DNA from: Minisyncoccia bacterium | GTDB taxonomy: Bacteria; Patescibacteriota; Minisyncoccia; Phycocordibacterales; Phycocordibacteraceae | DNA: 64,000 nucleotides | Assembly: GCA_038207395.1 (NCBI GenBank) | Contig: JBBQZW010000001.1 | Location: 13,530 to 77,529 of the forward strand | Direction: 5' to 3' | Shown: positions 1 to 64,000 of the stretch, one piece after another | How positions within the stretch are numbered: the stretch's first letter is position 1 | Layout: each line of letters opens with the position of its first letter | The notes under the pieces: generated by a model | The model's database searches: none | Told to the model about the DNA's origin: nothing | What the model saw: only the letters and a program-made list of their open reading frames with translations | Translations under genes and position numbers: made by a program

Positions 1-137
1 ACAAGGTAATCGTACTCTTCAGTCCCCACAGCATCGTGATATTCATTTTCAAATGAACTGTACCGCTCCACTTCTCTAAGCAGCTTTATTAACATCGCTC
101 GCATGCTTCTGTTGAAGTTATTACGACTTGTAGTCAT
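1..137 (-). CDS. partial hypothetical protein (N-terminal 45 aa visible; gene continues beyond window start)
   Basis: Minus-strand ATG at 137 gives MTTSRNNFNRSMRAMLIKLLREVERYSSFENEYHDAVGTEEYDYL... with no stop before position 1. It is co-directional with and directly downstream of the Xis-like gene. Confidence 0.3.
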   Translation of the reverse strand, partial: MTTSRNNFNRSMRAMLIKLLREVERYSSFENEYHDAVGTEEYDYL

Positions 138-141
138 AAGC

Positions 142-336
142 TTAGGTCTTGGCATTGTGAAGAAACCGGTTGAACTCTGTCTTATCAATGCGGAACTCCT
201 TTCCAATCTTGTAAGCCATGAGCTTACCCGCTTTGATATAGCGGTAGATGGTCATCACGTTTAACGAGAGAACGTCAGCAAGCTCGTTAGCTGTGTAATA
301 TTCTTTCGTTTTTGCCATATTAGGTACTTTTATCAT
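142..336 (-). CDS. small helix-turn-helix DNA-binding protein, MerR/excisionase (Xis)-like
   Basis: 64 aa. ...YTANELADVLSLNVMTIYRYIKAGKLMAYKIGKEFRI... is a typical excisionase/MerR-type HTH. Its stop overlaps the Rep-like gene by 4 nt. Confidence 0.55.
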   Translation of the reverse strand: MIKVPNMAKTKEYYTANELADVLSLNVMTIYRYIKAGKLMAYKIGKEFRIDKTEFNRFLHNAKT

Positions 337-1535
337 ACTTTACTTTTGTTTACATTCAACGAATAGGGTTGATAACTCGATAAGGTCTTCTTAACTTGCC
401 CATACCACTCGCGCGGTTGCATCTTATGTAGGTCAGACGCTATCTCGCGCAGGTCTCCAGAGTGTCGATACCAGCTTCTGTCGTCAGTACGCTTATCTAG
501 TAGAGACCTTAGCTCACGGAGCCCGTTCTCATCCCGAGCTAGCAATAAGAGGCCAGTAAGGTAGATAGCCGTCTTTCCTTTTGCGCTTTTACGCGCAACG
601 AGAATGCGTCTGAGCAAGTCCTTTGGTGTATAGGCGTGTGAGAAAAGTGGAATGCTATAGCCAGCTATCATTGTTTCCCAGTAGTGGTTAACCACCTTCT
701 TGCTTTTCGCTTTTGAGAACACTTGCCGGAAAGTAGGATTTTCTTCAAAGCCAAGCTGTTTGAAGAGAGTGTTCAACCTTCTTTTTTGGCTTAATCGAAC
801 TTCTAGCCGTAGGATTTCCTGTTCTTTCTTCAGCTCCTTAAACAAGCTCATTTGGTGCTGGGTCTGGTCTTTATCTATGGCTCGTTTCTTTCCTTTTGCG
901 AGGTCAGCTACCTTGTCATAGATAACGAATGAATGGGCTACGGAGTAGAGATATAAACTCTGTCCGTCATTCATGAAGCGAGCACGAGCAAGGTCGAAAC
1001 GCTTATTGAGATTGACCTTGCCCAGCTCGGTTATTACGTACTGTGCTGAATAACCGTCGGCTAACTCGATATTCTTTGAATAGTGAACCGCACTGACAGG
1101 AGCGTTCCTTAGCACGTCGAGCGGTATTACAACTCCCATCATACGCAGTCGCTCATCCAGTACTTCTACAACACGGTCAAAGTTGCTATCGCGCAGCTCC
1201 TCGAGATTATTCTTATAGAGAAGCTTAGGAACAGAGAACTCGATTTTGATGCTTGATTGCCAGGCAAGCTTTCCTTCTGCTCGACGAATGCCAGTAAGAC
1301 GTGGAAAGTACATGCCCTTGTCGAGGTCTTTGCTCGACGGGTTCTTTACGTACTTATCATAGGTTTTGGTACGCGCCTGCAGGTTCCACCGGTCAACTCC
1401 ATAGCCCGTCATATCAAGCATCATGGCCTTATCTCGTGGAAGAGTAAGTATCACGGTATCAATCATGACTTTCTTTTGATGCATCCTCATACCGCTCCGG
1501 CTCAAGTCGCAAGTCGATTTTATAGAGCAGGTCAA
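333..1535 (-). CDS. putative replication initiation protein (Rep_trans/RstA-like rolling-circle initiator) of a mobile element
   Basis: 400 aa. N-terminal MIDTVILTLP resembles the conserved start of Rep_trans initiators (IDWLSFT.P). Basic C-terminus. Paired with the Xis-like HTH gene. Family assignment from memory only. Confidence 0.4.
   Translation of the reverse strand: MTCSIKSTCDLSRSGMRMHQKKVMIDTVILTLPRDKAMMLDMTGYGVDRWNLQARTKTYDKYVKNPSSKDLDKGMYFPRLTGIRRAEGKLAWQSSIKIEFSVPKLLYKNNLEELRDSNFDRVVEVLDERLRMMGVVIPLDVLRNAPVSAVHYSKNIELADGYSAQYVITELGKVNLNKRFDLARARFMNDGQSLYLYSVAHSFVIYDKVADLAKGKKRAIDKDQTQHQMSLFKELKKEQEILRLEVRLSQKRRLNTLFKQLGFEENPTFRQVFSKAKSKKVVNHYWETMIAGYSIPLFSHAYTPKDLLRRILVARKSAKGKTAIYLTGLLLLARDENGLRELRSLLDKRTDDRSWYRHSGDLREIASDLHKMQPREWYGQVKKTLSSYQPYSLNVNKSKV
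337..357 (-). promoter_or_regulatory. conserved leader motif copy 1 (minus strand ATGTAAACAAAAGTAAAGT immediately 5' of ATG)
   Basis: 18/19 nt identical to the motif at 2429..2450. Both sit directly upstream of minus-strand start codons. Confidence 0.5.
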
Positions 1536-1596
1536 AGAACCCTACGAAGTTAGTTCGTGCTTCGAAGTCGTCAAATATCTGTTCTACTAATGTAGT

Positions 1597-1630
1597 TTGC
1601 TCTTCCACGAGCAAACATTAGCCAGAAAGG
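1597..1630. promoter_or_regulatory. imperfect inverted repeat upstream of the Rep-like gene (possible operator or origin element)
   Basis: ctaatgtagtttgctc / gagcaaacattag arms separated by ttccac, about 60 nt upstream of the Rep-like start. Confidence 0.3.
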
Positions 1631-1675
1631 ATGGACAGGGATAAGAAACTTCTGCAGACAGATGAAAAGAACTGC

Positions 1676-2428
1676 CTACACTTCTTTTCGCTTCTGCTTT
1701 TCCAGAGAGATGATTTTGGAAATATGCCCGTAATCAATAACGGCTTCAGAGCCAAACTTATCAGCAATGGCTTCCATTATTTTCCTGCGCGGCAGGTTCC
1801 GGTTCTCATATATAAAGTCATTACGCTCCTGAACCTTAGGGTTTTTCTTTTTAACCTTTCCAATCTTCTGTCCCGTAGCATCCTTTAAATAGTGCTCTTG
1901 CATCTGCTTGATAAATACATCGTGCTTCTCTATGAAGTCGATTATGTCCCTCTGGGTTGCCTGAGGGCTTATGCGAATGGCTAACGGATAGAAGCGGTTA
2001 TCTGCTTCTTGTATTTCTTTACTAAACGGGTCTTCACCTTCGCTCTGCAGGTCTACTAGCAGACATAAGTCAGCTCCATGCATTGCTTCAAGGGGCTCAT
2101 TGTAGAACAGCACAGATTGGATGGGGTCAGACCAATAAACGAAATGTAGGCCATAGTCGGCACACATTTTTTCAACATCTTTCCATAACTCTCTATTTGT
2201 ATCGCTGTGGCTATGTACCCACTCCCTAGGCGGCACCGTCCTATTATCCACTTGAGGAAAGCCGTTTACAGGTATCTCATACTTCTTTCTAAGTTCTAGT
2301 ACCCTTTCTTGAAAACGCGTCGTTCTAACTACTTCTTTAGCGTAGTTTTCAATCTTTACCCGTCCTTGGCTGTTCCAAGATTTCTCGAAAGCAAGTTGAG
2401 CGCTCGTTGGGATTTCATCCTCGTACAT
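1676..2428 (-). CDS. hypothetical protein (mobile-element associated)
   Basis: 250-aa ORF with no recognisable domain. Carries the same conserved leader motif as the Xis-like gene. Confidence 0.45.
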   Translation of the reverse strand: MYEDEIPTSAQLAFEKSWNSQGRVKIENYAKEVVRTTRFQERVLELRKKYEIPVNGFPQVDNRTVPPREWVHSHSDTNRELWKDVEKMCADYGLHFVYWSDPIQSVLFYNEPLEAMHGADLCLLVDLQSEGEDPFSKEIQEADNRFYPLAIRISPQATQRDIIDFIEKHDVFIKQMQEHYLKDATGQKIGKVKKKNPKVQERNDFIYENRNLPRRKIMEAIADKFGSEAVIDYGHISKIISLEKQKRKEV

Positions 2429-2450
2429 TACTTTACTTTAGTTTACATAT
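2429..2450 (-). promoter_or_regulatory. conserved leader motif copy 2 (minus strand ATGTAAACTAAAGTAAAGTA immediately 5' of ATG)
   Basis: Near-identical to 337..357. Confidence 0.5.
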
Positions 2451-2563
2451 CCCGTCAGTTCAATACGTGCTGGTATGCTTGACATTGGCTTATTCATATG
2501 TTATATGTATGTACAGGCACGAACCATAGGTTCGCTTCTTTCCAGATTTCTTAGGAGGCACAA

Positions 2564-2908
2564 ATGAGCAGTTTTCAGATTACTGGCATTCTTTTGTCAG
2601 TCCATGCTATCGAGGTCGAACATACTGACCTCGGTAAGCGTGAGACCGGAAGGCGCTGCTTTGCGGACAGCCGCTTCTTCTCGAAGCCGTTATTCGTTCC
2701 TCGCATCGGAGAACAGGTTTCTCTCAACTCAACTTCGGGAGTTATGGGTAGGGTTATCGACCTGTGGAGTACCATCACCACCCTGCCCATGCAGTCAGTC
2801 CAGCTCACTGTGGAGGTGAATGTCGGCGATGTCGATAAGCTTGTTTCCGCTAAGTGGAAGCGCACTTCCAAGAAGTTGCCGTCTAAGAAGACCCCTAGTT
2901 CCAACTAG
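2564..2908 (+). CDS. hypothetical protein
   Basis: 114 aa. Strong SD (ttaggaggcacaaATG). Chosen over the antisense ORF 2575..2904. Confidence 0.5.
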   Translation: MSSFQITGILLSVHAIEVEHTDLGKRETGRRCFADSRFFSKPLFVPRIGEQVSLNSTSGVMGRVIDLWSTITTLPMQSVQLTVEVNVGDVDKLVSAKWKRTSKKLPSKKTPSSN

Positions 2909-3014
2909 CTTCAAACCGAATTGGGAGCACGGTTAATTGCTCCCCTCTATTGAGCCCGCAAGTTCACTTGTTGTCTCATCGAGTACAGTTCTTCACACCA
3001 ACCAGGAGGGATTT

Positions 3015-3380
3015 ATGGCCTATCGCGACAACGTATCTGCTTTGGCAGCAAAGTTCGGCATCTCGAATGACACAGGTCTCCGCGAGGAAGACCTGAAAAT
3101 CGCCGAACTGCGCTTCATCGACGACCAAGGAAACGTCCTTACGACAATCCAAGCAACGCCCATGAATAAGGGAGGGCGGCTTTTCTTTCAAGCTCTCGGT
3201 ACTATCACTCTCGAGGACGAAGACCGTATGGCTTCGTTGCACGTCAACGAACGCTTGCGCTCGGAAGCAGCTCGGCACTTTGCTGAGCTATGGGAACCCA
3301 ATCCCGAACCTGGCAAGCGCGTATTGCTTGATGCCATTCGCGACCCTCGGCATGCCGAAGTTGAGATTGGCTGGAAATAG
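3015..3380 (+). CDS. hypothetical protein
   Basis: Internal ATG (MAYRDNV...) preceded by caGGAGGGatttATG. Followed by an intrinsic terminator. Confidence 0.5.
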   Translation: MAYRDNVSALAAKFGISNDTGLREEDLKIAELRFIDDQGNVLTTIQATPMNKGGRLFFQALGTITLEDEDRMASLHVNERLRSEAARHFAELWEPNPEPGKRVLLDAIRDPRHAEVEIGWK

Positions 3381-3419
3381 CCAGTTTCGGCGAACCGATA
3401 CTACATAAAAACTCGCACC

Positions 3420-3458
3420 GAACCCCAGCGAGTATAAATAAGGGGTTCTTTTCTTTTT
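3420..3458 (+). terminator. rho-independent terminator
   Basis: gaacccc ... ggggttc stem followed by ttttcttttt. Confidence 0.6.
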
Positions 3459-3530
3459 ATGCAAAAGTGAATATTCCTAATTCTCTCTCAATTTGTGCCC
3501 AGTTCAGAGTTCTAAACTTGTCCAGCATGG

Positions 3531-3583
3531 GGAGCCAAATAAAAACACCAGAGATATATGCTCTGGTGTTTTTATTTGGCTCC
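3531..3583. repeat. perfect 23-bp-arm palindrome (ggagccaaataaaaacaccagag-atatatg-ctctggtgtttttatttggctcc)
   Basis: The arms are exact reverse complements, read directly from the sequence. The loop contains a TATAT element. Confidence 0.9.
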
Positions 3584-3632
3584 GCTCACACAGACATTTT
3601 GCGCCTGTATTGGATTTGATATAGTTATAGTA

Positions 3633-3812
3633 ATGAACATATTTAACTTCGGCGAAAAGAAAGAACCTAAAAAGAACTCAGGAGAAACGTCAGACATGAC
3701 TCCGTACGGCACTTCAGGTACTCATTTGGTAGATGACTCAACGGACTCAGCAAGCTGTGACTCTTCAAGTGATGGAGGTTCTTCTGACGGAGGTTGTGGG
3801 GGCGGTGAGTAA
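3633..3812 (+). CDS. candidate small peptide with a Cys/Ser/Gly/Asp-rich C-terminus (possibly 38 aa from ATG 3696)
   Basis: MNIFNFGEKKEPKKNSGETSDMTPYGTSGTHLVDDSTDSASCDSSSDGGSSDGGCGGGE. The internal ATG at 3696 is preceded by AGGAGA. Low complexity, so it may not be expressed. Confidence 0.25.
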   Translation: MNIFNFGEKKEPKKNSGETSDMTPYGTSGTHLVDDSTDSASCDSSSDGGSSDGGCGGGE

Positions 3813-3854
3813 GGAGGTAGTAAGTACTACCGCTTACTCTGATAGTATGCAAAC

Positions 3855-4700
3855 ATGACCGTACGTCGTTTACTTCGTATTAGCCGCCCACGCTTTTGGC
3901 TGTATGAGCTTGGTACGTTTGTGGTGGGGGTAGTTGCTGCATACGCGCACGGCGCACCTGCTTCCAGCATACTTTCCATCAGTACCGCGGCATTCTTTGC
4001 GTATTTTCTCTTTCCGGCAAATCTCTACATTTACGGAATTAATGATATCTACGATTACGAAACTGATCGCTTGAATCCAAAAAAGACTGCATATGAGGCT
4101 CTTGTAATGCCCGATGAGCACGCCACGCTGTGGCGTGCCATTCTAATCACCACTATTCCGTTCGCCGCTTTCCTCATGGGCGCTCCAATTTCTGCGTGGA
4201 TTGCATTCAGTGTATTTTTGTTCTTCGCGTGTTTCTATTCTGCTCCCCCGATACGGGCAAAAATACGGCCTGGGCTTGATAGCCTTTTTAGTGCTGGACA
4301 TTATGTTGCCACGGGAGTCTTTGGATATCTTCTTGTCGGAGCCACGAGTCTCAGCTATCTTCCTGTAGCCGCAGCAATGTTCTGGGCTATTGCCATGCAT
4401 GCATATTCCGCAGTTCCTGATATTCAGGCAGATAGTGAAGGAGGGCTTGCAACTATTGCCACTAGCTTAGGCAAACAAGGAACTATTCTTGTGTGTCTTG
4501 TCCTGTATACACTTGCCAGTGTCATGGCTCTTCCGTATCTTGGCGTATCCGTCCTACTCCTAGGTGCCGTGTACACCGCGCTTATGGTACTTTCGCTTTT
4601 TGCTCGTAGTGAAAAGACCTTGTTCTCCATATACAAGGTCTTTCCAACAGTAAACGCCTTAGCAGGAATGGCGATATTTTTCCTTACGCTGTATCACTAG
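3855..4700 (+). CDS. UbiA-family prenyltransferase (integral membrane), candidate lycopene elongase/carotenoid prenyltransferase
   Basis: 281 aa, multi-TM. NDIYDYETD (NDxxDxxxD) and DIQAD (DxxxD) motifs. Divergent from the crtIBE genes. Confidence 0.8.
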   Translation: MTVRRLLRISRPRFWLYELGTFVVGVVAAYAHGAPASSILSISTAAFFAYFLFPANLYIYGINDIYDYETDRLNPKKTAYEALVMPDEHATLWRAILITTIPFAAFLMGAPISAWIAFSVFLFFACFYSAPPIRAKIRPGLDSLFSAGHYVATGVFGYLLVGATSLSYLPVAAAMFWAIAMHAYSAVPDIQADSEGGLATIATSLGKQGTILVCLVLYTLASVMALPYLGVSVLLLGAVYTALMVLSLFARSEKTLFSIYKVFPTVNALAGMAIFFLTLYH

Positions 4701-6201
4701 GAATCATTTCAGTGAGTGGTTCTGGCGTTTTAATTCCCATGATGCGCTTGTACGCGAGTTCGGCCGAAATAAGACAGATCGGCATACCAATGCCGGGATT
4801 TGTACCGGCTCCTACGTAGTAGAGATTCGAGACCTTCTTACTTACGTTATTTGGGCGGAAGGTCGCCGTTTGCCCTAAGGTGTGAGCAAGCCCGAGCGCA
4901 CTTCCTCCAAGTGAGTGGTAGTCACGGGTAAAGTCGTCAGGAGTATACGTGCGAATATATTCAATACGCGAACGAAGATTTGGGATTTTCATTTCCACCT
5001 CAAGCATTTCAAGTATCTTCGTTTGGTATGCTTCAAGCATCTCTGCAGAATATTCCACACCAGCTCCTATCGGTACTAAGACAAAGAGATTTTCTTTTCC
5101 AGCAGGTGCAACGCTTTTATCGGTCTTAGAGGGACAGCACACGTAAAATGAAGGAGCATTCGGCAGAGTTGGTGACTCAAATATTTCATCAAAGTTTTTC
5201 TTCCAGTCTTTTGCGAAGAATAGGTTGTGGTGCACCAGTGAGTCTACTGACCCATCAACCCCTAAATACATAATGAATGCAGAAGGTGCGAGTGTTCGGT
5301 TCTTCCAATACGACGCCTTAAAACTTTGATCCTTCGAACTAAGAAGTGCTGTTTCAGTGTGCGCAATGTCAGCGTTCGAGATAATCAAGTCTGCGGTAAG
5401 TTTCTCCCCATTCGTGAGTATCACACCCGTTGCAACTCTTCCCTTTGTTTCTATATGGGAGACTTCAGTATCAGTGCGGATCTCTGCGCCATACTTTCTT
5501 GCAATGCCTCCAAGCACTTCTATGAGACGATATATACCTCCTTCTGGGTAGTACACACCCATATTGAAATCAATATGACTCATTATGTTGTAGAGCGCAG
5601 GAGTCTTATAGGGAGAACTTCCGAGAAACACGAGCTGATACTGCATTATCTTCTGCACCATGTCTGATTTGAAGAATTTCTTTACGTATGTGTCCATGGT
5701 TGAAAATACGGAAAGTTTACGTCCCTCCACCATGGTTCTTTTATTAAAGAAGTCCATGAATGAGTCATAGTTCTTGTACATAAATTCGTTCGTCGCAACA
5801 TCATACTGATATGCGGATTGTGCAACGTATTCCTTGAGCTTTGTTCCACTTCCCGGCTCAAGGGTTTCAAATAAAGCTGCTGCTTTTTCTATATCTGCTT
5901 CAACATCAATAGGTTCATCCTGGTCTTTGAAGTAGATACGGTAGGAAGGTGAAAGCTTTTGCAAATGTAAGTGTTCTTCAATTGGTTCACCAAGTAACGT
6001 AAAAAAGTGCTGGAACACGTCTGGCATTAAGTACCACGAAGGCCCCATATCAAAGCGGTATCCTTCTGCTTCAAACACGTTTGCACGGCCTCCAATGTTC
6101 TTGTTCTTTTCTAGTACCGTTACGTGATAACCTTGTTTTGCCAGCAAACAGGCGGTACCAAGTCCCCCAATACCTGAACCGATGATAAGTGCTTTTTTCA
6201 T
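4684..6201 (-). CDS. crtI: phytoene desaturase family (CrtI-like) FAD-dependent oxidoreductase
   Basis: 505 aa. N-terminal GSGIGGLGTACLLAKQG dinucleotide-binding motif. CrtI/CrtN family similarity along its length. 3' end overlaps the ubiA-like gene by 17 nt (convergent). Confidence 0.85.
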   Translation of the reverse strand: MKKALIIGSGIGGLGTACLLAKQGYHVTVLEKNKNIGGRANVFEAEGYRFDMGPSWYLMPDVFQHFFTLLGEPIEEHLHLQKLSPSYRIYFKDQDEPIDVEADIEKAAALFETLEPGSGTKLKEYVAQSAYQYDVATNEFMYKNYDSFMDFFNKRTMVEGRKLSVFSTMDTYVKKFFKSDMVQKIMQYQLVFLGSSPYKTPALYNIMSHIDFNMGVYYPEGGIYRLIEVLGGIARKYGAEIRTDTEVSHIETKGRVATGVILTNGEKLTADLIISNADIAHTETALLSSKDQSFKASYWKNRTLAPSAFIMYLGVDGSVDSLVHHNLFFAKDWKKNFDEIFESPTLPNAPSFYVCCPSKTDKSVAPAGKENLFVLVPIGAGVEYSAEMLEAYQTKILEMLEVEMKIPNLRSRIEYIRTYTPDDFTRDYHSLGGSALGLAHTLGQTATFRPNNVSKKVSNLYYVGAGTNPGIGMPICLISAELAYKRIMGIKTPEPLTEMIPSDTA

Positions 6202-7061
6202 GACGAGAATATAATAGGAATAGCGTAACGAAGTTTTTGTAAAGTGGTTGTGCTGCGGCGCGCGCTAAATACATCGTAATCTGCTTCACTGATGCGGTCG
6301 AGTATTTTGCTATATAGCACTCGCGAAAGGAGAACTGCTTTTCGCCCTGGAACAGAAAGCATGGGAATACCCTTATCGGCACGCTCATAGAGCACACGTG
6401 CGCGATCAGCTTCGAATTTTAGAAGTTCCTTTAATTCAGGAGTTAGTACCGCACCTTTAACCATATCCTCAGTAACACCAAAGCGATCCATATCTTCTTT
6501 AGGGAGATAGATTCTCTCACGCTGTTCATAGTCTTCTCGAATATCACGAAGGAAGTTAGTAAGTTGCATTGCGTATCCTAAATCCGCAGCGTAGGCATAC
6601 GCATCATGGTCACTAGTTCCGATAATGTGTACAAGCATAATACCTATTACTGCAGCAGAGCCGTGCATATACTCTTTTAAGTCTTCGTACGTCTCGTAGC
6701 GCGTTACATAGGTATCGCGCAACATAGCTTCGAGGAAGGTATCCATCAAAATGGATGGGACTGAATAGGTGACAAAAGCCCATGCAGCAGCTGCCAAAAT
6801 TGGATCTTCGTGGGTTCCGGTTTGAAGCGCCTCATGCCATTCGTGTTGGAGCCTTTCGAGCCGTTCTTTTGCTTCTTCGGGGGTTTTTGATTCAGTATCA
6901 ACTATTTCATCGGCCATACGCACGAATCCATAGAGAGAATAGACGGCATCTTGAATATCTTTTGGAAACAGTTTGGTAGCGTAATAGTAGTTTGTTCCGT
7001 AGTCTTTTGTAAGTTTTTTCGCCTGGCGTATTGCCTCTACAGGCTTCGAAAATGAGCGCAT
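6198..7061 (-). CDS. crtB: phytoene synthase (squalene/phytoene synthase family)
   Basis: 287 aa. Two DxxxD motifs (ADEIVD, DIRED). YAT..LFP N-terminal signature. 4-nt overlap with crtI. Confidence 0.85.
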   Translation of the reverse strand: MRSFSKPVEAIRQAKKLTKDYGTNYYYATKLFPKDIQDAVYSLYGFVRMADEIVDTESKTPEEAKERLERLQHEWHEALQTGTHEDPILAAAAWAFVTYSVPSILMDTFLEAMLRDTYVTRYETYEDLKEYMHGSAAVIGIMLVHIIGTSDHDAYAYAADLGYAMQLTNFLRDIREDYEQRERIYLPKEDMDRFGVTEDMVKGAVLTPELKELLKFEADRARVLYERADKGIPMLSVPGRKAVLLSRVLYSKILDRISEADYDVFSARRSTTTLQKLRYAIPIIFSS

Positions 7062-7062
7062 A

Positions 7063-8115
7063 CTATGTTGTTCGTCCAGCCATACGACTAAGAAGCTCGC
7101 TCCACGCTCTCGTTAGTGATGGTGAAAAATGTTGACTCTCGAGTGCGGAGGCAGCTTCTTGGAGTTCCTTAGCTATGCGTGATCGTCCATAGCTGATTGC
7201 CCCTGTGCGTTCAAAGATTTCTTTTACTAGTCCTGTGTTTTGTTCGCCGCATTCTTTTCCAAAGCAACGAAGGAGTGCTTGAATATCCTCTGCGCTTCCG
7301 TGTGTCATAACGTAATTCGTAAAAATAGTGTGCTGCCCTTCGGAAACATCCTTCAGAGATTTCTTACCCGTTACGCTTTCGCTCCCTACAATATCTAAAA
7401 GATCGTCCTGTAGCTGAAATGCCATACCCAGAGCGGACCCAAAGACCGTACTCCACTCGTCATGCTGGCCTGACATTCCTGCAAGGGCCGCACCAAAACG
7501 AAGAGGATAAATAAAAGTGTATTGCGCAGTTTTAAGGAGTGTTTTTTTCTCAATTTCCTCGAGCGTTGTTTTTTCTTGGCCTGCAATTTTAACATCTAGC
7601 ATTTGACCAATAACGACGGCATATACCATTGCGTCAAACACACTCATGCACTTCTTTGCTACTGAGGTAGAGAGAGTTTCTGTAAGAATTTCTTTTGACC
7701 AATTAAAAACAAGATCTCCAACAAGTATTGCTTGGCTTTGTGCAGAAGCAGTATTGTTTGTCCCTTCGAGTGAGCGAGCGTATTCGTGAAGTGTGGGAAT
7801 ACCATGACGAACTGCTGCCTTGTCGATAATATCGTCATGGATAAGCGCAAACACATGAAAGAGTTCAATAGCAACAAGTATCTCTAAGACGCCTTCGTCT
7901 TCACCTCCTGCAGTCTTGTACATAAGGTAACTGACATAGGGACGGACGCGCTTGCCCCCGGCAAGCGCTATATCTTTAACATAGGCAAGAAGATACCCTA
8001 TATAGAGATCGTTCGAGAATTCAGGCGCTTTTTGAATACGGCTTGAAATTGCCTTTTCCATCAACGGATCAAATACCTGCTTAAAGGTAGTTAGGTCTAG
8101 AATGGCGGGAGTCAT
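7063..8115 (-). CDS. crtE: polyprenyl (geranylgeranyl) diphosphate synthase
   Basis: 350 aa. FARM motif LIHDDIIDK and SARM motif QLQDDLLD. Confidence 0.85.
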   Translation of the reverse strand: MTPAILDLTTFKQVFDPLMEKAISSRIQKAPEFSNDLYIGYLLAYVKDIALAGGKRVRPYVSYLMYKTAGGEDEGVLEILVAIELFHVFALIHDDIIDKAAVRHGIPTLHEYARSLEGTNNTASAQSQAILVGDLVFNWSKEILTETLSTSVAKKCMSVFDAMVYAVVIGQMLDVKIAGQEKTTLEEIEKKTLLKTAQYTFIYPLRFGAALAGMSGQHDEWSTVFGSALGMAFQLQDDLLDIVGSESVTGKKSLKDVSEGQHTIFTNYVMTHGSAEDIQALLRCFGKECGEQNTGLVKEIFERTGAISYGRSRIAKELQEAASALESQHFSPSLTRAWSELLSRMAGRTT

Positions 8116-8193
8116 GATGAGCAGTAAATAGTATTCTACCTTACAATCATTCTACTTTGGAATGAGGACAGTGAGTTAGGTAGTAAAGAATAA

Positions 8194-8220
8194 GGGCGTT
8201 CATGCTTCGCATGAACGCCC
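8194..8220 (-). terminator. rho-independent terminator (minus strand)
   Basis: gggcgttcatg-cttcg-catgaacgccc hairpin with a T-run on the minus strand. Confidence 0.55.
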
Positions 8221-8237
8221 ATCAATCCTCCCAGACA

Positions 8238-8645
8238 TCATGCCTGAACGGTAAGTAATAGCCCGGTTATGAGTACGCCAGCCAATGTTGGCAGGAATAC
8301 CCAGTGCACAAAAGGTGCGTGGTATTTTGGCGACTTCTTCCCTGAAATAACAAATACAAGAAGCCCAGCCTCAAGAAGCAGAAACGCATCAAGTACCCAA
8401 TGGAAGATAAGAAACGGACCAATGTCTGGCACTAGCGATGTATTCTCATATCGCACCAGGAGTTCAACAAAGGCGATGAGAATTACAAATGCCAGGGAAA
8501 GCCGCATTCGGTAATCACGGTGTTCATTTTTTGACTCAGTACTCTGGAGTATCTGGGCACGTTTTCCGCTCCAGACAACCATTCCCGTGACATAGATAAT
8601 CCGAACCACTACGGCGAAGATACAGAGTTTTAAGAATAGAATCAT
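8238..8645 (-). CDS. small integral membrane protein (4 predicted TM), unknown function
   Basis: 135-aa hydrophobic ORF adjacent to the crt cluster. Confidence 0.5.
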   Translation of the reverse strand: MILFLKLCIFAVVVRIIYVTGMVVWSGKRAQILQSTESKNEHRDYRMRLSLAFVILIAFVELLVRYENTSLVPDIGPFLIFHWVLDAFLLLEAGLLVFVISGKKSPKYHAPFVHWVFLPTLAGVLITGLLLTVQA

Positions 8646-8663
8646 GAGCTACTCCCTTCATAA

Positions 8664-9038
8664 ATGTCCTGGCAGACTATACACTACAAGCACATGCTAT
8701 CCAAGAATCGTGTTCATCTTCTCTGTGTGAGCACGGTTCCTTTATTTGTCATACTTTCGGGATATTTTCTCCTACATAAAGAGTATCTGTATTCCCTGCT
8801 TTCACTGGGTGGTGTAGTTCTTTGCATGGAAACTCGCGTGAGAATGGGATATCGAGGCCCCCGCAAGGCCTTATTCGTTATTCACTTAATTTGTTGCATC
8901 GGACTTCTGATGGGACTAGTAACCCTTATTATTTCTCCGGCGTATGAGTGGATGTATATGCTTTCAAGTGTGTTATTCGGGGGAATGGTAGGTACGGGTG
9001 CGCTTTTGATACGACAGAGTTGGCACCCGGTATACTAA
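8664..9038 (+). CDS. small integral membrane protein, unknown function
   Basis: 124-aa hydrophobic ORF directly upstream of cydA. No clear SD. Confidence 0.3.
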   Translation: MSWQTIHYKHMLSKNRVHLLCVSTVPLFVILSGYFLLHKEYLYSLLSLGGVVLCMETRVRMGYRGPRKALFVIHLICCIGLLMGLVTLIISPAYEWMYMLSSVLFGGMVGTGALLIRQSWHPVY

Positions 9039-9059
9039 AGACACGACCTCCTTAGAATC

Positions 9060-10448
9060 ATGGATATTCTCACTCTTTCGCGCATTCAGTTTGGCGGCAC
9101 AGCAGCATTCCATATTCTTTGGCCACTCCTTTCTATCGGTCTTGGAATATACCTTTTCGTGCTTGAGGCGCTGTGGCTCAAAACGAAGAATGATTCGTAC
9201 TACCGTCAACTTCGCTTCTGGGTAAAGATTTTTGTACTTACCTTTGTTATGGGAACAGCTTCAGGTATTCCCCTCGAGTTTGAGTTCGGTACGAACTGGG
9301 CAGCCTTTTCAAACGCTGCAGGAGACTTTATGGGAAACATTCTCGGCTTTGAATCAACGGTTGCGTTTGCGCTAGAAGCAGCCTTCCTGGGTATATTCGC
9401 CTTCGGGTGGAAGCGTGTGCGCCCCGCTATCCACCTTTTTGCAAATGGCATGGTTGCCTTTGGGGCAACGCTCTCTGCGTTCTGGATAATGGTCGCAAAC
9501 TCATGGATGCAAATCCCAACAGGCATTACCGTAGAAGGTACAAAAATAATCGTGACGGACTATATGGTCGCGATCTTTAACCCTGGCTCACTTATTAGTT
9601 TTGCCCATATGGAAATCGCTTGTATTGAGACGACTCTCTTTTTCATTATGGGTATTTCAGCGTTTGCAATACTAAAAGCCACCGATACGGCGCGTAAAGA
9701 ATTCTTTCTCCAGTCATTTCGTATTGCGCTTGCTATTGCAGTACTTATTACACCGCTTCAGCTATTCTTGGGGGACATTTCTGGCCAAGTAGTTGCAAAG
9801 TATCAGCCAGAGAAACTGGCTTCTCTTGAAATGCACTGGGATACAAACCCGCCAGGCGTTGGTGCAGGGTATTCAGTTCTTGCTTGGCCCGCTATGGAAG
9901 GAGGTCGCAATACCTTTGATGCCCAAATCCCAAACGGACTTTCTCTTATTACTACGCATTCAGTAACCGGTGAGGTAAAGGGTCTGAACGAATACCGTCC
10001 GGAGGATCGTCCGACTCCTATAAACTCAATTCTTACGTTCTACTCGTTCCGTCTGATGGTGCTTTGCGGCATTATCATGTTTGCACTCATGATTGTTGGT
10101 ATGTGGTACTGGAAGAAGGGGCGACTCACCGTCGACGCAGTTACTAAGCACCGCTGGTTCTGGCGTTCTTGGATCTTTGCCATACCCCTCGGCTTTATTG
10201 CCACTGAAGCAGGGTGGATGGTACGTGAGATTGGACGCCAGCCGTGGGTGGTGTATCACCTTATGCGTACAAGTGAGGGTGTTTCTCCGAACCTTTCTGC
10301 CGTACCTGTTGCCATAACGACCGCACTCTTCGCGCTATTCTATCTAGTCTCAATTGTTGGATTTATATACTTTACCTATCGCATCGTCCGCAAAGGCCCT
10401 GATCTTACCAGTCCTGTCATTCGCTACATGCCCCGCACCACGCCATGA
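9060..10448 (+). CDS. cydA: cytochrome bd ubiquinol oxidase subunit I
   Basis: 462 aa. Strong CydA similarity (GGTAAFHILWP..., GWKRV, Q-loop region). Confidence 0.9.
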   Translation: MDILTLSRIQFGGTAAFHILWPLLSIGLGIYLFVLEALWLKTKNDSYYRQLRFWVKIFVLTFVMGTASGIPLEFEFGTNWAAFSNAAGDFMGNILGFESTVAFALEAAFLGIFAFGWKRVRPAIHLFANGMVAFGATLSAFWIMVANSWMQIPTGITVEGTKIIVTDYMVAIFNPGSLISFAHMEIACIETTLFFIMGISAFAILKATDTARKEFFLQSFRIALAIAVLITPLQLFLGDISGQVVAKYQPEKLASLEMHWDTNPPGVGAGYSVLAWPAMEGGRNTFDAQIPNGLSLITTHSVTGEVKGLNEYRPEDRPTPINSILTFYSFRLMVLCGIIMFALMIVGMWYWKKGRLTVDAVTKHRWFWRSWIFAIPLGFIATEAGWMVREIGRQPWVVYHLMRTSEGVSPNLSAVPVAITTALFALFYLVSIVGFIYFTYRIVRKGPDLTSPVIRYMPRTTP

Positions 10449-11287
10449 CCGAGATTCTGCATCTTATTCCAGTGTACTGGCATATGGATTGGCTCCCTGC
10501 CTTATGGTTCTTTACTATTGCTCTTGAGATTGGACTCTATCTGATGCTTGATGGTGCAGATCTGGGTATTGGCATTCTCTCACTATTTTCTAAGAACGAG
10601 CATACTCGAGGGTACGTTATGCAAGTGATTGGTCCTATATGGGACGCAAACGAAACCTGGTTAGTGGTTGCGGCTGGAACACTCTTTGGTGCATTCCCCC
10701 TTGCTTACGGCATCATCCTAAGCGCACTCTACATTCCAGTGATGATCCTCATCTTTGGTCTTATTCTCCGAGCAGTATCCTTCGAGTTCTATCATTTCGC
10801 CTCACGCAAGCGTATCTGGGGACGATTCTTTGGCATTGGGAGTCTGATGGCTGCTGTTGGACAGGGACTACTTGCAGGCGGACTTGTGTCTGGCATTGCT
10901 GTGTCTAATGGTGAGTTTGTAGGGGGACCTCTTAGTTTTGCAACTCCTATCGCTTTCGTGATAACGGCTGGTATTGTTATTGCGTACCTGTGTACGGGTA
11001 AAGCATACCTCGTTCGCCGTCATGAATCATCAGGATCCTTAAAGCGCCTTATGTACCCTTCTGCTCTGGCCGTGCTGGCGGTTGCCTTTGGAACAGTGAC
11101 TATTGTTTTGCTTCCAAACCTCGTGCCGCCGAGCATAACTATCTATACAGCAGCGGCCTCACATAAGACATTGAAGTTTATGCTCTACGGAATAGGGCCA
11201 CTAATTCCAATTATCTTTGCGTATAATCTGTATTTGTATAGAGTGTTCCGCGAAGAGCGTGAGGAGAGCCGTGACGACACGTATTAA
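10445..11287 (+). CDS. cydB: cytochrome bd ubiquinol oxidase subunit II
   Basis: 280 aa, multi-TM. 4-nt overlap with cydA. CydB-like start (DLGIGILS..., WDANETW). Confidence 0.85.
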   Translation: MTEILHLIPVYWHMDWLPALWFFTIALEIGLYLMLDGADLGIGILSLFSKNEHTRGYVMQVIGPIWDANETWLVVAAGTLFGAFPLAYGIILSALYIPVMILIFGLILRAVSFEFYHFASRKRIWGRFFGIGSLMAAVGQGLLAGGLVSGIAVSNGEFVGGPLSFATPIAFVITAGIVIAYLCTGKAYLVRRHESSGSLKRLMYPSALAVLAVAFGTVTIVLLPNLVPPSITIYTAAASHKTLKFMLYGIGPLIPIIFAYNLYLYRVFREEREESRDDTY

Positions 11288-11344
11288 GCATTTGGTCCAC
11301 TGAGGTATACTTGTGTACGGAAACCTTCATACGGGATATATACA

Positions 11345-11965
11345 ATGCAGAAACCAGGTATTACTTCACTTACGGTCTACACCGGACCCATGTTTTCTTC
11401 CAAATCAGGGAGTCTGATTATGGGTATTGAACGCGCCGGCTATGCCCATTTACGTATCAAAGTCGGGAAATCTGGCATGGATACGCGTACGAATGGAGAA
11501 GTTGCCACGCGGCGTATTAAAGACGGCACCCCTTCAGTGCTTTCAAGCATAGAGGCAACGCCAATCTCTTCGCGTGAGGAATTCCTTGCATTTACTGCAG
11601 GGGATGACTATGACGTACTTGCCTTCGATGAGGTACAGTTTTTTACTCTTGACTCACCGATGCAAGACACGCTTGGTTGGTTTGGCAGGGAAATTCGTGA
11701 TCTTCTTCACCGTAGGAAAGATACATCGCTTCAGATCCTGATTGCAGGACTCGACACTGATGCAACTGATCTTCCCTTTGGGGTTATGCCAGGACTCATG
11801 GCCATTGCTGACCGGGTGGAGAAACTCACGGCAGTATGTATGGTGTGTGGTTCATTCTTTGCAACGAAGTCTCAGAGACTAAGTTCAGACAAGGGTACTG
11901 TGTCAGTCGGAGATGCGGGCATTTACGAAGCGCGATGCCGCTTGTGCTTTACTACGGGAACATAA
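11345..11965 (+). CDS. tdk: thymidine kinase
   Basis: 206 aa. VYTGPMFSSKSGSLI P-loop. DEVQFF. C-terminal CxxC...CxxC zinc ribbon. Confidence 0.85.
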   Translation: MQKPGITSLTVYTGPMFSSKSGSLIMGIERAGYAHLRIKVGKSGMDTRTNGEVATRRIKDGTPSVLSSIEATPISSREEFLAFTAGDDYDVLAFDEVQFFTLDSPMQDTLGWFGREIRDLLHRRKDTSLQILIAGLDTDATDLPFGVMPGLMAIADRVEKLTAVCMVCGSFFATKSQRLSSDKGTVSVGDAGIYEARCRLCFTTGT

Positions 11966-11970
11966 GCTGA

Positions 11971-12004
11971 AGACCCAGCTCGCTGCGCGAGCTGGGTCTT
12001 TTCA
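11971..12004 (+). terminator. rho-independent terminator
   Basis: agacccagctcgc-tgc-gcgagctgggtct followed by tttc. Confidence 0.7.
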
Positions 12005-12028
12005 TTTGATTCATACAGGAGAGTATTC

Positions 12029-12397
12029 CTACGCCTGCTGGTCAAGCTTTACTGCAGCTTCGGTTCGAGACACCGGCTTACTTGCAGTAAGAAGCTTTAG
12101 AATACCCAGAGCAATGATGTAGTACACGACCATGGCAAGGAGTGTAGTCCATTCAAAAACACTCCCGGCAAGACGTGAAGCAGGAAAAACTGCTATAAAT
12201 GGCGCTGCAAATGGGTAGCTCAGTGTGTATATAAAGCTTGTAAAACCTGCAGAAGCATTTGCTCCTAGTAGTCTCAAAACAAAGCGAAATGCGAGAAGCA
12301 CTTCAAGAACTCCGAGGATGTACCAGACGATTTGTGTACCGCGATAAAGTGGACGACTGCTTCTGCTAACCGGAGTTGGATACGTGTAAATGGCCAT
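12029..12397 (-). CDS. YggT-like small membrane protein
   Basis: 122 aa, two hydrophobic segments. Loose resemblance to the YggT family. Confidence 0.4.
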   Translation of the reverse strand: MAIYTYPTPVSRSSRPLYRGTQIVWYILGVLEVLLAFRFVLRLLGANASAGFTSFIYTLSYPFAAPFIAVFPASRLAGSVFEWTTLLAMVVYYIIALGILKLLTASKPVSRTEAAVKLDQQA

Positions 12398-12503
12398 AGA
12401 AAAAGTTCATTCGAGTAATATATTAATACTATGCGGGTACACGTAAAGAATTGATGAAGGCGTGCTCAGCAGAGTAGAAATGATTTTGATATACTGATCC
12501 CAT

Positions 12504-13061
12504 ATGACACACACCAATACTTCAATTCCATTAGCAGAAGGTGCACACGTTCCAAACGTAACGTTCAAGACTCGGGTACGTGACGAATCAGTGGGCGGAG
12601 AAAACCCATACCGTTGGGAGGATGTTACCACTGATCAAGTGTTTGGTGGGAAGACCGTAGTGGTGTTCGGGCTCCCTGGCGCATTTACTCCCACATGCTC
12701 AAGTACCCATGCTCCTGGATTTGAGCAGAAGTACGAAGACTTTAAGAATGCAGGTGTTGATGAGGTGTACTGTCTTTCGGTAAACGATGCCTTTGTAATG
12801 AAGCAGTGGGCAGACAAACTTGGAATTTCTAAGGTAAAAATGCTTCCAGACGGTAACGCTGAGTTTACGCGCGGCATGGGAATGCTGGTTAAGAAAGAAA
12901 ATCTAGGCTTTGGAGATCGTTCATGGCGCTACAGTATGCTTGTAAAAGATGGTGTAATAACCAAACTTTTTATTGAGCCAGGTTTTTCTGATAACTGTGA
13001 CAGCGATCCATTCACTGTATCTGATGCTCAAACAATACTTGATGAGGTAACTGCTGCATAA
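12504..13061 (+). CDS. peroxiredoxin, Prx5-like (AhpC/TSA/redoxin family)
   Basis: [22 protein letters not shown] peroxidatic Cys motif. Confidence 0.85.
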
Positions 13062-13078
13062 GTAGCGTACAGAAATAA

Positions 13079-13107
13079 GAAAAGCCCACGCAAAGCGTGG
13101 GCTTTTC
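13079..13107. terminator. bidirectional rho-independent terminator between convergent genes
   Basis: aaaagcccacgc-aaa-gcgtgggcttttc, with T-runs on both strands. Confidence 0.65.
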
Positions 13108-13395
13108 TTATACTCGAACTGAGCGCATCGGCATTTTCTTCTGCGTACGCTTGTCACATTTCATGCACTTAACATAGAGTTTTGGCTTCTCCCCCCCTTC
13201 AATTTTTTTATCCACCTTCCAGTCATGAGCGCAGATAACGCGTGCAATAACAGCACTAATATTTCCTGCACTAAAAACGTACTCTCCCATCATGTCGCGC
13301 AACACATCATGTTCATCGAACGTAAGTGGTCGCTCCAACAGCTCTTCTACATAATCATAGATTTGCTGACGGTAGTGTTTGGGACGTCGTTTCAT
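13108..13395 (-). CDS. small basic protein, unknown function (operon partner of the SET-domain gene)
   Basis: 95 aa, K/R-rich, with a C-terminal C..H...C..C cluster. 10-nt gap after the SET gene. Confidence 0.5.
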   Translation of the reverse strand: MKRRPKHYRQQIYDYVEELLERPLTFDEHDVLRDMMGEYVFSAGNISAVIARVICAHDWKVDKKIEGGEKPKLYVKCMKCDKRTQKKMPMRSVRV

Positions 13396-13404
13396 AATTC
13401 TTAT

Positions 13405-13848
13405 TTATGGAGACGTTTTTACGATACGTTTCTTACCTGGATCATTAAGTTCAGGAGCGCAGGATGCGCATCTGCAAGGCGTACAGTGTTCTTTAGTGTA
13501 CTCTTTTCCATAGTCATAGGTAATTTCATCTCCTAGTTTTATATTTTTCTTAGCAAATATATATACCCGTGCTTTGTGTATAACTGCTTCTGCATTTGGT
13601 TTACACGAATGATTTATGTACCCTGCCTTATTAATCTTTGGCTTGCCATCAAGAGTCTTCTTCTTTGTTACCTCGAATAGATATTTACTCTTACTCGAAT
13701 AGGCTTCGTCTTCTGAAATTTCTCTCCCTACATATTCAATAATACAGTCATCTTTAGAGATCACTGATCCCGCAAACATGCCAAGGCCCGCGCTCGACCG
13801 CTTAACAAGCAGTTTAAAATCTCCTGGAGTATACGTTCGGCGTGCCAT
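13405..13848 (-). CDS. SET-domain protein (putative protein lysine methyltransferase)
   Basis: GLGMFAG, NHSCKPN, GDEITYDYG and a post-SET CTPCRCASC cluster. Start set to ATG 13848; the longer ORF uses TTG and would overlap GH18. Confidence 0.8.
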   Translation of the reverse strand: MARRTYTPGDFKLLVKRSSAGLGMFAGSVISKDDCIIEYVGREISEDEAYSSKSKYLFEVTKKKTLDGKPKINKAGYINHSCKPNAEAVIHKARVYIFAKKNIKLGDEITYDYGKEYTKEHCTPCRCASCAPELNDPGKKRIVKTSP

Positions 13849-13864
13849 AGTTATCTTAGAAACC

Positions 13865-15466
13865 TTAGGCGCCAATCTTAGCACGGCTCTGTGGACCAAA
13901 ATACCCTGTTGCCGGCAGTCCCGCAGCCTTCTGCCATGCTTTTACTGCTGCCGTGGTTGCAGGACCATACACACCGTTTGCCGTGGCTTTTAGATACCCT
14001 TTTTTGATTAGAATGTTCTGTAGCTTGGTTACCTCAGTGCCTTTTGATCCAGTCTTCAAGTCTTTGGTAAACGTTGAGGTGGTTGAAGGAGTGGTCTTTG
14101 GTGGTACTGAAGTCGTGGTTGCCACTGGTGATGCCACTACCGCCGTACTGGTGGTTGCACTTCCAGAACCAGAAAGGCTGGTTACGCGAGACGTTATCGG
14201 ATTACGCTCAGGACTTCCTATGCTTGCGAGTGCACTCCACATAGCGGGGTCTTCACTACCATCAATTTTAAAGATTGCGATACCTGCTACTCCTAGTTTT
14301 TTTGCAAGTACTGCTTTTTCTTTAATAGCTTGCGCGTCACTCCAGGTAACGAATGTTACGGGCGCCTGCTTAGTTTGCTGCTTAGTAAACGCGAGCGCTC
14401 CAGCTGCTGCAAGGTATGCTGAAGCCGTTCCGCTTGGCGCGAGCGCTGAAAGTGTTGAGTTACTTGGAAGTAAGCTTGTTTGTGCCATGTCTACATAACT
14501 GAAGTAGAGTTCGCCTGATGCATTGCGTGTTGGCGTTATGTTGTACTGCTTCGCAAGATCAACAGCATATTTCGGATTAAACGCTGAGAGCTTGGTATAG
14601 GTGAATCCTTTTCCGTCAGGATTCGACATTGCCTGGTACTCAGCTCCGTAGGTTGCAACTCCTAAAAGAATTTTGCTTGGGCTAATTTCCTGAGACATGT
14701 AGTGGATAACTTTCTCCACCCATGCGGTATCTGCAAGTGGTGCGTATAACTGATCACTATATTTGTTATTGAGCTGAATATCTGCAGTCTGCTGGTCGTA
14801 CGTCATAATACGAACGCGGTCACATACCTTGTTTATAACCGAAAGATCGTTCGCATACTCAATGTTTGGAGGAGGTGTTCCTGAGTAACGTGCCTCAAGG
14901 GGCATACGGGCTTCGATAGTACAGTCGAGTGTTAGCTTCGTATTTGCCTTGTAGAGTGCTGCTGATAACTCGGTAAGAAACGCTGAGAAACCAGGACGTG
15001 TCTCTGCCGTCTTACCTTCGTAATCAATATCAACCCCATCAAATCCGTTTTGCTGAATAGTCGTTACGATAGCTTGTATATGTGCAGCGCGAAGGTTCGG
15101 ATCATTTAGAACCGCATAAATGTTTGGAGTATCTGACCACATGATGGTAGGAACAACTTTTACCCCTTTGGCGCGTGCTGCCTGGAACAATGTCTGCCAT
15201 GCGCCACTCCCAATGTTTGAAGTATCGGCAAGAGTGCCGTCTGTTTTAACACTGTATCCAAAAGGATTAATTTCAGTAAGTTGTGAAAGATTTGCATGCG
15301 CGTCTGCAGTTCCTTTTGCTGTGGCCCAGTACGGTATCCACCCCGTGTATTCAAGCGAATTACTTACTGGGGCAGCACTAGCTGCAGGGGCAACGCTGGT
15401 AAAGATAAAAAGTGCGAGCAGTGCTGCTGCGCCTAGTTTGGAAAAGAAAGGTACAAGTCGGTTCAT
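13865..15466 (-). CDS. secreted glycoside hydrolase family 18 (chitinase-like) with C-terminal peptidoglycan-binding domain
   Basis: N-terminal signal peptide. FDGVDIDYEG catalytic motif. Thr/Ser/Pro linker. C-terminal PG_binding_1-like LQNILIKKGYL...GVYGPATTAAVKAWQ. Confidence 0.8.
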   Translation of the reverse strand: MNRLVPFFSKLGAAALLALFIFTSVAPAASAAPVSNSLEYTGWIPYWATAKGTADAHANLSQLTEINPFGYSVKTDGTLADTSNIGSGAWQTLFQAARAKGVKVVPTIMWSDTPNIYAVLNDPNLRAAHIQAIVTTIQQNGFDGVDIDYEGKTAETRPGFSAFLTELSAALYKANTKLTLDCTIEARMPLEARYSGTPPPNIEYANDLSVINKVCDRVRIMTYDQQTADIQLNNKYSDQLYAPLADTAWVEKVIHYMSQEISPSKILLGVATYGAEYQAMSNPDGKGFTYTKLSAFNPKYAVDLAKQYNITPTRNASGELYFSYVDMAQTSLLPSNSTLSALAPSGTASAYLAAAGALAFTKQQTKQAPVTFVTWSDAQAIKEKAVLAKKLGVAGIAIFKIDGSEDPAMWSALASIGSPERNPITSRVTSLSGSGSATTSTAVVASPVATTTSVPPKTTPSTTSTFTKDLKTGSKGTEVTKLQNILIKKGYLKATANGVYGPATTAAVKAWQKAAGLPATGYFGPQSRAKIGA

Positions 15467-15524
15467 ATAAGGAAAGTATACCTGTTAAGACGGACTACGT
15501 CAGCTTTTCTTACCTACGAAACTT

Positions 15525-15552
15525 TGACATACCATCTCATTTGTTATATAAA
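15525..15552 (+). promoter_or_regulatory. sigma70-like promoter (TTGACA-16-TATAAA)
   Basis: Consensus -35 and -10 elements about 50 nt upstream of the egtD-like ATG, which has an AAGGAG SD. Confidence 0.45.
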
Positions 15553-15602
15553 CTATATGGATTAAGCACGTATACACACCTTCACTACAAGGAGATGTTT
15601 TC

Positions 15603-16601
15603 ATGACTACGTATGAAGTACTTGCAACGCCGTCTGCGTCAGGAATTTCGCTCTTCGGAGCGGATGTCCTGCAAGGGCTCAGTAAACGCAAAAAGCAAAT
15701 ACCCGCTCGGTATTTCTATGATGATCGAGGGAGTGAGCTGTTTGATCAGATTACTCGGCTACCTGAATATTACCCGACTCGAGCCGAGACGAGCATTCTG
15801 AGCGCGAATGCAGACTTGATCTGCGAGCTCGTGGGCACTGAACCAACCGACATTGTCGAGCTGGGCTGCGGCTGCGGACCCAAAACGTGGGATTTGCTTG
15901 GTGCACTTCTTTCGAATGGTGCCGATATCAGATATCGCCCCATCGACATTTCAGAGGGTGCGATGAGTACACTTTACACTGAGCTTGACCGCCGCTTTGG
16001 TAGTCGCCTTGAAGTTGAAGGTGTCGTCGCCGAATATAACGGTGGACTTGCTCACTTGAATGCACAAAGCACCAAAAAAGGCCGTAAGAAGCTGATCTTG
16101 TTCTTCGGAGCAAATATCGGCAACATGACGGACCCCGAAGCGGTGCAGTTCCTGCGTGAACTTGGTGAATATATGCAGCCTGAGGATCGACTCCTTATTG
16201 GATTTGATCTGAAGAAGGACCTGCACATTCTTCAGCAAGCATATGATGACAGTCAGGGCATCACAGCTGAATTTAATCTCAACCTTCTGGCACGAATGAA
16301 TCGGGAACTTGGTGCGGATTTCGATCTCACTAACTTTACGCATCACGCGTTTTACGATCCTGCTCGTGAAGCCATGGTCAGCTGGATAATCTCTTTGGAG
16401 GCTCAGCAAGTCAGGTTTAAGGGCATGATTGGAAACCCGACGTTCATATTCCGTGAGCTTGAAGGAATCTGGGTTGAAATGTCTCGTAAGTTCAGTACTG
16501 ATGACATATCAGTACTTGCTCAACGCAGTGACCTGATTGTCGAAAATTGGCTCTTGGATTCTCAACAAATGTTCGTTAATACGATTTTAAGACGTGCGTA
16601 A
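15603..16601 (+). CDS. egtD: EgtD-family SAM-dependent L-histidine N-alpha-methyltransferase
   Basis: YFYDDRGSELFDQITRLPEYYPTRAE, FFGANIGN, LLIGFDLKKD and AYDDSQGITAEFNLNLLARMNRELGADFDL closely match mycobacterial EgtD. Confidence 0.85.
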   Translation: MTTYEVLATPSASGISLFGADVLQGLSKRKKQIPARYFYDDRGSELFDQITRLPEYYPTRAETSILSANADLICELVGTEPTDIVELGCGCGPKTWDLLGALLSNGADIRYRPIDISEGAMSTLYTELDRRFGSRLEVEGVVAEYNGGLAHLNAQSTKKGRKKLILFFGANIGNMTDPEAVQFLRELGEYMQPEDRLLIGFDLKKDLHILQQAYDDSQGITAEFNLNLLARMNRELGADFDLTNFTHHAFYDPAREAMVSWIISLEAQQVRFKGMIGNPTFIFRELEGIWVEMSRKFSTDDISVLAQRSDLIVENWLLDSQQMFVNTILRRA

Positions 16602-16612
16602 TCGTCTATATA

Positions 16613-16645
16613 AAAGGCGGCCGAGAATCGGCCGCCTTTTTCTTT
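16613..16645 (+). terminator. rho-independent terminator
   Basis: aaaaggcggccgagaatcggccgccttttt. Confidence 0.8.
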
Positions 16646-16659
16646 ATACCCATAACGCA

Positions 16660-16692
16660 AAAGAACCCACATCCACAAAGGATCGGGTTCTC
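16660..16692 (-). terminator. probable minus-strand terminator for the 3D-domain gene
   Basis: agaaccc ... gggttct hairpin with ttttgcg on the minus strand. Confidence 0.45.
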
Positions 16693-16708
16693 TTGTCCAA
16701 GTACGAAT

Positions 16709-17329
16709 TTAACGCACTGCGAGCTGTGAGGAAGCTTCTACCATACGTACGAGTTCAGCCTGCGTTGAAGGAATATCCTTAACGTTAATCTTGCCGATCA
16801 CGCGAATGGTGACTTTGCCACACAAACCGAGTGCACGCCCTGGGTTGATCTGGCGTCCGTTATGAGAGACCGTGTTGTCCTCATCAAGCAATACGTCCAC
16901 CGTGTTTGTGATTCGAGTATTCATAGCATCCGCAATAACGCGGTAGCCAATCTGCGACTCAACCTTCTTGTATCCACATGAAGGAGTGTCTGCATTTTCT
17001 CGATCAAGCTCGATGATCGTACCGTACGGAAGCTTTTTTGCGAGATCGCCGGAGCGAGCCGCAACAACTTCAGGGTTCGAGAACGCGCCGCTCGCAGTCC
17101 AAAACGGGTTGTTATCCGTCTGAGCAGGAACAGCATTATATGCGGTGAGCTTGGTTGTGAGGGTAATTGGTGCTACGGGAGCAATAACTACCATCGGAGC
17201 CGGAAGTCGTCCAACCGAAGTTGAACTCGCTACTGCTACTGGCGTCGTTGCTTGCGCAGAGGCGACGGGAGCGGTAACGCTTGCCGGCAAAACCATAAGA
17301 CCCACCAGAACGGGTATTAGGAAAGGCAT
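16709..17329 (-). CDS. secreted 3D-domain protein (MltA/RlpA-like cell-wall binding or lytic fold)
   Basis: Signal peptide. TAYNAVPAQTDNNPFWTASGA is characteristic of the 3D domain. Confidence 0.7.
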   Translation of the reverse strand: MPFLIPVLVGLMVLPASVTAPVASAQATTPVAVASSTSVGRLPAPMVVIAPVAPITLTTKLTAYNAVPAQTDNNPFWTASGAFSNPEVVAARSGDLAKKLPYGTIIELDRENADTPSCGYKKVESQIGYRVIADAMNTRITNTVDVLLDEDNTVSHNGRQINPGRALGLCGKVTIRVIGKINVKDIPSTQAELVRMVEASSQLAVR

Positions 17330-17338
17330 AAATGCAAA

Positions 17339-17370
17339 AACGGCTTACCGAGGCTTGCCGTCTTTACTTA
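17339..17370 (-). terminator. minus-strand terminator downstream of leuS
   Basis: acggcaagcctcggtaagccgt followed by ttttgcattt on the minus strand. Confidence 0.5.
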
Positions 17371-17436
17371 GCTAGACTAGCATGGCAAGGGGTGTGCTGT
17401 CAAGCATTTTCACCACTTCTTCATACCTATGGGGAT

Positions 17437-17464
17437 TATAATATGGCTTATATAAGCCATATTA
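17437..17464. repeat. perfect 28-bp AT-rich palindrome (ataatatggcttat/ataagccatattat)
   Basis: Exact reverse-complement symmetry, read directly. No T-run, so it is unlikely to be a terminator. Confidence 0.9.
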
Positions 17465-17509
17465 TCGCTATATACAAGAACACAAATACAGCACTTGTCT
17501 AGTCACCGG

Positions 17510-20425
17510 TTACGGAATTAAGTTTAGAATCTTACCCGCTCTATAGATAACGCGGCTGGGAGTACCTGTTGGAAATGCCTTTGCTACGTTTGGTTCAGAG
17601 AGTGCAGCTTTGACCGCTTCTTCCTCAGTCGCTGAGGGTGAAATCTGTATTTCTCCTTTCCGTTTCCCTGCTATTTGCACTCCTATAATCACAGCATCTT
17701 CCGTGAGAAGGGTCTCATCAAAGGAAGGCCAGGGAAGTTGGTGGATACTTTGCTCTGAAGGAAGTGCCCCTTCGTTAACTGAAATTTGCGCGTACATATG
17801 TTCGGTAAGATGCGGCGCAAATGGAGAAAGTAGCGTTAAGAAAGTACCAAAGCCGTCATGCGAAATATGGTCTTGGGTTTCGAGCGCATTAACAAGAATC
17901 ATAAGCGCAGAAACTGCAGTATTCAATTTAAAACGCTCTATATCTGCTGACATTTTTATCGTCGCCTTAGCAAGCGCTTTTTGTTCAGCTTCTGTGGCTG
18001 GAGCATCACTAGTTTTTGTACGAAGTGCGTAGCATCGATCAAGGAAACGGCGCATCGCCTCTATGCCTTCTGGTTTCCAAGGATAGTTACCCGGTTCGTT
18101 ATACGAACCAATAAAGGAAAGGTACATGCGTACCGCATCAGCACCATACTTTGCCACCACTTCATCAGGATTAATAACGTTTCCTTTTGATTTCGACATC
18201 TTTTGTCCGTCAGGACCTATGATAAGTCCGCGGTTGTATCGCTCGTAAAACGGTTCAGCGGTTGGAACAAGCGCAAGATCGTACATTGCCTTGTAGAAGA
18301 ACCGTGAATACAAAAGGTGCAGAGTCGTGTGCTCCGCTCCGCCTGAATACCGATTAACAGGAAGCCAGTTTTTCATCACCTCAGTGCTTGAAAATTGTTT
18401 TTCATCATGAGGCGCAAGATACCGCATGAAGTACCATGAAGAATCTACGAAGGTATCAAGTGTGTCACACTCAGGTGTCCAGCCTTCGCCAAATATTCCG
18501 GTAACGCGGTCTTTGAGTTCTTTGCTTGTTGCGAGCGGAGATACCCCTGATGGGGTGAAATCTACGTCAGTGGGCAAAAGCCAAGGTAGGTGTTCGCTTG
18601 GTACCAGGTGCGCCTTCCCTTCCGGGTCATAGACAACAGGTATCGGACAGCCCCAGTACCGCTGACGCGAAACTAACCAGTCGCGAAGACGATAGTTCGT
18701 CGTACGTTCACCACCTGCAGCGTCTGTGATGTCTGCCATTGCCTCCTGACTTTCTCTATTGGAATACTCTCCGGAATTAATGAGCGTGCCTGCGTCCGTA
18801 TAAACATAGTGGTCAGAAAAGATTTGCTCAACGGCATACTGATGAGTGCGTGCGGTGAGCTGCTTGCGTAATTCTTCTTTGGATAACCACACAATCTCGT
18901 GCCGTACTTCCTCTTCTGGAGCCACTGCGTCACGCATGTCGCTCGTTAGCTCCATACGTAAAATATGTCCGTGGGTTAGACGGTTTTGCTCTTTAGGAAC
19001 GTGATAAAACAAGCCATCAACAATTCCGTATGACTCAACTACACGTGCATCGGTATATCCTGTTTCTTCTCGTAATTCACGAAGTGCTGTTTCTGCCGCA
19101 GAATCATCACCTTCCATACCACCGGTGAGGAGGGTGGTCCAGCCAACATTTTTCCACTTTAAAGCAAGATATTTTTCTTCCGACCAGTGTCTTATGAGCG
19201 CTATAACTCCATCAGTAATGGTGACTGGTTCGTCTGATTTAAATGCTCCGGGTTCTTCCGTTTGTACGAGGCGGGGTGCAACAACTTGAACGATAGGGAG
19301 CTCAAACTTTGTTGCAAATTCAAAGTCACGCTCGTCATGTGCAGGAACGGCCATAACCGCACCTGTTCCGTATGAGCCCAGTACATAGTCAGCGACAAAG
19401 ACCGGAATTTCCTCTCTTGTAAGCGGATGAATGGCCATGATGCCTGTAAGTTGTACCCCTGTTTTTTCTTTATTCTCCATGCGCTCCCGCTCTGTTTTCT
19501 TCTTCGCTTCTTCTACGTATGCACGAACTGCAGCTTCGTTTGAGAGCACATCATGCTCACCATCGAGCGCAGCGAGTACCCAGGGATGTTCCGGAGCCAG
19601 CACAAGATAGGTTGCCCCAAAAAGAGTATCGGGCCGCGTGGTAAATACAGCGACTTGGGCGGGGTTGCCGTCAACGTCACGCCACTCAGAATCTTCAGGG
19701 TGTTTTTTAAATGAGAGTGCAAAGGCCAGCTTCGCTCCCTCTGACTTTCCAATCCATTCGCGCTGCGCGCTCTTTATATCTTCGCGCCAAGGAAGTCCTT
19801 CAAGATCTGTGAGAAGTCGTTCTGCATACTTCGTAATAGAAAGAAACCATTGCGTAAGAATACGTTCTTCCACCTCGTGACCACAGCGCTCACAGGTACC
19901 GTTAATAACTTGCTCGTTAGCAAGTACGGTTTGATCATTCGGACACCACTTAACAGCAGCTTCCTTACGCTCTGCAAGCTGATGTTCAAAAAGTCGCGAG
20001 AAAAGCCACTGTGTCCATTTATAGTATTCAGGCGAGCAGGTCGCTACCTCCTTACTCCAATCAAACGAGGCACCCATTGTCCGTACCTGTGCCCGCATCG
20101 TGTCCATGTTTTCATACGTCCACTTTCTAGGATCAAGTCCACGTTTTATAGCGGCGTTCTCGGCAGGAAGTCCGAAGGCATCAAACCCAAAGGGGTAGAG
20201 AACATTTTTACCTTGCATTCGCTTGAAGCGCGCAAAAATATCGGTGATGGCAAAGGCATACCAATGGCCCACATGAAGATCGCCGGATGGGTACGGAAAT
20301 TCAATTAACAGGTAGTACGGATCTTTTGACTGATCAGATAAATCGACCTCATATATTTTTTCTTCATCCCATTTCTTCTGAGCCCATGGCTCTATTTCAG
20401 AGTGATTGTAGAATTCTTTTGCCAT
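17510..20425 (-). CDS. leuS: leucyl-tRNA synthetase with an inserted NUDIX hydrolase domain
   Basis: 971 aa. HVGH, TTRPDT editing-domain signature, GTGAVMAVPAHDERD, NYRLRDWLVSRQRYWG and KMSKS. About 170 extra residues sit between the editing domain and the RLRDW motif. Confidence 0.95.
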   Translation of the reverse strand: MAKEFYNHSEIEPWAQKKWDEEKIYEVDLSDQSKDPYYLLIEFPYPSGDLHVGHWYAFAITDIFARFKRMQGKNVLYPFGFDAFGLPAENAAIKRGLDPRKWTYENMDTMRAQVRTMGASFDWSKEVATCSPEYYKWTQWLFSRLFEHQLAERKEAAVKWCPNDQTVLANEQVINGTCERCGHEVEERILTQWFLSITKYAERLLTDLEGLPWREDIKSAQREWIGKSEGAKLAFALSFKKHPEDSEWRDVDGNPAQVAVFTTRPDTLFGATYLVLAPEHPWVLAALDGEHDVLSNEAAVRAYVEEAKKKTERERMENKEKTGVQLTGIMAIHPLTREEIPVFVADYVLGSYGTGAVMAVPAHDERDFEFATKFELPIVQVVAPRLVQTEEPGAFKSDEPVTITDGVIALIRHWSEEKYLALKWKNVGWTTLLTGGMEGDDSAAETALRELREETGYTDARVVESYGIVDGLFYHVPKEQNRLTHGHILRMELTSDMRDAVAPEEEVRHEIVWLSKEELRKQLTARTHQYAVEQIFSDHYVYTDAGTLINSGEYSNRESQEAMADITDAAGGERTTNYRLRDWLVSRQRYWGCPIPVVYDPEGKAHLVPSEHLPWLLPTDVDFTPSGVSPLATSKELKDRVTGIFGEGWTPECDTLDTFVDSSWYFMRYLAPHDEKQFSSTEVMKNWLPVNRYSGGAEHTTLHLLYSRFFYKAMYDLALVPTAEPFYERYNRGLIIGPDGQKMSKSKGNVINPDEVVAKYGADAVRMYLSFIGSYNEPGNYPWKPEGIEAMRRFLDRCYALRTKTSDAPATEAEQKALAKATIKMSADIERFKLNTAVSALMILVNALETQDHISHDGFGTFLTLLSPFAPHLTEHMYAQISVNEGALPSEQSIHQLPWPSFDETLLTEDAVIIGVQIAGKRKGEIQISPSATEEEAVKAALSEPNVAKAFPTGTPSRVIYRAGKILNLIP
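18758..19270 (-). other. NUDIX hydrolase domain inserted within LeuRS (residues ~386-556)
   Basis: Nudix box GDDSAAETALRELREETGY, flanked by a typical Nudix beta-strand region (VTITDGVIALIRHWSEEKYLALKWKNVGWTTLLTGG...). Confidence 0.7.
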
Positions 20426-20445
20426 ATATATGGGCTAGGCTTGCA

Positions 20446-21432
20446 CTAGTAGACTGGCTTTGGCACTGAAGCTGGGATAGCTGGGTAGAGCGCAGGGTCA
20501 ATGTAGTTACTAAAGCATGTGCGTCCCATCTGATGATTCCAAATATTGTTTACCCCACGCCCAGGAGGAACGGCTGCTCCATATCCGGTACCATTCCCAT
20601 CTAGTGCAAACGTTGCACAGAGCTCAAACCCTACTTTCCCATCTGAAGACTTTGCCAGTCCTTTATATTCATACGCCGCTTCTGTTTTAGGGTCTCCAGG
20701 AACCTGGTACCCAGTGAAGCTATTGTTGAGTGCGCTTAGGGACGAAGGCAGTATCTGCTTCACCTGCCAGTACGAAAGTATCTCAGACTGTATTCTTTGC
20801 AGGTCTTCAACACGCTGAGTGTCAAAGCGTACGTCACGTGCATGAGCTGGAGTACCGATGATTAGGAAGCCCCCAATAACCGTCATGATTGCGAGTGCAC
20901 CTACGGCCGCCCCAACAATGTTTACCTTCCGACGATGCAGTGTCCAGTATCCTTTTAGATCAGCAAGGAAGTGCAGGATAACGAGCACGGCCATAAGTAG
21001 AACGATAAGCGCCTTAAGCGTAAAGCGAATGGTGATATCGCCGCCGAAGAATGCGGAAAGGAGGGTGATGAGGTCAATCACCGCCGTCGCTGACGCAAGG
21101 AAAATAGTAAACACGAGCGCCCATCTGCGCACCCAGATATTTGCCTTCCCTGGTTCGCGCACGATGTCACGACGAATGGTGAGAAGGAGGCCAAGCATTG
21201 TAGGAATCAGCACGACGATGGTGGCCATTGCAACTCGTACTCCGGTACTATACGGGTCATATGAGTATGAAAGCGGATCAGGAAACGCGAAGTTTATATA
21301 CTGAAACAAAAGGGTGAAAAACGAGATAATCCCACCGTAGAGTGCAATAACAGCACCTGCCCAAAGAAAGAAATCCTTAGGAGTTGTCTTCGACGTCCTG
21401 GCTGCGTGATGACTTTCTGTAGTGTGTTCCAT
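20446..21432 (-). CDS. integral membrane protein with extracytoplasmic C-terminal domain, unknown function
   Basis: 328 aa with multiple TM segments. Resembles conserved CPR membrane proteins of unknown function. Confidence 0.5.
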   Translation of the reverse strand: MEHTTESHHAARTSKTTPKDFFLWAGAVIALYGGIISFFTLLFQYINFAFPDPLSYSYDPYSTGVRVAMATIVVLIPTMLGLLLTIRRDIVREPGKANIWVRRWALVFTIFLASATAVIDLITLLSAFFGGDITIRFTLKALIVLLMAVLVILHFLADLKGYWTLHRRKVNIVGAAVGALAIMTVIGGFLIIGTPAHARDVRFDTQRVEDLQRIQSEILSYWQVKQILPSSLSALNNSFTGYQVPGDPKTEAAYEYKGLAKSSDGKVGFELCATFALDGNGTGYGAAVPPGRGVNNIWNHQMGRTCFSNYIDPALYPAIPASVPKPVY

Positions 21433-21479
21433 ATGTGAAATTATACCACTTAAGCCTAATGGTGCAGGGTCAGCTGGTT

Positions 21480-22565
21480 TTAACTATGCAAAAAGACAGC
21501 AACGTCTCCATCCTGGAAGATGTAGGTTTTTCCCTCGGTACGAATATCGCCTTTATCACGCGCTGCGCTCCATGAGCCATCAGTAATAAGTTTTTCGCAG
21601 TTCACGACTTCAGCACGGATAAACTTATCCTTAAAGTCATTATGAATAACAGCTCCTGCTTCAGGTGCTGAAGCTCCTTGAGGAATGGTCCACGCACGGG
21701 TTTCTTTAGGTCCTGTCGTGAAGAACGTAATAAGTCCAAGCGTTTTGTATGCCGAACGAATAAGCTCGGTAAGACCATTTACTTCAACCCCAAGTTCCTG
21801 GCGGAACATATCTTTATCCTCGTCAGACACATCATTTAGTTCACGTTCCGTTCCAGCGTCCACGTGAACGTACTCAGATCCCATAGCGGTAATGAGTGCA
21901 TGCACTTTCTCAACACGTTCATCATTCACCGTTGACCCTGATTTACCATTAAGTGAGTACAGTATTGGTTTGAGCGTAAGGAGATTAAGCGATTTAATTA
22001 TAAATGCTTCCTCTGGTGTAAGGTCTGCGGTGCGCGCAAGCTTTCCCGCGCTCAGCACTGCCTCTACTTTCGTAAGAACGGCATCTTCAGCCACAGAATC
22101 CTTATTACCCTGCTTCACTTCGCGAACAAGTCTTTCACGACGATTCTGCACTGATTGCGCGTCAGCTAAGATGAGCTCAAGATTAATGACTTCAATGTCA
22201 CGAACGGGATCAACGTCGCCGTGCACATGCGTAATATCAGCGTCTTCAAAGAATCGAACCATATGAAGGATGGCATCCGTCTCACGAATGTTCGTAAGGA
22301 ACTTATTCCCGAGACCTTCTCCTTCTGAAGCTCCTTTAACAAGTCCTGCAATATCCACGAATTCAATGACTGCAGGTACCGTTTTTTCAGATTTTGAAAG
22401 AGAGGCCAGCTGATCCAAACGCTCATCAGGTACCGTAACGATACCAACTGACGGATCAATAGTTGCGAAGGGGTAGTTAGCGACGAGCACATCCGCTCGC
22501 GTGAGCGCATTAAACAGCGTTGATTTACCAACGTTCGGTAACCCTACAATTCCAATTTTAAGCAT
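21480..22565 (-). CDS. ychF: ribosome-binding ATPase YchF (Obg-like GTPase family)
   Basis: [22 protein letters not shown]... with a C-terminal TGS domain. Confidence 0.9.
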
Positions 22566-22580
22566 TGTCTAACTCTACGG

Positions 22581-23156
22581 TTATTTAGCGGTAGTCGCAA
22601 GTTTTGAAACCGTTCTCATCCATGCCGTCTTTTTTTCTTCAGGCATATGTTCAACGCGTCCAATCTCAGTAATACGGACTTTGTACCCTGAAAAGCCAAG
22701 GAGCGCTTTCCCTATTTCATTTTTAAAGTCACCAAAGAAGAACCGTTCGAGGAGTGGCCAGTTCTTTGACGTTATGATTACGCGCGCTGTCTTTCCTTTC
22801 ATTAGTTGATCCCACCCCATGCCATCTTTATGGAAGTGAAAGGCAAAGCCAGGAATAAACATACGATCCCACATTCCCTTAAGAAGCGCTGGCATACCGG
22901 CCCACCAAAGCGGATAGATAAGTACAAAGTGATCTGCCCACTTCATGTCTTCTTGCACCTTGAGAAGATCTGGTTCAAGTTCTTGTATTACTTTGTAACC
23001 CTTATGAAGGATAGGATCAAAATTTAAGTCTCCAAGATTAGTCTTGCGAACTTCGTATCCTGCTGTCATTGCTTCGTTCTGGTAGTGCGTTGCAATCTCG
23101 TTTCCGAGTGTGTCTTCAGAATCAGGATTCCCCATTAAGATAAATATTTTTTTCAT
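22581..23156 (-). CDS. flavodoxin-like NAD(P)H-dependent quinone oxidoreductase (MdaB/KefF-like)
   Basis: 191 aa. ILMGNP...DLNFDPIL...ADHFVLIYPLWW, typical of the Flavodoxin_2 family. Confidence 0.75.
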   Translation of the reverse strand: MKKIFILMGNPDSEDTLGNEIATHYQNEAMTAGYEVRKTNLGDLNFDPILHKGYKVIQELEPDLLKVQEDMKWADHFVLIYPLWWAGMPALLKGMWDRMFIPGFAFHFHKDGMGWDQLMKGKTARVIITSKNWPLLERFFFGDFKNEIGKALLGFSGYKVRITEIGRVEHMPEEKKTAWMRTVSKLATTAK

Positions 23157-23157
23157 G

Positions 23158-23412
23158 CTATTTCTGCATCAATCCTGAAAGCTCGGTGCGGTACTTCTTC
23201 ATAACATCCATAGTGGCTTTCATTTGGTTTTCGCCCCCTTTAGTGCGCTTTTCTACTTCTTCACCAATCTTTTTGAAGAGCTCAGGATCTTTTTGCACAA
23301 GCGCCATTATTTGCTCACGCTGCGCCTCTGGAACATCCTTCATCTTCCACTTCATTGCCTGTCCTAACAGAAAATTTTGTATACCCATATATCTACATAC
23401 TATCAAATACAT
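23158..23412 (-). CDS. hypothetical small protein
   Basis: 84-aa ORF, 1-nt gap to the downstream gene. Confidence 0.4.
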   Translation of the reverse strand: MYLIVCRYMGIQNFLLGQAMKWKMKDVPEAQREQIMALVQKDPELFKKIGEEVEKRTKGGENQMKATMDVMKKYRTELSGLMQK

Positions 23413-23460
23413 CGCTATTCGAGAACAGGTATGAAAGTGCCCCGATGCTTTGCATCGGGG

Positions 23461-24030
23461 CTATTCTCCAAGAGCTTTGAAGCCCTTTACTTTATCTAGA
23501 TAAAAGTATCCATTTGCTGCATCCTGGAGGTCTTGCGACATTCCTGAAAGCCAGCTGTAGACAATAAATTCGAGTTCGAGGTTAGACCCGTAGATCCCCC
23601 GTAGCTTTCGAATAGTTCGCAGATAGTCACTGTCTCCAGAGACAATCACAAAACGAACGCGCAGAGGATATTCTAACTTCCCTCCCTGAATTGAGTCTTG
23701 CTCATGCTGAGCAACGACGCCCCACATATCTTCAATGATTAGTGAGTCGATGTCGTCATTGGTTCGCACTTGCATATCAATAGCTTTGCCAAACGTACGG
23801 AATTGAACCTTATTGGAGGCAAGCAAGTCTTGACCCTCGTTCCAGTCCCTGACGTAGGCCGTAGCTCGGACGAGCGTTGTGCCGACAAGTATTTCGCTAG
23901 ACGCTATCGCTTGCGAGAGACGCTTCCAGTTAATGTCTTGCCATGCGTTTGAACGAACACCTTGAGCAATGTTAGGTACATCGATAAAGACAGCTGACGC
24001 TGGCTTTATATCGAATTCGATATCAGCCAT
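23461..24030 (-). CDS. NYN-domain (LabA-like, PIN-fold) protein
   Basis: AVFIDVPNIAQG... and SGDSDY, characteristic of NYN domains. Confidence 0.7.
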   Translation of the reverse strand: MADIEFDIKPASAVFIDVPNIAQGVRSNAWQDINWKRLSQAIASSEILVGTTLVRATAYVRDWNEGQDLLASNKVQFRTFGKAIDMQVRTNDDIDSLIIEDMWGVVAQHEQDSIQGGKLEYPLRVRFVIVSGDSDYLRTIRKLRGIYGSNLELEFIVYSWLSGMSQDLQDAANGYFYLDKVKGFKALGE

Positions 24031-24102
24031 GTGCGGTCTCCCTCCTGCCAGAATAGCAGGTCTGGTACCACCATGACATTAGATACCTCTTACGTCAATA
24101 CT

Positions 24103-24351
24103 TTACAGGATAACGGTTGCTTGGTTGTTCGAAATTTCTAAAATTCCGGTGGTCAGTAGTTCGAATTCTGTCTTTGTCCCATCTTCTGTCTCAAACCGAA
24201 TCATTCCTTCCTTCAAGGGTGAAACAAGAGCCTCATGGTGCGCAAGAATCGTAAGTACACCGTCTGCGCCAGGAAGCGTTACGGAAACCGCTTCCCCATC
24301 AAAGATATTTTCTCCTACTTTTGCAATGGTTAGATGGAAGGTTTTTGCCAT
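24103..24351 (-). CDS. atpC: F0F1 ATP synthase subunit epsilon (short, N-terminal beta-sandwich only)
   Basis: 82 aa. Last gene of the atp operon; no C-terminal helical hairpin. Confidence 0.8.
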   Translation of the reverse strand: MAKTFHLTIAKVGENIFDGEAVSVTLPGADGVLTILAHHEALVSPLKEGMIRFETEDGTKTEFELLTTGILEISNNQATVIL

Positions 24352-24378
24352 AGTGTTGGGTTGCGTACGCGCTACCTA

Positions 24379-25782
<1,404 letters not shown>

Positions 25783-25789
25783 CTAAAAG

Positions 25790-26698
25790 CTATACGGATA
25801 ATGCCTCACGCCCGCTAATAATCTCTGACACTTCGCGGGTAATGGCTGCCTGACGAAGTTTGTTGTAGAGGCGCGTGAATTCCTTAGTGCGTTCTTTTGA
25901 CTTATCAGAAGCGTTCTTCATCGCTACCATACGCGCTGAGTGCTCTGAAGCCTTTGCCTCCAGAAGCATGAAGTAGAGAGAGACTGCCACGAGGCGGGGG
26001 ATGAGAAGCGTAAGGACTTCTTCTGCTGATGGCTCAATACTGTACGTTTCTGGTGCCTCAAGAGAAATAGTACTGCTCCACTTTCCACGAGCTGGGCGAA
26101 TGCCCGTCACTATCTCACTCACCGCTTCAAGAGAAAGGGGGAGAAGTGCACGGACGGTCGGTACCTGTTCGAAGGTAGACCGGAAGTCACTATAGGCCGC
26201 AAGCACTTCGTCGAATTCTCCGTTCAGGAACCCTTGAGAGAGCTGCTGCGAAAGTTCGTCCATCGTGTTTACGGGAATACTGTCTTCACGATTTTCCTTT
26301 GCCATTACCACGGCATATCCCCGGTTACGGAAGAATTCCTCTCCTTTCTTTCCAAAGGCAAAAACCTGGATGGAATCTAGTGGACGTCCTTCAACCGCTT
26401 TCTGCGCTGCGCGTATCACGCTTGAGTTAAGCGCGCCTGCAAGTCCTCGATCACTTGTAATAACGACAAGTGCAGTCTTCTTCACTTCACGCACCTGCGT
26501 AAGCGCGTGAGACTTCACATCAGCGCTTCCTGAAAGTCGAGCAAGGATAGAGAGTGCGGCACGCGCATAAGCGCGCCCCTGAAAGGCTGCCTGCTGCGTC
26601 TTACGCATCTTTGCCGCAGACACTGCCTCCATGGCACGAGTCACCGTGTTCATGCGCTGTGTCGCGAGAATCTTTGCTTTGATGTCTTTAAGTGCCAT
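25790..26698 (-). CDS. atpG: F0F1 ATP synthase subunit gamma
   Basis: 302 aa. Conserved N- and C-terminal helices (IKAKILATQRM..., ITREVSEIISGREAL). Confidence 0.9.
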   Translation of the reverse strand: MALKDIKAKILATQRMNTVTRAMEAVSAAKMRKTQQAAFQGRAYARAALSILARLSGSADVKSHALTQVREVKKTALVVITSDRGLAGALNSSVIRAAQKAVEGRPLDSIQVFAFGKKGEEFFRNRGYAVVMAKENREDSIPVNTMDELSQQLSQGFLNGEFDEVLAAYSDFRSTFEQVPTVRALLPLSLEAVSEIVTGIRPARGKWSSTISLEAPETYSIEPSAEEVLTLLIPRLVAVSLYFMLLEAKASEHSARMVAMKNASDKSKERTKEFTRLYNKLRQAAITREVSEIISGREALSV

Positions 26699-26727
26699 GG
26701 ATTTATGGTGCGAATACTTTTCTGAGC

Positions 26728-28275
26728 TTACGCAGCGCGCTCGGTGAACTTCGTCAGAGCAGCGCGTAGTGCTGCTTCTGTCTCTTCACCAATGTCTTTG
26801 GTAGAGCGAATCAGCTCAAGTGCTTCCTTTCCTTCACGCTCTAAGAATTCCTGGAGCTTGTTCTGTGCAGAACGCGTATCTTCAGGTGCAAATGCATCGA
26901 AGAATCCGTTGATGGCGGCAAAGATAACGGCAACCTCAACTTCAAATGGAAGCGGCTTACCCTGTACCTGCGTTAACACCTCCGTCATACGGCGCCCAGA
27001 ATCAATTTGTGCCTTAGTATCAGCATCAAGATCAGAGGCAAACTGCATGAAGGCTTCAAGTTCACGGAACTGCGCAAGGGTGAGCTTAATTTTTCCAGAC
27101 ACTTTCTTCATAGCTTTTGTCTGTGCGGAAGATCCCACACGAGACACAGAGATACCCACATCAATAGCAGGACGTAGTCCTTTGTTGAAGAGATCTGCCT
27201 GAAGATAAATCTGTCCGTCAGTGATTGAAATCACGTTCGTAGGAATGTAGGCAGATACGTCACCTTCCTGCGTTTCAATGATTGGAAGCGCAGTTAATGA
27301 GCCTCCGCCCTTTTCCTTAGAAAGTTTTGCTGCTCGCTCAAGAAGGCGTGAGTGCAAATAGAAAATGTCTCCAGGATATGCCTCGCGTCCAGGAGGGCGG
27401 CGAAGGAGAAGTGACATCTGACGATACGCAACAGCCTGCTTTGAAAGGTCGTCATATACCACGAGCGCGTCACGTCCTGCGTCCATGAAGAATTCTCCGA
27501 TGGTGGCTCCCGCGAATGGCGCGAGGAACTGGAACGCGGCAGGGCTTGATGCTGGAGCCGTAACCACAATCGTGTAGTCCATTGCTCCTGCTGCAGTAAG
27601 TTCAGCCACGATACGTGCCGTCTTTGATTCCTTCTGACCGATAGCGACATAAATACAGATTGGACGAGTTTCTGCTGGTTCTGATTTCTGGTTGAGAATA
27701 GTATCAATGGCGATAGCTGTCTTTCCCGTACCACGGTCTCCAATGATGAGCTCACGCTGACCGCGACCAATCGGAATCATCGCGTCCACTGCCTTTACTC
27801 CGGTATGAAGAGGAACGTTCACTGGAGCACGGTCAATAACACCATACGCCTCACGCTCGATTGGCTTCAGCTCTACATCTTTGAGTGCTCCCTTATCGTC
27901 AACGGGTTCACCAAGCGGATTAAGTACGCGCCCTATCAAAGATTCACCTACGGGGATGGAAAGTAGGCGATTAAGGCGACGCACCTGCATTCCTTCAAAC
28001 ACATCACTGGCCTCTCCTAGAATAACGGCACGAACGCCATCTTCCTCAAGGTTAAGCACCAGACCGTACACAGACTTCGTATCCTTGAGCGCATCCTCAA
28101 GACTTCGGTCGAACGTAGGATCGAAAAGCACCATCTCTGACATCACTGCGCCATCGAGTCCGTCAATTTCTGCAATACCGTCTCCGGTCTCGCGAACAAT
28201 ACCAATGCTTTCATCTACTCCTGTGGGAGTAAAACCTGCAATTTGTTCTTCGATTCGTTTAATGATGCTTTCCAT
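26728..28275 (-). CDS. atpA: F0F1 ATP synthase subunit alpha
   Basis: GDRGTGKT P-loop. Very strong similarity. Confidence 0.95.
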   Translation of the reverse strand: MESIIKRIEEQIAGFTPTGVDESIGIVRETGDGIAEIDGLDGAVMSEMVLFDPTFDRSLEDALKDTKSVYGLVLNLEEDGVRAVILGEASDVFEGMQVRRLNRLLSIPVGESLIGRVLNPLGEPVDDKGALKDVELKPIEREAYGVIDRAPVNVPLHTGVKAVDAMIPIGRGQRELIIGDRGTGKTAIAIDTILNQKSEPAETRPICIYVAIGQKESKTARIVAELTAAGAMDYTIVVTAPASSPAAFQFLAPFAGATIGEFFMDAGRDALVVYDDLSKQAVAYRQMSLLLRRPPGREAYPGDIFYLHSRLLERAAKLSKEKGGGSLTALPIIETQEGDVSAYIPTNVISITDGQIYLQADLFNKGLRPAIDVGISVSRVGSSAQTKAMKKVSGKIKLTLAQFRELEAFMQFASDLDADTKAQIDSGRRMTEVLTQVQGKPLPFEVEVAVIFAAINGFFDAFAPEDTRSAQNKLQEFLEREGKEALELIRSTKDIGEETEAALRAALTKFTERAA

Positions 28276-28300
28276 ACGGGTGTGCGGTTACTAAATTTAA

Positions 28301-28672
28301 TTATGCGTGTGCAGTGATGCGCTTATAAAGGTCTAACAGAGCGCGCTTTCCTGAATGATCAATAATGCGGCTTCCAATACTTCCCCGCCATCCAGAAACA
28401 AGTTCTTTGTTAACAGTAGGGGATGCCGTAATGCCAAGTTCTTTTGCTTCCTTTGCAGCAGTGATCATTTCTGATTCACTCGCAACTTCAAGTGTTTGTG
28501 AGAGGACTCCAGCGCGCGCATCCAGCCGCTTCAGTTCTCGGAGAATTCGCGGCAAGAGTTTTAGTCGTCCGGTCTCGTGCAAATGCGCGATGAGCGTATC
28601 GACAAGCTTCTTGGGATCAGCTCCTTCTTTAGAGCCAAGTTCAAAAAGTGCTTTTGCGTACGTTTTTTCCAT
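28301..28672 (-). CDS. atpH: F0F1 ATP synthase subunit delta (shortened OSCP)
   Basis: 123 aa. YAKALFELG N-terminus, position between atpF and atpA. Confidence 0.7.
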   Translation of the reverse strand: MEKTYAKALFELGSKEGADPKKLVDTLIAHLHETGRLKLLPRILRELKRLDARAGVLSQTLEVASESEMITAAKEAKELGITASPTVNKELVSGWRGSIGSRIIDHSGKRALLDLYKRITAHA

Positions 28673-28690
28673 ATGCGTTACAGTCTCAGT

Positions 28691-29137
28691 CTATGCGTTT
28701 TTACGCATAGCTTTTTCAGCAGCAAGAATTGCAAGACGCGCTACTTCCTTTTCGCTATCGCGCATCATGCGGTCGTGATCTTCCTGAGCACGCGCCTGTG
28801 CGTCGCGCTCAATACCTTCTGCGCGTGCCTGCGCTTCCTTCATCATACGGTCACGCTCACTTCCTGCCTCTTCACGGGCACGAGCCGTAATGCCTTCTGC
28901 TTCGGTTTCTGCGCCACGGGTTATGACACTAGCAGTAACACTGGCATCTTTAAGCGCAGCTTCTGCATCTCGAGCGTCTTCGACACCCTTCGCCACAATG
29001 AGTCTGCGCTCATCAAGTACTTTCATGACAGGGCGGTATAGAAAATACCAAAGAATCATGAAGAGTATCGCAAAGTTCACCAACTGAGCTATCAGCAGGT
29101 GTGACTCAATTCCGAAAGCTTCGAGTAGTGATCCCAT
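28691..29137 (-). CDS. atpF: F0F1 ATP synthase subunit b
   Basis: 148 aa. N-terminal TM followed by a charged coiled coil. Confidence 0.7.
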   Translation of the reverse strand: MGSLLEAFGIESHLLIAQLVNFAILFMILWYFLYRPVMKVLDERRLIVAKGVEDARDAEAALKDASVTASVITRGAETEAEGITARAREEAGSERDRMMKEAQARAEGIERDAQARAQEDHDRMMRDSEKEVARLAILAAEKAMRKNA

Positions 29138-29156
29138 ACCGTGAAGAGATTAGTCG

Positions 29157-29411
<255 letters not shown>

Positions 29412-29453
29412 TTAATACTGCTCCATCCCGGAGCCACACAGACTGACGAAGCA

Positions 29454-30215
29454 CTAATGTGCCTCTTCACTCCCGTGTGACTCCATGATCGCAAGCTTAA
29501 TAAAGAACAGGGTCAACATAGAGAAGACGACTGCCTGAATAAACCCTACAAATACTTCAAATGCCTGAAGCGGCACGGGAAGTAAGTATGCGACGAAGAA
29601 ACTTGCGACGATAATCAACACCTCTCCTGCAAATACGTTTCCAAAGAGACGAAATGAGAAAGAAATGATGCGGCCAACGTTAGAAATAATCTCGATCAGT
29701 CCCACAACAAAGTTTATGGGTGAACTGAAGTTGATGTATTTGCCTATATATTTTCTCGCTCCAAGTACAACGAGCCCGGTTATCTCAATCGTAAAGAAGG
29801 CGATAAAGGCAAGTGCAAGCGTGAAGTTAAGATCTGCACCAGGCGCACGGAAGAGTGGAATGAATCCTTCATGGGTGTGGAAGCCAATAGACCCAACACC
29901 TGGAATGAATGCGAGTTCATTCCCAATCAAAACAAACAAAAAGATTGTCATGATGAGGGGGAAGAACGTCCGTGCATACTTTTCACTTTCCAATGTCTCT
30001 GTCATGTAGTTCAGCACACTTTCAAACAACCACTCAATGCCTGTCTGGAGTAGACCGGGAATAAGTGCGATTTTACGGCGGAAGTAGAACGTAAAGCCGA
30101 TAAGAATCAGCATCACGACCCAAGTCATAAGAAGACTATTCGTAATAGTAAAGCCAAAAAGAGAGCCGATTGGTTCAGCCTTAAGAATGACGCTAATACC
30201 TGAATGCGTTTCCAT
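29454..30215 (-). CDS. atpB: F0F1 ATP synthase subunit a
   Basis: 253 aa, multi-TM, first gene of the operon. Confidence 0.85.
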   Translation of the reverse strand: METHSGISVILKAEPIGSLFGFTITNSLLMTWVVMLILIGFTFYFRRKIALIPGLLQTGIEWLFESVLNYMTETLESEKYARTFFPLIMTIFLFVLIGNELAFIPGVGSIGFHTHEGFIPLFRAPGADLNFTLALAFIAFFTIEITGLVVLGARKYIGKYINFSSPINFVVGLIEIISNVGRIISFSFRLFGNVFAGEVLIIVASFFVAYLLPVPLQAFEVFVGFIQAVVFSMLTLFFIKLAIMESHGSEEAH

Positions 30216-30278
30216 GAAAAAGCACGGCTGCCCGCCGTAATATAGGTACTATAACGTACGCATCTAAGTAATGAAAGC

Positions 30279-31148
30279 GTGAATAGCGTGTGCTATAACA
30301 GAAAGATGAAACGTGAGGACGGTACCTTTTGGCAGCAGCAAGTGCTGCCCATTTCTCTTACCCTCGTCACAAGTGTAGTGCTTATCGGACTTATCTACCT
30401 TCAGATAACATTCCTGAACCGTTTTACCACGGAAGATATCTCACTTCGCATAGCACTTGCTGACATTCTTATAGGCATGACCGTGTACCTAAAGACATCT
30501 ATTGATTTTGCCTTATTTATTGGGAACTTGATGCGTGAGAATACTGGGTGGAAAAATCGTATAAGCATTGAACTCGGCACCGCCCTTGGGAACGCTCTTG
30601 GAACGATGGCCGTATTAACCATTTGGACTTTCTTCCGGGAGATTGACTGGCTACTCGCAATCATGATTATTGTGGCGGCACTGGTGCTTTTTAAGCTCGC
30701 TGAATCAGGTCTTGATCACGCAAAGCATACCGACCGTGAATACCCAGCGTTTTTCAAACGCTCAGTTTCGCTACTAGAACGCTTCCTCCACCATCTCAAC
30801 TGGTTCAGTTCACCACTTCTTAGATACATTCTTCCGGAAATGTCGATGAATGCAGGCCCTCGAAAAAGTTTCTGGGCCTTATTTGTTTTTTCTATCACGG
30901 TTCCGTTCGTACTTGGACTCGATGATTTTGCAGGCTATGTACCGCTTTTCTCTATCGTTAATGTTCTTGGCTTTACCATCGGTGTACTCATCGCGCATGC
31001 CTTTCTCAATATTCTTTTGTACATCTCACCGGCAAAAACAATTCAGGCCGTGAAAAACCCTATTATTTCATTCGTTGGAAGTATTGCCTTTGTAGGGCTT
31101 GCGGTATGGGGCATCTACGAAGCGCTTAGGCTATTATTTGGAGCATAG
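30279..31148 (+). CDS. integral membrane protein, unknown function
   Basis: 289 aa with 6-8 predicted TM segments. Confidence 0.5.
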   Translation: MNSVCYNRKMKREDGTFWQQQVLPISLTLVTSVVLIGLIYLQITFLNRFTTEDISLRIALADILIGMTVYLKTSIDFALFIGNLMRENTGWKNRISIELGTALGNALGTMAVLTIWTFFREIDWLLAIMIIVAALVLFKLAESGLDHAKHTDREYPAFFKRSVSLLERFLHHLNWFSSPLLRYILPEMSMNAGPRKSFWALFVFSITVPFVLGLDDFAGYVPLFSIVNVLGFTIGVLIAHAFLNILLYISPAKTIQAVKNPIISFVGSIAFVGLAVWGIYEALRLLFGA

Positions 31149-31167
31149 ACATTGATACTACTTACGT

Positions 31168-32676
31168 ATGGAACGAACACGCCTTGTCATATATTGGTCC
31201 CGAAGAGACTTTCGATTCGCTGATAACCGCGCGTTAGTGGCAGCTCTAGCTGAATCAAAGGAAGAAGACGCCGTACTCTTGCCATTGTTTATTCTAGAGA
31301 ACTATATGGCCGCAGGAAATCCTGCAGCTCAGTTCGGACTTCCGTCTCGTCTTTTTCTTTCCCGTGCACTTCCCCACTTTGCTGCACAATTTCCTTCATT
31401 TATTATCGCACGAGGAACTGCCGTAAAGACAATCCTAGCCTTGGCACATGAATTTGCTATTACCATTCATACAAATGAAGATATTCATCCTGACTTTACG
31501 AAACAAATTACAAAAATACGTAATGCTGGGATTTCAATAAAAGTATATGCAGACCGGCTTACTGCGCCAAAAGATACGCGAACCGGAGCTGGCTCAGTGT
31601 ATTCAGTTTTCACTCCGTTTAAGAACGCCGTGCGTGAGCGGTTTGTACAAACTCCCGTAACTGAGACAGTTACGGCCAAAACCATTTCACCAGTGCCGAG
31701 CCACATACTAGAACGTATACCTTCACTCATACCGGTACTAGCGAATGATGAGTCTGCACTACTAAGCGAGTTTTCAACAGATCGAACATTCTTAATACGA
31801 AATGAGGTAATTGATCTAGAGAAATTACTTCCTCGTACCGATCCACGCGCCATTCTTAAAGACTGGTATATCACTGAAGAAGAAGCGATGGAGCATTTTA
31901 CCCAGTACCTGACCTCAGGATCTATGGATGCTTACGGTGAAAAACGTGATTCCCTTGCCTTTGACGCTGAGGGCACGGGTACCTCACGCATGAGCCTGGC
32001 ACTCGCATGGGGACTCGTGTCTGCGCGAATGCTTGTTTCGAGTATTCAAACACACTACGGAGATACGTTCGTGCACCCGCAAGCGGGTGCACGATATGAA
32101 GGCGCAGAAAAGTATATCTCCGAACTTATTTGGCGCGAGTTTTATGCGTACCTGCTCCACCACCGTCCCTCACTCTTAGATACTGAATTTCAAGAAAAAT
32201 TCCAAGGGACCATAGCGTGGGCAGACCAGAGCGACGCACTCACCCGCTTTACTGCATGGATTCAAGGATGTACTGGATACCCTATTGTGGACGCGGCAAT
32301 GAATCAGCTCGCACAAACTGGATGGATGCACAACCGCACTCGCATGGTGGTAGCTTCTGTTCTTACGAAAAATCTTGGAGTGGATTGGCGATGGGGACAA
32401 GAATATTTCCGTGCAGCACTTCTAGATCTTGATGAATCCTCAAATAACGGAGGATGGCAGTGGGGTGCATCGGTGGGTGCAGACCCTAAACCAATTCGTA
32501 TCTTTAACCCTGAACTGCAGGCTAAGAACTATGACGCGGAAGGAGCGTATCAAAAAAAGTGGCTTCCTTCTGAGTATCAAACACATCCTCCTGAACAGAT
32601 TATTCCCCACAAAGATGCTCGGGCGCAGGCACTCGCTCGGTATGGACTTTCAGGTGTAGAACCCCGCGACTACTAG
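31168..32676 (+). CDS. phr: deoxyribodipyrimidine photolyase / cryptochrome family flavoprotein
   Basis: N-terminal photolyase domain and C-terminal FAD-binding domain (GWMHNRTRMVVASVL, WQWGAS...DPKP..FNP). Confidence 0.9.
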   Translation: MERTRLVIYWSRRDFRFADNRALVAALAESKEEDAVLLPLFILENYMAAGNPAAQFGLPSRLFLSRALPHFAAQFPSFIIARGTAVKTILALAHEFAITIHTNEDIHPDFTKQITKIRNAGISIKVYADRLTAPKDTRTGAGSVYSVFTPFKNAVRERFVQTPVTETVTAKTISPVPSHILERIPSLIPVLANDESALLSEFSTDRTFLIRNEVIDLEKLLPRTDPRAILKDWYITEEEAMEHFTQYLTSGSMDAYGEKRDSLAFDAEGTGTSRMSLALAWGLVSARMLVSSIQTHYGDTFVHPQAGARYEGAEKYISELIWREFYAYLLHHRPSLLDTEFQEKFQGTIAWADQSDALTRFTAWIQGCTGYPIVDAAMNQLAQTGWMHNRTRMVVASVLTKNLGVDWRWGQEYFRAALLDLDESSNNGGWQWGASVGADPKPIRIFNPELQAKNYDAEGAYQKKWLPSEYQTHPPEQIIPHKDARAQALARYGLSGVEPRDY

Positions 32677-32686
32677 CCTTTACCGA

Positions 32687-33238
32687 TTATTTCTTTTTCT
32701 TAAGCGCTTCGAGGTCGTCTAGAATCTGACGTACGTGTGAGGTGAGCTGCTCAAGAGTGACTGCTTGCTCCTTTTCTCGTTTCTCTTCCTCTTCGTCTTC
32801 TTCACCCAGTTCTTCAATATCCTCACCAAGCTCTTCAAGATCCTCCTGCATTTCTCCCACATCCTCCGTAATCTCCTCAATGTCTTCTTGAATCTCATCA
32901 AGGTCTTCTCCGAGCTCTTCAACATCTTCCTGAATTTCATCAATATCCTCTTCAACTTCACGGAGACTCAGTGTGTTTTGGTTCACTGTCATCTGAATAA
33001 ATATTGCAAGGTAAATTGCTTCAAGCGAAAGCGCCGTCGTTAGAACAAGGAGCATAGTGCTCAAATCCAAGAGACCAAACACCACTACGCCGAAACTAGA
33101 TATGAAAATAATCGTATGAATGATAAGCGACATTGTTGAACCAATGCCGCGAGTTATGCGCTCAGTGAACGTAGGAGGGAGGTCGCGCTTCTTCATATAC
33201 TGACCGTAGCCCGCATGTGCGTCCTTGTCCACCCGCAC
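32687..33238 (-). CDS. DUF1003-like membrane protein with acidic coiled-coil tandem repeats
   Basis: Two TM helices followed by about four 14-aa repeats (DIDEIQEDVEELGE / DLDEIQEDIEEITE / DVGEMQEDLEELGE / DIEELGEEDEEEE). Confidence 0.6.
   Translation of the reverse strand: MRVDKDAHAGYGQYMKKRDLPPTFTERITRGIGSTMSLIIHTIIFISSFGVVVFGLLDLSTMLLVLTTALSLEAIYLAIFIQMTVNQNTLSLREVEEDIDEIQEDVEELGEDLDEIQEDIEEITEDVGEMQEDLEELGEDIEELGEEDEEEEKREKEQAVTLEQLTSHVRQILDDLEALKKKK
32780..32950 (-). repeat. approximately 42-nt imperfect tandem repeat x4 within coding sequence (acidic repeat region)
   Basis: Periodic ga(a/g)gatctc... units read directly from the sequence; they encode the acidic repeats. Confidence 0.6.
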
Positions 33239-33291
33239 AAATCATAAGTTGTTCAAAACATCGGTTCCGCAATCTTGTCAAAATAGGTACA

Positions 33292-34371
33292 ATGAATCAA
33301 ATGAATACTCCTCGAATTGATTCAGGTCTAATGCCCAAACCACGCAGTCCTCGTATACCTCCTCAGCGGAGAAAACGCCGGTTTCCGTTTGTTCCCATTT
33401 TAGTTTCAGTTATTGCTATTAGCGCAGCCATATTCTCCCTCCCCCTTATTCTTGCAGTAGACGTACAGCTCGCTACGAGTTCAAGCTATGACAGCACTCC
33501 GTTCCCCGTAACCGTTAACCCCGCTCTTAAGACTATTCACACGAACCCTGAGGTTGAAGCATTTTTATCAACGCGTCCCACTCAGCTTCCCGCTTCTGTA
33601 GGTTTTCTGCATAAAGTATTTGAGTACGTCGCGCTCAATATTGCATCGCTCCCTATATATCAGCAGATTGCAGGCGCCGCAGGCGCTCCAAGTCTTTTCG
33701 TTTCTATTCCTGCAGGAAGTCGTCAGGAACAGGTGGCACAATCATTTGGTACGCAGCTCGGCTGGACTGCAAAGCAGCGTGCTCAGTTTGTAGCAAAGGC
33801 ACGCACACTCGAGCCAGATCTTCCTCAAGGATCAACCGTTCCGGGAATCTACTTCGCAAGTATTAATGACCCCAATGACATAGCCACACTTGTACACAAT
33901 CGTTTTGATACGGAAATACTTTCCCGGTATAGCAGTAGTACGGAAGCGCAGGTTCCTTTGAGTGACGCTATTACCATTGCCTCACTTATTCAGCGCGAAG
34001 CAGGTGGCTGGGATGATATGCGTCTTATTTCAGGAATTATCTGGAACCGGTTATTTGTCGGCATGAAGCTGCAGATTGATGCCACGCTTCAATACGCTGA
34101 AGCAAATCAAGCCTCAGGAAAAACAGGATGGTGGCCGTCAGTTGAGCCTAAAGATAAATACATTAAATCTGCGTATAACACGTATCAAAATGCCGGACTT
34201 CCTCCTGGCCCTATAGCGAATCCGTCTATCGCAGCAGTGCTCGCTGCACTAAACCCTAAAAAGACTGACTGTCTCTTTTACTTCCATGATTCACACAGTC
34301 AGTTCCATTGCTCAAAAAACTACTCAGACCACGTAGCGATGCTAAAGAAGTATTATGGACAGGGTAAGTAG
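33292..34371 (+). CDS. mltG: endolytic murein transglycosylase MltG (YceG-like)
   Basis: N-terminal TM. LIQREAG, GIIWNRL, LQIDATLQYA and YNTYQNAGLPPGPIANPS motifs. Start set to the internal ATG at 33292. Confidence 0.8.
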   Translation: MNQMNTPRIDSGLMPKPRSPRIPPQRRKRRFPFVPILVSVIAISAAIFSLPLILAVDVQLATSSSYDSTPFPVTVNPALKTIHTNPEVEAFLSTRPTQLPASVGFLHKVFEYVALNIASLPIYQQIAGAAGAPSLFVSIPAGSRQEQVAQSFGTQLGWTAKQRAQFVAKARTLEPDLPQGSTVPGIYFASINDPNDIATLVHNRFDTEILSRYSSSTEAQVPLSDAITIASLIQREAGGWDDMRLISGIIWNRLFVGMKLQIDATLQYAEANQASGKTGWWPSVEPKDKYIKSAYNTYQNAGLPPGPIANPSIAAVLAALNPKKTDCLFYFHDSHSQFHCSKNYSDHVAMLKKYYGQGK

Positions 34372-34378
34372 AAACCTC

Positions 34379-34585
34379 TTACGGTGAAGAGGTTTCTGTA
34401 ATCGCGCGTGCCGTTTCGGCTATCTCTTTGCATGCTGGGCACGTAATGAACTGTAGCTGTTCAGGCCATACCCAAATATTTCCTTTAGGCCAGCTAGATG
34501 CTGGACCTTTCATCTGACCACACGCACTTTGTGTTGAAGAGTGATCAAACCGAATATGGACAACACGTTCTTTGACTTGGGTCAT
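34379..34585 (-). CDS. small Cys-containing hypothetical protein
   Basis: 68 aa from an ATG preceded by AGGAG. Has a C...CxxC spacing. Confidence 0.35.
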   Translation of the reverse strand: MTQVKERVVHIRFDHSSTQSACGQMKGPASSWPKGNIWVWPEQLQFITCPACKEIAETARAITETSSP

Positions 34586-34650
34586 TTCATTCGCTCCTGC
34601 GTACTGTTCCTGCAAACACGATATACCTTATGGTCCGGAATGTATACAGC

Positions 34651-34679
34651 AAAAGCCGCGAACATTCGCGGCTTTTTTC
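34651..34679. terminator. rho-independent terminator hairpin, usable on both strands
   Basis: aaaagccgcgaacattcgcggcttttttc. Confidence 0.7.
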
Positions 34680-34700
34680 AGGTGGTCATTACTACATGAT

Positions 34701-34712
34701 ATTAGAACCTCC
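34701..34712. repeat. ATTAGAACCTCC motif copy 1
   Basis: Exact 12-mer shared with 35516..35527. Reads as an SD-like GGAGGTTCTAAT on the minus strand, followed by ATG-TAG. Confidence 0.6.
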
Positions 34713-34790
34713 CTACTCCAATCCAGGCCAATAGATTTCCTTAGACTGATGGAGTCGCGGGGTGGGCTAGAGGGAAGAAAATTCCCTTAG

Positions 34791-34802
34791 GTTAGAACCT
34801 CT
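34791..34802. repeat. GTTAGAACCTCT motif copy 2 (10/12 match)
   Basis: Immediately 3' of the kinase-like gene's stop codon. Confidence 0.5.
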
Positions 34803-35472
34803 ATTGCCTTACAACAATCTTGGTTCGTTCCCAGTCCGTAGGAACAATCGAAGTAATTCTTTTATTTTCTACATCTATCTCAAATACCATGTCTTTTAGC
34901 TTCCACCCCCGAACGACACCTACCTGCTCGAATTGGACTTTTAGCTCATCCATTCTCTCCTCTGCCTGTTGCATAAGAGTTGAAATATCTTCATCGGAGT
35001 ATCCGTTCTCCTTGAGATTGAGGCTTTCCTTTTCAGACCATCTAATCCCTGGAATACGCTCCATAACTATGATGTGAGTTCCAGCTTGTTCTGCTTTTGC
35101 GATAGGCTTTGCCACTGGTAGTCCCATTACAGTTAGCTTTTCAAGGATTTTATACTCGTAAAAAGGATCGCCTGATTCTCCGACAGCACCTTTGATCGTA
35201 TTAACCCTTCGTCCGACAGTATGAATTTCTTTCCCTTCCGCATTTGTCCAAGCTGGTAGATCTTTTACAGCAGTTGGATCCTCGCGAACTACACCAGCTT
35301 CGTCATATTTAACTTCTCCTGTTTTTATATTCTTTCCTTCACGCTCGAAATACCCCGCAGGATCATTAAGAAATGCTTGCGGCACAAACTCTACAAAACC
35401 TGATTCCACTTCTACCGTAGGAGTAGGAGGACTTTCTTGAGCGTTGCTATTAGGTTTGGCGGGACCTTCCAT
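34801..35472 (-). CDS. atypical kinase-like protein (RIO/Kdo-kinase-like signature), function unknown
   Basis: EYKILEKLTVMGLPVAKPI....HIIVMERIPG resembles the RIO/Bud32/Kdo-kinase hinge region. The ORF-track start at 35490 is TTG; ATG at 35472 is preferred. Confidence 0.4.
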   Translation of the reverse strand: MEGPAKPNSNAQESPPTPTVEVESGFVEFVPQAFLNDPAGYFEREGKNIKTGEVKYDEAGVVREDPTAVKDLPAWTNAEGKEIHTVGRRVNTIKGAVGESGDPFYEYKILEKLTVMGLPVAKPIAKAEQAGTHIIVMERIPGIRWSEKESLNLKENGYSDEDISTLMQQAEERMDELKVQFEQVGVVRGWKLKDMVFEIDVENKRITSIVPTDWERTKIVVRQ

Positions 35473-35515
35473 GGTGTTAGTGTACAACAAAATTGCATCT
35501 TACAAATTCCGTAAG

Positions 35516-35527
35516 ATTAGAACCTCC
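35516..35527. repeat. ATTAGAACCTCC motif copy 3
   Basis: Exact copy, about 45 nt upstream of the kinase-like gene start, between it and tRNA-Ala. Confidence 0.6.
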
Positions 35528-35583
35528 TAAAACCTAAGCGCGCCAATACGAAATGACGGAAACCTTGACTTTGTGAACAAATG

Positions 35584-35656
35584 TGGACCCTAGCGGATTC
35601 GAACCGCTGACATCTTCATTGCAAATGAAGCGCTCTACCAACTGAGCTAAGGGCCC
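35584..35656 (-). tRNA. tRNA-Ala (anticodon UGC)
   Basis: Hand-folded 73-nt cloverleaf: 7-bp acceptor stem with the G3:U70 alanine identity pair, GCTC/GAGC D-stem, anticodon loop TTTGCAA, TTCGAAT T-loop, A73. CCA not encoded. Confidence 0.8.
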
Positions 35657-35696
35657 GTATATGGGTATCTGTTCACAGGAAGTGAACCTTTAGACT

Positions 35697-36644
35697 TTAC
35701 CGCTTCCGGCTTTCCAAGGCAAGGGCAATAATGTGCTCAAGAAATTGAGTGAAGGTTATGCCGACCGCAGCAAGGCTCTTTGGCATAGGGGACTCTGCCG
35801 TTAATTCCGGAAGACTGCTTGTTTCAAGGTAATATATTCCCTTTGGAGAAACGATAAATGAGGAGTGAGAATAGTGCCGAAGACCAAGTTCCTGATGTAT
35901 ACGCTTCGCCTGCTCCTGGAGCTCACCCATTATTTGTTTGGAAAACCGCCCAGGAGCAACAAGGCTAGCAACTGATTCATACCTTGAAGGTACGGTCTCC
36001 ACCGCTGGCAGTGTGTATAGGTATTCTCCACGAATATTCTCAACAACACTGACTGAGGCATGCGTACCTCGAATATATTCTTCAATAAGTGCCCCGCCGG
36101 CTCCTTCGTTAAAAAGTCCGGTGACTGCTTGGTGTACGGGCAAGTATCCGGCAGGTAAAGTCGTTCCTACCGAAGAACCCCAGCGAGGTGATTTAACGAC
36201 CACTGGTTGAGGGTACGTTCGAATAACTTCGTGGATAATTGGATCAACACCTTCTTCGGTTTCAATAAACGTATAGCGAGGTACCAGAAAGCCGAGGCTT
36301 CGTGCTTTTTCTTTTGCTAGTACCTTGTGAATTGAAACAAACGAAGCAAATGAGTCAGATCCTGCGTATGGAATTCCGTACCTTTCAAGAACTTTTTGCA
36401 CTTCCCCATCCTCTCCGTATATTCCGTGGAGTGCGATCACTGCAACGTCAATACTAGGCAGTACAACAGCTGGTGATGTTATAAGTCCACGCTCATGCCA
36501 AGTGCCTTCACGGTCAATGAAGATGTCGCGTACCGTGTATTTCTCACGCGGAAGTGCATTTAGTACGGCATGACCAGAGCGTAGCGAAATCTCATGCTTG
36601 TGAGAAGGACCACCACGAAGTACGCCTACGACTGTGCCTTGCAT
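35697..36644 (-). CDS. ddl: D-alanine--D-alanine ligase
   Basis: VGVLRGGPSHKHEISLRSG, HGIYGEDGEVQ..LE..GIPYAGS, and ATP-grasp C-terminus. Confidence 0.85.
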   Translation of the reverse strand: MQGTVVGVLRGGPSHKHEISLRSGHAVLNALPREKYTVRDIFIDREGTWHERGLITSPAVVLPSIDVAVIALHGIYGEDGEVQKVLERYGIPYAGSDSFASFVSIHKVLAKEKARSLGFLVPRYTFIETEEGVDPIIHEVIRTYPQPVVVKSPRWGSSVGTTLPAGYLPVHQAVTGLFNEGAGGALIEEYIRGTHASVSVVENIRGEYLYTLPAVETVPSRYESVASLVAPGRFSKQIMGELQEQAKRIHQELGLRHYSHSSFIVSPKGIYYLETSSLPELTAESPMPKSLAAVGITFTQFLEHIIALALESRKR

Positions 36645-36662
36645 ATGATTCGAGTATACCAG

Positions 36663-37964
36663 CTACTTTTTCTCAGCACTCTTTCGCATTTGCATAGTAC
36701 GCGCATGACGGTGACGCGCGAGAGAAAAACGATGCGCCTCAGAGTTGACTAGAACAGCGTCAGCGTCTGTTATTCCTGCACGCAGACTTCCTATCACTTC
36801 ACGCGGACGGTGACGTTCATCCTTAACTACGGCGACTACCGGAATACCGATGCCGATCTCTTTCAAAAGTTCTTCAGCTGCTTTCTTATGCGTCTTACCG
36901 CCATCTACGACAAACGCCTTTGGAAGTGGCCACTCCGTGTGCCCTAAACGGCGCGAAAGGATCTCCTTAAGCGAAGCAATATCATCATTCGTTGATTTAC
37001 CGCCTCGTCCTTGGATGCGGAACATGCGGTAGTCCTTTTTCTGCGGCATACCATTTTCAATCATGACCATCACGCCAATGGCATTCGTGCCTCCAATGTG
37101 TGCCGTATCATATGCTTCGATACGCGGACCTTCCTTTTCTTCTCCATGATCTTCACGGATAAGTGAAACATCTTGGACATGATCAAGCGCGAAGAGCTGG
37201 CCGCGCGTAACCGCAGCTTCTTCAAATTCTTCCTGCTTTGCAAATTCCTTCATATCTTTCTGAAGCGTAGTGCGAAGGGTCTTAACCCGTCCTGAAAGAA
37301 ATAGTGAGACGTTACGTATTGAGCGCAAATACTCCTTGCGATCCATATTTCGAGGATACTGGCCAATCTGTCGGTTAAACTCAACATTCGCCTGCAGATG
37401 TTTGTTTCCTCCGCGTACCGTCACACTTCGTCCAGCTGCAGCTATCGGTTTTGCAGTGTCGTAGAAGGGAAATATCTTACGTATGATGCGGAGTGCTTCG
37501 CGGAGCTGAAACCCAGACGTGAAGGGGCCATGCGCATGAGTAAAGGGAATTACGGGTGCACCCAGGAGCACCTTTCCTTTAAAATCAATTTCCTTTCCTC
37601 GTATTGCAAGCACGCGCGGAATCTCTTCGTCAGTAATAACTGCATACAAAAAACTCTTATCATCCTTACCCATCGTATTGGCAGGAGGATTGTGTTCACG
37701 GATGAGCGCGGCTTCGCGTACGAGTGCTTCAAGTACGGTCGGCACGGTTTCGTGCTCAAGCCCATCAGACTGCGTGACCATGTCCACAATGCGCGGTCCG
37801 CGCGTAACGATAAGGTCATCATCAAAGTACGAGCGCACGCGGTCACGAAGGGACGTTGCCTTCCCTACATACAGTATTTTCTTGCTCCGTCCTTTCCCTT
37901 TGGTAAATAGATATACTCCTGGGCAGTCAGGGAGATCAAATGCTTTTAGATCTGCGCGCTCCAT
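36663..37964 (-). CDS. uvrC: excinuclease ABC subunit C, short form lacking the C-terminal (HhH)2 domain
   Basis: GIY-YIG (PGVYLF...LYVGKA), UVR domain (EFEEAAVTRGQLFAL), RNase H-like endonuclease domain (RIEAYDTAHIGG, VVDGGK, EAHRF). Ends at 433 aa. Confidence 0.8.
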   Translation of the reverse strand: MERADLKAFDLPDCPGVYLFTKGKGRSKKILYVGKATSLRDRVRSYFDDDLIVTRGPRIVDMVTQSDGLEHETVPTVLEALVREAALIREHNPPANTMGKDDKSFLYAVITDEEIPRVLAIRGKEIDFKGKVLLGAPVIPFTHAHGPFTSGFQLREALRIIRKIFPFYDTAKPIAAAGRSVTVRGGNKHLQANVEFNRQIGQYPRNMDRKEYLRSIRNVSLFLSGRVKTLRTTLQKDMKEFAKQEEFEEAAVTRGQLFALDHVQDVSLIREDHGEEKEGPRIEAYDTAHIGGTNAIGVMVMIENGMPQKKDYRMFRIQGRGGKSTNDDIASLKEILSRRLGHTEWPLPKAFVVDGGKTHKKAAEELLKEIGIGIPVVAVVKDERHRPREVIGSLRAGITDADAVLVNSEAHRFSLARHRHARTMQMRKSAEKK

Positions 37965-37973
37965 ACCGCTACA

Positions 37974-40721
37974 TTATGTAGTCTCCTTATTCTTTTTCCG
38001 TTTCTTTGCTTTTGCAAACAATGTTGCAAGATATTCACCCGTAAATGAACCGTCCGTCTCAGCAACTTCCTCCGGTGTTCCTTTCGCGATAACCTTTCCC
38101 CCCTTAATTCCTCCTTCAGGCCCAAAGTCGATTAAATAATCTGCTGACTTTATGAGATCCAGATTGTGTTCAATAACGACTACCGTGCTTCCACGACGAA
38201 CAAGCTCCTGAAGAATTTCAATGAGTTTTTGAACGTCATCATAGTGAAGTCCTACCGTTGGCTCATCAAGAAGATAGAGGGTCTTCATGGTTGTAGGGCG
38301 GTAGAGTTCAGATGCCACTTTCACACGCTGTGCTTCCCCGCCTGAGAGGGTCGTCGCAGACTGTCCAAGCGTGAGGTACTGAAGACCCGTCGCGTTTAAT
38401 GCTTCAAGTCGGTCATTGATTGCAGGGATATCTTTAAAGAATACTTCTGCTTCTTCAATGGTCATACGAAGAACGTCGTAGATATTCTTTCCTTTATAGG
38501 TAACCTCAAGCGTTTCGCGCATGTAACGGGTTCCATTACAGACATCACAAATAACATAGACCGTTGGAAGAAAGTGCATCTCAACGGCAATCACACCGTT
38601 ACCCTGGCACGTCTCACAGCGTCCACCAGCAACGTTAAAGGAGAAGCGTCCGGGCTTCCAGCCTCGTGCACGTGCCTCGTTCGTCGCCGCAAACAAATCA
38701 CGGATGTGGGTAAACGCGCCTGTGTACGTAGCAGGATTGGAGCGAGGGGTGCGCCCAATAGCTGACTGATCGATAAGGACAACGCGTCCGATGTACTCCG
38801 TGCCGGTTACGCTTGCAGCATTCACCACCTCTGCTTCACGCTTCGCGAGTCGCGCAGCGACGTTCTTATGAAGAACATCGTAGAGGAAGGTTGATTTGCC
38901 CGAACCAGACACACCCGTAATGCCGACTAACTTCCCGAGAGGAATATCAACGTTCTGATTCACCAAGTTATGAAGTGTTGCTCCTTTAATCTTAATTGAT
39001 CCTTTTTCTCCCGTACGGCGTTCTTCAGGTATTTCAATCTCTTTTTCCTCACGAAGATAGGCGAGGGTTGAAGAACCACTTTCATTTTTTGGAGCGGTAA
39101 GAAGATCGTCGAGCCATCCCGCGGCAACGACGTTGCCGCCGTGAGTCCCCGCGCCAGGTCCAATATCAATTAAATAATCTGCAGCATAAATGGTGTCCTC
39201 GTCATGCTCTACCACCAAGATAGTGTTGCCAAGTTCTTTGAGCGTTAAAAGCGTCTTTATGAGACGATCGTTATCCCGCTGGTGTAGGCCAATAGTGGGC
39301 TCATCAAGCACGTAGAGCGCCCCTACGAGCCCGGTACCGAGCTGTGAGGCTAATCGTATGCGCTGTGCTTCTCCTCCTGAAAGCGTGGCTGCTGAGCGGT
39401 TGAGAGTGAGATAATCAAGTCCGACGTTCAGCATGAAGTCCAGGCGCGCGACGATTTCACGAATTATAGGTGCCGCCACTTCTGCACGGAATTCAGAAAG
39501 ATGAAGTCCGTCCATGAAATCTTTAGCGTCACGAATAGACATACTCGTGAAGTCCACGATATTCTTTCCTAGATCTCCACCATACGTGTCCTTAGCTTCC
39601 TTTACCGGACCTTTCTTTTTTGACTCCTTAGTGGCGCCTTCAGCGGGCACCGATTTTAGATACACGCGAAGGGTCTCAGGACGAAGACGTTTTCCATGAC
39701 AGACAGGACACGGTTCGTCAGAGAAAAGAGATTTTGTGCCAAGGCCGTTACAGTTTGGACACGCACCATAGGGACTGTTGAATGAGAAGAGACGTGGTTC
39801 AACTTCAGGGAATGACATACCATCTTCTGGACAGATGAACTTCGAAGAAAGTGTTTCTAAGGTTCCGTCTGCATGACGGATCTTAACGAGCCCGTCAGCC
39901 TCTTTCAGAGCAAGTTCAAGCGCCTCTGACAAGCGTTCACGAGCACCATCGGGATTACGCACAAATTCAGTTACAAAAATAGAGTCGACTATTGCATCAA
40001 TATCGTGGCGCTTGTTTCGATCAAGGGCAATCTTTTCGCGAAGCGAGTGCTCTACACCGTCCACCATCACGCGCTCATATCCTTTACCGAGGAGGTCATA
40101 GAGCATTTGGTAGTATTCGCCTTTTCGCCCCACAACAACTGGCGCAAACACTACCACCTGCGTACGATCAAATTCAACACCCATAACATTCTCTGCCTGT
40201 GCCGTTCCTGTTTTTGCCTGTACACGATTCCATACCATACGAATCATTTCCTCTTTTGAAAGACGAATGATGGGCACGTCATGATTAACACAGTACGGCT
40301 GACCTGCTCGTGCATATAACACGCGAAGGTAGTCATAAATTTCAGTAACTGTCGCAACCGTTGAGCGAGGATTATTAGAACGACTTTTCTGATCTATCGA
40401 AATGGCAGGAGAAAGTCCAGTTATTTCATCTACATCTGGCTTCTGCATCTGATTCAAGAACTGGCGCGCGTACGCCGAAAGTGACTCCACATACCGGCGC
40501 TGCCCCTCGGCGAAAATTGTATCAAAGGCAAGGGAGGACTTTCCGGAACCGGAAAGTCCTGTGAGCACGGTCATAACCCCTCGCGGTAAAGATACCGAAA
40601 GATTTTTTAGGTTATGCGTGCGTGCGCCTTTAACGTGAATCCAGTCTTCGCCGATGTGCTGCTGATGCGCACGGCTTTCCGGATTAGGCGCAGAGTCTGC
40701 TTGGAGTGATTTTTTTGACAT
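37974..40721 (-). CDS. uvrA: excinuclease ABC subunit A
   Basis: 915 aa. Two ABC ATPase modules with zinc fingers ([35 protein letters not shown]). Confidence 0.95.
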
Positions 40722-40825
40722 GAAAATAGGTACGACCCTCCTTGTGCGGCCATCACCATTAAGGCAATGGCCTGTCCGAGGCGGGACAGGTACCTATGCA
40801 GTATAGCGGGAATGACGAAGCTCGG

Positions 40826-41206
40826 CTAGACCGGAAGATATTTCTTAACCGTCGTAACAATTTCATCAACATCAACTTCTGCCTTAACAAGGTAGTCATT
40901 TGCTCCAAGTGAAAGCACGCGATCTTTTGCGGTCTGTTCTCCAAGGTTCGAAACTACGACTACTGGCACGGTCTTACCTTCATCGGTGCGAGCCCGCAGC
41001 TCTTCAAGCACTCCAAATCCATCCTTAGATCCAGGAAGGGTAAGATCAAGAAGGATAAGTACTGGTTTAAATTGGCTAAAGAGGGAAAGTGCTTCATCTG
41101 CATTAGCCGCATAGAGTACGTGGTATGAGCCTGACAGAGTATGTCCCAGTAAATTTTTAAGGATTGGGTCGTCTTCGACTACGAGAATACAAGGAAGTTC
41201 GTTCAT
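40826..41206 (-). CDS. single-domain response regulator (CheY-like receiver)
   Basis: ILVVEDD, LDLTLPG and conserved Lys. No output domain. Confidence 0.8.
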   Translation of the reverse strand: MNELPCILVVEDDPILKNLLGHTLSGSYHVLYAANADEALSLFSQFKPVLILLDLTLPGSKDGFGVLEELRARTDEGKTVPVVVVSNLGEQTAKDRVLSLGANDYLVKAEVDVDEIVTTVKKYLPV

Positions 41207-41271
41207 GAAGAAACTATAGCGCACTGCGAAGCATACGGAAATGCACCCTGGCTATTGCCTTGGTGCTGGCG

Positions 41272-42366
41272 CTAAGCCGTTGGTAGAGACAACGTAAACG
41301 TCGTTCCTGGACCATTTACATTTGCAGCAAAATTTAGATCACCTCCATGATCGGTAGCAATAGTGCGTGAAATGTACAACCCAAGCCCATTCCCTTTGTT
41401 TTCTTTAGCAACAGCATTCTCTGCGCGATAGAAACGCTCAAAGATATTATTTCTATCTTTGGACGTAATACCAATTCCGGTATCACTTACCAGTACCTGT
41501 ACACGTCCACTAAAGGCGTTCATGACAATATGGACGGTACCTCCTGAGGGAGTGTACCGAATAGCATTCTCTATAAGGTTATTGAGTACCCATTTTATTT
41601 GCTGGCGGTCTGCACGGACAAGTGGTAGTGCGGGATCAAACGCATCAACACTAAGCGTTACCTTACTTTCTACTGCCTGGTGATTAAAGTCTCGTACCAC
41701 CATTTCTACAATTTCCTGAAGTTTTACGGATTCAAATACGTATTTATGTTTACCTGACTCAATACTCGAGATATCAAGAAGCATTCCTACAATCCCTACA
41801 AGGTCTCGACTCTTATTCGCAGCATCATCCACAAACGTCTTCTGCATTTCAGTGAGAGGTTCTTTTGCTAGCGCTTCGAGTGCCCAGCGAATACCGGTGA
41901 GAGGAGTTCTAAGTTGATGGGCAGCGGTAGATATAAAGTCCGATTTCACTCGTGACATCTCCATGTCGCGAGTGTGTACCTGTTCAACGCTATTAGTGAA
42001 TTCAACAAATACCGCAGCAAGACGGCGGATTTCAGTAGACGTAAGCGTAAGTGCAGGAAGTGCGGACAAGGTATTTGACGTTGCAAATGTTTCCATCGTC
42101 TTCGTAATCACCTTGATGGGCTGTATGAACAGTCTATCAAGAAGAAGAAATACGAATACAAATACCAGCGCAGTAAGCACAAACAATACTGATCCATATG
42201 CCGTAATAATATCCACCAAAGGAACATCAGCATTTGCTATCTGTATTGTTAGTGGGAGAGCCGCACCGTATTTTGCCCAAAAGATGTAGCCTGTAAAAAA
42301 AATAAAAACAGAGAGCACGAACAATGCGAACAGCAATTGAAGTGCGACAAGTACCCGAAGTCTCAT
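41272..42366 (-). CDS. sensor histidine kinase
   Basis: Two N-terminal TM helices. HisKA H-box FISTAAHQLRTPL. HATPase_c N/G boxes (NLIENAIRYT, DTGIGI, GNGLGL). Confidence 0.85.
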   Translation of the reverse strand: MRLRVLVALQLLFALFVLSVFIFFTGYIFWAKYGAALPLTIQIANADVPLVDIITAYGSVLFVLTALVFVFVFLLLDRLFIQPIKVITKTMETFATSNTLSALPALTLTSTEIRRLAAVFVEFTNSVEQVHTRDMEMSRVKSDFISTAAHQLRTPLTGIRWALEALAKEPLTEMQKTFVDDAANKSRDLVGIVGMLLDISSIESGKHKYVFESVKLQEIVEMVVRDFNHQAVESKVTLSVDAFDPALPLVRADRQQIKWVLNNLIENAIRYTPSGGTVHIVMNAFSGRVQVLVSDTGIGITSKDRNNIFERFYRAENAVAKENKGNGLGLYISRTIATDHGGDLNFAANVNGPGTTFTLSLPTA

Positions 42367-42405
42367 ACCACTATGCTATCACGAGCAAAACAGTCAGTTC
42401 TGATC

Positions 42406-44523
42406 TTACCGGCCGCGCCGAGGAGAGGATGAAGCTTTTTTTATCCCAGCCCTCGGCTTACGCACCACCTCTTTGCCTTCTAGCCGATATATCTCATCAC
42501 GAAGGATTGCCGCTGTCTCAAAATCTAAGTTCTCTACGGCTTCATTCATTTGTGCACGTTTTTCTTTCATAAAGGTCTTTGGATCTTCTTCGTATAGCTT
42601 TGAATCCAGCTTGAGAAGTTCATGGACCGTCTTATCGTGCTCACTACGCATTGATTCAGCAATATCTTTAATTTCTTTTTTAATAGACATAGGGGTAATG
42701 CCGTGCGCTTCGTTATAGGCAACCTGAATGGCCCGGCGGCGGTTCGTTTCACTAATTGCTCGCGTCATTGAGCCAGTCATGACATCGGCATAGAGAATTA
42801 CGCGTCCAAGAATATTTCGGGCTGCGCGTCCTATCGTTTGAATAAGCGATGTTTCGCTTCGAAGGAAGCCTTCTTTGTCCGCGTCAAGAATTCCCACGAG
42901 TTCCACTTCAGGAAGATCGAGTCCTTCTCGTAGGAGATTAACGCCCACCAGAATATCAAAGGTTCCCCGTCGGAATTCAGTGAGAATTGTAATGCGATCG
43001 ATTGTTTTAATATCACTATGTAAATACTCTGCTTTAATTCCCTTTTCTTTTAGGAACATAGAAAGGTCTTCGGCCATCTGCTTGGTGAGTGTCGTAGCGA
43101 GCGCGCGTCCTCCGCGCTTAATAACTATTTCGGCTTCAGTGATGAAGTCCGCAATCTGGCCACGGTACGCGGCCCCTTCGTCGGATGTTATCGCTCCCCC
43201 TACCCCTACGCCTTCAGCAATAGGACGCACGATAAGCTCAGGGTCAATAAGTCCAGTTGGGCGAATGATTTGTTCAACCACCTGCCCTTTTGGCAAAACA
43301 CTTTTCTCACGCTCATAGTTCCCCGGCGTTGCTGACGTGAAAATCACCTGTCCAATACGTTTTTCAAACTCTTCAAACTTAAGGGGGCGGTTATCACGCG
43401 CTGAAGGAAGACGGAATCCATGTTCAACCAGCACATCCTTTCGAGAACGGTCACCTGCATACATACCTCCAATCTGAGAAACTGTTACGTGTGACTCGTC
43501 GAGAATCGTGAGGAAGTCCGGCGTACCATCTTTTTTATGGGGGAAGTAGGAAAGAAGGGTGTGCGGCGCCTCACCGGGTGCGCGTCCGTCAAAGTGACGA
43601 GAATAATTCTCAATACCTCCGACGAATCCTGTCTCACGAATAAGCGCAATATCATGCTGCGTTCGACGTTTCAAGCGCTCTGCCTCTAAGAGTTTCTCTT
43701 CACGCTTTAGCGTAGCAAGGCGCTCATCAAGTTCAGCTTGAATATCCTCAATAGCGCGAGCACGTTCGTCTTCGTTCGAAACGAAGTGTTTAGCCGGGAA
43801 CACAAACAGTGTTTCAGGTGATGAAGTAAGTGCACGCGAAACAGCATCAAGGCACTCAATACGCGTAATTGAGTCAGCATCAAAGGCGATGCGGTAGATA
43901 ACGCGTTCGTTAACCGGCATCACCTCAAGTGAGTTACCAATAGCGCGAATCTTTCCGGGTTCAAGGTCTGCAGTTGTTCGTTCAAAATAGATACTAATAA
44001 ACTTACGAATGAGTGATGCACGATCTTCCTTTCCACCCACAGCAAGTTTGATATGTACCTTTTCATAATTCTCCGGTGAACCGAGTCCATAGATAGCAGA
44101 TACTGACGCAACAATGATCACATCTTTTCGGGTGAGGAGTGCTTGTGTTGCCGCGTGACGAAGACGATCAATTTCCGCATTGATCTGTGCTTCCTTTTCT
44201 ATATACGTATCAGAATGCGCGATGTACGCCTCTGGCTGGTAGTAGTCATAGTACGAAACAAAGTAATGCACGGCGTTCTCTGGAAAGAATTCCCGGTACT
44301 CCTGCGCGAGCTGTGCGGCCAGCGTCTTATTATGCGCCATAACAAGCGTTGGCTTCTGAATGTTTTGAATCACATTTGCGCCAGTGTACGTCTTACCAGA
44401 ACCCGTCACCCCAAGAAGCGTTTGATAGATAAGACCATCCTTAACGCCTTTGGTTAGGAGTTCAATAGCTTTTGGCTGATCACCAGCTGCGGGAAATGGA
44501 GAATGAATTTTAAAGCCTGACAT
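42406..44523 (-). CDS. uvrB: excinuclease ABC subunit B
   Basis: 705 aa. GVTGSGKT helicase motifs. C-terminal UVR domain (ETAAILRDEIYRL). Confidence 0.95.
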   Translation of the reverse strand: MSGFKIHSPFPAAGDQPKAIELLTKGVKDGLIYQTLLGVTGSGKTYTGANVIQNIQKPTLVMAHNKTLAAQLAQEYREFFPENAVHYFVSYYDYYQPEAYIAHSDTYIEKEAQINAEIDRLRHAATQALLTRKDVIIVASVSAIYGLGSPENYEKVHIKLAVGGKEDRASLIRKFISIYFERTTADLEPGKIRAIGNSLEVMPVNERVIYRIAFDADSITRIECLDAVSRALTSSPETLFVFPAKHFVSNEDERARAIEDIQAELDERLATLKREEKLLEAERLKRRTQHDIALIRETGFVGGIENYSRHFDGRAPGEAPHTLLSYFPHKKDGTPDFLTILDESHVTVSQIGGMYAGDRSRKDVLVEHGFRLPSARDNRPLKFEEFEKRIGQVIFTSATPGNYEREKSVLPKGQVVEQIIRPTGLIDPELIVRPIAEGVGVGGAITSDEGAAYRGQIADFITEAEIVIKRGGRALATTLTKQMAEDLSMFLKEKGIKAEYLHSDIKTIDRITILTEFRRGTFDILVGVNLLREGLDLPEVELVGILDADKEGFLRSETSLIQTIGRAARNILGRVILYADVMTGSMTRAISETNRRRAIQVAYNEAHGITPMSIKKEIKDIAESMRSEHDKTVHELLKLDSKLYEEDPKTFMKEKRAQMNEAVENLDFETAAILRDEIYRLEGKEVVRKPRAGIKKASSSPRRGR

Positions 44524-44588
44524 AGATATAAGAATAGTGTACCGTGCACACTAAAAGTTCGCATTAAGAGCCCAGTCTGTCTTCGTTT

Positions 44589-45824
44589 CTATCCGTAATA
44601 CGACCGAATGAAGTTTTCACGATATTCGCTAAAGGTGCCTTTCTCTAGTGCCTCACGTGCCCCATCAACAAGCTGAATGATAAAGCCTAGGTTATGCATT
44701 GAGGCAATAGTTTGTCCTAAGAATTCTCCTGAGCGTAAAAGATGCGCAACGTACGCGCGAGTGAATAGCTCAGTGCCCTGAACTGTGGTCTCCGGATCAA
44801 GCGGAGTAAAGTCATCCTTATACTGTTCTTTCTTAAGGTGCACGGGTCCGCGTTTTGTATAGATAGTTCCGTGGCGTCCCAACCGCGTGGCGGCAACACA
44901 GTCAAACAAATCCATTCCTTCAGCAATACCCGTGAGCACGTCTCCCGGCTCACCAATACCTAAAAAGTGCCGTGGCTTATCTTCAGGAAGAAACGGAACC
45001 GCTGCCTGCAGTGCTCCCTGCATATCCTCCTTACTAAACGAGCCACCAATACCAAAGCCATCAAAGCCAAGTGAAGCAATCTCACGCGCACTTTCAGCGC
45101 GCAAATCCGTGTGACGTCCTCCCTGAATAATACCGAATATTGATTGAGTACGTGAAGCCTCAAGGTTCTGACGATGCGCTTTTAATGAGCGATCTGCCCA
45201 TCGGTGCGTACGCTCCATTGCTTCGCGCTGGTAGGCGTACGGCTCCGTAGGAGCCGTACATTCATCAAAGGCGAAGAACATATCTGCGCCGAGCGCATGC
45301 TGAATCTCAACAGAACGCTCAGGGGTAAAGCGGTGGAGCGAACCATCGAGATGAGACGTGAAAGTCACTCCAGCATCATCAATCACGGCAAGCTGTCCGT
45401 GCTGAGACGCAACTTCTTCGTCGAAGACGGTCATGCCTTGATCACGCGGAAGTTCTTCGCCTTTTGCAATCTTTGTTATGGTGCGGCCAAAGGCCGCACC
45501 AAGAGAAAAGACTTGAAACCCTCCTGAATCCGTCATCGTTGGCATGCGCACGCCGTCCTTTGACCAACCCATAAAGTCAGCAAGTCCTCCTCCTTTTTTT
45601 ACAATCTCTTCTCCCGGCTGAAGATACAAATGATACGTATTTGCTAACACGACTTGTGCACCAAGATCCTGAAGCTGAGCAGGAGTAACTCCTTTTACGC
45701 CAGCCTTTGTTCCCACAGGAACAAAGGCTGGCGTCTTAATAACGCCATTGCGGGTAGTAAGTACTCCTGCACGAGCTCGTGACTTTGAATCACGAGCAAC
45801 AATAGAAAATGAGAGCGGGGTCAT
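44589..45824 (-). CDS. tgt: queuine tRNA-ribosyltransferase homolog lacking the canonical zinc-binding Cys triad
   Basis: MTDSGGFQ and LFDCVAATRLGRHG catalytic Asp motifs are present. The region aligning to Z. mobilis ECHCAVC reads ETTVQGT; the downstream His is retained. Confidence 0.9.
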   Translation of the reverse strand: MTPLSFSIVARDSKSRARAGVLTTRNGVIKTPAFVPVGTKAGVKGVTPAQLQDLGAQVVLANTYHLYLQPGEEIVKKGGGLADFMGWSKDGVRMPTMTDSGGFQVFSLGAAFGRTITKIAKGEELPRDQGMTVFDEEVASQHGQLAVIDDAGVTFTSHLDGSLHRFTPERSVEIQHALGADMFFAFDECTAPTEPYAYQREAMERTHRWADRSLKAHRQNLEASRTQSIFGIIQGGRHTDLRAESAREIASLGFDGFGIGGSFSKEDMQGALQAAVPFLPEDKPRHFLGIGEPGDVLTGIAEGMDLFDCVAATRLGRHGTIYTKRGPVHLKKEQYKDDFTPLDPETTVQGTELFTRAYVAHLLRSGEFLGQTIASMHNLGFIIQLVDGAREALEKGTFSEYRENFIRSYYG

Positions 45825-45881
45825 TAAAATAGCCTATAGGTTAGGCATATATTAGGCAAGTATTTAAAGCATAGGTAAACC

Positions 45882-45910
45882 TTGACAAGCATGTCTTACT
45901 CTGCTATAAA
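45882..45910 (+). promoter_or_regulatory. sigma70-type promoter TTGACA-17-TATAAA
   Basis: Textbook hexamers about 60 nt upstream of the glycine-zipper gene, which has an AAGGAG SD. Confidence 0.6.
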
Positions 45911-45972
45911 TGTATCAGGTGTGCGATTTTGCACCTTGATTCATTCAAGTTCAATTCTTAAGGAGACGCGTA

Positions 45973-46593
45973 ATGCGTATATCTAAAAGACTCTTCATTG
46001 CCGGCGTTTTTGCTTCAGTGATGACTGCTTCGCCGGCATTTGCCCGCGACAATGACAACAATTTCAAGCCTCAGATGGGGCGGATGTATTTTGTTGTCAG
46101 CGACACTGGCCTGCCAGGTCTCGCAGAAGCACGCCCAATCACGGGCGAGCAGTGGGACCAGCTCGCGTTTGTTGACCGTGGATGCCAGGGCCAGCTCAAG
46201 GCTCAGCGTCCAAGCGGTCTTTCCGAAGTGTTCCACACGGCTCTCGTGGGAGCACTCGGCGGTGGCCTTGGCTACGGCGCCGGTTACGGTGCTTCAGGCC
46301 TCGGCCCCGTCGGAAAGGTTGCCGTTCTCGGTAGCGTTGTCGGCGCAGTCGGTGGCATCGTCGGTGGCATCGATGGTCGTGCTCGCGCAAAGCGGTACGA
46401 CATGGGTCAATGCATGGTGCTCGTTGTGAGCATGCTTCAGCGTCGGGGTTTTCTGACCAACGTCGGCATTCTGATCAACTCCCATGCAGTCAACGGGAAA
46501 GGAATTTCTCGCCCCGACAATGCAGGGATGGCAGACGCCGCACCGACTGCTGCAAGCAGCACAAGTGACACCACGCCAGTAGTTATCCCGTAA
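45973..46593 (+). CDS. secreted glycine-zipper (Gly-zipper/Rick_17kDa-like) protein
   Basis: Signal peptide (ASPAFA). GALGGGLGYGAGYGASGLGPVGKVAVLGSVVGAVGGIVGGIDG glycine zipper. GC-rich Gly codons. Confidence 0.65.
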   Translation: MRISKRLFIAGVFASVMTASPAFARDNDNNFKPQMGRMYFVVSDTGLPGLAEARPITGEQWDQLAFVDRGCQGQLKAQRPSGLSEVFHTALVGALGGGLGYGAGYGASGLGPVGKVAVLGSVVGAVGGIVGGIDGRARAKRYDMGQCMVLVVSMLQRRGFLTNVGILINSHAVNGKGISRPDNAGMADAAPTAASSTSDTTPVVIP

Positions 46594-46616
46594 CACGGAT
46601 ACCTGGCACTAACACA

Positions 46617-46653
46617 AGGGCCGCACGATTTCATCGTGCGGCCCTTTTTCTTT
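46617..46653. terminator. bidirectional rho-independent terminator between convergent genes
   Basis: agggccgcacgatttcatcgtgcggccctttttc. Confidence 0.8.
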
Positions 46654-46670
46654 AGTACACTTTCTGTGGA

Positions 46671-47219
46671 TTACTTTACGTCGAGAAGTTCAATATCAAA
46701 GATAAGTGTTGCGTTAGCAGGGATTACTCCGCCAACAGCTTGATTTCCGTACGCAAGGTCAGCAGGGATAATAAGTTGTCGCTTTCCTCCAACTTTCATA
46801 CCAGCAACACCAAGGTCCCATCCTTTGATAACTTGTCCTGCACCAAGTGCAAAACTAAATGGCTGACCGTGCTTTGCGCTTGCGTCAAAGACCGTTCCGT
46901 CAGGAAGCATTCCTACATAGTTAACGGTTACCGTTTTACCCGCAACCGCTTCTGCGCCGGTTCCGACTACGATATCTTTTCCGGCAAGCGTCGTTGGCAA
47001 TGGATCTGGAATCTGATTTGGAGCGGATGATGGTTCTTGATTCATAGTAGCTTTTTCAGCAGTCGTTGATGCGATCCCTTCCGTGGTCGTTGCATTTGTT
47101 TGTATGCCGGGAGTACTAAACGGCGCGAAAATGCGTGGACCAAAGAATAAAAGACCTAGGGCAACCACGACCGCAATAGCGACCGCAATACCCGTAGACG
47201 TTACCTGCGTTGTATTCAT
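46671..47219 (-). CDS. FKBP-type peptidyl-prolyl cis-trans isomerase (membrane-anchored or secreted)
   Basis: GKTVTVNYVGMLPDGTVFDAS...GAGQVIKGWDLGVAGMKVGGKRQLIIPADLAYG. Confidence 0.85.
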   Translation of the reverse strand: MNTTQVTSTGIAVAIAVVVALGLLFFGPRIFAPFSTPGIQTNATTTEGIASTTAEKATMNQEPSSAPNQIPDPLPTTLAGKDIVVGTGAEAVAGKTVTVNYVGMLPDGTVFDASAKHGQPFSFALGAGQVIKGWDLGVAGMKVGGKRQLIIPADLAYGNQAVGGVIPANATLIFDIELLDVK

Positions 47220-47228
47220 AGTATTGTA

Positions 47229-47546
47229 TTAATCCTGGCTTTCGCCGGTTGCGGCTAGTATATCATCTTGAAGTTCGTCTACGGTAGCTTCAATAATCTC
47301 GTCAGCGTTAGGCACCCGTTCTTCTATAAATGCCATTACCTGTTCTTCTGTTGGCTCAGTCTCAAGTAATGCATTAAAGGCGTCTCGTGACACATCATCC
47401 ATCTGTTCGATAATCCGGAGCAATGCCGTCTCATACGCAACATCATTTAACTCAGTGAGGAGTTCTTCCTGTTCTTCTATAGGGAGTGCACTCAGGTCCA
47501 TCGCTTTCTCGAGCACTTTTTTAGCTTCAGGGGAAATATCTTTCAT
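47229..47546 (-). CDS. small acidic hypothetical protein (resembles conserved Patescibacteria DUF proteins)
   Basis: 105 aa, very acidic, helical. 9- and 12-nt gaps to its neighbours. Confidence 0.5.
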   Translation of the reverse strand: MKDISPEAKKVLEKAMDLSALPIEEQEELLTELNDVAYETALLRIIEQMDDVSRDAFNALLETEPTEEQVMAFIEERVPNADEIIEATVDELQDDILAATGESQD

Positions 47547-47558
47547 ACGTATGATTAT

Positions 47559-50210
47559 TTATTTCTTATACACAAAGTCTACCTTCTTTTCAAATACATT
47601 GGGATCAATCTTGGGGAGTGGCGCTTCATTCATGAACTGAGTCGGCGGAATAAGAATTGGGGTCCCATCCTCAGTGGATGACCATTCGACAACTACCGGC
47701 TTACTAACTCCTGTCTCTAATATCTTTGATGTTACCTGGAATCTAATTGTTGAACCCGGATGAGTCTCAATATATTTTTGTGCTGCTGCATAGCGAGCAT
47801 CATCGTTAACTCCGCCAAATAAAGAAAGAATTTGATGACCTTTTTTATCTGTATATGAATACACGCTTGGCTCGTTGAGATTCAAGGTCAGCCCTCGAGG
47901 AGTAGTTAGTGTATTTGCTACAGATTCCAGTGGCGCTGAGGGAGCGGTATCTGGAACACTGGTCTCAGTATTCGAAGGTGCTAGTTCAGAAGCAAAGGAT
48001 TCGCTTGGTTCTGCTGCAAATCCTACAGATTCACTAGACAAAGGCTCAGTCACTTCCGTTGGAGGTATCGCTGGAGCAACTTCTGCAGTCGTCTCTAATG
48101 GTGATACTCCTGAAACTGGTGCACTACTTTCGGTAGAAGGCGCAGGTGATATTTCTTCTACTAACGGAGTGGGAGGTACTAGAGTCTCTCCTCCAGACGC
48201 CGAGGGTGTATCGACTAATTGCTCAACGCGCACCGGAGTTTGTTCAGCATTGAGAGAATGAATAGTAAATCCTTCTGCGTTTGGAGTGTTTTCTATGAAC
48301 AGCTGTGGTTTCCCGTTAACCGGGTCGTACCAAATATTTTGGTTGTCATCAACAAAAAACTGATCTCCCATCACGGTACGCATTCCCTTCTCTCCAAAGG
48401 CGTTTCCGACTTCGCGCGAAAGTGTATTTGGATTAGTTTCGAGAAAATGTTTTAAGCCAGGTGTTTGATGCGCAGAATCATACAAATTACTATTTTGAAT
48501 TGATGATTTTAATTCTTCAAATAACGTTCCTGTTCCTTCACCTGCCGTGTGTATCGTAGCTCCAACATTAAAATTAGCTGGTCCCGTACCTTCGATATTT
48601 GGAAGTCGTCCAGTACTCACTGATTCTCCCTGTAGTGTTTGCACGGTAGACGCTTTCAGCTCATGTACGGTATCTAGTGATTTTTGAACAGAGGGCAGAT
48701 GTCCAATCGAAGAATGACTGAGAATTTCTGCTGACGTAATTGATGCCGTACCAGCAACGGCAAGCGTGGTATACATTTCGACTTTCCTACGTGCAGCTTC
48801 ACGAGCTTGTGCATTGCCGCGTTCATAGAGTTTTGTTTCTTCGGCGAGCGCATCGGCATCACTAATCAATCCCGTAGTAGTATCGCGTAGCGTTCCAAGA
48901 AGAGCTTTTTGACGATTTGCACCAGCGGTAGTTGAGAATATCTTTCCAGCAAACGCACCAGCTGCAGCTCCTCCAAAAGTGCTGAGTGCGCCCCGTCCCA
49001 AGCGCCATGCAAGCATTGCTGCCCCTCCAAATCCGCCTGTCGCAACGGTCGCGATAAGTGCACCACCCAAAATGCGGGTAGAGCGTGCGTACTGCTCAGC
49101 AGCCTTTTTCTGATCAAAGTCTTCATTACTTCGCGAAATTGTTTTTGACTGTATGCGCGCGAGACCTTCACCAATTTTTTGTGTTCCGATATTCACTGCA
49201 CCCAGTATTCCAAGAGCACTATTTGTTCCCCACAAAAGCGCTTTGTTATGAAGTTTCTTACCCTTCTCATCAAGTGCTTCGCGCATTGCGGCTGTACGTG
49301 CATCCGCAGGACGAATTGCCGTATCACGAATACCTATAAACCGAGCCACTATCTTATCCTTAGTATCAGCTCCTTCGGCGACCTTCCCGAGATTTGTTCT
49401 CCAGGCAAGTCGGGCAGCATCATACTTCTCCTGTACTTCAGCAGGGATTTTTTTACCAAACGCGGTCCTTCCTATAGCTGAAGTTGAGGTGTGTAAATCA
49501 CGAACTGCATCAGCATATTCTTTCTCCGCTTCAAGCATTGCTACGCGAGAATCTTCAATTCCAAACTTCTTTGCGAATTCTTCAGCGCGCTGTTCACGTT
49601 CTATTCTTCGTCTTGAGACTCGCTCTTCCACTGATTCTTTTTTACTTTCTATATCTGCAGCGGGGAGTACTTCTGTGTTACCTTTTTCTGGAGCTTCCTG
49701 AACCTCACTAGTGGTAGGGATAGTCTCCACTGCTCCGCTAACAGTCTCATTAGGAGAAACTTCTTCTTGTTTTTCGTTTTCAATCTCTGCAACGGTTTCT
49801 ACAAATACCGCTTTTTGCTCTGCTGGCGTGAGTTTTCGTATGATATTTGATCGTATTTTCATCTCAAGCGCGTCTCCAAGTGGTCCGTTTATCGATTCAA
49901 TTTGATCTTCAAGTGAGTCAGCTAGCTTTTGCTTTTCAGCTACGTCTTCAGTGCTCATCATCTCCCGTGCTATCTCAACGGCTCGATTCTTTGCTTCCCG
50001 CAGTGCGCGTTTTTCATCTGAGATAAATACGTCTTCTTGTGTAGAGTACTCATTCCAGGCATCTAACTTTGATTCTAGTGCCTCTTCCAACTCTTCTGGT
50101 GATGCATGCACCAATCTAAGCGGCACCGCTTCAGGACGGTACAGCCGAGGAAGTTCTTCTTCAACGCTCTCTATTTTCCTTGGTGGAATTTCCCATGAGC
50201 CAATCTTCAT
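47559..50210 (-). CDS. large hypothetical protein (883 aa) with glycine-zipper hydrophobic segments and a Ser/Thr/Pro/Glu-rich linker
   Basis: N-terminal coiled-coil/acidic region. Central GGALIATVATGGFGGAAMLAWRLGRGALSTFGGAAAGAFAG. ST/P/E-rich low-complexity stretch at residues ~690-780. Globular C-terminal domain. Confidence 0.6.
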   Translation of the reverse strand: MKIGSWEIPPRKIESVEEELPRLYRPEAVPLRLVHASPEELEEALESKLDAWNEYSTQEDVFISDEKRALREAKNRAVEIAREMMSTEDVAEKQKLADSLEDQIESINGPLGDALEMKIRSNIIRKLTPAEQKAVFVETVAEIENEKQEEVSPNETVSGAVETIPTTSEVQEAPEKGNTEVLPAADIESKKESVEERVSRRRIEREQRAEEFAKKFGIEDSRVAMLEAEKEYADAVRDLHTSTSAIGRTAFGKKIPAEVQEKYDAARLAWRTNLGKVAEGADTKDKIVARFIGIRDTAIRPADARTAAMREALDEKGKKLHNKALLWGTNSALGILGAVNIGTQKIGEGLARIQSKTISRSNEDFDQKKAAEQYARSTRILGGALIATVATGGFGGAAMLAWRLGRGALSTFGGAAAGAFAGKIFSTTAGANRQKALLGTLRDTTTGLISDADALAEETKLYERGNAQAREAARRKVEMYTTLAVAGTASITSAEILSHSSIGHLPSVQKSLDTVHELKASTVQTLQGESVSTGRLPNIEGTGPANFNVGATIHTAGEGTGTLFEELKSSIQNSNLYDSAHQTPGLKHFLETNPNTLSREVGNAFGEKGMRTVMGDQFFVDDNQNIWYDPVNGKPQLFIENTPNAEGFTIHSLNAEQTPVRVEQLVDTPSASGGETLVPPTPLVEEISPAPSTESSAPVSGVSPLETTAEVAPAIPPTEVTEPLSSESVGFAAEPSESFASELAPSNTETSVPDTAPSAPLESVANTLTTPRGLTLNLNEPSVYSYTDKKGHQILSLFGGVNDDARYAAAQKYIETHPGSTIRFQVTSKILETGVSKPVVVEWSSTEDGTPILIPPTQFMNEAPLPKIDPNVFEKKVDFVYKK

Positions 50211-50221
50211 ATTATGTTCAA

Positions 50222-52975
50222 TTACGAAAGGTAACGCTGCTTAATAGTTGCTTCAACTGTAGCACGGTCACGTCCGTACGTGAGATACGAAAGTTGACGG
50301 AGATCATCAATTTGATCAGGGTTTCCAGCAGACAAGGTACGAGTTTTTATATTGAATGGTTTCTGCGGAACGCCATTTGCAAGAATCTTCACATACGCGT
50401 TTCGGTTTTCAATATTCGTAAAGTCCTTTGCTTCAAAGGTAGGGGTAAATTGCTTACCGAAGAACTCCCCATCATCCTGACCAACGCGGAACACACTCAT
50501 TGAGCCAACGTTTCCGAAGACCGCATCACGAATCTTTTCATCAATCTGTGCGAGGAACTGATGCGCAATGGTGAGAGAGAGTTTATACTTTCGGGCTTCA
50601 GACAAAATACCGGGAATCGAATCCGTGGTGATGTTTTGGAATTCGTCGATATACAAATAGAACGGTGCAAACGTACCTCGTGGATTATCCGCACGAGAAA
50701 GTGCGGCCATGAAGAGCTTTCCAACCAAGATGAGACCAAGTAAGTTTGCATTACGTTCTCCGAGGCGTCCTTTTGAGAGATTCACGAGCAGAATCTTTTT
50801 GTTGTCGATAATGTCTCGGAAATTAAATGACGATTCCTGCTGACCAATGATTGGACGCATGAAGTCATTTGCCGTGAAGTCATCAAACTTATTCGTAATA
50901 TACGGAACAATGTTTTCAAGTGACGCATCCCCTCCTGCCTTGCTCGCAATCTCGTTCCAGAACTGATTAACTATCGGGTTATGTGAACGCGAGAGTTTTA
51001 GATCACGGAATTCTTTGTTTGAAAGAACGCGCCCAATGTCCATCAGTGTTGATCCTGATGCCGGATCTTCCATTACTAGAAGTGTTGCATTACGGAAATA
51101 CTGCTCAAAGGCAGGGCCCATAGACTCAGGCACATCCCCATATAGGCGTCGGAAAATAGCCAAGAGCTCATTTACGATAAACGTTTTTTGTTCAGGATAG
51201 GCGGCATCGTATTCAAGAAGATTGAGTCCTATAGGGCGTGAAAGTTCTGCAGGATCGAAATAGATTACGTCTTCATAGCGTTCCGGCGGAATGGTTGCGA
51301 GAACATCCAGAATGTCGTTTCCATGCGGATCAATGAAACACACACCATTACCCGCTTTAATATCTTGCTCAATCAGTGTGCGAAGGAATCCAGATTTACC
51401 GGTACCAGTTTGTCCAATGACATACAGGTGACGCAAGCGATCTTCAGGAGAAATACGAACTTCGGTTGTTTGCCCTCGGAAGGTATTCGTTCCAAGGATA
51501 ATACCCTCGTTCGGGAGATCAACGGGTGCGGCAGCTCCCGTGAAGCGGGCTTGTTTGAGATGGGGTGACGACTCAATACCGTTAGGAGGAAAATGATAGA
51601 GCGTTGTGAGCTCATGAAGTGAAAGTGGAAGCGTTGCACTTTCTTCAAATAAGCGGAAACTAATGTCGTGAAAGAGACGGCGCAAACTTCCCTTTGAGAC
51701 ACGCTGCCAAACAATGCGGTTGCCGAGAGGATTCTCAAACTGATGGAATGATGACTCAAGCTCAGTAAGAATGTGTGCGGCTCGCTCAGGGTTCTGTGAA
51801 GAAACCGCAAAGCGCATGTTAACGGAAAGTATAGGAGCGCTAATCTTTTTTTCTACTTCTTCAATTTCTGTCTTATTAGACTGAAGTTCACGCCGGCGCG
51901 TACGATCAGCTTCCATTTTCTGATTATTCTTAAAAAATGTGGTGCTTAGTTCACGCACAGCTTCTCCGAAAAACGATTCGGGGATTCGTAAGGAATCGTG
52001 TTTATCTTCGCCCCTGCGAAGGGCTTCAAGGATTCTGCGCGTATGGGTTGTATGGCGATCTCCTTCTGGCTTAATCACTATCTGGAGTGATGCTCCTTCA
52101 TTCTCCGGAGAGATTTTTCCAAATGCATTTAAGAGCGTGTTTAATGGGTCATAATCAAAGCTCGTATAGTCCTTTATCGGAAGCGCTGCGGGCTGTGCCA
52201 GAGTTGCCACAGAAGCAACGCTCGTACCGTCTTGTACGAATACGTTGTAATCATTCGGCTGCACGGTAATGTGCGCGCCGGGGAAAATGGCTAAGATTTG
52301 TTTTTCAAAAAGATCGCAGCGGGAATTAGGTACGGCAGCGTAGAACATAAGGTGCGCCTGACCAACAGGAACGGCCAGTTCGAGTGTGAAATACGCAGGC
52401 TCACCAGTGTGTGCGTGTTCGAGTCCAAATAACCCAGAGTAGAACTGCTCCATCGCTGAAAGAAGTTCTTTGAGCGGCTTTGCTTTTTCTTGATCTGACG
52501 TTCCTGTTATCTCAGGAAGTGCGATCTCGTACATAGTCATGTGCAGCGCACGCCACGCAGGCTGCTTTTCGGTAAAACCTTGTACGGTCATTCCCTTTAC
52601 TAAATACTGCACAAGAAAACGATGGAAATCATCTTCAATATGAGGCGAGTTTAGATTCTCAAGTACGGAAAATGCATTCTTAATGCCCTTTGTTTCCATA
52701 ATGTCCCGGAGCTCCTGAATAGTTTCGTCATCACTTTCAGGATCAAGGTTAAGGGCGAGAGTCTTTGCTTCCTGCGAAGAAAGTATGTACGCAGGATCAA
52801 GCGCTGCATGACCATTCTCTCTATGGTGCGTGATACGCTCATGCACAATGTCTTCGCGTGGTCGCGATTCTTTGAGTGCCGCTAATTCTTGTTCTTTAAC
52901 GGCAATCTGTTCACGCAAAAATGCGAGTTCTTGCTCAGGAGTTGCGACTGTTGCTACAGGACCTTCAAATGCCAT
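50222..52975 (-). CDS. FtsK/HerA-clade P-loop ATPase of the VirB4/VirD4 (T4SS translocation ATPase) superfamily with ~500-aa N-terminal extension
   Basis: Walker A HLYVIGQTGTGKSG. Walker B YLYIDEFQNI. C-terminal KYKLSLTIAHQFLAQI...FGNVGSMSVFRVGQDD, like the TraG/VirD4/VirB4 Q-motif. 917 aa. Confidence 0.7.
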   Translation of the reverse strand: MAFEGPVATVATPEQELAFLREQIAVKEQELAALKESRPREDIVHERITHHRENGHAALDPAYILSSQEAKTLALNLDPESDDETIQELRDIMETKGIKNAFSVLENLNSPHIEDDFHRFLVQYLVKGMTVQGFTEKQPAWRALHMTMYEIALPEITGTSDQEKAKPLKELLSAMEQFYSGLFGLEHAHTGEPAYFTLELAVPVGQAHLMFYAAVPNSRCDLFEKQILAIFPGAHITVQPNDYNVFVQDGTSVASVATLAQPAALPIKDYTSFDYDPLNTLLNAFGKISPENEGASLQIVIKPEGDRHTTHTRRILEALRRGEDKHDSLRIPESFFGEAVRELSTTFFKNNQKMEADRTRRRELQSNKTEIEEVEKKISAPILSVNMRFAVSSQNPERAAHILTELESSFHQFENPLGNRIVWQRVSKGSLRRLFHDISFRLFEESATLPLSLHELTTLYHFPPNGIESSPHLKQARFTGAAAPVDLPNEGIILGTNTFRGQTTEVRISPEDRLRHLYVIGQTGTGKSGFLRTLIEQDIKAGNGVCFIDPHGNDILDVLATIPPERYEDVIYFDPAELSRPIGLNLLEYDAAYPEQKTFIVNELLAIFRRLYGDVPESMGPAFEQYFRNATLLVMEDPASGSTLMDIGRVLSNKEFRDLKLSRSHNPIVNQFWNEIASKAGGDASLENIVPYITNKFDDFTANDFMRPIIGQQESSFNFRDIIDNKKILLVNLSKGRLGERNANLLGLILVGKLFMAALSRADNPRGTFAPFYLYIDEFQNITTDSIPGILSEARKYKLSLTIAHQFLAQIDEKIRDAVFGNVGSMSVFRVGQDDGEFFGKQFTPTFEAKDFTNIENRNAYVKILANGVPQKPFNIKTRTLSAGNPDQIDDLRQLSYLTYGRDRATVEATIKQRYLS

Positions 52976-53033
52976 TACTAAAAGTATACTCTACGTTTTG
53001 TAAGTACTGCATCGTACAAACAATGTAAAGATG

Positions 53034-53633
53034 CTACGGAACGAACGTAACACTCGTAATACTGTTTCTGAGAGCGTAGACAGTACTTGAAGCCGTTGCT
53101 GGGAGTGGCTCTAGTATTTCAAAGGCGAAACAAGCGTCTCCTTTAAGTGTTCGGTAGCTAGTTACCTGTTGCGGATTATCCGTTCCTACTTTCTCAAATG
53201 AAAAATGCTGCCAGGTGGTACTGCCAACGATTAGTTCCTCCTGTTTTGTTTCTGCAGGATCTTTTTTAAGACAAGTAGCTTTTTCGCGAGAGTCAGTGCT
53301 TACTCCTACCAGAAGTACTCCCTGAGTGCTTTGAATTCGTACTATTGGAGTTCCTTTCCCGCTAGCGTTCGTACGCCAAGCTAAGTCATGCGCTGATGAA
53401 CTTGCAAACGAGTCAGTTACCACGCCATCTGCTGGGTAAAAGAAAGAAAATCCATACACACCATTGGTGTATATAGAAAGTGATGACGGATCTGTTTCCT
53501 GGACTGACACTTCCACAGGAGTGGTGACGGGCGCAGGAGATAGTGCTTTGATACGAAAAAGTACGAGGACAGTCGCAATGAGAATGAGTAGAGTAAGAAT
53601 GCCGCCAAGTACCATCCATCCGAAACGTGTCAT
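53034..53633 (-). CDS. membrane-anchored hypothetical protein (N-terminal TM, extracytoplasmic beta-rich domain)
   Basis: 199 aa. One N-terminal TM helix. Confidence 0.5.
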   Translation of the reverse strand: MTRFGWMVLGGILTLLILIATVLVLFRIKALSPAPVTTPVEVSVQETDPSSLSIYTNGVYGFSFFYPADGVVTDSFASSSAHDLAWRTNASGKGTPIVRIQSTQGVLLVGVSTDSREKATCLKKDPAETKQEELIVGSTTWQHFSFEKVGTDNPQQVTSYRTLKGDACFAFEILEPLPATASSTVYALRNSITSVTFVP

Positions 53634-53685
53634 ATATCTAGTATATACCGGAGTACTGCGTGTTGAGTCATGTAAGGTATCGCAA

Positions 53686-54153
53686 TTACGACTCTAATGA
53701 AGTGAGTACGAAACGATTTTCATAGAAGTATCCAGTGACCGTTATGGCTTCCCCATCACTAATCTTTGGATATCCGCTACTGCCGCTATATCCCGGAACG
53801 CACGGAAGATCTCCTGCACCTGGGGCACATCCGCGAGCATCAAGAAAGGTAAGCTGCTTTGTTGCTACTCTATTTGATTCGTCCATATACCTAATAAAGG
53901 GAACGGCTGGAATGCCTGACGAATAATCGAGTACCGCAGTACCGTGGATTGTGTATAGCTCAGTGTCGTAAGACGATTCCGTGCCAATGGATTGTGGAAT
54001 TTCAACTCTGGCCGTAGGTACTGAGTCTGCTACTGAAGCTGTAATAGCGAGCGTAGGTATGGGGGTATCACGAAGCAATAGAATGCTACCAACAATCACA
54101 CAAACACCAAATATAAGCACACCTACCACTTTCATTACCAAAGGGTACGCCAC
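53686..54153 (-). CDS. membrane-anchored hypothetical protein
   Basis: 155 aa. One N-terminal TM helix. Confidence 0.5.
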   Translation of the reverse strand: MAYPLVMKVVGVLIFGVCVIVGSILLLRDTPIPTLAITASVADSVPTARVEIPQSIGTESSYDTELYTIHGTAVLDYSSGIPAVPFIRYMDESNRVATKQLTFLDARGCAPGAGDLPCVPGYSGSSGYPKISDGEAITVTGYFYENRFVLTSLES

Positions 54154-54185
54154 CCTACCTAAAGCAACGATGAAGTGTTACTTCC

Positions 54186-55868
54186 CTACCCTTCGTACAC
54201 CGTGCGTGCGAGCCGAAGATCATCAAAGTTCACCGTACCTTTAAGAAGCTCATATATAGGTGCAAGGTGCTCACTGCTATGCGCACGGAACGCATCATGA
54301 ATACGGGGTAATTCAGTACGAAGAGAATCAGGAATATGCGCTTGAACAAGCGATCGTGGAACCGTACCTGCCTGTACTAATTTTTCTATATGTCCGCATA
54401 TAGTCCCAAACGTAAGCTTTCTTTCAGCGGCAATTTCATGGGGATTCATACATGATTCAAGTAGTCGCTGAGTTTCTGCGTACGTGCTTACTTTCGCAGA
54501 CTTCTTCTTCGGAACAAGCGCTTTCGCATCAGTACCGTCATGCCATTCTCCTCCGGAAGCAGTTACAAAATTCTTTTCAAGTTCAGTACGCTCTCCAGAT
54601 GCATCGAGTGCCGCAAATGCCGCAACCGCATCGTCTGAAGCATCACGAAATACTTCATCGTGAGCAACCACGAGCGGATGTACGATAAGAGCCTGCTCGC
54701 TCCATCCCAATATATGAAGTCCTGCAAGAGACCGCACGCGCGAAAGAGCCACATACCCCTGCCCGTATTCAAATGCGCGTGAAAGATCTATAGCGGCTGC
54801 GTCCATACTCATTCCTTGACTCTTATGCACCGTAATAGCCCACGCAAGACGTAGCGGGACCTGGGTGACCGTCGCACGTGCCTTTCCTCCTTCTTCCACT
54901 GCCCATTCAACGGCAGCTACAGTGATGGTTCGTCCGTCATGCGTTTCAATAACAGGATTGTTCGTGCCTCGCTCGAAAGAAATAACCGTGCCGAGCGTAC
55001 CGTTAGCCATACCAAGCGCAGGAATATTTTTTGTACCCATAACAACCGCTCCTTCTTTAAGTACGAGCACCTCAGGCGAAAGACACCCTCTCTTTAGTGC
55101 TTCAATGAGTGGAGGTGCGCCTGTTCCATTCATAACGTATTTCTTAGGCCCGCCCGGAAGCTGGTCAAGCTTTTGTTGATTCACTCGGTCTACGTCTACG
55201 TTATGCGTATACAAGCGTGGCACATCTTCATCAAATCCTTCCATTTCAACTTCGCGCCCTAAAATAACTGAAACGGTTGTGGGGTCAGGGTCAGCAGCAC
55301 GAATAGAGGAGAGTACTGAAAGGAACCGAGGGTCATCTTGGCGATGCTGCTCGGTCAGGTAGCACACTAACGGATGGAGGTCTTCCCACACGCTTGATTC
55401 AAAGGCAAAGGGTGGTCGATTCGAACCGCGTCCAATAGGGGGTAGTTGAAAAAAGTCACCCACAAGCACAACCTGTATTCCCCCAAACGGTAAGTCATTT
55501 CGTTTTACCTCCTTACAAACCATATCAACCATGGCGAGTACGGGAGCAGAAAGCATTGAGATCTCATCAATGATGAGCGTCGTGGTTTTCTGAATACGCC
55601 TTGAGACATGCTCCTTAGAAGCAATCTGATCAACATCCATAGCGGATAGTGATTCACGGATACCAATTCCACTCCAGGCATGAATGGTCATGCCGTGAAT
55701 GTGCGTTGCGGCAATACCTGTAGAGGCAGTAACCGCTGGCTCCACACCGGTGCTTCGAAGCCACGCAACAAACTGGTTGATAGTGTGTGTTTTCCCACTA
55801 CCGGGTTCACCGGTAAGAAATACATTCGCGCCTGTTTTGAGTATCGTAAGAGCTTCTGCTTGAGTCAT
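54186..55868 (-). CDS. Pif1/RecD-family ATP-dependent DNA helicase with C-terminal helix-turn-helix domain
   Basis: FLTGEPGSGKTH Walker A, LIIDEISML Walker B, FFQLPPI, and a C-terminal HTH-like region typical of bacterial Pif1-like helicases. Confidence 0.8.
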   Translation of the reverse strand: MTQAEALTILKTGANVFLTGEPGSGKTHTINQFVAWLRSTGVEPAVTASTGIAATHIHGMTIHAWSGIGIRESLSAMDVDQIASKEHVSRRIQKTTTLIIDEISMLSAPVLAMVDMVCKEVKRNDLPFGGIQVVLVGDFFQLPPIGRGSNRPPFAFESSVWEDLHPLVCYLTEQHRQDDPRFLSVLSSIRAADPDPTTVSVILGREVEMEGFDEDVPRLYTHNVDVDRVNQQKLDQLPGGPKKYVMNGTGAPPLIEALKRGCLSPEVLVLKEGAVVMGTKNIPALGMANGTLGTVISFERGTNNPVIETHDGRTITVAAVEWAVEEGGKARATVTQVPLRLAWAITVHKSQGMSMDAAAIDLSRAFEYGQGYVALSRVRSLAGLHILGWSEQALIVHPLVVAHDEVFRDASDDAVAAFAALDASGERTELEKNFVTASGGEWHDGTDAKALVPKKKSAKVSTYAETQRLLESCMNPHEIAAERKLTFGTICGHIEKLVQAGTVPRSLVQAHIPDSLRTELPRIHDAFRAHSSEHLAPIYELLKGTVNFDDLRLARTVYEG

Positions 55869-55925
55869 TCTTTCTATTGTACCAGTGCACGTGTTTGAAG
55901 CTATGATTCCCGCACCCCGAGCTTT

Positions 55926-56972
55926 CTACGGCTTTATATTTTCTTTATCCTCTACGCTAGTTTGAGGCATTTTATCATTCGGTGGGACTGATTCCGTGGT
56001 ACTTGCTACAGGGGTAGTACTCGCTGTTGTTGAAGCGGTAGGAAGGAACTTAGCAAGGAGTGCTGTGTGGCGGCCAAGTATAGACGTAATCTCTCTTGCG
56101 CGTACTGCGTCCTGAGTTTCTATATGTGCAGCAGAACGTATCTCAAGCACCTCTTTAGGTGAATGTTGAGGTTCTCGTATTTCAGAATTTTCAGTGAGTG
56201 CCGTAGTTACTTTTGCTCGGGCAGGAGCTGAGTTGGACGAGACTGTAGCTGCAGCACGTGAGGGTGCAATGGAGTCTTCTAGCGCAAGACGCTTTGAGAC
56301 AATACCTTTTTGGTGAACTTTAACTTTTTCAATAAGCTGGGCGAGAGAGCCTTTAGTCTCAAGATTTGCCGGCTCTTCTGAAGACGTGCCAGCATCATAG
56401 TGCGCCGCAATCACCCCTAGAATCTGCTCATGAGCCGTAAGGCGCGCCTCTAGATCAGACTGCACTGAGAGTGAGCCAGTGGTATCACCTGAACGCTCAA
56501 GCTCAGCAGCATGCGTCTCAGTAGCTGATATATGTGCGGTGAGATTTGTAGCGAGTTCAGTTTGTACTGATGGCGTAAGTTTATTTATCGCTGCTAGCTG
56601 TGCTGCTTCCTCTAGGCGGCGTTCTGCGAGGATCGCATTCCATGCCGCTTTGCCGCGCTCACTTGGCACAAGCGCTGTCTGGAGAGGTTCGGTAAATCCA
56701 ACCTTAACTGAATATAAAATGTCGCCCGGTAACGTGTTTTCTGCCGCGTATGCAGTACCTCCAATGCTCACAATCAAAAGGAGTGCAATACTAAGACCGC
56801 TATATATACGCAGGCTAAACGCACTAAAGAAGGGTGACGGTATGGAAATAGGTGCCGGTCGTGGGGCATGCAATTCAGCATACGCAATAAGCTCGGCACG
56901 CATGCGAGTTTTCGCCTCCTCAGGAAGGCGTACGGTATTCAAATGGGTTAGTTGTTCTTCGAGGTTTGTCAT
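55926..56972 (-). CDS. putative membrane-spanning anti-sigma factor
   Basis: 4-nt ATGA overlap with the ECF sigma gene. Single TM at ~residue 50-75. Extracytoplasmic Ala/Ser/Thr-rich domain. Confidence 0.55.
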   Translation of the reverse strand: MTNLEEQLTHLNTVRLPEEAKTRMRAELIAYAELHAPRPAPISIPSPFFSAFSLRIYSGLSIALLLIVSIGGTAYAAENTLPGDILYSVKVGFTEPLQTALVPSERGKAAWNAILAERRLEEAAQLAAINKLTPSVQTELATNLTAHISATETHAAELERSGDTTGSLSVQSDLEARLTAHEQILGVIAAHYDAGTSSEEPANLETKGSLAQLIEKVKVHQKGIVSKRLALEDSIAPSRAAATVSSNSAPARAKVTTALTENSEIREPQHSPKEVLEIRSAAHIETQDAVRAREITSILGRHTALLAKFLPTASTTASTTPVASTTESVPPNDKMPQTSVEDKENIKP

Positions 56973-57469
56973 ATGCGTAGTCGGTCTTGTAGTTTCTTTA
57001 TCGCGCGGTTTATCCGAACAGATACTGCATTAGGCGTTTCATTCGTTAGTGCAGCGATTTCTGCGGGAGTCCAGCCTTCAGTATACCGAAGGAGAATTGC
57101 TTCACGAGAGGGTTCATTGAGCGTTTCCACTGCTCGAAGAATTTCTCCATATGAAGCGGACTTTTCAATATCAACTCCTGCGCTTCCCTCAACCTCCATT
57201 CCTTCGTCCTGAAGCTGATCTAAGGATTCTTCTTTTTTCTTTCGATACCAGTCCGTGATGCGGTTGCGGGCGATGGTAAAGAGGAGTGCGCGAGGATACG
57301 TTATCTCAGTACCGACCCGAACTGACTGCCAGTATCGAGTAAAAACGTCCTGCACAATATCCTGTGCTCGTTCAGGATCAGATACCTTGAACAAACAGAA
57401 TCGATACAACTCATCGGCATACAGATCGTATGCTTCAATGAACGACGTGGTGAGGGGTTCGGGTTCCAT
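56969..57469 (-). CDS. RNA polymerase ECF-type sigma-70 family factor
   Basis: Region 2 (DIVQDVFTRYW) and region 4 HTH (TEGWTPAEIAALTNETPNAVSVRINRAIKKL). Confidence 0.85.
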   Translation of the reverse strand: MEPEPLTTSFIEAYDLYADELYRFCLFKVSDPERAQDIVQDVFTRYWQSVRVGTEITYPRALLFTIARNRITDWYRKKKEESLDQLQDEGMEVEGSAGVDIEKSASYGEILRAVETLNEPSREAILLRYTEGWTPAEIAALTNETPNAVSVRINRAIKKLQDRLRI

Positions 57470-57768
57470 CTATAGAGACGGCACAGAGTGCCATTCCTTA
57501 CGTAGCGAATTCGCCTAAGGTACCCCTAAGTATACCGTATGAAAAGACTGTGGGTAGAGAAAATATCCTCTGCACATAGGCGCTTATGAGTGAGCTATGG
57601 TAAACGCACCAATCATACTTGCGAGCATGAGTGCGGGAAGGGCGATAGCGAGATCGTATTTGATACTTCGTAGCATATAAGAGTTCGTTAAGGTAGATAA
57701 AAGAATGAGTATTCATTCACGTAACTAGGTAACGTTGAATACTATAGTTCCAGGTCCATGAAGTATCG

Positions 57769-58551
57769 ATGAGCGACTATGCGCGGTATACTCACCCTAT
57801 GAAAGAAGCTCCTGAAGAATCTGCTGACAATTCCCTCCTGCCGATGCGTCTTAATAAATACCTTGCGCATCAAGGTGTCGCTACGAGGCGTGATGCTGAT
57901 GTGCTTATTGAGAAAGGACGTGTGCTCGTAAATGGAAAACGCGCAGAGGTGGGGATGAAGGTGAATGACGGGGACGCCGTTGAAGTCCTCCAAAAGAAAG
58001 GGCAGGCGAAAAAACTGTATTACGTTGCGTACCATAAGCCACGCGGAATCATCACGCACTCAGCTAAAGATGGTGAGGAAGATATTATTTCCGTACTTCC
58101 TTTTGAGTACCGAACGCTGGGTCTCTATCCGGTTGGGCGTCTTGATAAGGACTCATATGGCTTGATTGTTCTCACCAATGATGGACGCATTACTGACCGT
58201 CTTCTGCGCCCTGATGCTGAGCACGAAAAAGAATATTCAGTCCGCACCAAACTTCCCCTCCGTCCCAGTTTCAAACAGCACATGGAGGCAGGTGTGGATA
58301 TTGAGGGATACGTAACGAAGCCAGCAAAGATTAAAGTGACGGGTGAAAACACCTTCTCCATAACAATCACTGAAGGAAAGAAGCATCAGATCCGCCGCAT
58401 GGTTGTGGCTATGCATAACGAAGTCGTTGACCTTAAGCGCACCCGCGTTATGAATATTCGTTTAGGAACACTAAAGAGCGGACAGGCGCGGCACATTGAG
58501 GGGGATGAGTTGACGAGCTTCATGGAGCAGCTCCATTTGCCCGTTCAGTAA
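57769..58551 (+). CDS. rRNA pseudouridine synthase, RsuA/RluB family, with N-terminal S4 domain
   Basis: RLNKYLAHQGVATRR (S4 domain). HKPRGIITHS...YPVGRLDKDSYGLIVLTNDG catalytic Asp motif. The true start may be an internal ATG. Confidence 0.85.
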   Translation: MSDYARYTHPMKEAPEESADNSLLPMRLNKYLAHQGVATRRDADVLIEKGRVLVNGKRAEVGMKVNDGDAVEVLQKKGQAKKLYYVAYHKPRGIITHSAKDGEEDIISVLPFEYRTLGLYPVGRLDKDSYGLIVLTNDGRITDRLLRPDAEHEKEYSVRTKLPLRPSFKQHMEAGVDIEGYVTKPAKIKVTGENTFSITITEGKKHQIRRMVVAMHNEVVDLKRTRVMNIRLGTLKSGQARHIEGDELTSFMEQLHLPVQ

Positions 58552-58562
58552 CATCTTCCGGT

Positions 58563-59033
58563 ATGCGGCATTTCACGCTTGCACTTCTTATTGACGAAGA
58601 ACACCAAACGATTTTGCTGGGCAGAAAAAAGACTGGTGACTATGGTATTGGCACCCTTAACGGACCAGGCGGCTCGTTAGAGGATGGCGAATCGCCTCTT
58701 GAGGGCATAATCCGTGAGACGCGCGAAGAGTTTGGTATTGAACTTGCACTGGATGAAGTGCAGCCCGTTGCAACGCTGACCTGCCATGCTGGTGGTACAC
58801 CAGACGCACTCGTACACGTTTTTATATCCCATAAATGGAGTGGGGCTCCAAAAGAAAGTGACGAGATGATTCCCACCCTAGTTCCCCTATCTGCTATTCC
58901 ATACGAGCATATGCTTGAGGGTGATAGACACTGGATGCCACGTGCACTGAACAAAAATAGCGAACCTTTTTGTGCACATATTTTCTATGCCAACCGAGCA
59001 AGGGGGTTTGTTGGTATTGAGTTTGATGAGTGA
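58563..59033 (+). CDS. NUDIX hydrolase (MutT-like)
   Basis: Nudix box GGSLEDGESPLEGIIRETREEFGI. 12 nt downstream of the pseudouridine synthase gene. Confidence 0.85.
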   Translation: MRHFTLALLIDEEHQTILLGRKKTGDYGIGTLNGPGGSLEDGESPLEGIIRETREEFGIELALDEVQPVATLTCHAGGTPDALVHVFISHKWSGAPKESDEMIPTLVPLSAIPYEHMLEGDRHWMPRALNKNSEPFCAHIFYANRARGFVGIEFDE

Positions 59034-59124
59034 TTCGTGTATTGCTGGCCGTTTGGGACGGCATTCGAACAATTTTGCATAAAAGTTGGCTCTACCAGGA
59101 TTACTTCCGGCAGAGCCAATAATG

Positions 59125-59808
59125 TTATGCAACCGCACCCTTCTTTCGTAAAAGCCTCGGATCAATCTTGCCTTCCCATGGAAGGAAATCATAGGTGGTG
59201 CAAACGAAGAAGTCTCCCTCGTGATCAAATACACTCACCGATGCATTCCTTGGAGTTTTCCACGAATGCCAATCCTCGAGAGTTGAACCGGTTAGCAGCC
59301 GTCTGAGGCACAAACCTGAGATGCCATGGCCGGAAATATAGATCGTCGAATCTGGACTTCCGAGAGTATCAGAATTGAGTAGCTCAGTCAGCCGACTCTC
59401 AACTCCAGTACACGATTCCCCCTCGGGAGCTTGATAGGCATAGTAGCCTACTTCCTTGAGGCGCTCTTCTTCACCAGGGTATTGGGCAAGGACATCGGCA
59501 CGCAGGGTTGTATGCCAGACACCCATGTTCCGTTCGTCGAGGAAGGGACTTTCCGTAAGCATGCTTTCGAAGCCAGCCGCGATGGGTATGGTATGCGTCC
59601 TTAGGAAAGTCGAACAGAATGCCGCGCTAATAGTGGGAAATTCTTCTCGTAGATAGGCGGCAGTGATGTCGCGCTGAAGTTCCCCGACCTGAGTTAGTGG
59701 AGACTCGCGATTCGGAATGCCCGACTGGAGCGCTCCCTCGTGATCCACATTATGTAGGCACTCGGGGTGACGAGTGAAAATAATCCGTTTTGGTAGATGT
59801 CCTAACAT
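59125..59808 (-). CDS. histidine phosphatase superfamily (phosphoglycerate mutase-like) protein, tentative
   Basis: IIFTRHPE resembles the RHG catalytic motif. Downstream His-containing ISGHGISG. Confidence 0.45.
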   Translation of the reverse strand: MLGHLPKRIIFTRHPECLHNVDHEGALQSGIPNRESPLTQVGELQRDITAAYLREEFPTISAAFCSTFLRTHTIPIAAGFESMLTESPFLDERNMGVWHTTLRADVLAQYPGEEERLKEVGYYAYQAPEGESCTGVESRLTELLNSDTLGSPDSTIYISGHGISGLCLRRLLTGSTLEDWHSWKTPRNASVSVFDHEGDFFVCTTYDFLPWEGKIDPRLLRKKGAVA

Positions 59809-59904
59809 CTCTGTATCCTTTCTAATCCAAGAATACAGTACCTTATCTTATGCAAAACTGCGAGCTGGGTATTTGAGAAAATATTCGAACAAATCTATTC
59901 TTAA

Positions 59905-60546
59905 TTAAAAAGCTGCAAGCTTCTTAAGTTTTGCTCCACAAGTCGTTGTAGTTACTTTTTGGAATTTCGTAATCTCAAATTTAAGGCCCTCAATAGTTTT
60001 CTTTGGTGCATAGAAATATCCCTCGTCTCCATAGAACTGAGTAATACCTGCCCTTTCATTATCAAACTTGGTCTTTGCATCAGTTGTATTCATACCTCCA
60101 CTAACATCTCTTTGGAATTCAATGTGAATATCTCCAAGAAGTTTTTGTGCCGTTTTTGCTCGTTGCTCAGTAGCTACCCATATAAAGTTGTTCTGGCGAT
60201 TAACTAAATCCTCGACGCTACTGCACGAATTGTAAAAATTATTCATTAATTTCAATTCATCTCCATCAAAATCTTTTGCAAAGAGATGTGAATATTTAAT
60301 CCAACTATTTACAGGTAGAACTGAAGGTAAATCTATAGAATTTTCTGAGTTTAGCTGTTCTCGAAGAATTTCGAGTTTTTCTTCGGCGTTTCGAATTTCA
60401 AAAAGAATTGAAACCGCTGCATTTACTTTTTCATCGAGCTTCTGGAGTTTAAAAACTCTTATTGCAAACCAACCGGTTCCAAGGGTAGATGCACCAGCAA
60501 GAACTCCTGCAAATAAGGGTGAATCTATGAGGTGAAGAAAGTCCAT
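59905..60546 (-). CDS. hypothetical membrane-anchored protein in an AT-rich segment
   Basis: 213 aa. N-terminal TM. Markedly lower GC than its surroundings. Adjacent to tRNA-Gln. Confidence 0.45.
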   Translation of the reverse strand: MDFLHLIDSPLFAGVLAGASTLGTGWFAIRVFKLQKLDEKVNAAVSILFEIRNAEEKLEILREQLNSENSIDLPSVLPVNSWIKYSHLFAKDFDGDELKLMNNFYNSCSSVEDLVNRQNNFIWVATEQRAKTAQKLLGDIHIEFQRDVSGGMNTTDAKTKFDNERAGITQFYGDEGYFYAPKKTIEGLKFEITKFQKVTTTTCGAKLKKLAAF

Positions 60547-60570
60547 ATTTATTAATTACAAATTAACTAG

Positions 60571-60641
60571 CTGGGGGAGAAGGATTCGAACCTTCATAGA
60601 CGGCACCAAAAACCGTAGTCCTACCCTTAGACGATCCCCCA
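60571..60641 (-). tRNA. tRNA-Gln (anticodon UUG)
   Basis: Hand-folded 71-nt cloverleaf: U1:A72 and G73 (bacterial tRNA-Gln hallmarks), anticodon loop TTTTGGT, GGTTCGAATCC T-arm. CCA not encoded. Confidence 0.8.
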
Positions 60642-60749
60642 ATTGAACTATCTTGCCGGTAAATAGGATAAACGGCAAGGTGTGTGTTCAGAAAAACTTT
60701 ATATATTCTTTATCTTTTCTTGATGTACCTTGTTCTATACTGCATCCGC

Positions 60750-61043
60750 ATGCAAGAACACTATTTAATTAACGCGCGCATTCGTATACTTAGGGATTCA
60801 CCCAAGAACATTGATTTTCATATTCGTACAGGAGATTATTTCCTGTACGTTGCTACGCTCGTGGGAGCGCTTGAGGAGGCACTCGGACGCGGAGAATACG
60901 CCACACATACTGAGCAGGAACGCGCTATCGCACGTGAACTTCGCAACGACTTACGGTACGTTCATGCGAACTATGAAATACACTCACGTTCACTCGCTGA
61001 TATTCAGATGATTCGCCCGGCGGGTAATCTACTCTCCCGCTAA
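60750..61043 (+). CDS. hypothetical protein (weak call)
   Basis: ORF from an internal ATG (MQEHYL...). Overlaps the dnaX 3' end by 15 nt. No domain recognised. Confidence 0.25.
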   Translation: MQEHYLINARIRILRDSPKNIDFHIRTGDYFLYVATLVGALEEALGRGEYATHTEQERAIARELRNDLRYVHANYEIHSRSLADIQMIRPAGNLLSR

Positions 61044-62060
61044 CTCATACACGGCGAGCTCAAGGGGAAGCGCGGGGATAGGTGCAAAGCGCATACGGGA
61101 TGCAGCGTCGAGGAGAACCGCCAAGGTGCGGTGCGTAATCTTTGATTCTTTATTCTCTGCAATCTCCTTGATACCTGCGACGTTCTCCATTCCCTGCTCT
61201 TCAGTTAGTTCTTTCCGGAGTTCAGGAGCATGACGGAAGAGCAGCACGGTGCGTACATACTCAAGGACGAGTGAGAGATAGAGAGGGTATTCAATATTCT
61301 CGTGTGAAAGTGACGTTATAACGCTAAGTGCCTGTTCAGTATTTCCTTCGGAAAGTGCGTGGACAAAGGACTCCACGAGGGCGCGCCTTGGCGCGCCCGT
61401 ACTCTTTTCGGTCTCCGTAAGCGTAATCTTTTTGTCAGGCGAAGCGGCACACACTTTCTCAAGAATGGAGAGTGCGTCACGGTATGAGCCATCCGCTAGA
61501 AGCGCAATAAGATCACTGGCTCCCTGTTCAATTGAAAACCCTTCCTTCTGTGCAACGGTAGAAATAATTGAAACAAGACCTTCTCGGCTTGGTTTTTTGA
61601 ACGTAAAGACTTGGCATCGAGACTGTACCGTTTCAGGAACTTTCTCAAGTTCTGTGGTAGCTAATATGAAAATAGCGTGCGCAGGAGGCTCTTCGAGCGT
61701 CTTTAGAAAGGCATTCCACGCACTCTTTGAAAGCATATGTGCCTCATCCAGAATGTATATTTTATACTTGGACTCAAAGGGAAGCGTGTATACGTTTTCC
61801 GTAAGCTGGCGAATATCCTCCACTGTATTATTTGATGCTGCATCTATTTCGTATATGTCTTTGCCGGAGCTTCCAAGCTCACGTGCAAAGATACGCGCCA
61901 CTGACGTCTTGCCAAGCCCCCGTGAGCCTGCAAACAAATACGCATGCCCCGGAGTTTCTGAGCGTATTTGCTCTCCTAGTGGACGGGTAACTTGCTCCTG
62001 TCCAGCAACGTCAGCAAAGCTTCCAGGGCGATACGCGCGGTACAAAGACTGATGAGCCAT
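61029..62060 (-). CDS. dnaX: DNA polymerase III subunit gamma/tau (short form, no zinc module)
   Basis: AYLFAGSRGLGKTS P-loop, ILDEAHML, SRCQVF sensor-2 region. 343 aa. Confidence 0.85.
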   Translation of the reverse strand: MAHQSLYRAYRPGSFADVAGQEQVTRPLGEQIRSETPGHAYLFAGSRGLGKTSVARIFARELGSSGKDIYEIDAASNNTVEDIRQLTENVYTLPFESKYKIYILDEAHMLSKSAWNAFLKTLEEPPAHAIFILATTELEKVPETVQSRCQVFTFKKPSREGLVSIISTVAQKEGFSIEQGASDLIALLADGSYRDALSILEKVCAASPDKKITLTETEKSTGAPRRALVESFVHALSEGNTEQALSVITSLSHENIEYPLYLSLVLEYVRTVLLFRHAPELRKELTEEQGMENVAGIKEIAENKESKITHRTLAVLLDAASRMRFAPIPALPLELAVYELAGE

Positions 62061-62066
62061 ATGTGT

Positions 62067-63044
62067 CTAGTATACCGTACTGTCTTTTGCTCTGCTGAGT
62101 ACGTCTTGAAAGGATTCTAGGGTAGTGGCTTCCATGAGGGCGCCGCGCAGCGGCGCCGAACCATCCCATCCGCTAATAAATGCTTTTACGTGCTTTTTGA
62201 GAATATGGACTGACTTAGCAGGAACCAGTTCACTAAAGTATTCAGTGAGTTTGGTGAGTGCAGCAATCCGTTCTTCTGGCGATATATCTGTTTTATTTCT
62301 TCCGGTAAACAACCACGGATTACCAAATACTGCGCGCCCAAGCATTATCCCATCACACCCATACTGCTCAGTTTTGCTGCGGGCATCGCTCACGTCTTCA
62401 ACATCTCCATTTCCGATAATAAGCGTGTCAGGACTTACCTCATTACGGAGCGTAACAATACGCGGCATGAGATCCCAGTGCGCAGGTACCTTCGACATTT
62501 CTTTACGGGTACGCAAATGCACCGTCAGTGCTTCTGATGTTTCTTCAAGCACAGCACGAATCCAGCCATCAATATCTTCTGTGTTGTACCCTATCCGCGT
62601 CTTTACGGACACCGGTAACCCAGAACTCTTTGCCGCACGAATTATTTCTTTCGCATTCTCTGGGTTTCGCATCATGGCCGCTCCACATCCCTGCTTTTCA
62701 ATTGATTTATCAGGACACCCCATGTTGATATCAACACCGTCAAAGCCAAGCTCACGCGCCAGATTTGCGCCGTACGCCATCATCTCTGGTTTGCTTGAGA
62801 ACAGTTGGGCGACGATGGGGCGTTCAGCTTCCGTGAATTGGAGATCACGCAAAAGGGGATTTACGTCGTCACTCATGATTCCCTTTTCACGGGTGTGATA
62901 GAGGCCATCTGCTGATACAAACTCCGTCCACGTAACGTCTGCGCGCTTATACTCAGCAATAAGTTTCCGGTATGCAGGATCAGTGACATCCGCCATAGGC
63001 GCAAGTACGAAGAACGGTTTTGGGAGTTGTTTCCAGAACGACAT
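62067..63044 (-). CDS. dus: tRNA-dihydrouridine synthase
   Basis: FVLAPMADVTD..., DINMGCP and catalytic Cys/Lys motifs. Confidence 0.9.
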   Translation of the reverse strand: MSFWKQLPKPFFVLAPMADVTDPAYRKLIAEYKRADVTWTEFVSADGLYHTREKGIMSDDVNPLLRDLQFTEAERPIVAQLFSSKPEMMAYGANLARELGFDGVDINMGCPDKSIEKQGCGAAMMRNPENAKEIIRAAKSSGLPVSVKTRIGYNTEDIDGWIRAVLEETSEALTVHLRTRKEMSKVPAHWDLMPRIVTLRNEVSPDTLIIGNGDVEDVSDARSKTEQYGCDGIMLGRAVFGNPWLFTGRNKTDISPEERIAALTKLTEYFSELVPAKSVHILKKHVKAFISGWDGSAPLRGALMEATTLESFQDVLSRAKDSTVY

Positions 63045-63268
63045 ATCCGCACTCTAGCGCACCGCTCGCTCATGGACAAATAATCTGGCTAGCACATACT
63101 TATCGTGGAAGGAGTGCAGGTCATGGAAAATCATTTACTTATTCAATTCGTTTTAAGTGTTGGGTTTCTGACAGCTCTGGGGATTGGATTATGGAGAAAC
63201 AGCCGTAAGCGTCGGGACTGAGACAATGCAAAGACACACAGACAGGAAGCGTTTTCGCTTCCTGTTTA

Positions 63269-64000
63269 CTATTCTCCGTACTTCTTTACGTATACTTTTC
63301 CAGGGAATCGAAGATCAACATACTGAATACTTCCGTTAGTGAGCGCGAGATTTGAAAGAGAACTTGCTGCAGATGATGCGGCATCGCGCTCATGTCCTAG
63401 TACGTACGTAATGCGCGTTGATTGCCCAATCCAAAGATCTGCCTCGTCACCTCTGATGACGAGTGATGTTATGGGTGCACCAAGTTCGCGAATAGCATTA
63501 ACAAATTTTAGTGCCTCAGGCATTCTTCCGGGTAGTACGAGATGCGCACGGGTAGGTGAATTCCCATTTGTGATATCACGATCTAAAGGACCGTATACCA
63601 GAATTTGTGAGCGATTCTCTACAGGCGCTACTGGCTTGGGTAGTGGAGGGGTAGATGAGCTGGTTGAAGCCACTAGCACTGGTGCCCCTACGGTGTGTGA
63701 GTCTTGTGCAAAAATAAATCCTTCAATATCAGACTGGTAGCAGTAGCCGTCAGGCGATGGAGTACTAAAATCTGTTCCGCACCACAGGAAAGATTGTGCA
63801 CGTGGAGTCGTGTAGATAGATAGAGAAGAGAAGGAGGTTGCAGTAAGAGACACTGCCGATACTTCAGGATTAGCATCTAGTATGGCTGCGCGGATCTTTT
63901 CTTTCGGATAAAATACAATTGAGTTCTTAGGTATGAGGTAGAAATACGAACCAGTCATAGTAATTTGTGCAATATGCTGTACAGCATCGCCTGGTGCACC
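63269..64000 (-). CDS. ftsQ: FtsQ/DivIB-like POTRA-domain cell-division protein, 5' end beyond the window
   Basis: C-terminal YVDLRFPGKVYVK, typical of FtsQ. No stop upstream of the ORF-track ATG before the window edge, so the N-terminal TM region probably lies outside. Confidence 0.5.
   Translation of the reverse strand, partial: GAPGDAVQHIAQITMTGSYFYLIPKNSIVFYPKEKIRAAILDANPEVSAVSLTATSFSSLSIYTTPRAQSFLWCGTDFSTPSPDGYCYQSDIEGFIFAQDSHTVGAPVLVASTSSSTPPLPKPVAPVENRSQILVYGPLDRDITNGNSPTRAHLVLPGRMPEALKFVNAIRELGAPITSLVIRGDEADLWIGQSTRITYVLGHERDAASSAASSLSNLALTNGSIQYVDLRFPGKVYVKKYGE

Follow-up and report, generated by a model that had tools for sequence, protein, structure and literature searches.

The 917-aa ATPase encoded at this locus is best read as an orphan motor derived from a type IV secretion system (T4SS). 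As spacing and promoter motifs suggest, its gene is probably co-transcribed here with those of an envelope protein that evolves fast and of a small, acidic partner, DUF5663. On this reading, to which we assign a probability of about 0.6, the nine genes of the module form a row of five separate chromosomal transcription units rather than one machine, and the ATPase, the 883-aa envelope protein and DUF5663 make up the only evolutionarily sticky one.

The window, the whole 64-kb stretch of DNA analysed, comes from the chromosome of a Patescibacteria (CPR) bacterium belonging to the Paceibacteria (Parcubacteria/Kaiserbacteria-type). Named sources of homologues are Parcubacteria, Paceibacterota and Kaiserbacteria, GC content is uniform, and the module is flanked by housekeeping genes (uvrABC, tgt, leuS, ATP synthase and dnaX). 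Its features, from the sigma side to the FKBP side, are as follows.

57477..57501, minus strand: GTAAGG-N15-CGTC, a predicted promoter motif of the ECF type, lying 8 nt ahead of the sigma ATG
56969..57469, minus strand: ECF sigma factor, 166 aa (Pfam Sigma70_r2 and Sigma70_r4_2)
55926..56972, minus strand: anti-sigma-like single-pass membrane protein, 348 aa (Pfam DUF5667; one transmembrane segment at 48-78)
55876-55881, minus strand: TACAAT, the Pif1 gene's own -10-like box, at -13
54186..55868, minus strand: Pif1/RecD-family SF1B helicase with C-terminal HTH_40 (PIF1 2.4e-35, Pif1_2B, HTH_40 2.1e-14)
53686..54153, minus strand: p155, with one N-terminal hydrophobic anchor and no family match
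53640-53645, minus strand: the p199 gene's own TATACT box, at -12
53034..53633, minus strand: p199, extracytoplasmic protein with one N-terminal hydrophobic anchor
52983..52988, minus strand: TATACT, the ATPase gene's -10 box, 13 nt ahead of its ATG; a predicted leaderless-type promoter
50222-52975, minus strand: ATPase of the DUF8128 family, 917 aa (Pfam DUF87 and TraG-D_C in the C-terminal half)
47559..50210, minus strand: fast-evolving membrane/surface protein, 883 aa, 11 nt after the ATPase gene, with no -10 box of its own
47257-47262, minus strand: candidate FKBP promoter GATATACT, inside the 3' end of the DUF5663 gene
47229..47546, minus strand: small acidic DUF5663 protein, 105 aa (Pfam 5.8e-5; 29% D+E), 12 nt after the 883-aa gene
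46671..47219, minus strand: membrane-anchored FKBP-type peptidyl-prolyl isomerase, 182 aa (FKBP_C 1e-34; N-terminal transmembrane segment 3-36)
46616..46646, no strand assigned: GC-rich hairpin, putative bidirectional terminator, between the FKBP gene and a convergent gene at 45973-46593

The gene content and packing of the original prediction stand. The nine minus-strand open reading frames recur at 46671-57469 with the same coordinates, and gaps computed from these are 57, 32, 52, 58, 11, 12 and 9 nt, within the predicted range of 9-58 nt; the sigma and anti-sigma frames share 4 nt (ATGA, read directly). The domain and anchor matches listed above bear out the predicted ECF sigma/anti-sigma pair, the Pif1/RecD-family helicase with its C-terminal HTH, the two N-terminally anchored membrane proteins, the small acidic protein and the FKBP. 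p199 has weak PsbP_2 similarity (Pfam, 1.9e-4, below the cut-off) and two invariant cysteines, C121 and C168 (alignment A4). The layout of the 883-aa protein also agrees with prediction, with an acidic coiled-coil N-terminal part, Gly/Ala-rich, weakly hydrophobic membrane segments (~380-430 and 480-500), an S/T/P/E-rich spacer (~660-770) and a conserved C-terminal domain. It has no Pfam or NCBIfam match, eight homologues likewise lack a Pfam match, and column identity in the family is 0.1-0.37. As also anticipated, a Pfam scan covering the module's nine ORFs and another 20 in the window found no VirB6/8/9/10, pilin or relaxase genes, and none of the nine proteins specifically matches any defence system. 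The co-directional packing is real but ordinary for this genome, because most of the window from 13.8 to 63.9 kb consists of minus-strand housekeeping genes.

The nine genes had further been proposed to form a single operon, headed by an ECF sigma factor of its own and building a minimal DNA-translocation or surface machine. The sigma factor scores 88.7 bits against TIGR02937 (cut-off 42.9), and in relatives the anti-sigma-like gene is invariably paired with a sigma gene. The pair resembles group-typical ECF sigma/single-pass anti-sigma pairs in its sigma regions 2 and 4, in the overlapping anti-sigma gene with one transmembrane segment and in an autoregulatory -35/-10 motif whose -10 element contains CGTC, but its anti-sigma carries the CPR-typical DUF5667 and no recognised ZAS or RsiV domain. 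From its motif, the sigma promoter is predicted to be autoregulatory and near-leaderless; GTAAG-N16-CGTC is kept at the same site in ~20 related loci. The motif has three matches in the whole window and, within the module, occurs only before sigma; a single further good ECF motif is found in the window, 42 kb away in front of a GH18/PG-binding gene.

All promoter calls are motif-based. A window-wide scan places -10 boxes in the module before the Pif1, p199 and ATPase genes only, at -12 to -14. The ATPase box lies at -12 to -16 in ~75 of 79 loci, whatever gene stands upstream, and that of p199 is kept in 21 of 23, again independently of the preceding gene. The scan found no -10 box before p155, which is therefore probably transcribed together with Pif1; nor did the 883-aa and DUF5663 genes show a promoter-like box in front of them. 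TATACT recurs upstream of FKBP in most loci, and this gene probably also has its own promoter; the hairpin that follows it has T-tracts and a 14-bp stem, 9 of whose pairs are GC. A single sigma-driven operon would fit the tight co-directional packing, the sigma/anti-sigma overlap, the membrane proteins beside a translocase-type ATPase, the order sigma, anti-sigma, ..., p155, p199, ..., ATPase retained in ~20 close relatives, and an ECF motif that precedes p199 in two relatives only (L016 and L018). It is at odds with the confinement of the motif to sigma within the module and with the independent, conserved -10 boxes before p199 and the ATPase.

Gene order was compared in 80 closely related genomes, with upstream counts from the 48 loci that had enough upstream DNA and downstream counts over 52 relatives, and in 12 distant loci. 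The 48 relatives include 21 with sigma and anti-sigma upstream of the ATPase, 24 with p199, 10 with Pif1 and 9 with p155, and none of these genes lies near it in any of the 12 distant loci. A class-I LysRS takes the Pif1 position in six loci, and other relatives have purC-like, pyrimidine-synthesis, transporter or DedA genes inserted between the parts. As a set, the genes of the proposed nine-gene machine are not kept together in relatives, the outcome that the original prediction itself named as its refutation; synteny already largely refutes the single operon, which we regard as extremely improbable.

Only downstream genes stay with the ATPase across the 80 genomes, namely the large variable membrane protein, DUF5663 and FKBP, followed by tgt-uvrB. 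FKBP is present in 52/52 relatives, tgt in 51/52, DUF5663 in 34/52 and the 883-aa family in 32/52, with an ORF of at least 440 aa at the 883-aa position in 39/52; in eight close loci the ATPase is directly followed by FKBP, without the large protein. From the ATPase to tgt-uvrB-HK-uvrA the region is collinear in all 80 relatives, so that inheritance of the genome order, rather than function, could account for this adjacency. There might then be no functional module, the ATPase acting alone or with unlinked partners and the 883-aa protein, DUF5663 and FKBP being inherited neighbours in one Paceibacteria order, as the eight loci lacking the big protein and the apparent FKBP promoter would allow. 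In the distant loci, the ATPase follows secY-adk-map or dnaE-aspS, or has a T4SS pilin and an amidase in its vicinity. None of its eight partners is nearby there save DUF5663 in two, which leaves 10 of 12 in keeping with mere inheritance, and no member of the 883-aa family could be detected close to the ATPase in any of the 12. Set against this are the 11-12-nt gaps, devoid of a promoter-like box, that precede the 883-aa and DUF5663 genes, and the return of DUF5663 near the ATPase in two contexts that are phylogenetically distant and differ in gene order. It adjoins the ATPase in L082 (4e-27) and lies three genes upstream in L088 (2.7e-14), where a protein of similar build, with an acidic coiled coil and Gly-zipper transmembrane segments, stands between them. 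We consider the absence of any module unlikely. The original idea that the ATPase belongs with a membrane/surface protein is upheld, and a smaller unit of the ATPase, the large membrane protein and DUF5663 survives, with FKBP less certain.

The ATPase itself divides into three parts.

52571..52975, minus strand: residues 1-135, helical N-extension, a fused small subunit (HMM of the segment)
51491..52570, minus strand: residues ~136-495, DUF8128 core, predicted VirB4-type N-terminal domain fold
50222..51508, minus strand: residues 490-917, P-loop domain of the VirD4/TraD/VirB4 clade (DUF87, TraG-D_C)

The C-terminal half carries the predicted Walker A (521-528), Walker B (774-778) and Q-motif (AHQ, 804-806), of which G521-K527, D777-E778 and AHQ are invariant in 24 diverse homologues; hydropathy reveals no transmembrane segment in the protein. 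The N-terminal half, earlier described as an unrecognised ~500-aa extension, corresponds to DUF8128 (PF26449) in newer Pfam. An AF2 model of the N-domain (pLDDT 85) shows a VirB4-type fold, with TrwK accounting for all of the top 14 Foldseek matches. The full-length model is poor (pLDDT 53), so the placement of the two halves and of an all-alpha insertion is not established by it. An HMM of residues 1-135, run against 490 ORFs, matches none but the small ORFs that immediately precede short-form ATPases (L092, 4.7e-7; L088, 6.5e-7; L090, 1e-3), and some family members begin at about residue 140. These profile matches show that other CPR classes encode the ~130-residue helical piece separately, in a small gene immediately preceding that of the ATPase. 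In the motor domain, TraD and VirD4-like profiles match 22-24 of 24 homologues and VirB4 profiles 6-10 of 24; coupling-protein profiles outscore VirB4 profiles, all far below every curated cut-off. The best PDB sequence matches are TrwB and DotL, and homologues carry TrwB_AAD_bind and T4SS-DNA_transf matches. By sequence, the motor is shown to be nearer type IV coupling proteins (T4CPs; VirD4/TraD) than VirB4, an assignment based on sub-threshold profile scores, not phylogeny.

Like VirB4 ATPases (TrwK of plasmid R388, PDB 7o42/8rtd), the family combines an N-terminal docking domain with a C-terminal P-loop motor and has a small partner encoded immediately upstream, fused in some lineages, an arrangement that positionally resembles VirB3-VirB4. 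In contrast to VirB4, the fused partner here is soluble rather than membrane-embedded, the C-domain scores better with coupling-protein profiles, and the gene belongs to the fixed chromosomal core, beside housekeeping operons, with VirB3/6/8, pilin and hydrolase genes not nearby in the 80 close and 11/12 distant loci. In all loci seen, it lies away from a canonical T4SS cluster.

The ATPase could instead be the coupling protein of a canonical Patescibacterial T4SS encoded elsewhere (near dnaA in Paceibacteria), its neighbours being irrelevant. T4CPs (VirD4, TrwB, TraD and DotL) provide the best matches for its motor domain, including TraG-D_C, and in L088 it lies three genes from the T4SS pilin and amidase. 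T4CP genes are often encoded away from virB4, most Patescibacterial homologues included: 5,713 VirD4-like homologues are reported in 2,918 Patescibacteria genomes, 148 of them near virB4, and for those far from it, about two per genome, the authors leave function open, 'exaptation not ruled out' (PMC12102498; Quinonero-Coronel et al., 2025). The DUF8128 ATPases are very probably at least partly this same gene set; the domain architecture, VirB4-like N-domain, fusion/fission and neighbourhood described here are not known to be given there. Unlike T4CPs, however, the ATPase lacks the N-terminal transmembrane domain that defines them and has in its place a ~330-residue VirB4-type N-domain and the ~130-residue helical extension. 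It has no relaxase or oriT context and stays fixed beside housekeeping operons (secY-adk-map, dnaE-aspS) across lineages. In Southlakia, moreover, the T4SS is essential and its T4CP homologue (not necessarily DUF8128) non-essential. A coupling role is a serious but minority option.

A cell-biology DNA translocase, serving chromosome segregation or DNA uptake for recombination or nucleotide salvage rather than envelope secretion, seems to us very unlikely. The protein belongs to the FtsK/HerA superfamily, as do HerA and the archaeal DNA-import ATPases CedB and CedD, and matches them weakly at the Walker A region; these matches, however, span only ~60 residues around the P-loop, far below cut-offs, and no NurA or Ced partners are present. 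DNA/nucleotide genes recur nearby (adk, pyrH, ndk, purC-like, a pyrimidine operon, dnaE, dnaX, Pif1 and tgt), but adk and map are standard spc operon members, and much of this pattern is therefore generic. Envelope neighbours recur too (3D+PG_binding protein, amidase, pilin, GtrA, PMT and FKBP), there is no DNA-binding domain evidence in the ATPase, and Southlakia tolerates comEC deletion (PMC12857230).

In the orphan-motor model, the row would begin with an autoregulated sigma/anti-sigma pair under its own GTAAG-N16-CGTC promoter, followed by the Pif1-type helicase, probably co-transcribed with p155, and then by the anchored exoprotein p199. The fourth unit would comprise the soluble DUF8128 ATPase with the 883-aa membrane/surface protein and DUF5663 at 11-12-nt spacing, and the fifth the membrane-anchored FKBP, probably with its own promoter. 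Like other VirB4/VirD4-clade ATPases, the motor would be oligomeric, probably hexameric, at the cytoplasmic face of the membrane. Having no anchor of its own, it would use its VirB4-like N-domain to dock onto membrane proteins by their cytoplasmic parts; the most plausible docking site in this lineage would be the 883-aa protein's long, acidic N-terminal region, and DUF5663 could serve as adaptor or chaperone. ATP would be spent on moving or assembling an envelope-associated macromolecule, protein or DNA. The family occurs in at least 575 species-representative genomes from several CPR classes, and the interest of the locus lies in this phylum-wide soluble ATPase, which joins a VirB4-type N-domain to a VirD4-like motor and keeps only two or three of the neighbours described here in relatives.

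The nine minus-strand ORFs of the module (46671-57469) have exactly the coordinates originally predicted, and most of the gene calls are upheld by Pfam and NCBIfam profile searches. Packing is tight, with intergenic gaps, computed from the coordinates, of 57, 32, 52, 58, 11, 12, and 9 nt, and the sigma and anti-sigma genes are coupled through an ATGA overlap. A hydropathy scan places one N-terminal anchor in each of p155 and p199, the two anchored proteins named by their length in amino acids. Of the membrane segments claimed for the 883-aa protein, the same scan recovers a Gly/Ala-rich segment, but one that is only weak. The genes assigned by profile are:

Minus strand: ECF sigma factor, matched by Pfam and, above cut-off, by TIGR02937; sigma regions 2 and 4 only
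Minus strand: single-pass DUF5667 protein in the anti-sigma position (Pfam/NCBIfam)
Minus strand: Pif1/RecD SF1B helicase (PIF1 122.6, Pif1_2B 29.1, HTH_40 54 bits, each above cut-off)
50222-52975, minus strand: 917-aa VirB4/VirD4-type ATPase (DUF87 and TraG-D_C)
Minus strand: small acidic protein (DUF5663)
Minus strand: FKBP (FKBP match and a single N-terminal anchor)

Outside the module, the window is ordinary chromosome, its other genes being leuS, ATP synthase, cytochrome bd, photolyase, uvrA/B/C, tgt, dnaX, and two tRNAs. GC content is even throughout. No VirB3/VirB6/VirB8-type, other T4SS, relaxase, or integrase genes were found in a Pfam scan of 29 window ORFs, and the TraA profile matches of the Pif1 gene span the helicase part only. 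A mobile-element reading was rejected on the uniform GC, the housekeeping flanks, and the lack of both integrase and relaxase. PADLOC gave no specific anti-phage system match for the nine module proteins; its matches are generic P-loop or RecD-type only (mad8, HerA, RecD-like), seven of the proteins having none, and the defence-island reading was rejected on this basis. Conjugative element, competence locus, and defence island are all excluded as annotations.

The leucyl-tRNA synthetase of the window (17510-20425, minus strand; 971 aa) carries a NUDIX match (1.1e-9) at residues 425-524, an unusual insertion directly after the editing domain. Cytochrome bd oxidase subunit I with an adjacent ORF (9060-11287, plus strand) and ATP synthase alpha/beta-type subunits (24379-28275, minus strand) are encoded here in a lineage usually described as having no respiratory chain. 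Convergent with the module, an ORF at 45973-46593 (plus strand) encodes a Gly-rich protein of 206 aa that begins with a signal-like segment and has no Pfam match. Its position is conserved in a few relatives (L003, L031, L055, and L069), and it shares one terminator hairpin with FKBP.

The linkage of the nine genes was examined in 80 related genomes with ATPases 61-79% identical to that of the window, in which the nine proteins were mapped and all ORFs clustered. Downstream counts refer to 52 loci with enough DNA and upstream counts to 48. Downstream of the ATPase, FKBP is present in 52/52 and tgt in 51/52, DUF5663 in 34, and the 883-aa family in 32; the gene directly 3′ is an ORF of at least 440 aa in 39 of the 52 and FKBP in seven. 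Because tgt is equally constant in this set, the linkage of FKBP to the ATPase is no stronger than general collinearity. Upstream, p199 occurs in 24/48 loci, sigma and anti-sigma in 21/48 each, Pif1 in 10, and p155 in nine. A class-I lysyl-tRNA synthetase takes the place of Pif1, between anti-sigma and p155/p199, in six genomes, and elsewhere the p199-ATPase interval is filled by purC-like, VIT, cation-antiporter, or holin-like genes. The farther half of the set has DsbA-like, ZIP, or DedA genes or a pyrimidine-biosynthesis operon. Judged from cluster representatives, the neighbours in all 80 loci are housekeeping genes, and VirB3/VirB6/VirB8-type genes are absent. Small "110-aa ATPase-like" ORFs were discarded as a clustering linkage artefact; they are holin-IV/DUF360-like membrane proteins.

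Twelve distant loci add further arrangements. In five Paceibacteria whose ATPases are 47-54% identical, the gene forms the end of the ribosomal spc operon, in the order L15-secY-adk-(pyrH)-map-ATPase-ndk, and none of the other eight module proteins is encoded within 8 kb of it except DUF5663 in one locus, L082. The seven loci from other classes show yet another set of contexts: dnaE-aspS-ATPase-(3D + PG_binding_1 protein); small ORF-ATPase-conserved ~200-aa protein-GtrA-dnaX; and, in L088, DUF5663, a 393-aa membrane protein, a 139-aa ORF, and the ATPase, followed three genes on by a T4SS pilin and amidase/SpoIID. L088 alone among the 12 has T4SS_pilin and amidase genes near the ATPase, and no VirB3/VirB6/VirB8-type channel genes lie near it in 11 of them. 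Across the 80 close and 12 distant loci, most of the nine genes are unlinked, the outcome that the original prediction itself had named as refuting. There may be no local module at all. The DUF5663 profile finds ORFs near the ATPase in L082 (4e-27) and L088 (2.7e-14), and no other observation hints as strongly at a real partnership as this return of DUF5663 in loci of differing gene order.

Nucleotide-metabolism genes recur beside the ATPase in unrelated arrangements: a purC-like gene in L004, L005, L009, L012, L013, L018, L021, L025, L026, L032, and L048, pyrimidine genes in L033-L035, L037, L038, L042, and L044, and adk, pyrH, and ndk in L081-L085. The pattern may be fortuitous or may point to function. 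In Gracilibacteria/Peregrinibacteria, a secreted 3D-domain + PG_binding_1 protein follows the ATPase (L086:10681-11934, L087:10595-11854, L089:10709-12190) and a Peptidase_M23 + SLH protein lies nearby, both with cell-wall remodelling functions. Directly after the short-form ATPases, which lack the N-terminal ~140 residues, comes a conserved soluble 196-220-aa protein with the motif PANYASKSKLVEGD (L090:10863-11525, L091:10585-11217, L092:10718-11308), then a GtrA-like gene and dnaX; this protein has no homologue in the window. For many MAGs with the Paceibacteria-type locus (L001, L008, L016-L018, L021, and others), the label is "Candidatus Saccharibacteria", and for one it is "Bacillota bacterium"; mislabelling or mis-binning is the probable cause.

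Promoter motifs also bear on the operon. A motif upstream of sigma, GTAAG-N16-CGTC, is common to ∼20 genomes and ends 8-10 nt before the ATG. The 64-kb window contains three copies, versus about one expected by chance, the third of which is probably fortuitous. The other two are:

57477-57501: ECF motif upstream of sigma
15489-15513, minus strand: ECF motif GTAAGA-N16-CGTC, 22 nt before a GH18 + PG_binding_1 gene (13865-15466, minus strand)

With its adjacent membrane anti-sigma and predicted autoregulatory promoter, the first gene is an ECF sigma with a putative cognate anti-sigma. The scan of the 64-kb window found no further copy inside the module; in two relatives, the motif also precedes p199. 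Whichever gene is upstream, the ATPase start codon is preceded by a TATACT box at a distance of 12-16 nt in ∼75/79 loci; for p199 the distance is 12 nt in 21/23. A window scan shows this −10 signature ahead of several unrelated genes and, within the module, of Pif1, p199, and the ATPase; for anti-sigma, p155, DUF5663, and the 883-aa gene it found none. Most often a TATACT box also lies 14-40 nt upstream of FKBP, in the window within the DUF5663 3′ end, and FKBP is followed by a strong bidirectional hairpin. From the positions of ECF motif, boxes, and hairpin, we infer the units [sigma, anti-sigma], [Pif1, p155], [p199], [ATPase, 883-aa, DUF5663, possibly FKBP], and [FKBP]. Conserved internal −10 boxes, and an ECF motif found in the module at sigma alone, thus speak at the motif level against a single ECF-driven operon, and the sigma-led nine-gene machine is supported by neither synteny nor promoter motifs.

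The only other well-placed ECF motif in the window is the copy at 15489-15513, which makes the GH18 + PG_binding_1 gene behind it a candidate for the regulon of the module's sigma; at −14 this gene has a TATACT box as well. Window-wide, TATACT or TATAAT lies at a constant 12-14 nt upstream of the ATG in a subset of genes (for example 12504, 13865-15466, 20446-21432, 35697-36644, and 61029-62060), which suggests that leaderless or near-leaderless mRNAs are common in this genome. A 72-aa ORF between sigma and the divergent pseudouridine synthase gene (57498-57716, minus strand) overlaps the sigma promoter, has no counterpart in the 80 relatives, and is probably not a gene.

The ATPase itself belongs to a widespread family. 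Its homologues number more than 1,600; the best 120 are full-length, 68-100% identical, and, where named, from Parcubacteria, Paceibacterota, or Patescibacteria. With one genome per species scanned, there are at least 575 ATPase loci, and residues 1-490 as query gave 922 cluster representatives in a library-wide search. Members range from 800 to 1,120 aa when full-length, and in some the N-terminal ∼140 residues are missing; a short-form query places the family also in Gracilibacteria, Peregrinibacteria, Portnoybacteria, and Pacebacteria. The N-terminal half, described at first as an unrecognised extension, matches PF26449 (DUF8128); the match is precomputed for the identical protein P0001 and for almost every homologue listed. 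A literature search found no papers on PF26449/DUF8128.

A full-length AF2 model from 12 close homologues was too poor to use (pLDDT 53). For the N-domain (residues 1-495), 139 sequences of 35-82% identity gave a model with pLDDT 85, a soluble α/β fold. Its best 14 Foldseek matches are all TrwK/VirB4 chains, with no TrwB, FtsK, or HerA structures among the matches. Because the query lacked the P-loop domain and none of those structures matched, the modelled N-half appears to correspond to the VirB4-specific N-terminal domain. While sharing this predicted fold with the VirB4 family, the ATPase falls below TIGR00929-type thresholds and has no VirB3/VirB6/VirB8 neighbours in the window. The window ATPase matched no VirB4 profile in NCBIfam; among 24 homologues, TIGR00929 matches six (best 1.4e-5) and VirB4_plasma 10, all far below cut-offs.

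The motor half points elsewhere. TraD and VirD4-like profiles match 22-24 of 24 diverse members and are the best matches, yet far below cut-offs: for the window ATPase, TraD_SXT gives 2.4e-10 (39.5 bits, cut-off 366) and CD1115 VirD4-like 3.4e-9 over residues 492-829 (36 bits, cut-off 250). The best PDB sequence matches are TrwB and DotL, and homologues have TrwB_AAD_bind and T4SS-DNA_transf matches; the precomputed TrwB_AAD_bind match is marked as faint for close homologues but not for short-form ones. For the all-alpha domain that coupling proteins insert in the motor, the candidate is a helical stretch (∼595-720) between Walker A and B, seen only in the low-confidence full-length model. Type IV coupling proteins (VirD4/TraG/TraD) have an N-terminal transmembrane domain, whereas a Kyte-Doolittle scan of ATPase residues 1-740 found no hydrophobic segment, and their link to a relaxase or mobile element is absent for the ATPase among the window ORFs scanned. 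Given the N-domain match to TrwK/VirB4, a motor closest to TraD/VirD4 profiles, and no transmembrane segment, the ATPase would thus be a hybrid, joining a VirB4 docking domain to a coupling-protein-like motor without a membrane anchor.

An HMM of residues 1-135, run against 490 ORFs of the short-form loci, matched only the ORF immediately upstream of the ATPase (L092 4.7e-7, L088 6.5e-7, L090 1e-3), each nearly full-length. That it picks out these small upstream ORFs argues that the Paceibacteria ATPase is, as judged from sequence, a fusion of a small soluble partner and the ATPase.

The 883-aa family is very fast-evolving, with members of 490-1,360 aa and a mean column identity of 0.1-0.37, and eight members have no Pfam match. 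Its build comprises a long acidic coiled-coil N-part, Gly/Ala-rich membrane segments, proline-rich spacers, and a short conserved C-terminal domain; the N-part would lie inside and the C-part outside. The family HMM gives only a low-complexity match in the distant loci. In L088 (6337-7518), the 393-aa protein encoded between DUF5663 and the ATPase resembles the N-half of the 883-aa protein in build, its N-part being an acidic coiled coil and its C-terminal part carrying Gly-zipper TM segments; BLASTP between the two is not significant, and the likeness is of architecture only. DUF5663 is a ∼100-aa acidic helical protein. No meaningful match came from PDB profile searches with p199 and DUF5663, the yield being a pilin TM helix (E 0.21) and assorted matches at E of at least 0.1.

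On the inner face of the membrane, ATPases of the VirB4/VirD4 clade work as oligomeric motors. By analogy, the ATPase would dock on membrane partners through its N-domain and drive the assembly or transfer of a macromolecule associated with the envelope; the 883-aa protein would be its likeliest partner or cargo in this lineage, with DUF5663 as adaptor. In R388 structures, as cited in PMC12857230, the VirB4 N-domain binds tails of membrane subunits. Alternatively, the ATPase may serve the canonical T4SS near dnaA in trans, as its coupling protein, or may be a DNA translocase. The Southlakia T4SS has no recognisable coupling protein (Wang et al., PMC10633639), and the Patescibacteria T4SS is the first proven essential for its owner's survival (PMC12857230). 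In Quinonero-Coronel et al. (PMC12102498), canonical virB4 of Paceibacteria is placed near dnaA/dnaN, a context unlike every DUF8128 locus examined here. The same paper counts 5,713 VirD4-like homologues in 2,918 Patescibacteria genomes, only 148 of them near virB4, and its authors do not rule out exaptation. The boldest reading, to which we give roughly one chance in five as a whole, is that DUF8128 could be a third deep VirB4/VirD4 lineage, retaining the VirB4 docking domain with a coupling-protein-like motor and a soluble small partner, and powering a CPR-specific envelope machine separate from the canonical T4SS, in Paceibacteria with the hypervariable surface protein and DUF5663; an example task would be export or presentation of host-contact proteins by episymbionts.

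Considered together, these results describe an orphan ATPase from a Pfam DUF family, apparently a VirB4/VirD4 hybrid, that keeps a few conserved neighbours. This removes a tempting wrong annotation, be it conjugative element, competence locus, defence island, or sigma-controlled nine-gene machine. Patescibacteria, which live attached to hosts, account for a large part of bacterial diversity. One of their VirD4-like families unlinked to a T4SS can now be seen as a core chromosomal gene, with a hybrid VirB4/VirD4 build, a fused or separate small partner, and a few recurrent neighbours. DUF5663 and the Gly-zipper membrane protein are concrete candidate partners for the DUF8128 ATPase, which is itself a candidate intermediate form for the divergence of VirB4 and coupling proteins.

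Follow-up and report, generated by a model that had tools for sequence, protein, structure and literature searches.

Coupling proteins (T4CPs) normally act as the substrate selectors of type IV secretion systems (T4SSs). TrwB of R388, VirD4, TraD, TraG and DotL combine a P-loop ATPase motor with helices inserted between its two Walker motifs, and canonical members also possess a two-helix membrane stalk; T4CPs that have no transmembrane (TM) helix exist as well, for example pIP501 TraJ. VirB4, as represented by R388 TrwK (7O42, 8RTD), joins a large soluble alpha/beta N-domain to a RecA-like motor.

Orphan patescibacterial T4CPs have already been reported in a recent census (Quinonero-Coronel et al. 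2025, PMC12102498). In the sections of that study available to us, 5,713 T4CP homologues are counted in 2,918 genomes, with 148 of them near virB4, relaxases are described as rare in CPR bacteria, the t4cp of Southlakia epibionticum is non-essential while the T4SS is essential, and exaptation of the T4CP is left open by the authors. The same sections do not describe an N-terminal domain, a VirB4-like fold, TM and soluble variants or a hypervariable downstream gene. As far as these sections allow, the orphan T4CPs of the census are almost certainly the same gene set as the DUF8128 ATPases considered here; its dataset includes the syntenic relative GCA_001189195.1, for which Table S1 records a VirB4 and whose orthologue is 71% identical to our ATPase.

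This ATPase is encoded in a 64,000-nucleotide stretch of DNA from a Minisyncoccia bacterium (contig JBBQZW010000001.1 of assembly GCA_038207395.1), referred to below as the window. Like the T4CPs named above, it has a P-loop motor with a helical insert between the Walker motifs. Unlike canonical T4CPs, it carries a 140-aa extension and a 350-aa DUF8128 domain instead of the two-helix stalk, and its gene is chromosomal and vertically inherited, with no relaxase or T4SS gene near it in the window. It shares with TrwK/VirB4 the arrangement of a large soluble alpha/beta N-domain and a RecA-like motor, but DUF8128 has no detectable sequence similarity to the TrwK N-domain, the motor is nearer to T4CPs, TM-scores are 0.3-0.43 and relatives of the ATPase co-occur with a separate VirB4. 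We suggest, with a probability of roughly 0.45, that the protein is a soluble T4CP of the VirD4/TrwB family with DUF8128 placed in front of the motor, acting as substrate receptor and motor of a patescibacterial T4SS.

The ATPase gene and its motor domain

The gene is a single ATG-to-stop open reading frame of 917 aa (50222..52975, minus strand), and the AF2 model of the full-length protein has a pLDDT of 86.9. All the ATPase motifs quoted in the original prediction are present, namely Walker A (GQTGTGKSG, aa 521-529, with GQTGTGKS, aa 521-528, at 51392..51415, minus strand), Walker B (YIDEFQ, aa 775-780, with FYLYIDEF, aa 772-779, at 50639..50662, minus strand), LSLTIAHQFLAQI (aa 799-811) and VFRVGQDD (aa 828-835). 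An alignment of 80 family sequences shows no variation at G521, G524, G526 and K527 of Walker A, at E778 of Walker B or at R795 and Q806, so the motifs are conserved and are not chance matches. An intact Walker A and Walker B with a conserved downstream Arg/Gln identify a P-loop motor of the FtsK/HerA superfamily, and the assignment to the VirB4/VirD4 superfamily made earlier holds, with a motor that is of T4CP type by sequence profiles.

The T4CP-type (VirD4/TrwB/TraG) nucleotide-binding domain spans aa 496-917 (50225..51490, minus strand), an assignment supported by hhalign, Foldseek, NCBIfam and PDB profile comparisons. Using hhalign, the motor aligned with TrwB at 96% probability (E 4e-9, 325 columns) and with TrwK/VirB4 of R388 (NC_028464) at 7% (89 columns), while a 9-sequence VirB4 C-domain profile gave 89% (E 2e-6), a value that fits the known superfamily relationship only. 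TrwB superposed on the ATPase model with a Foldseek TM-score of 0.62-0.66 (normalised to TrwB) and an rmsd of about 5 A. The top NCBIfam matches were TraD and the CD1115 VirD4-like family; profile similarity to T4CPs covers the whole soluble domain and exceeds that to VirB4, at scores far below the curated cut-offs, all of which were missed widely (39 bits vs 366). Similarly, a PDB search with the family profile returned DotL and TrwB as best matches and no VirB4 at E<=0.01. Precomputed Pfam annotation of homologues includes PF10412 (TrwB_AAD_bind), PF02534 and PF12696 (T4SS-DNA_transf and TraG-D_C), and AAA_10, P-loop_TraG and CagE_TrbE_VirB are absent from the ATPase and about 240 homologues.

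The segment between Walker A and Walker B (aa 596-724; 50804..51190, minus strand) is all-helical according to DSSP on the model. It occupies the place where T4CPs have their all-alpha domain, for which PF10412 is precomputed on many homologues, and the predicted structure therefore includes this feature of T4CPs. The VirB4 signature of a gene placed beside VirB3, VirB6 or VirB8 was not seen, and a separate VirB4 fills that role where a cluster exists. As judged by sequence comparison, the motor domain is of the coupling-protein (VirD4/TrwB/TraG) type and not VirB4, and the original preference for VirB4/TrbE/ConE fails for the motor on hhalign, NCBIfam, PDB profile and Pfam evidence and on the separate VirB4 beside relatives.

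Matches to FtsK- and HerA-type proteins were confined to the P-loop region (DUF87 at aa 502-552, FtsK_SpoIIIE at aa 512-535 below its cut-off, and HerA at E 0.03-0.08). No FtsK gamma or TM domain, HerA HAS-barrel or full-length profile match to either was found in the protein. These results bear on the reading of the ATPase as an exapted DNA translocase independent of any T4SS, whose ring would pump DNA in a housekeeping process, for example in DNA uptake together with ComEC and type IV pili, in chromosome segregation or dimer resolution as a substitute for FtsK, or in HerA-like repair. Such a role would agree with weak profile matches to the DNA-import ATPases CedD and CedB and to HerA, and it is weakened by the missing gamma domain and HAS-barrel and by the narrow extent of the FtsK and HerA matches; the genomic side of this argument is taken up below.

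The N-terminal half of the protein

The first ~500 aa, originally described as uncharacterised, remain so in the sense that they correspond to Pfam DUF8128 and have no family match at sequence level. The first 139 residues (52559..52975, minus strand) form a clade-specific soluble helical extension, which is modelled as helical with low to medium confidence and is coiled-coil-like at aa 13-58. In the 80-member family alignment (A1), 35 members have a strongly hydrophobic N-terminal helix, one TM helix each, and about 175 N-terminal residues of the window clade contain no hydrophobic helix. The 140-aa extension stands where most other CPR family members carry an N-terminal TM helix. The N-terminal membrane anchor of T4CPs is thus missing from the ATPase, and in agreement with the earlier description of a protein that has no TM helix, zero hydrophobic segments exceeded the TM threshold.

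The DUF8128 (PF26449) core covers aa 140-495 (51491..52558, minus strand), an assignment taken from the precomputed PF26449 annotation of P0001, a database protein identical to this one, and of nearly all homologues; DUF8128-carrying proteins fall into 934 clusters at 50% identity. Its AF2 model (pLDDT 92.4, pTM 0.90) consists of two predicted alpha/beta subdomains and a helical insert at aa 307-378. When this model was compared with the PDB using Foldseek, the top 14 matches were all R388 TrwK/VirB4 (E 6e-6 to 2e-3, best probability 1.0), with TM-scores to TrwK of 0.37-0.43, and the full-length ATPase model was collinear with full-length TrwK over ~900 columns (E 1e-14), its best PDB match.

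At sequence level, the N-terminal ~500 aa gave zero matches in local Pfam, NCBIfam and PDB searches, and a Pfam search of eight diverse N-domains at E<=10 returned neither VirB4 nor any other meaningful family. In hhalign comparisons of a DUF8128 profile with a 9-sequence VirB4 N-domain profile, TrwK, Firmicute VirB4s, a CPR VirB4 and a CPR TraC-like protein, all probabilities were below 1%. Owing to this lack of profile-profile support, the link to VirB4 is structural only. Clear full-length homology to a well-characterised family, which would have spoken against the original assignment, was likewise not encountered. DUF8128 is therefore best described as resembling the VirB4 N-terminal domain in predicted fold, and since R388 TrwK/VirB4 is the only solved structure that its model matches, the protein has the appearance of a T4CP motor topped by a VirB4-type head. 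The likeness of the two N-domains is a Foldseek result alone, at TM 0.37-0.43, and as such counts against the T4SS-motor reading.

With regard to architecture, the earlier lean towards VirB4 has some foundation, as the modelled N-domain matches only TrwK/VirB4 in the PDB and the full model is collinear with TrwK. The ATPase could accordingly be regarded as a divergent VirB4 paralogue, that is, an assembly or energising ATPase and not a coupling protein, a reading favoured by these two matches and by the presence in many CPR members of a TM helix, DUF8128 and an ATPase in succession, reminiscent of the known VirB3-VirB4 fusions. It is nevertheless very unlikely, because the motor was nearer to T4CPs in every sequence test, the VirB4 Pfam families occur on none of about 240 homologues, a separate canonical VirB4 lies beside family members and the Bacillus plasmid homologue holds the T4CP position beside a relaxase-like gene.

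Relatives and genomic setting

The DUF8128 plus T4CP architecture recurs in several other settings. In one CPR locus (L008) a family member adjoins PrgI, VirB4 and M23 genes, and in another (L013) an ATPase with the N-extension, sharing 45% identity with the window protein, lies between PrgI/TraC-like/VirB4 and a VirB6-like protein. Both are T4SS-cluster settings, and membership in such clusters is found in only some CPR genomes. Two more distant members with the N-extension, P0207 and P0224, have no partner adjoining.

On Bacillus plasmids (for example NZ_CP035190.1, NZ_OX419568.1 and pBM69), a 'DUF87 domain-containing protein' of 885-913 aa combines DUF8128 with a T4CP motor and matches the family HMMs at E 1e-32 (N-domain) and E 1e-66 (C-domain). 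Like the window ATPase these homologues are soluble, but they are plasmid-borne, do not carry the N-extension and have a motor that is ~26% identical. The gene heads a Tcp/ICEBs1-like transfer operon and is followed by a protein of the RefSeq 'replication-relaxation family' (Pfam Replic_Relax was confirmed for the L010 plasmid only, the L011 protein having no Pfam match), then by TcpC, TcpE and VirB4. No experimental characterisation of the Bacillus plasmid homologue was found. A pLS20-type T4CP was considered and set aside, as the VirD4 of pLS20 carries a pair of TM helices at its N-terminus and comes from another plasmid family.

Further relatives are encoded by phage G (gp156, of the DUF8128 type) and by SPO1-like phages such as SP-10, CP-51 and JL (PHROG 5156), with homology from about aa 175 on, which takes in the motor and most of DUF8128. 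PHROG 5156 matched the ATPase at E 1e-67 over aa 204-913, tblastn gave 21-23% identity over aa ~175-910, and Foldseek against BFVD gave E 1.7e-44. These homologues differ from the ATPase in being phage-encoded and in having neither the N-extension nor a partner-like downstream gene; moreover, gp156 of phage G is paired with the VirB4-like gp155, whereas the window ATPase has no VirB4 neighbour. Separate bona fide VirB4 genes thus lie beside family members in both CPR clusters, in phage G and on the Bacillus plasmids, and linkage to relaxase or mating-pair-formation genes, which is missing in the window, is seen for other members of the family. As an observation on the family, these T4SS and relaxase settings speak for the T4SS-motor reading, as do the T4CP character of the motor, the predicted fold of the N-domain, the VirB4-positive syntenic relative, the housekeeping-like conservation of the ATPase and its probable operon with the downstream gene.

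More than 1,600 full-length homologues of the ATPase were found, the 120 best being 68-100% identical over their whole length, and identity is 61-87% across hundreds of Paceibacteria genomes. Compared with conserved genes, the ATPase (69-87%) is similar to UvrB (78-81%), TGT (75-80%) and FKBP (62-81%). These figures show a genuine gene that is subject to strong purifying selection. The locus is syntenic across at least 80 species and contains no integrase, its neighbours are housekeeping genes, and its GC content is 0.46 compared with a window average of 0.47. The chromosomal placement of the gene, as originally stated, stands, and so does the lack of T4SS partners nearby: 20 window ORFs, including the nine neighbours and another ten that are mainly large, were scanned, and no T4SS, relaxase or pilin gene was found among them. 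This result, together with the lack of a TM helix and the small share of patescibacterial T4CP homologues near virB4 (148 of 5,713 in the available sections of PMC12102498), weighs against the T4SS-motor reading.

A prophage or mobile island was rejected on the GC content, which equals the window average, and on the synteny kept in at least 80 species. For the related idea that the ATPase belongs to an anti-phage defence system or is left over from a prophage or other mobile element, a PADLOC match to mad8 (1.7e-12), weak HerA and DndH matches, DptH in the PDB profile search and the homologues in Bacillus phages and plasmids could be cited. Given that the defence matches are limited to the generic P-loop core, that the phage homologues are only 21-23% identical and that the locus is stable, of average GC content and set among housekeeping genes with no integrase, this explanation is extremely improbable.

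The same conservation is compatible with the exapted DNA translocase, the gene being vertically inherited, conserved like a housekeeping gene and syntenic with such genes. According to the available part of PMC12102498, it is also an orphan across most CPR genomes, and Southlakia does not require it. Neighbours in the window include the DNA-metabolism genes uvrA/B/C, a Pif1 helicase and a photolyase, and family members in other lineages adjoin DNA pol III gamma, gyrase, or RuvA and DinB. However, CPR genomes are tiny and dense with DNA-metabolism genes, so this neighbourhood signal is weak; it also differs between lineages, and family members with informative neighbours adjoin T4SS or relaxase genes. 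A translocase function of this kind is therefore unlikely.

The downstream gene and the proposed role

Directly downstream of the ATPase, 11 nt past its stop codon, begins a gene for a partner protein of 883 aa (47559..50210, minus strand). The two are probably co-transcribed, and a GC-rich hairpin with a 14-bp stem at 46616..46646 likely ends a minus-strand unit of ATPase, partner, DUF5663 and FKBP genes. The N-terminal part of the partner is acidic and helical, Gly/Ala-rich hydrophobic segments at aa ~380-425 are followed by a Pro/Ser/Thr-rich linker, and the C-terminal ~115-aa domain (aa 765-883; 47562..47918, minus strand) is the sole region conserved among aligned partner proteins. Of the 71 species genomes, 57 (about 80%) have a large ORF of 446-1267 aa next after the ATPase, with a median gap of 5 nt in the clade.

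The position of the partner is conserved and its sequence is hypervariable. Some 69% of partner pairs have no BLAST match, while the corresponding ATPases are 54-97% identical (median 65%), and where ATPases are 84% identical the partners are 0-13% identical. Only 3 homologues were found in 5.8 billion proteins; Pfam, NCBIfam, PADLOC and PHROG gave no match, and a PDB profile search yielded chance-level hits only (E >= 0.036). An HMM of the C-terminal domain matched partner ORFs only (33 of 57), with none in other window ORFs or in loci L001-L023 and no sign of a multi-effector family around the domain. A VirB6-like identity was discarded, as the partner has no similarity to the VirB6-like proteins of L013 or L011 and has one or two weak hydrophobic segments compared with at least six strong TM helices. 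With its central hydrophobic segment the partner may be membrane-anchored, and it is the best candidate for a tether or a cargo of the ATPase.

The FtsK-family ATPases EssC/EccC of type VII secretion are paired with variable downstream substrates, and by analogy ATPase and partner could form a two-gene module in which the former energises export, insertion or presentation of the latter. The short gap and the frequency of the downstream ORF would be in keeping with such a module, as would the extreme asymmetry in divergence between partner and ATPase, the retention by the partner of the hydrophobic segment, the PST-rich linker and a C-terminal domain that could be a recognition module, and the fact that the partner-bearing clade is the one whose ATPase lost the TM helix. 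Yet adjacency by itself is no proof of a functional link, no partner lies beside the N-extension members P0207 and P0224, and the C-terminal domain is found in only 33 of 57 partners and in no other window ORF, leaving a self-contained module quite improbable.

If the ATPase is instead a soluble T4CP, it would be presumably hexameric, as other members of the T4CP family are, and could serve as substrate receptor and motor of an MPF-FATA-like patescibacterial T4SS encoded elsewhere in the genome. DUF8128 would dock the ring on the cytoplasmic face of the membrane platform, by analogy with the VirB4 N-domain on VirB3/VirB8, the helical insert at aa 596-724 would bind substrate, and ATP hydrolysis would feed protein or DNA into the channel. 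In the Paceibacteria clade, the 140-aa helical extension has taken the place of the N-terminal TM helix.

A broader and more speculative interpretation, which is unlikely to hold as a whole, is that DUF8128 ATPases constitute a third, hitherto undescribed lineage of type IV secretion ATPases with a VirB4-type N-domain and a VirD4-type motor, either a relic of a VirB4-to-T4CP transition or an ancient recombinant. This lineage would be passed on vertically in almost all CPR bacteria and would also be present on plasmids of Bacillus and in large phages. Within Paceibacteria it may have been uncoupled from conjugation and would drive export or presentation of the downstream hypervariable protein, alone or via the essential CPR T4SS. 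If this interpretation were true, the pair would be a host-interaction or arms-race module.

CPR bacteria depend on other cells, and to our knowledge no T4SS other than theirs has been shown to be required for the growth of its owner. The CPR T4CPs are orphan genes, and the findings address the question of which cargo this system carries and how its substrates are chosen. If the N-domain is a VirB4-like docking module, it would suggest how a stalk-less T4CP engages the machine, and the DUF8128 plus T4CP architecture bears on the divergence of VirB4 and T4CPs. Useful handles are offered by the DUF8128 interfaces, by the variants with and without a TM helix and by the homologue on Bacillus plasmids, whose host is genetically tractable. 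The hypervariable downstream gene, which about 80% of related species have behind the ATPase, may encode a cargo or a surface partner.

The ATPase gene and its setting

The ATPase is encoded on the minus strand at window positions 50222-52975 as a single ATG-to-stop ORF of 917 aa, and its translation contains every motif quoted in the original prediction, namely GQTGTGKSG (aa 521-529), YIDEFQ (aa 775-780), LSLTIAHQFLAQI (aa 799-811) and VFRVGQDD (aa 828-835). The description of a protein with no obvious TM helix and without the usual T4SS partners was also borne out, as a Kyte-Doolittle scan found no TM-like segment in the 917 aa, and no T4SS genes were detected among the window ORFs scanned (nine ATPase neighbours and ten further, mainly large, ORFs). 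The scanned ORFs encode UvrA/B/C, TGT, FKBP, a Pif1-like helicase, LeuRS, ATP synthase, cytochrome bd and photolyase, as well as a sigma factor together with a DUF5667 protein. The genome behind the window is CPR/Patescibacteria, of Paceibacteria type; the CPR-specific families DUF5663 and DUF5667 occur among the neighbours of the ATPase, and its close homologues are all labelled Parcubacteria, Paceibacterota or Kaiserbacteria.

A search of 5.8 billion proteins yielded over 1,600 homologues, the best 120 aligning over their full length at 68-100% identity, and a scan of one genome per species placed relatives in at least 578 species (the best 80 are 61-81% identical). Identity to syntenic relatives is 69-87% for the ATPase, comparable with UvrB (78-81%), TGT (75-80%) and FKBP (62-81%), the sigma factor standing at 52-54%. 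Judged from these sequence comparisons, the ATPase is a vertically inherited core gene of the Paceibacteria clade and no recent acquisition. Its GC content of 0.46 equals the window average.

Several other features of the window deserve mention. Two small proteins with one N-terminal TM helix each are encoded directly upstream of the ATPase (53034-53633 and 53686-54153, both minus); one has a weak PsbP_2-like match, and the pair is conserved in position at 28-60% identity in relatives. In the leucyl-tRNA synthetase (17510-20425, minus; 971 aa), a NUDIX domain (aa 425-524, E 1e-9) follows the editing domain as an insertion, which is an unusual fusion. In addition, the window encodes the alpha/beta subunits of an F-type ATP synthase (24379-28275, minus) and cytochrome bd oxidase subunit I (9060-11287, plus; E 9e-147), the latter followed downstream by a probable subunit II. 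Respiratory chains are usually described as missing from CPR genomes.

Motor and N-terminal domain

The motor, which makes up the C-terminal region (aa ~496-917), is of coupling-protein type. Local Pfam searches gave only weak matches to DUF87 and TraG-D_C, and the best NCBIfam matches were TraD (SXT/TOL) and, with aa 492-829 aligned to positions 2-355 of 442, the CD1115 VirD4-like family, all far below curated cut-offs. Precomputed Pfam annotation of more divergent CPR homologues includes TrwB_AAD_bind, T4SS-DNA_transf and TraG-D_C, and on none of them AAA_10, P-loop_TraG or CagE_TrbE_VirB. A profile of 80 family sequences matched DotL (3e-8) and TrwB, the coupling protein (T4CP) of R388 (1e-7), in the PDB, with no VirB4 at E<=0.01. 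By hhalign, the C-domain profile matched a single TrwB sequence at 96% (E 4e-9; 325 columns, TrwB residues 115-479) and a single sequence of TrwK, the VirB4 of R388, at 7% (89 columns); a single CPR VirB4 gave 28%. The 89% match (E 2e-6) to a nine-sequence VirB4 C-domain profile is the expected superfamily-level relationship. The AlphaFold model of the ATPase (pLDDT 86.9) superposes on TrwB with TM-scores of 0.62-0.66 (rmsd about 5 A) and, in the place of the T4CP all-alpha domain, contains an insert made up of helices only (aa 596-724). Across the family, Walker A, Walker B, R795 and Q806 do not vary, on which grounds the ATPase should be active.

The N-terminal ~500 aa, in which no motif had been recognised, are indeed tied to no known family by any sequence method used. 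Pfam PF26449 (DUF8128) covers residues 140-495; this annotation is precomputed for the identical protein in the database and for nearly all homologues. Searching 1.84 billion cluster representatives by phmmer with aa 1-495 returned 934 clusters (141 at E<=1e-30), whose full-length members have 800-1,000 aa, so DUF8128 is normally fused to a T4CP-type ATPase. The confident AlphaFold model of aa 140-495 (pLDDT 92.4, pTM 0.90) shows a helical insert plus two alpha/beta subdomains. In a Foldseek search of the PDB, its top 14 matches were all R388 TrwK/VirB4 chains (E 6e-6 to 2e-3, probability 1.0, TM-scores 0.37-0.43), followed at E>8e-3 and low probability by HemQ, chlorite dismutase and others. 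The query lacks a P-loop fold and matched no other RecA-like ATPase; the full-length model matched full-length TrwK best of all, over ~900 columns (E 1e-14); and the 457-residue partial chain 8rtd_h was matched by the N-domain model and fell outside the top 50 of the full-length model. From these three observations, as the search reports no residue ranges, we infer that the match probably falls on the VirB4 N-terminal domain.

The structure prediction and structural search originally suggested, done with AlphaFold and Foldseek, lead from the N-domain to TrwK/VirB4, and hhalign leads from the motor to TrwB. The proposed VirB4-like architecture has some basis in the N-domain model, and the preference for VirB4/TrbE/ConE over a coupling protein is not borne out for the motor. 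A divergent VirB4 paralogue, which would account for the N-domain and full-length Foldseek matches, is highly unlikely given the 96% against 7% for TrwB and TrwK.

We tentatively favour, at a probability of roughly 45%, a distinct T4CP subfamily with a VirB4-N-domain-like module ahead of a VirD4-type motor and a single N-terminal TM helix present or absent, of which the ATPase would be the Paceibacteria member. In 35 of 80 aligned members, drawn from most CPR lineages (Saccharibacteria, Falkowbacteria and Berkelbacteria among them), DUF8128 comes after a strongly hydrophobic N-terminal helix. About 28 members, belonging to the phage G group or to certain CPR, are soluble and have just 20-50 residues ahead of DUF8128. 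The window clade and a few members at 45% identity carry a soluble helical extension of ~175 aa with no TM helix.

Relatives in plasmids, phages and other CPR genomes

Bacillus plasmids of 27-69 kb (B. licheniformis, B. subtilis, B. methanolicus pBM69) encode an 885-913-aa "DUF87" protein in which DUF8128 is recognised at E 1e-32 and the motor at E 1e-66. Its gene is the first of an operon, and the second is annotated by RefSeq as "replication-relaxation family protein", with Pfam Replic_Relax confirmed for the B. licheniformis gene (NZ_CP035190.1) only. TcpC, TcpE and VirB4 (AAA_10, 4e-83), all tested on the B. subtilis plasmid (NZ_OX419568.1), complete what looks like a Tcp/ICEBs1-type transfer module, and the "DUF87" gene thus lies in the T4CP position. 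NZ_CP035190.1 (operon at locus positions 1-9154) and NZ_OX419568.1 (6111-17420) are typed 'non-mobilizable' by MOB-suite, yet both appear to carry a complete transfer operon, in which genes annotated as conjugal transfer proteins come after the first two; the typing may underrate how mobile these plasmids are. On plasmids, the motor has its closest relative (35% identity) in a 395-aa stand-alone protein without TM domain or DUF8128, found among transposases and a DUF3768 gene on Sulfitobacter plasmid NZ_CP081110.1 (locus positions 6929-8116).

Jumbo Bacillus phage G encodes the family member gp156 and, adjoining it, the VirB4-like gp155 (P-loop_TraG, 1.6e-15), together at phage locus positions 4249-8391; from sequence, the pair amounts to a putative two-ATPase T4SS energy module. 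From about aa 175-200 of the ATPase onwards, its architecture also occurs in SPO1-like Bacillus phages and PHROG 5156. Phage and plasmid relatives speak for a defence or mobile-element role and vertical inheritance in Paceibacteria against it; such a role is very remote.

Among CPR homologues, the P0215 gene lies divergent beside a PrgI/VirB4/M23 cluster near dnaN, and P0224, 45% identical to the ATPase and with the N-extension, has PrgI/TraC-like/VirB4 on one side and a VirB6-like protein on the other. VirB4 function appears split in both clusters; the P0224 locus encodes a 223-aa 'TraC-like' protein (PF26593), a 171-aa ORF and a 437-aa P-loop protein (positions 3301-5894), and the P0215 locus two successive VirB4 fragments of 387 and 231 aa (4264-6122). 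Three other CPR members have housekeeping neighbours only, as would suit a DNA translocase that works independently of a T4SS; beside the T4SS-linked members, this reading seems unlikely, if with some weight.

The gene class is already in databases, as Pfam DUF8128 and as PGAP "DUF87 domain-containing" or "TraM recognition domain-containing" protein, and a 2025 census almost certainly counts it as T4CP (PMC12102498). The census also reports a non-essential Southlakia t4cp, VirB4 positivity of the syntenic relative GCA_001189195.1 (Table S1), whose ATPase orthologue is 71% identical, and very few relaxases in Patescibacteria, the authors leaving exaptation open (PMC12102498). A full-text search found no paper mentioning "DUF8128", and in the literature searched no description was found of the VirB4-like N-domain fold, the TM and soluble variants, the hypervariable downstream gene, or the connection with T4CPs of Bacillus plasmids and with phage proteins.

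The downstream partner and possible function

The 883-aa partner ORF (47559-50210, minus) starts 11 nt past the ATPase stop codon and is followed by DUF5663, FKBP and a strong hairpin (46616-46646). The hairpin, with a GC-rich 14-bp stem and T-runs between convergent genes, is probably a bidirectional terminator closing this four-gene unit. No family in Pfam, NCBIfam, PHROG or PADLOC matched the partner, a profile search of the PDB gave chance-level matches only (E>=0.036), and 5.8 billion proteins contained only three homologues. Among 71 evaluable species genomes, 57 have an ORF of 446-1,267 aa that begins a median of 5 bp past the ATPase stop codon. In 1,596 pairwise genome comparisons, ATPase identity is 54-97% (median 65%) and 69% of partner pairs have no BLAST match; where ATPase identity is 84%, that of the partners is 0-13%. 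The partner is conserved in position and hypervariable in sequence. It keeps an N-terminal part that is acidic and helical, a Pro/Ser/Thr-rich linker and, in the centre, one or two Gly/Ala-rich hydrophobic segments, and 33 of 57 partners have a C-terminal domain of ~115 aa seen in no other ORF examined. A VirB6-like identity was rejected. A self-contained export module of ATPase and partner would suit their conserved adjacency, and is quite unlikely.

For a coupling protein of the favoured kind, the R388 structures offer a guide, in which the VirB4 N-domain sits on a VirB3/VirB8 membrane platform. By analogy, DUF8128 could dock the ATPase ring to the T4SS base and the helical insert could bind substrate. 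As relaxases are rare in CPR, a protein or non-conjugative DNA is the likelier substrate. For a tether or cargo of the ATPase, the obvious candidate is the hypervariable partner.
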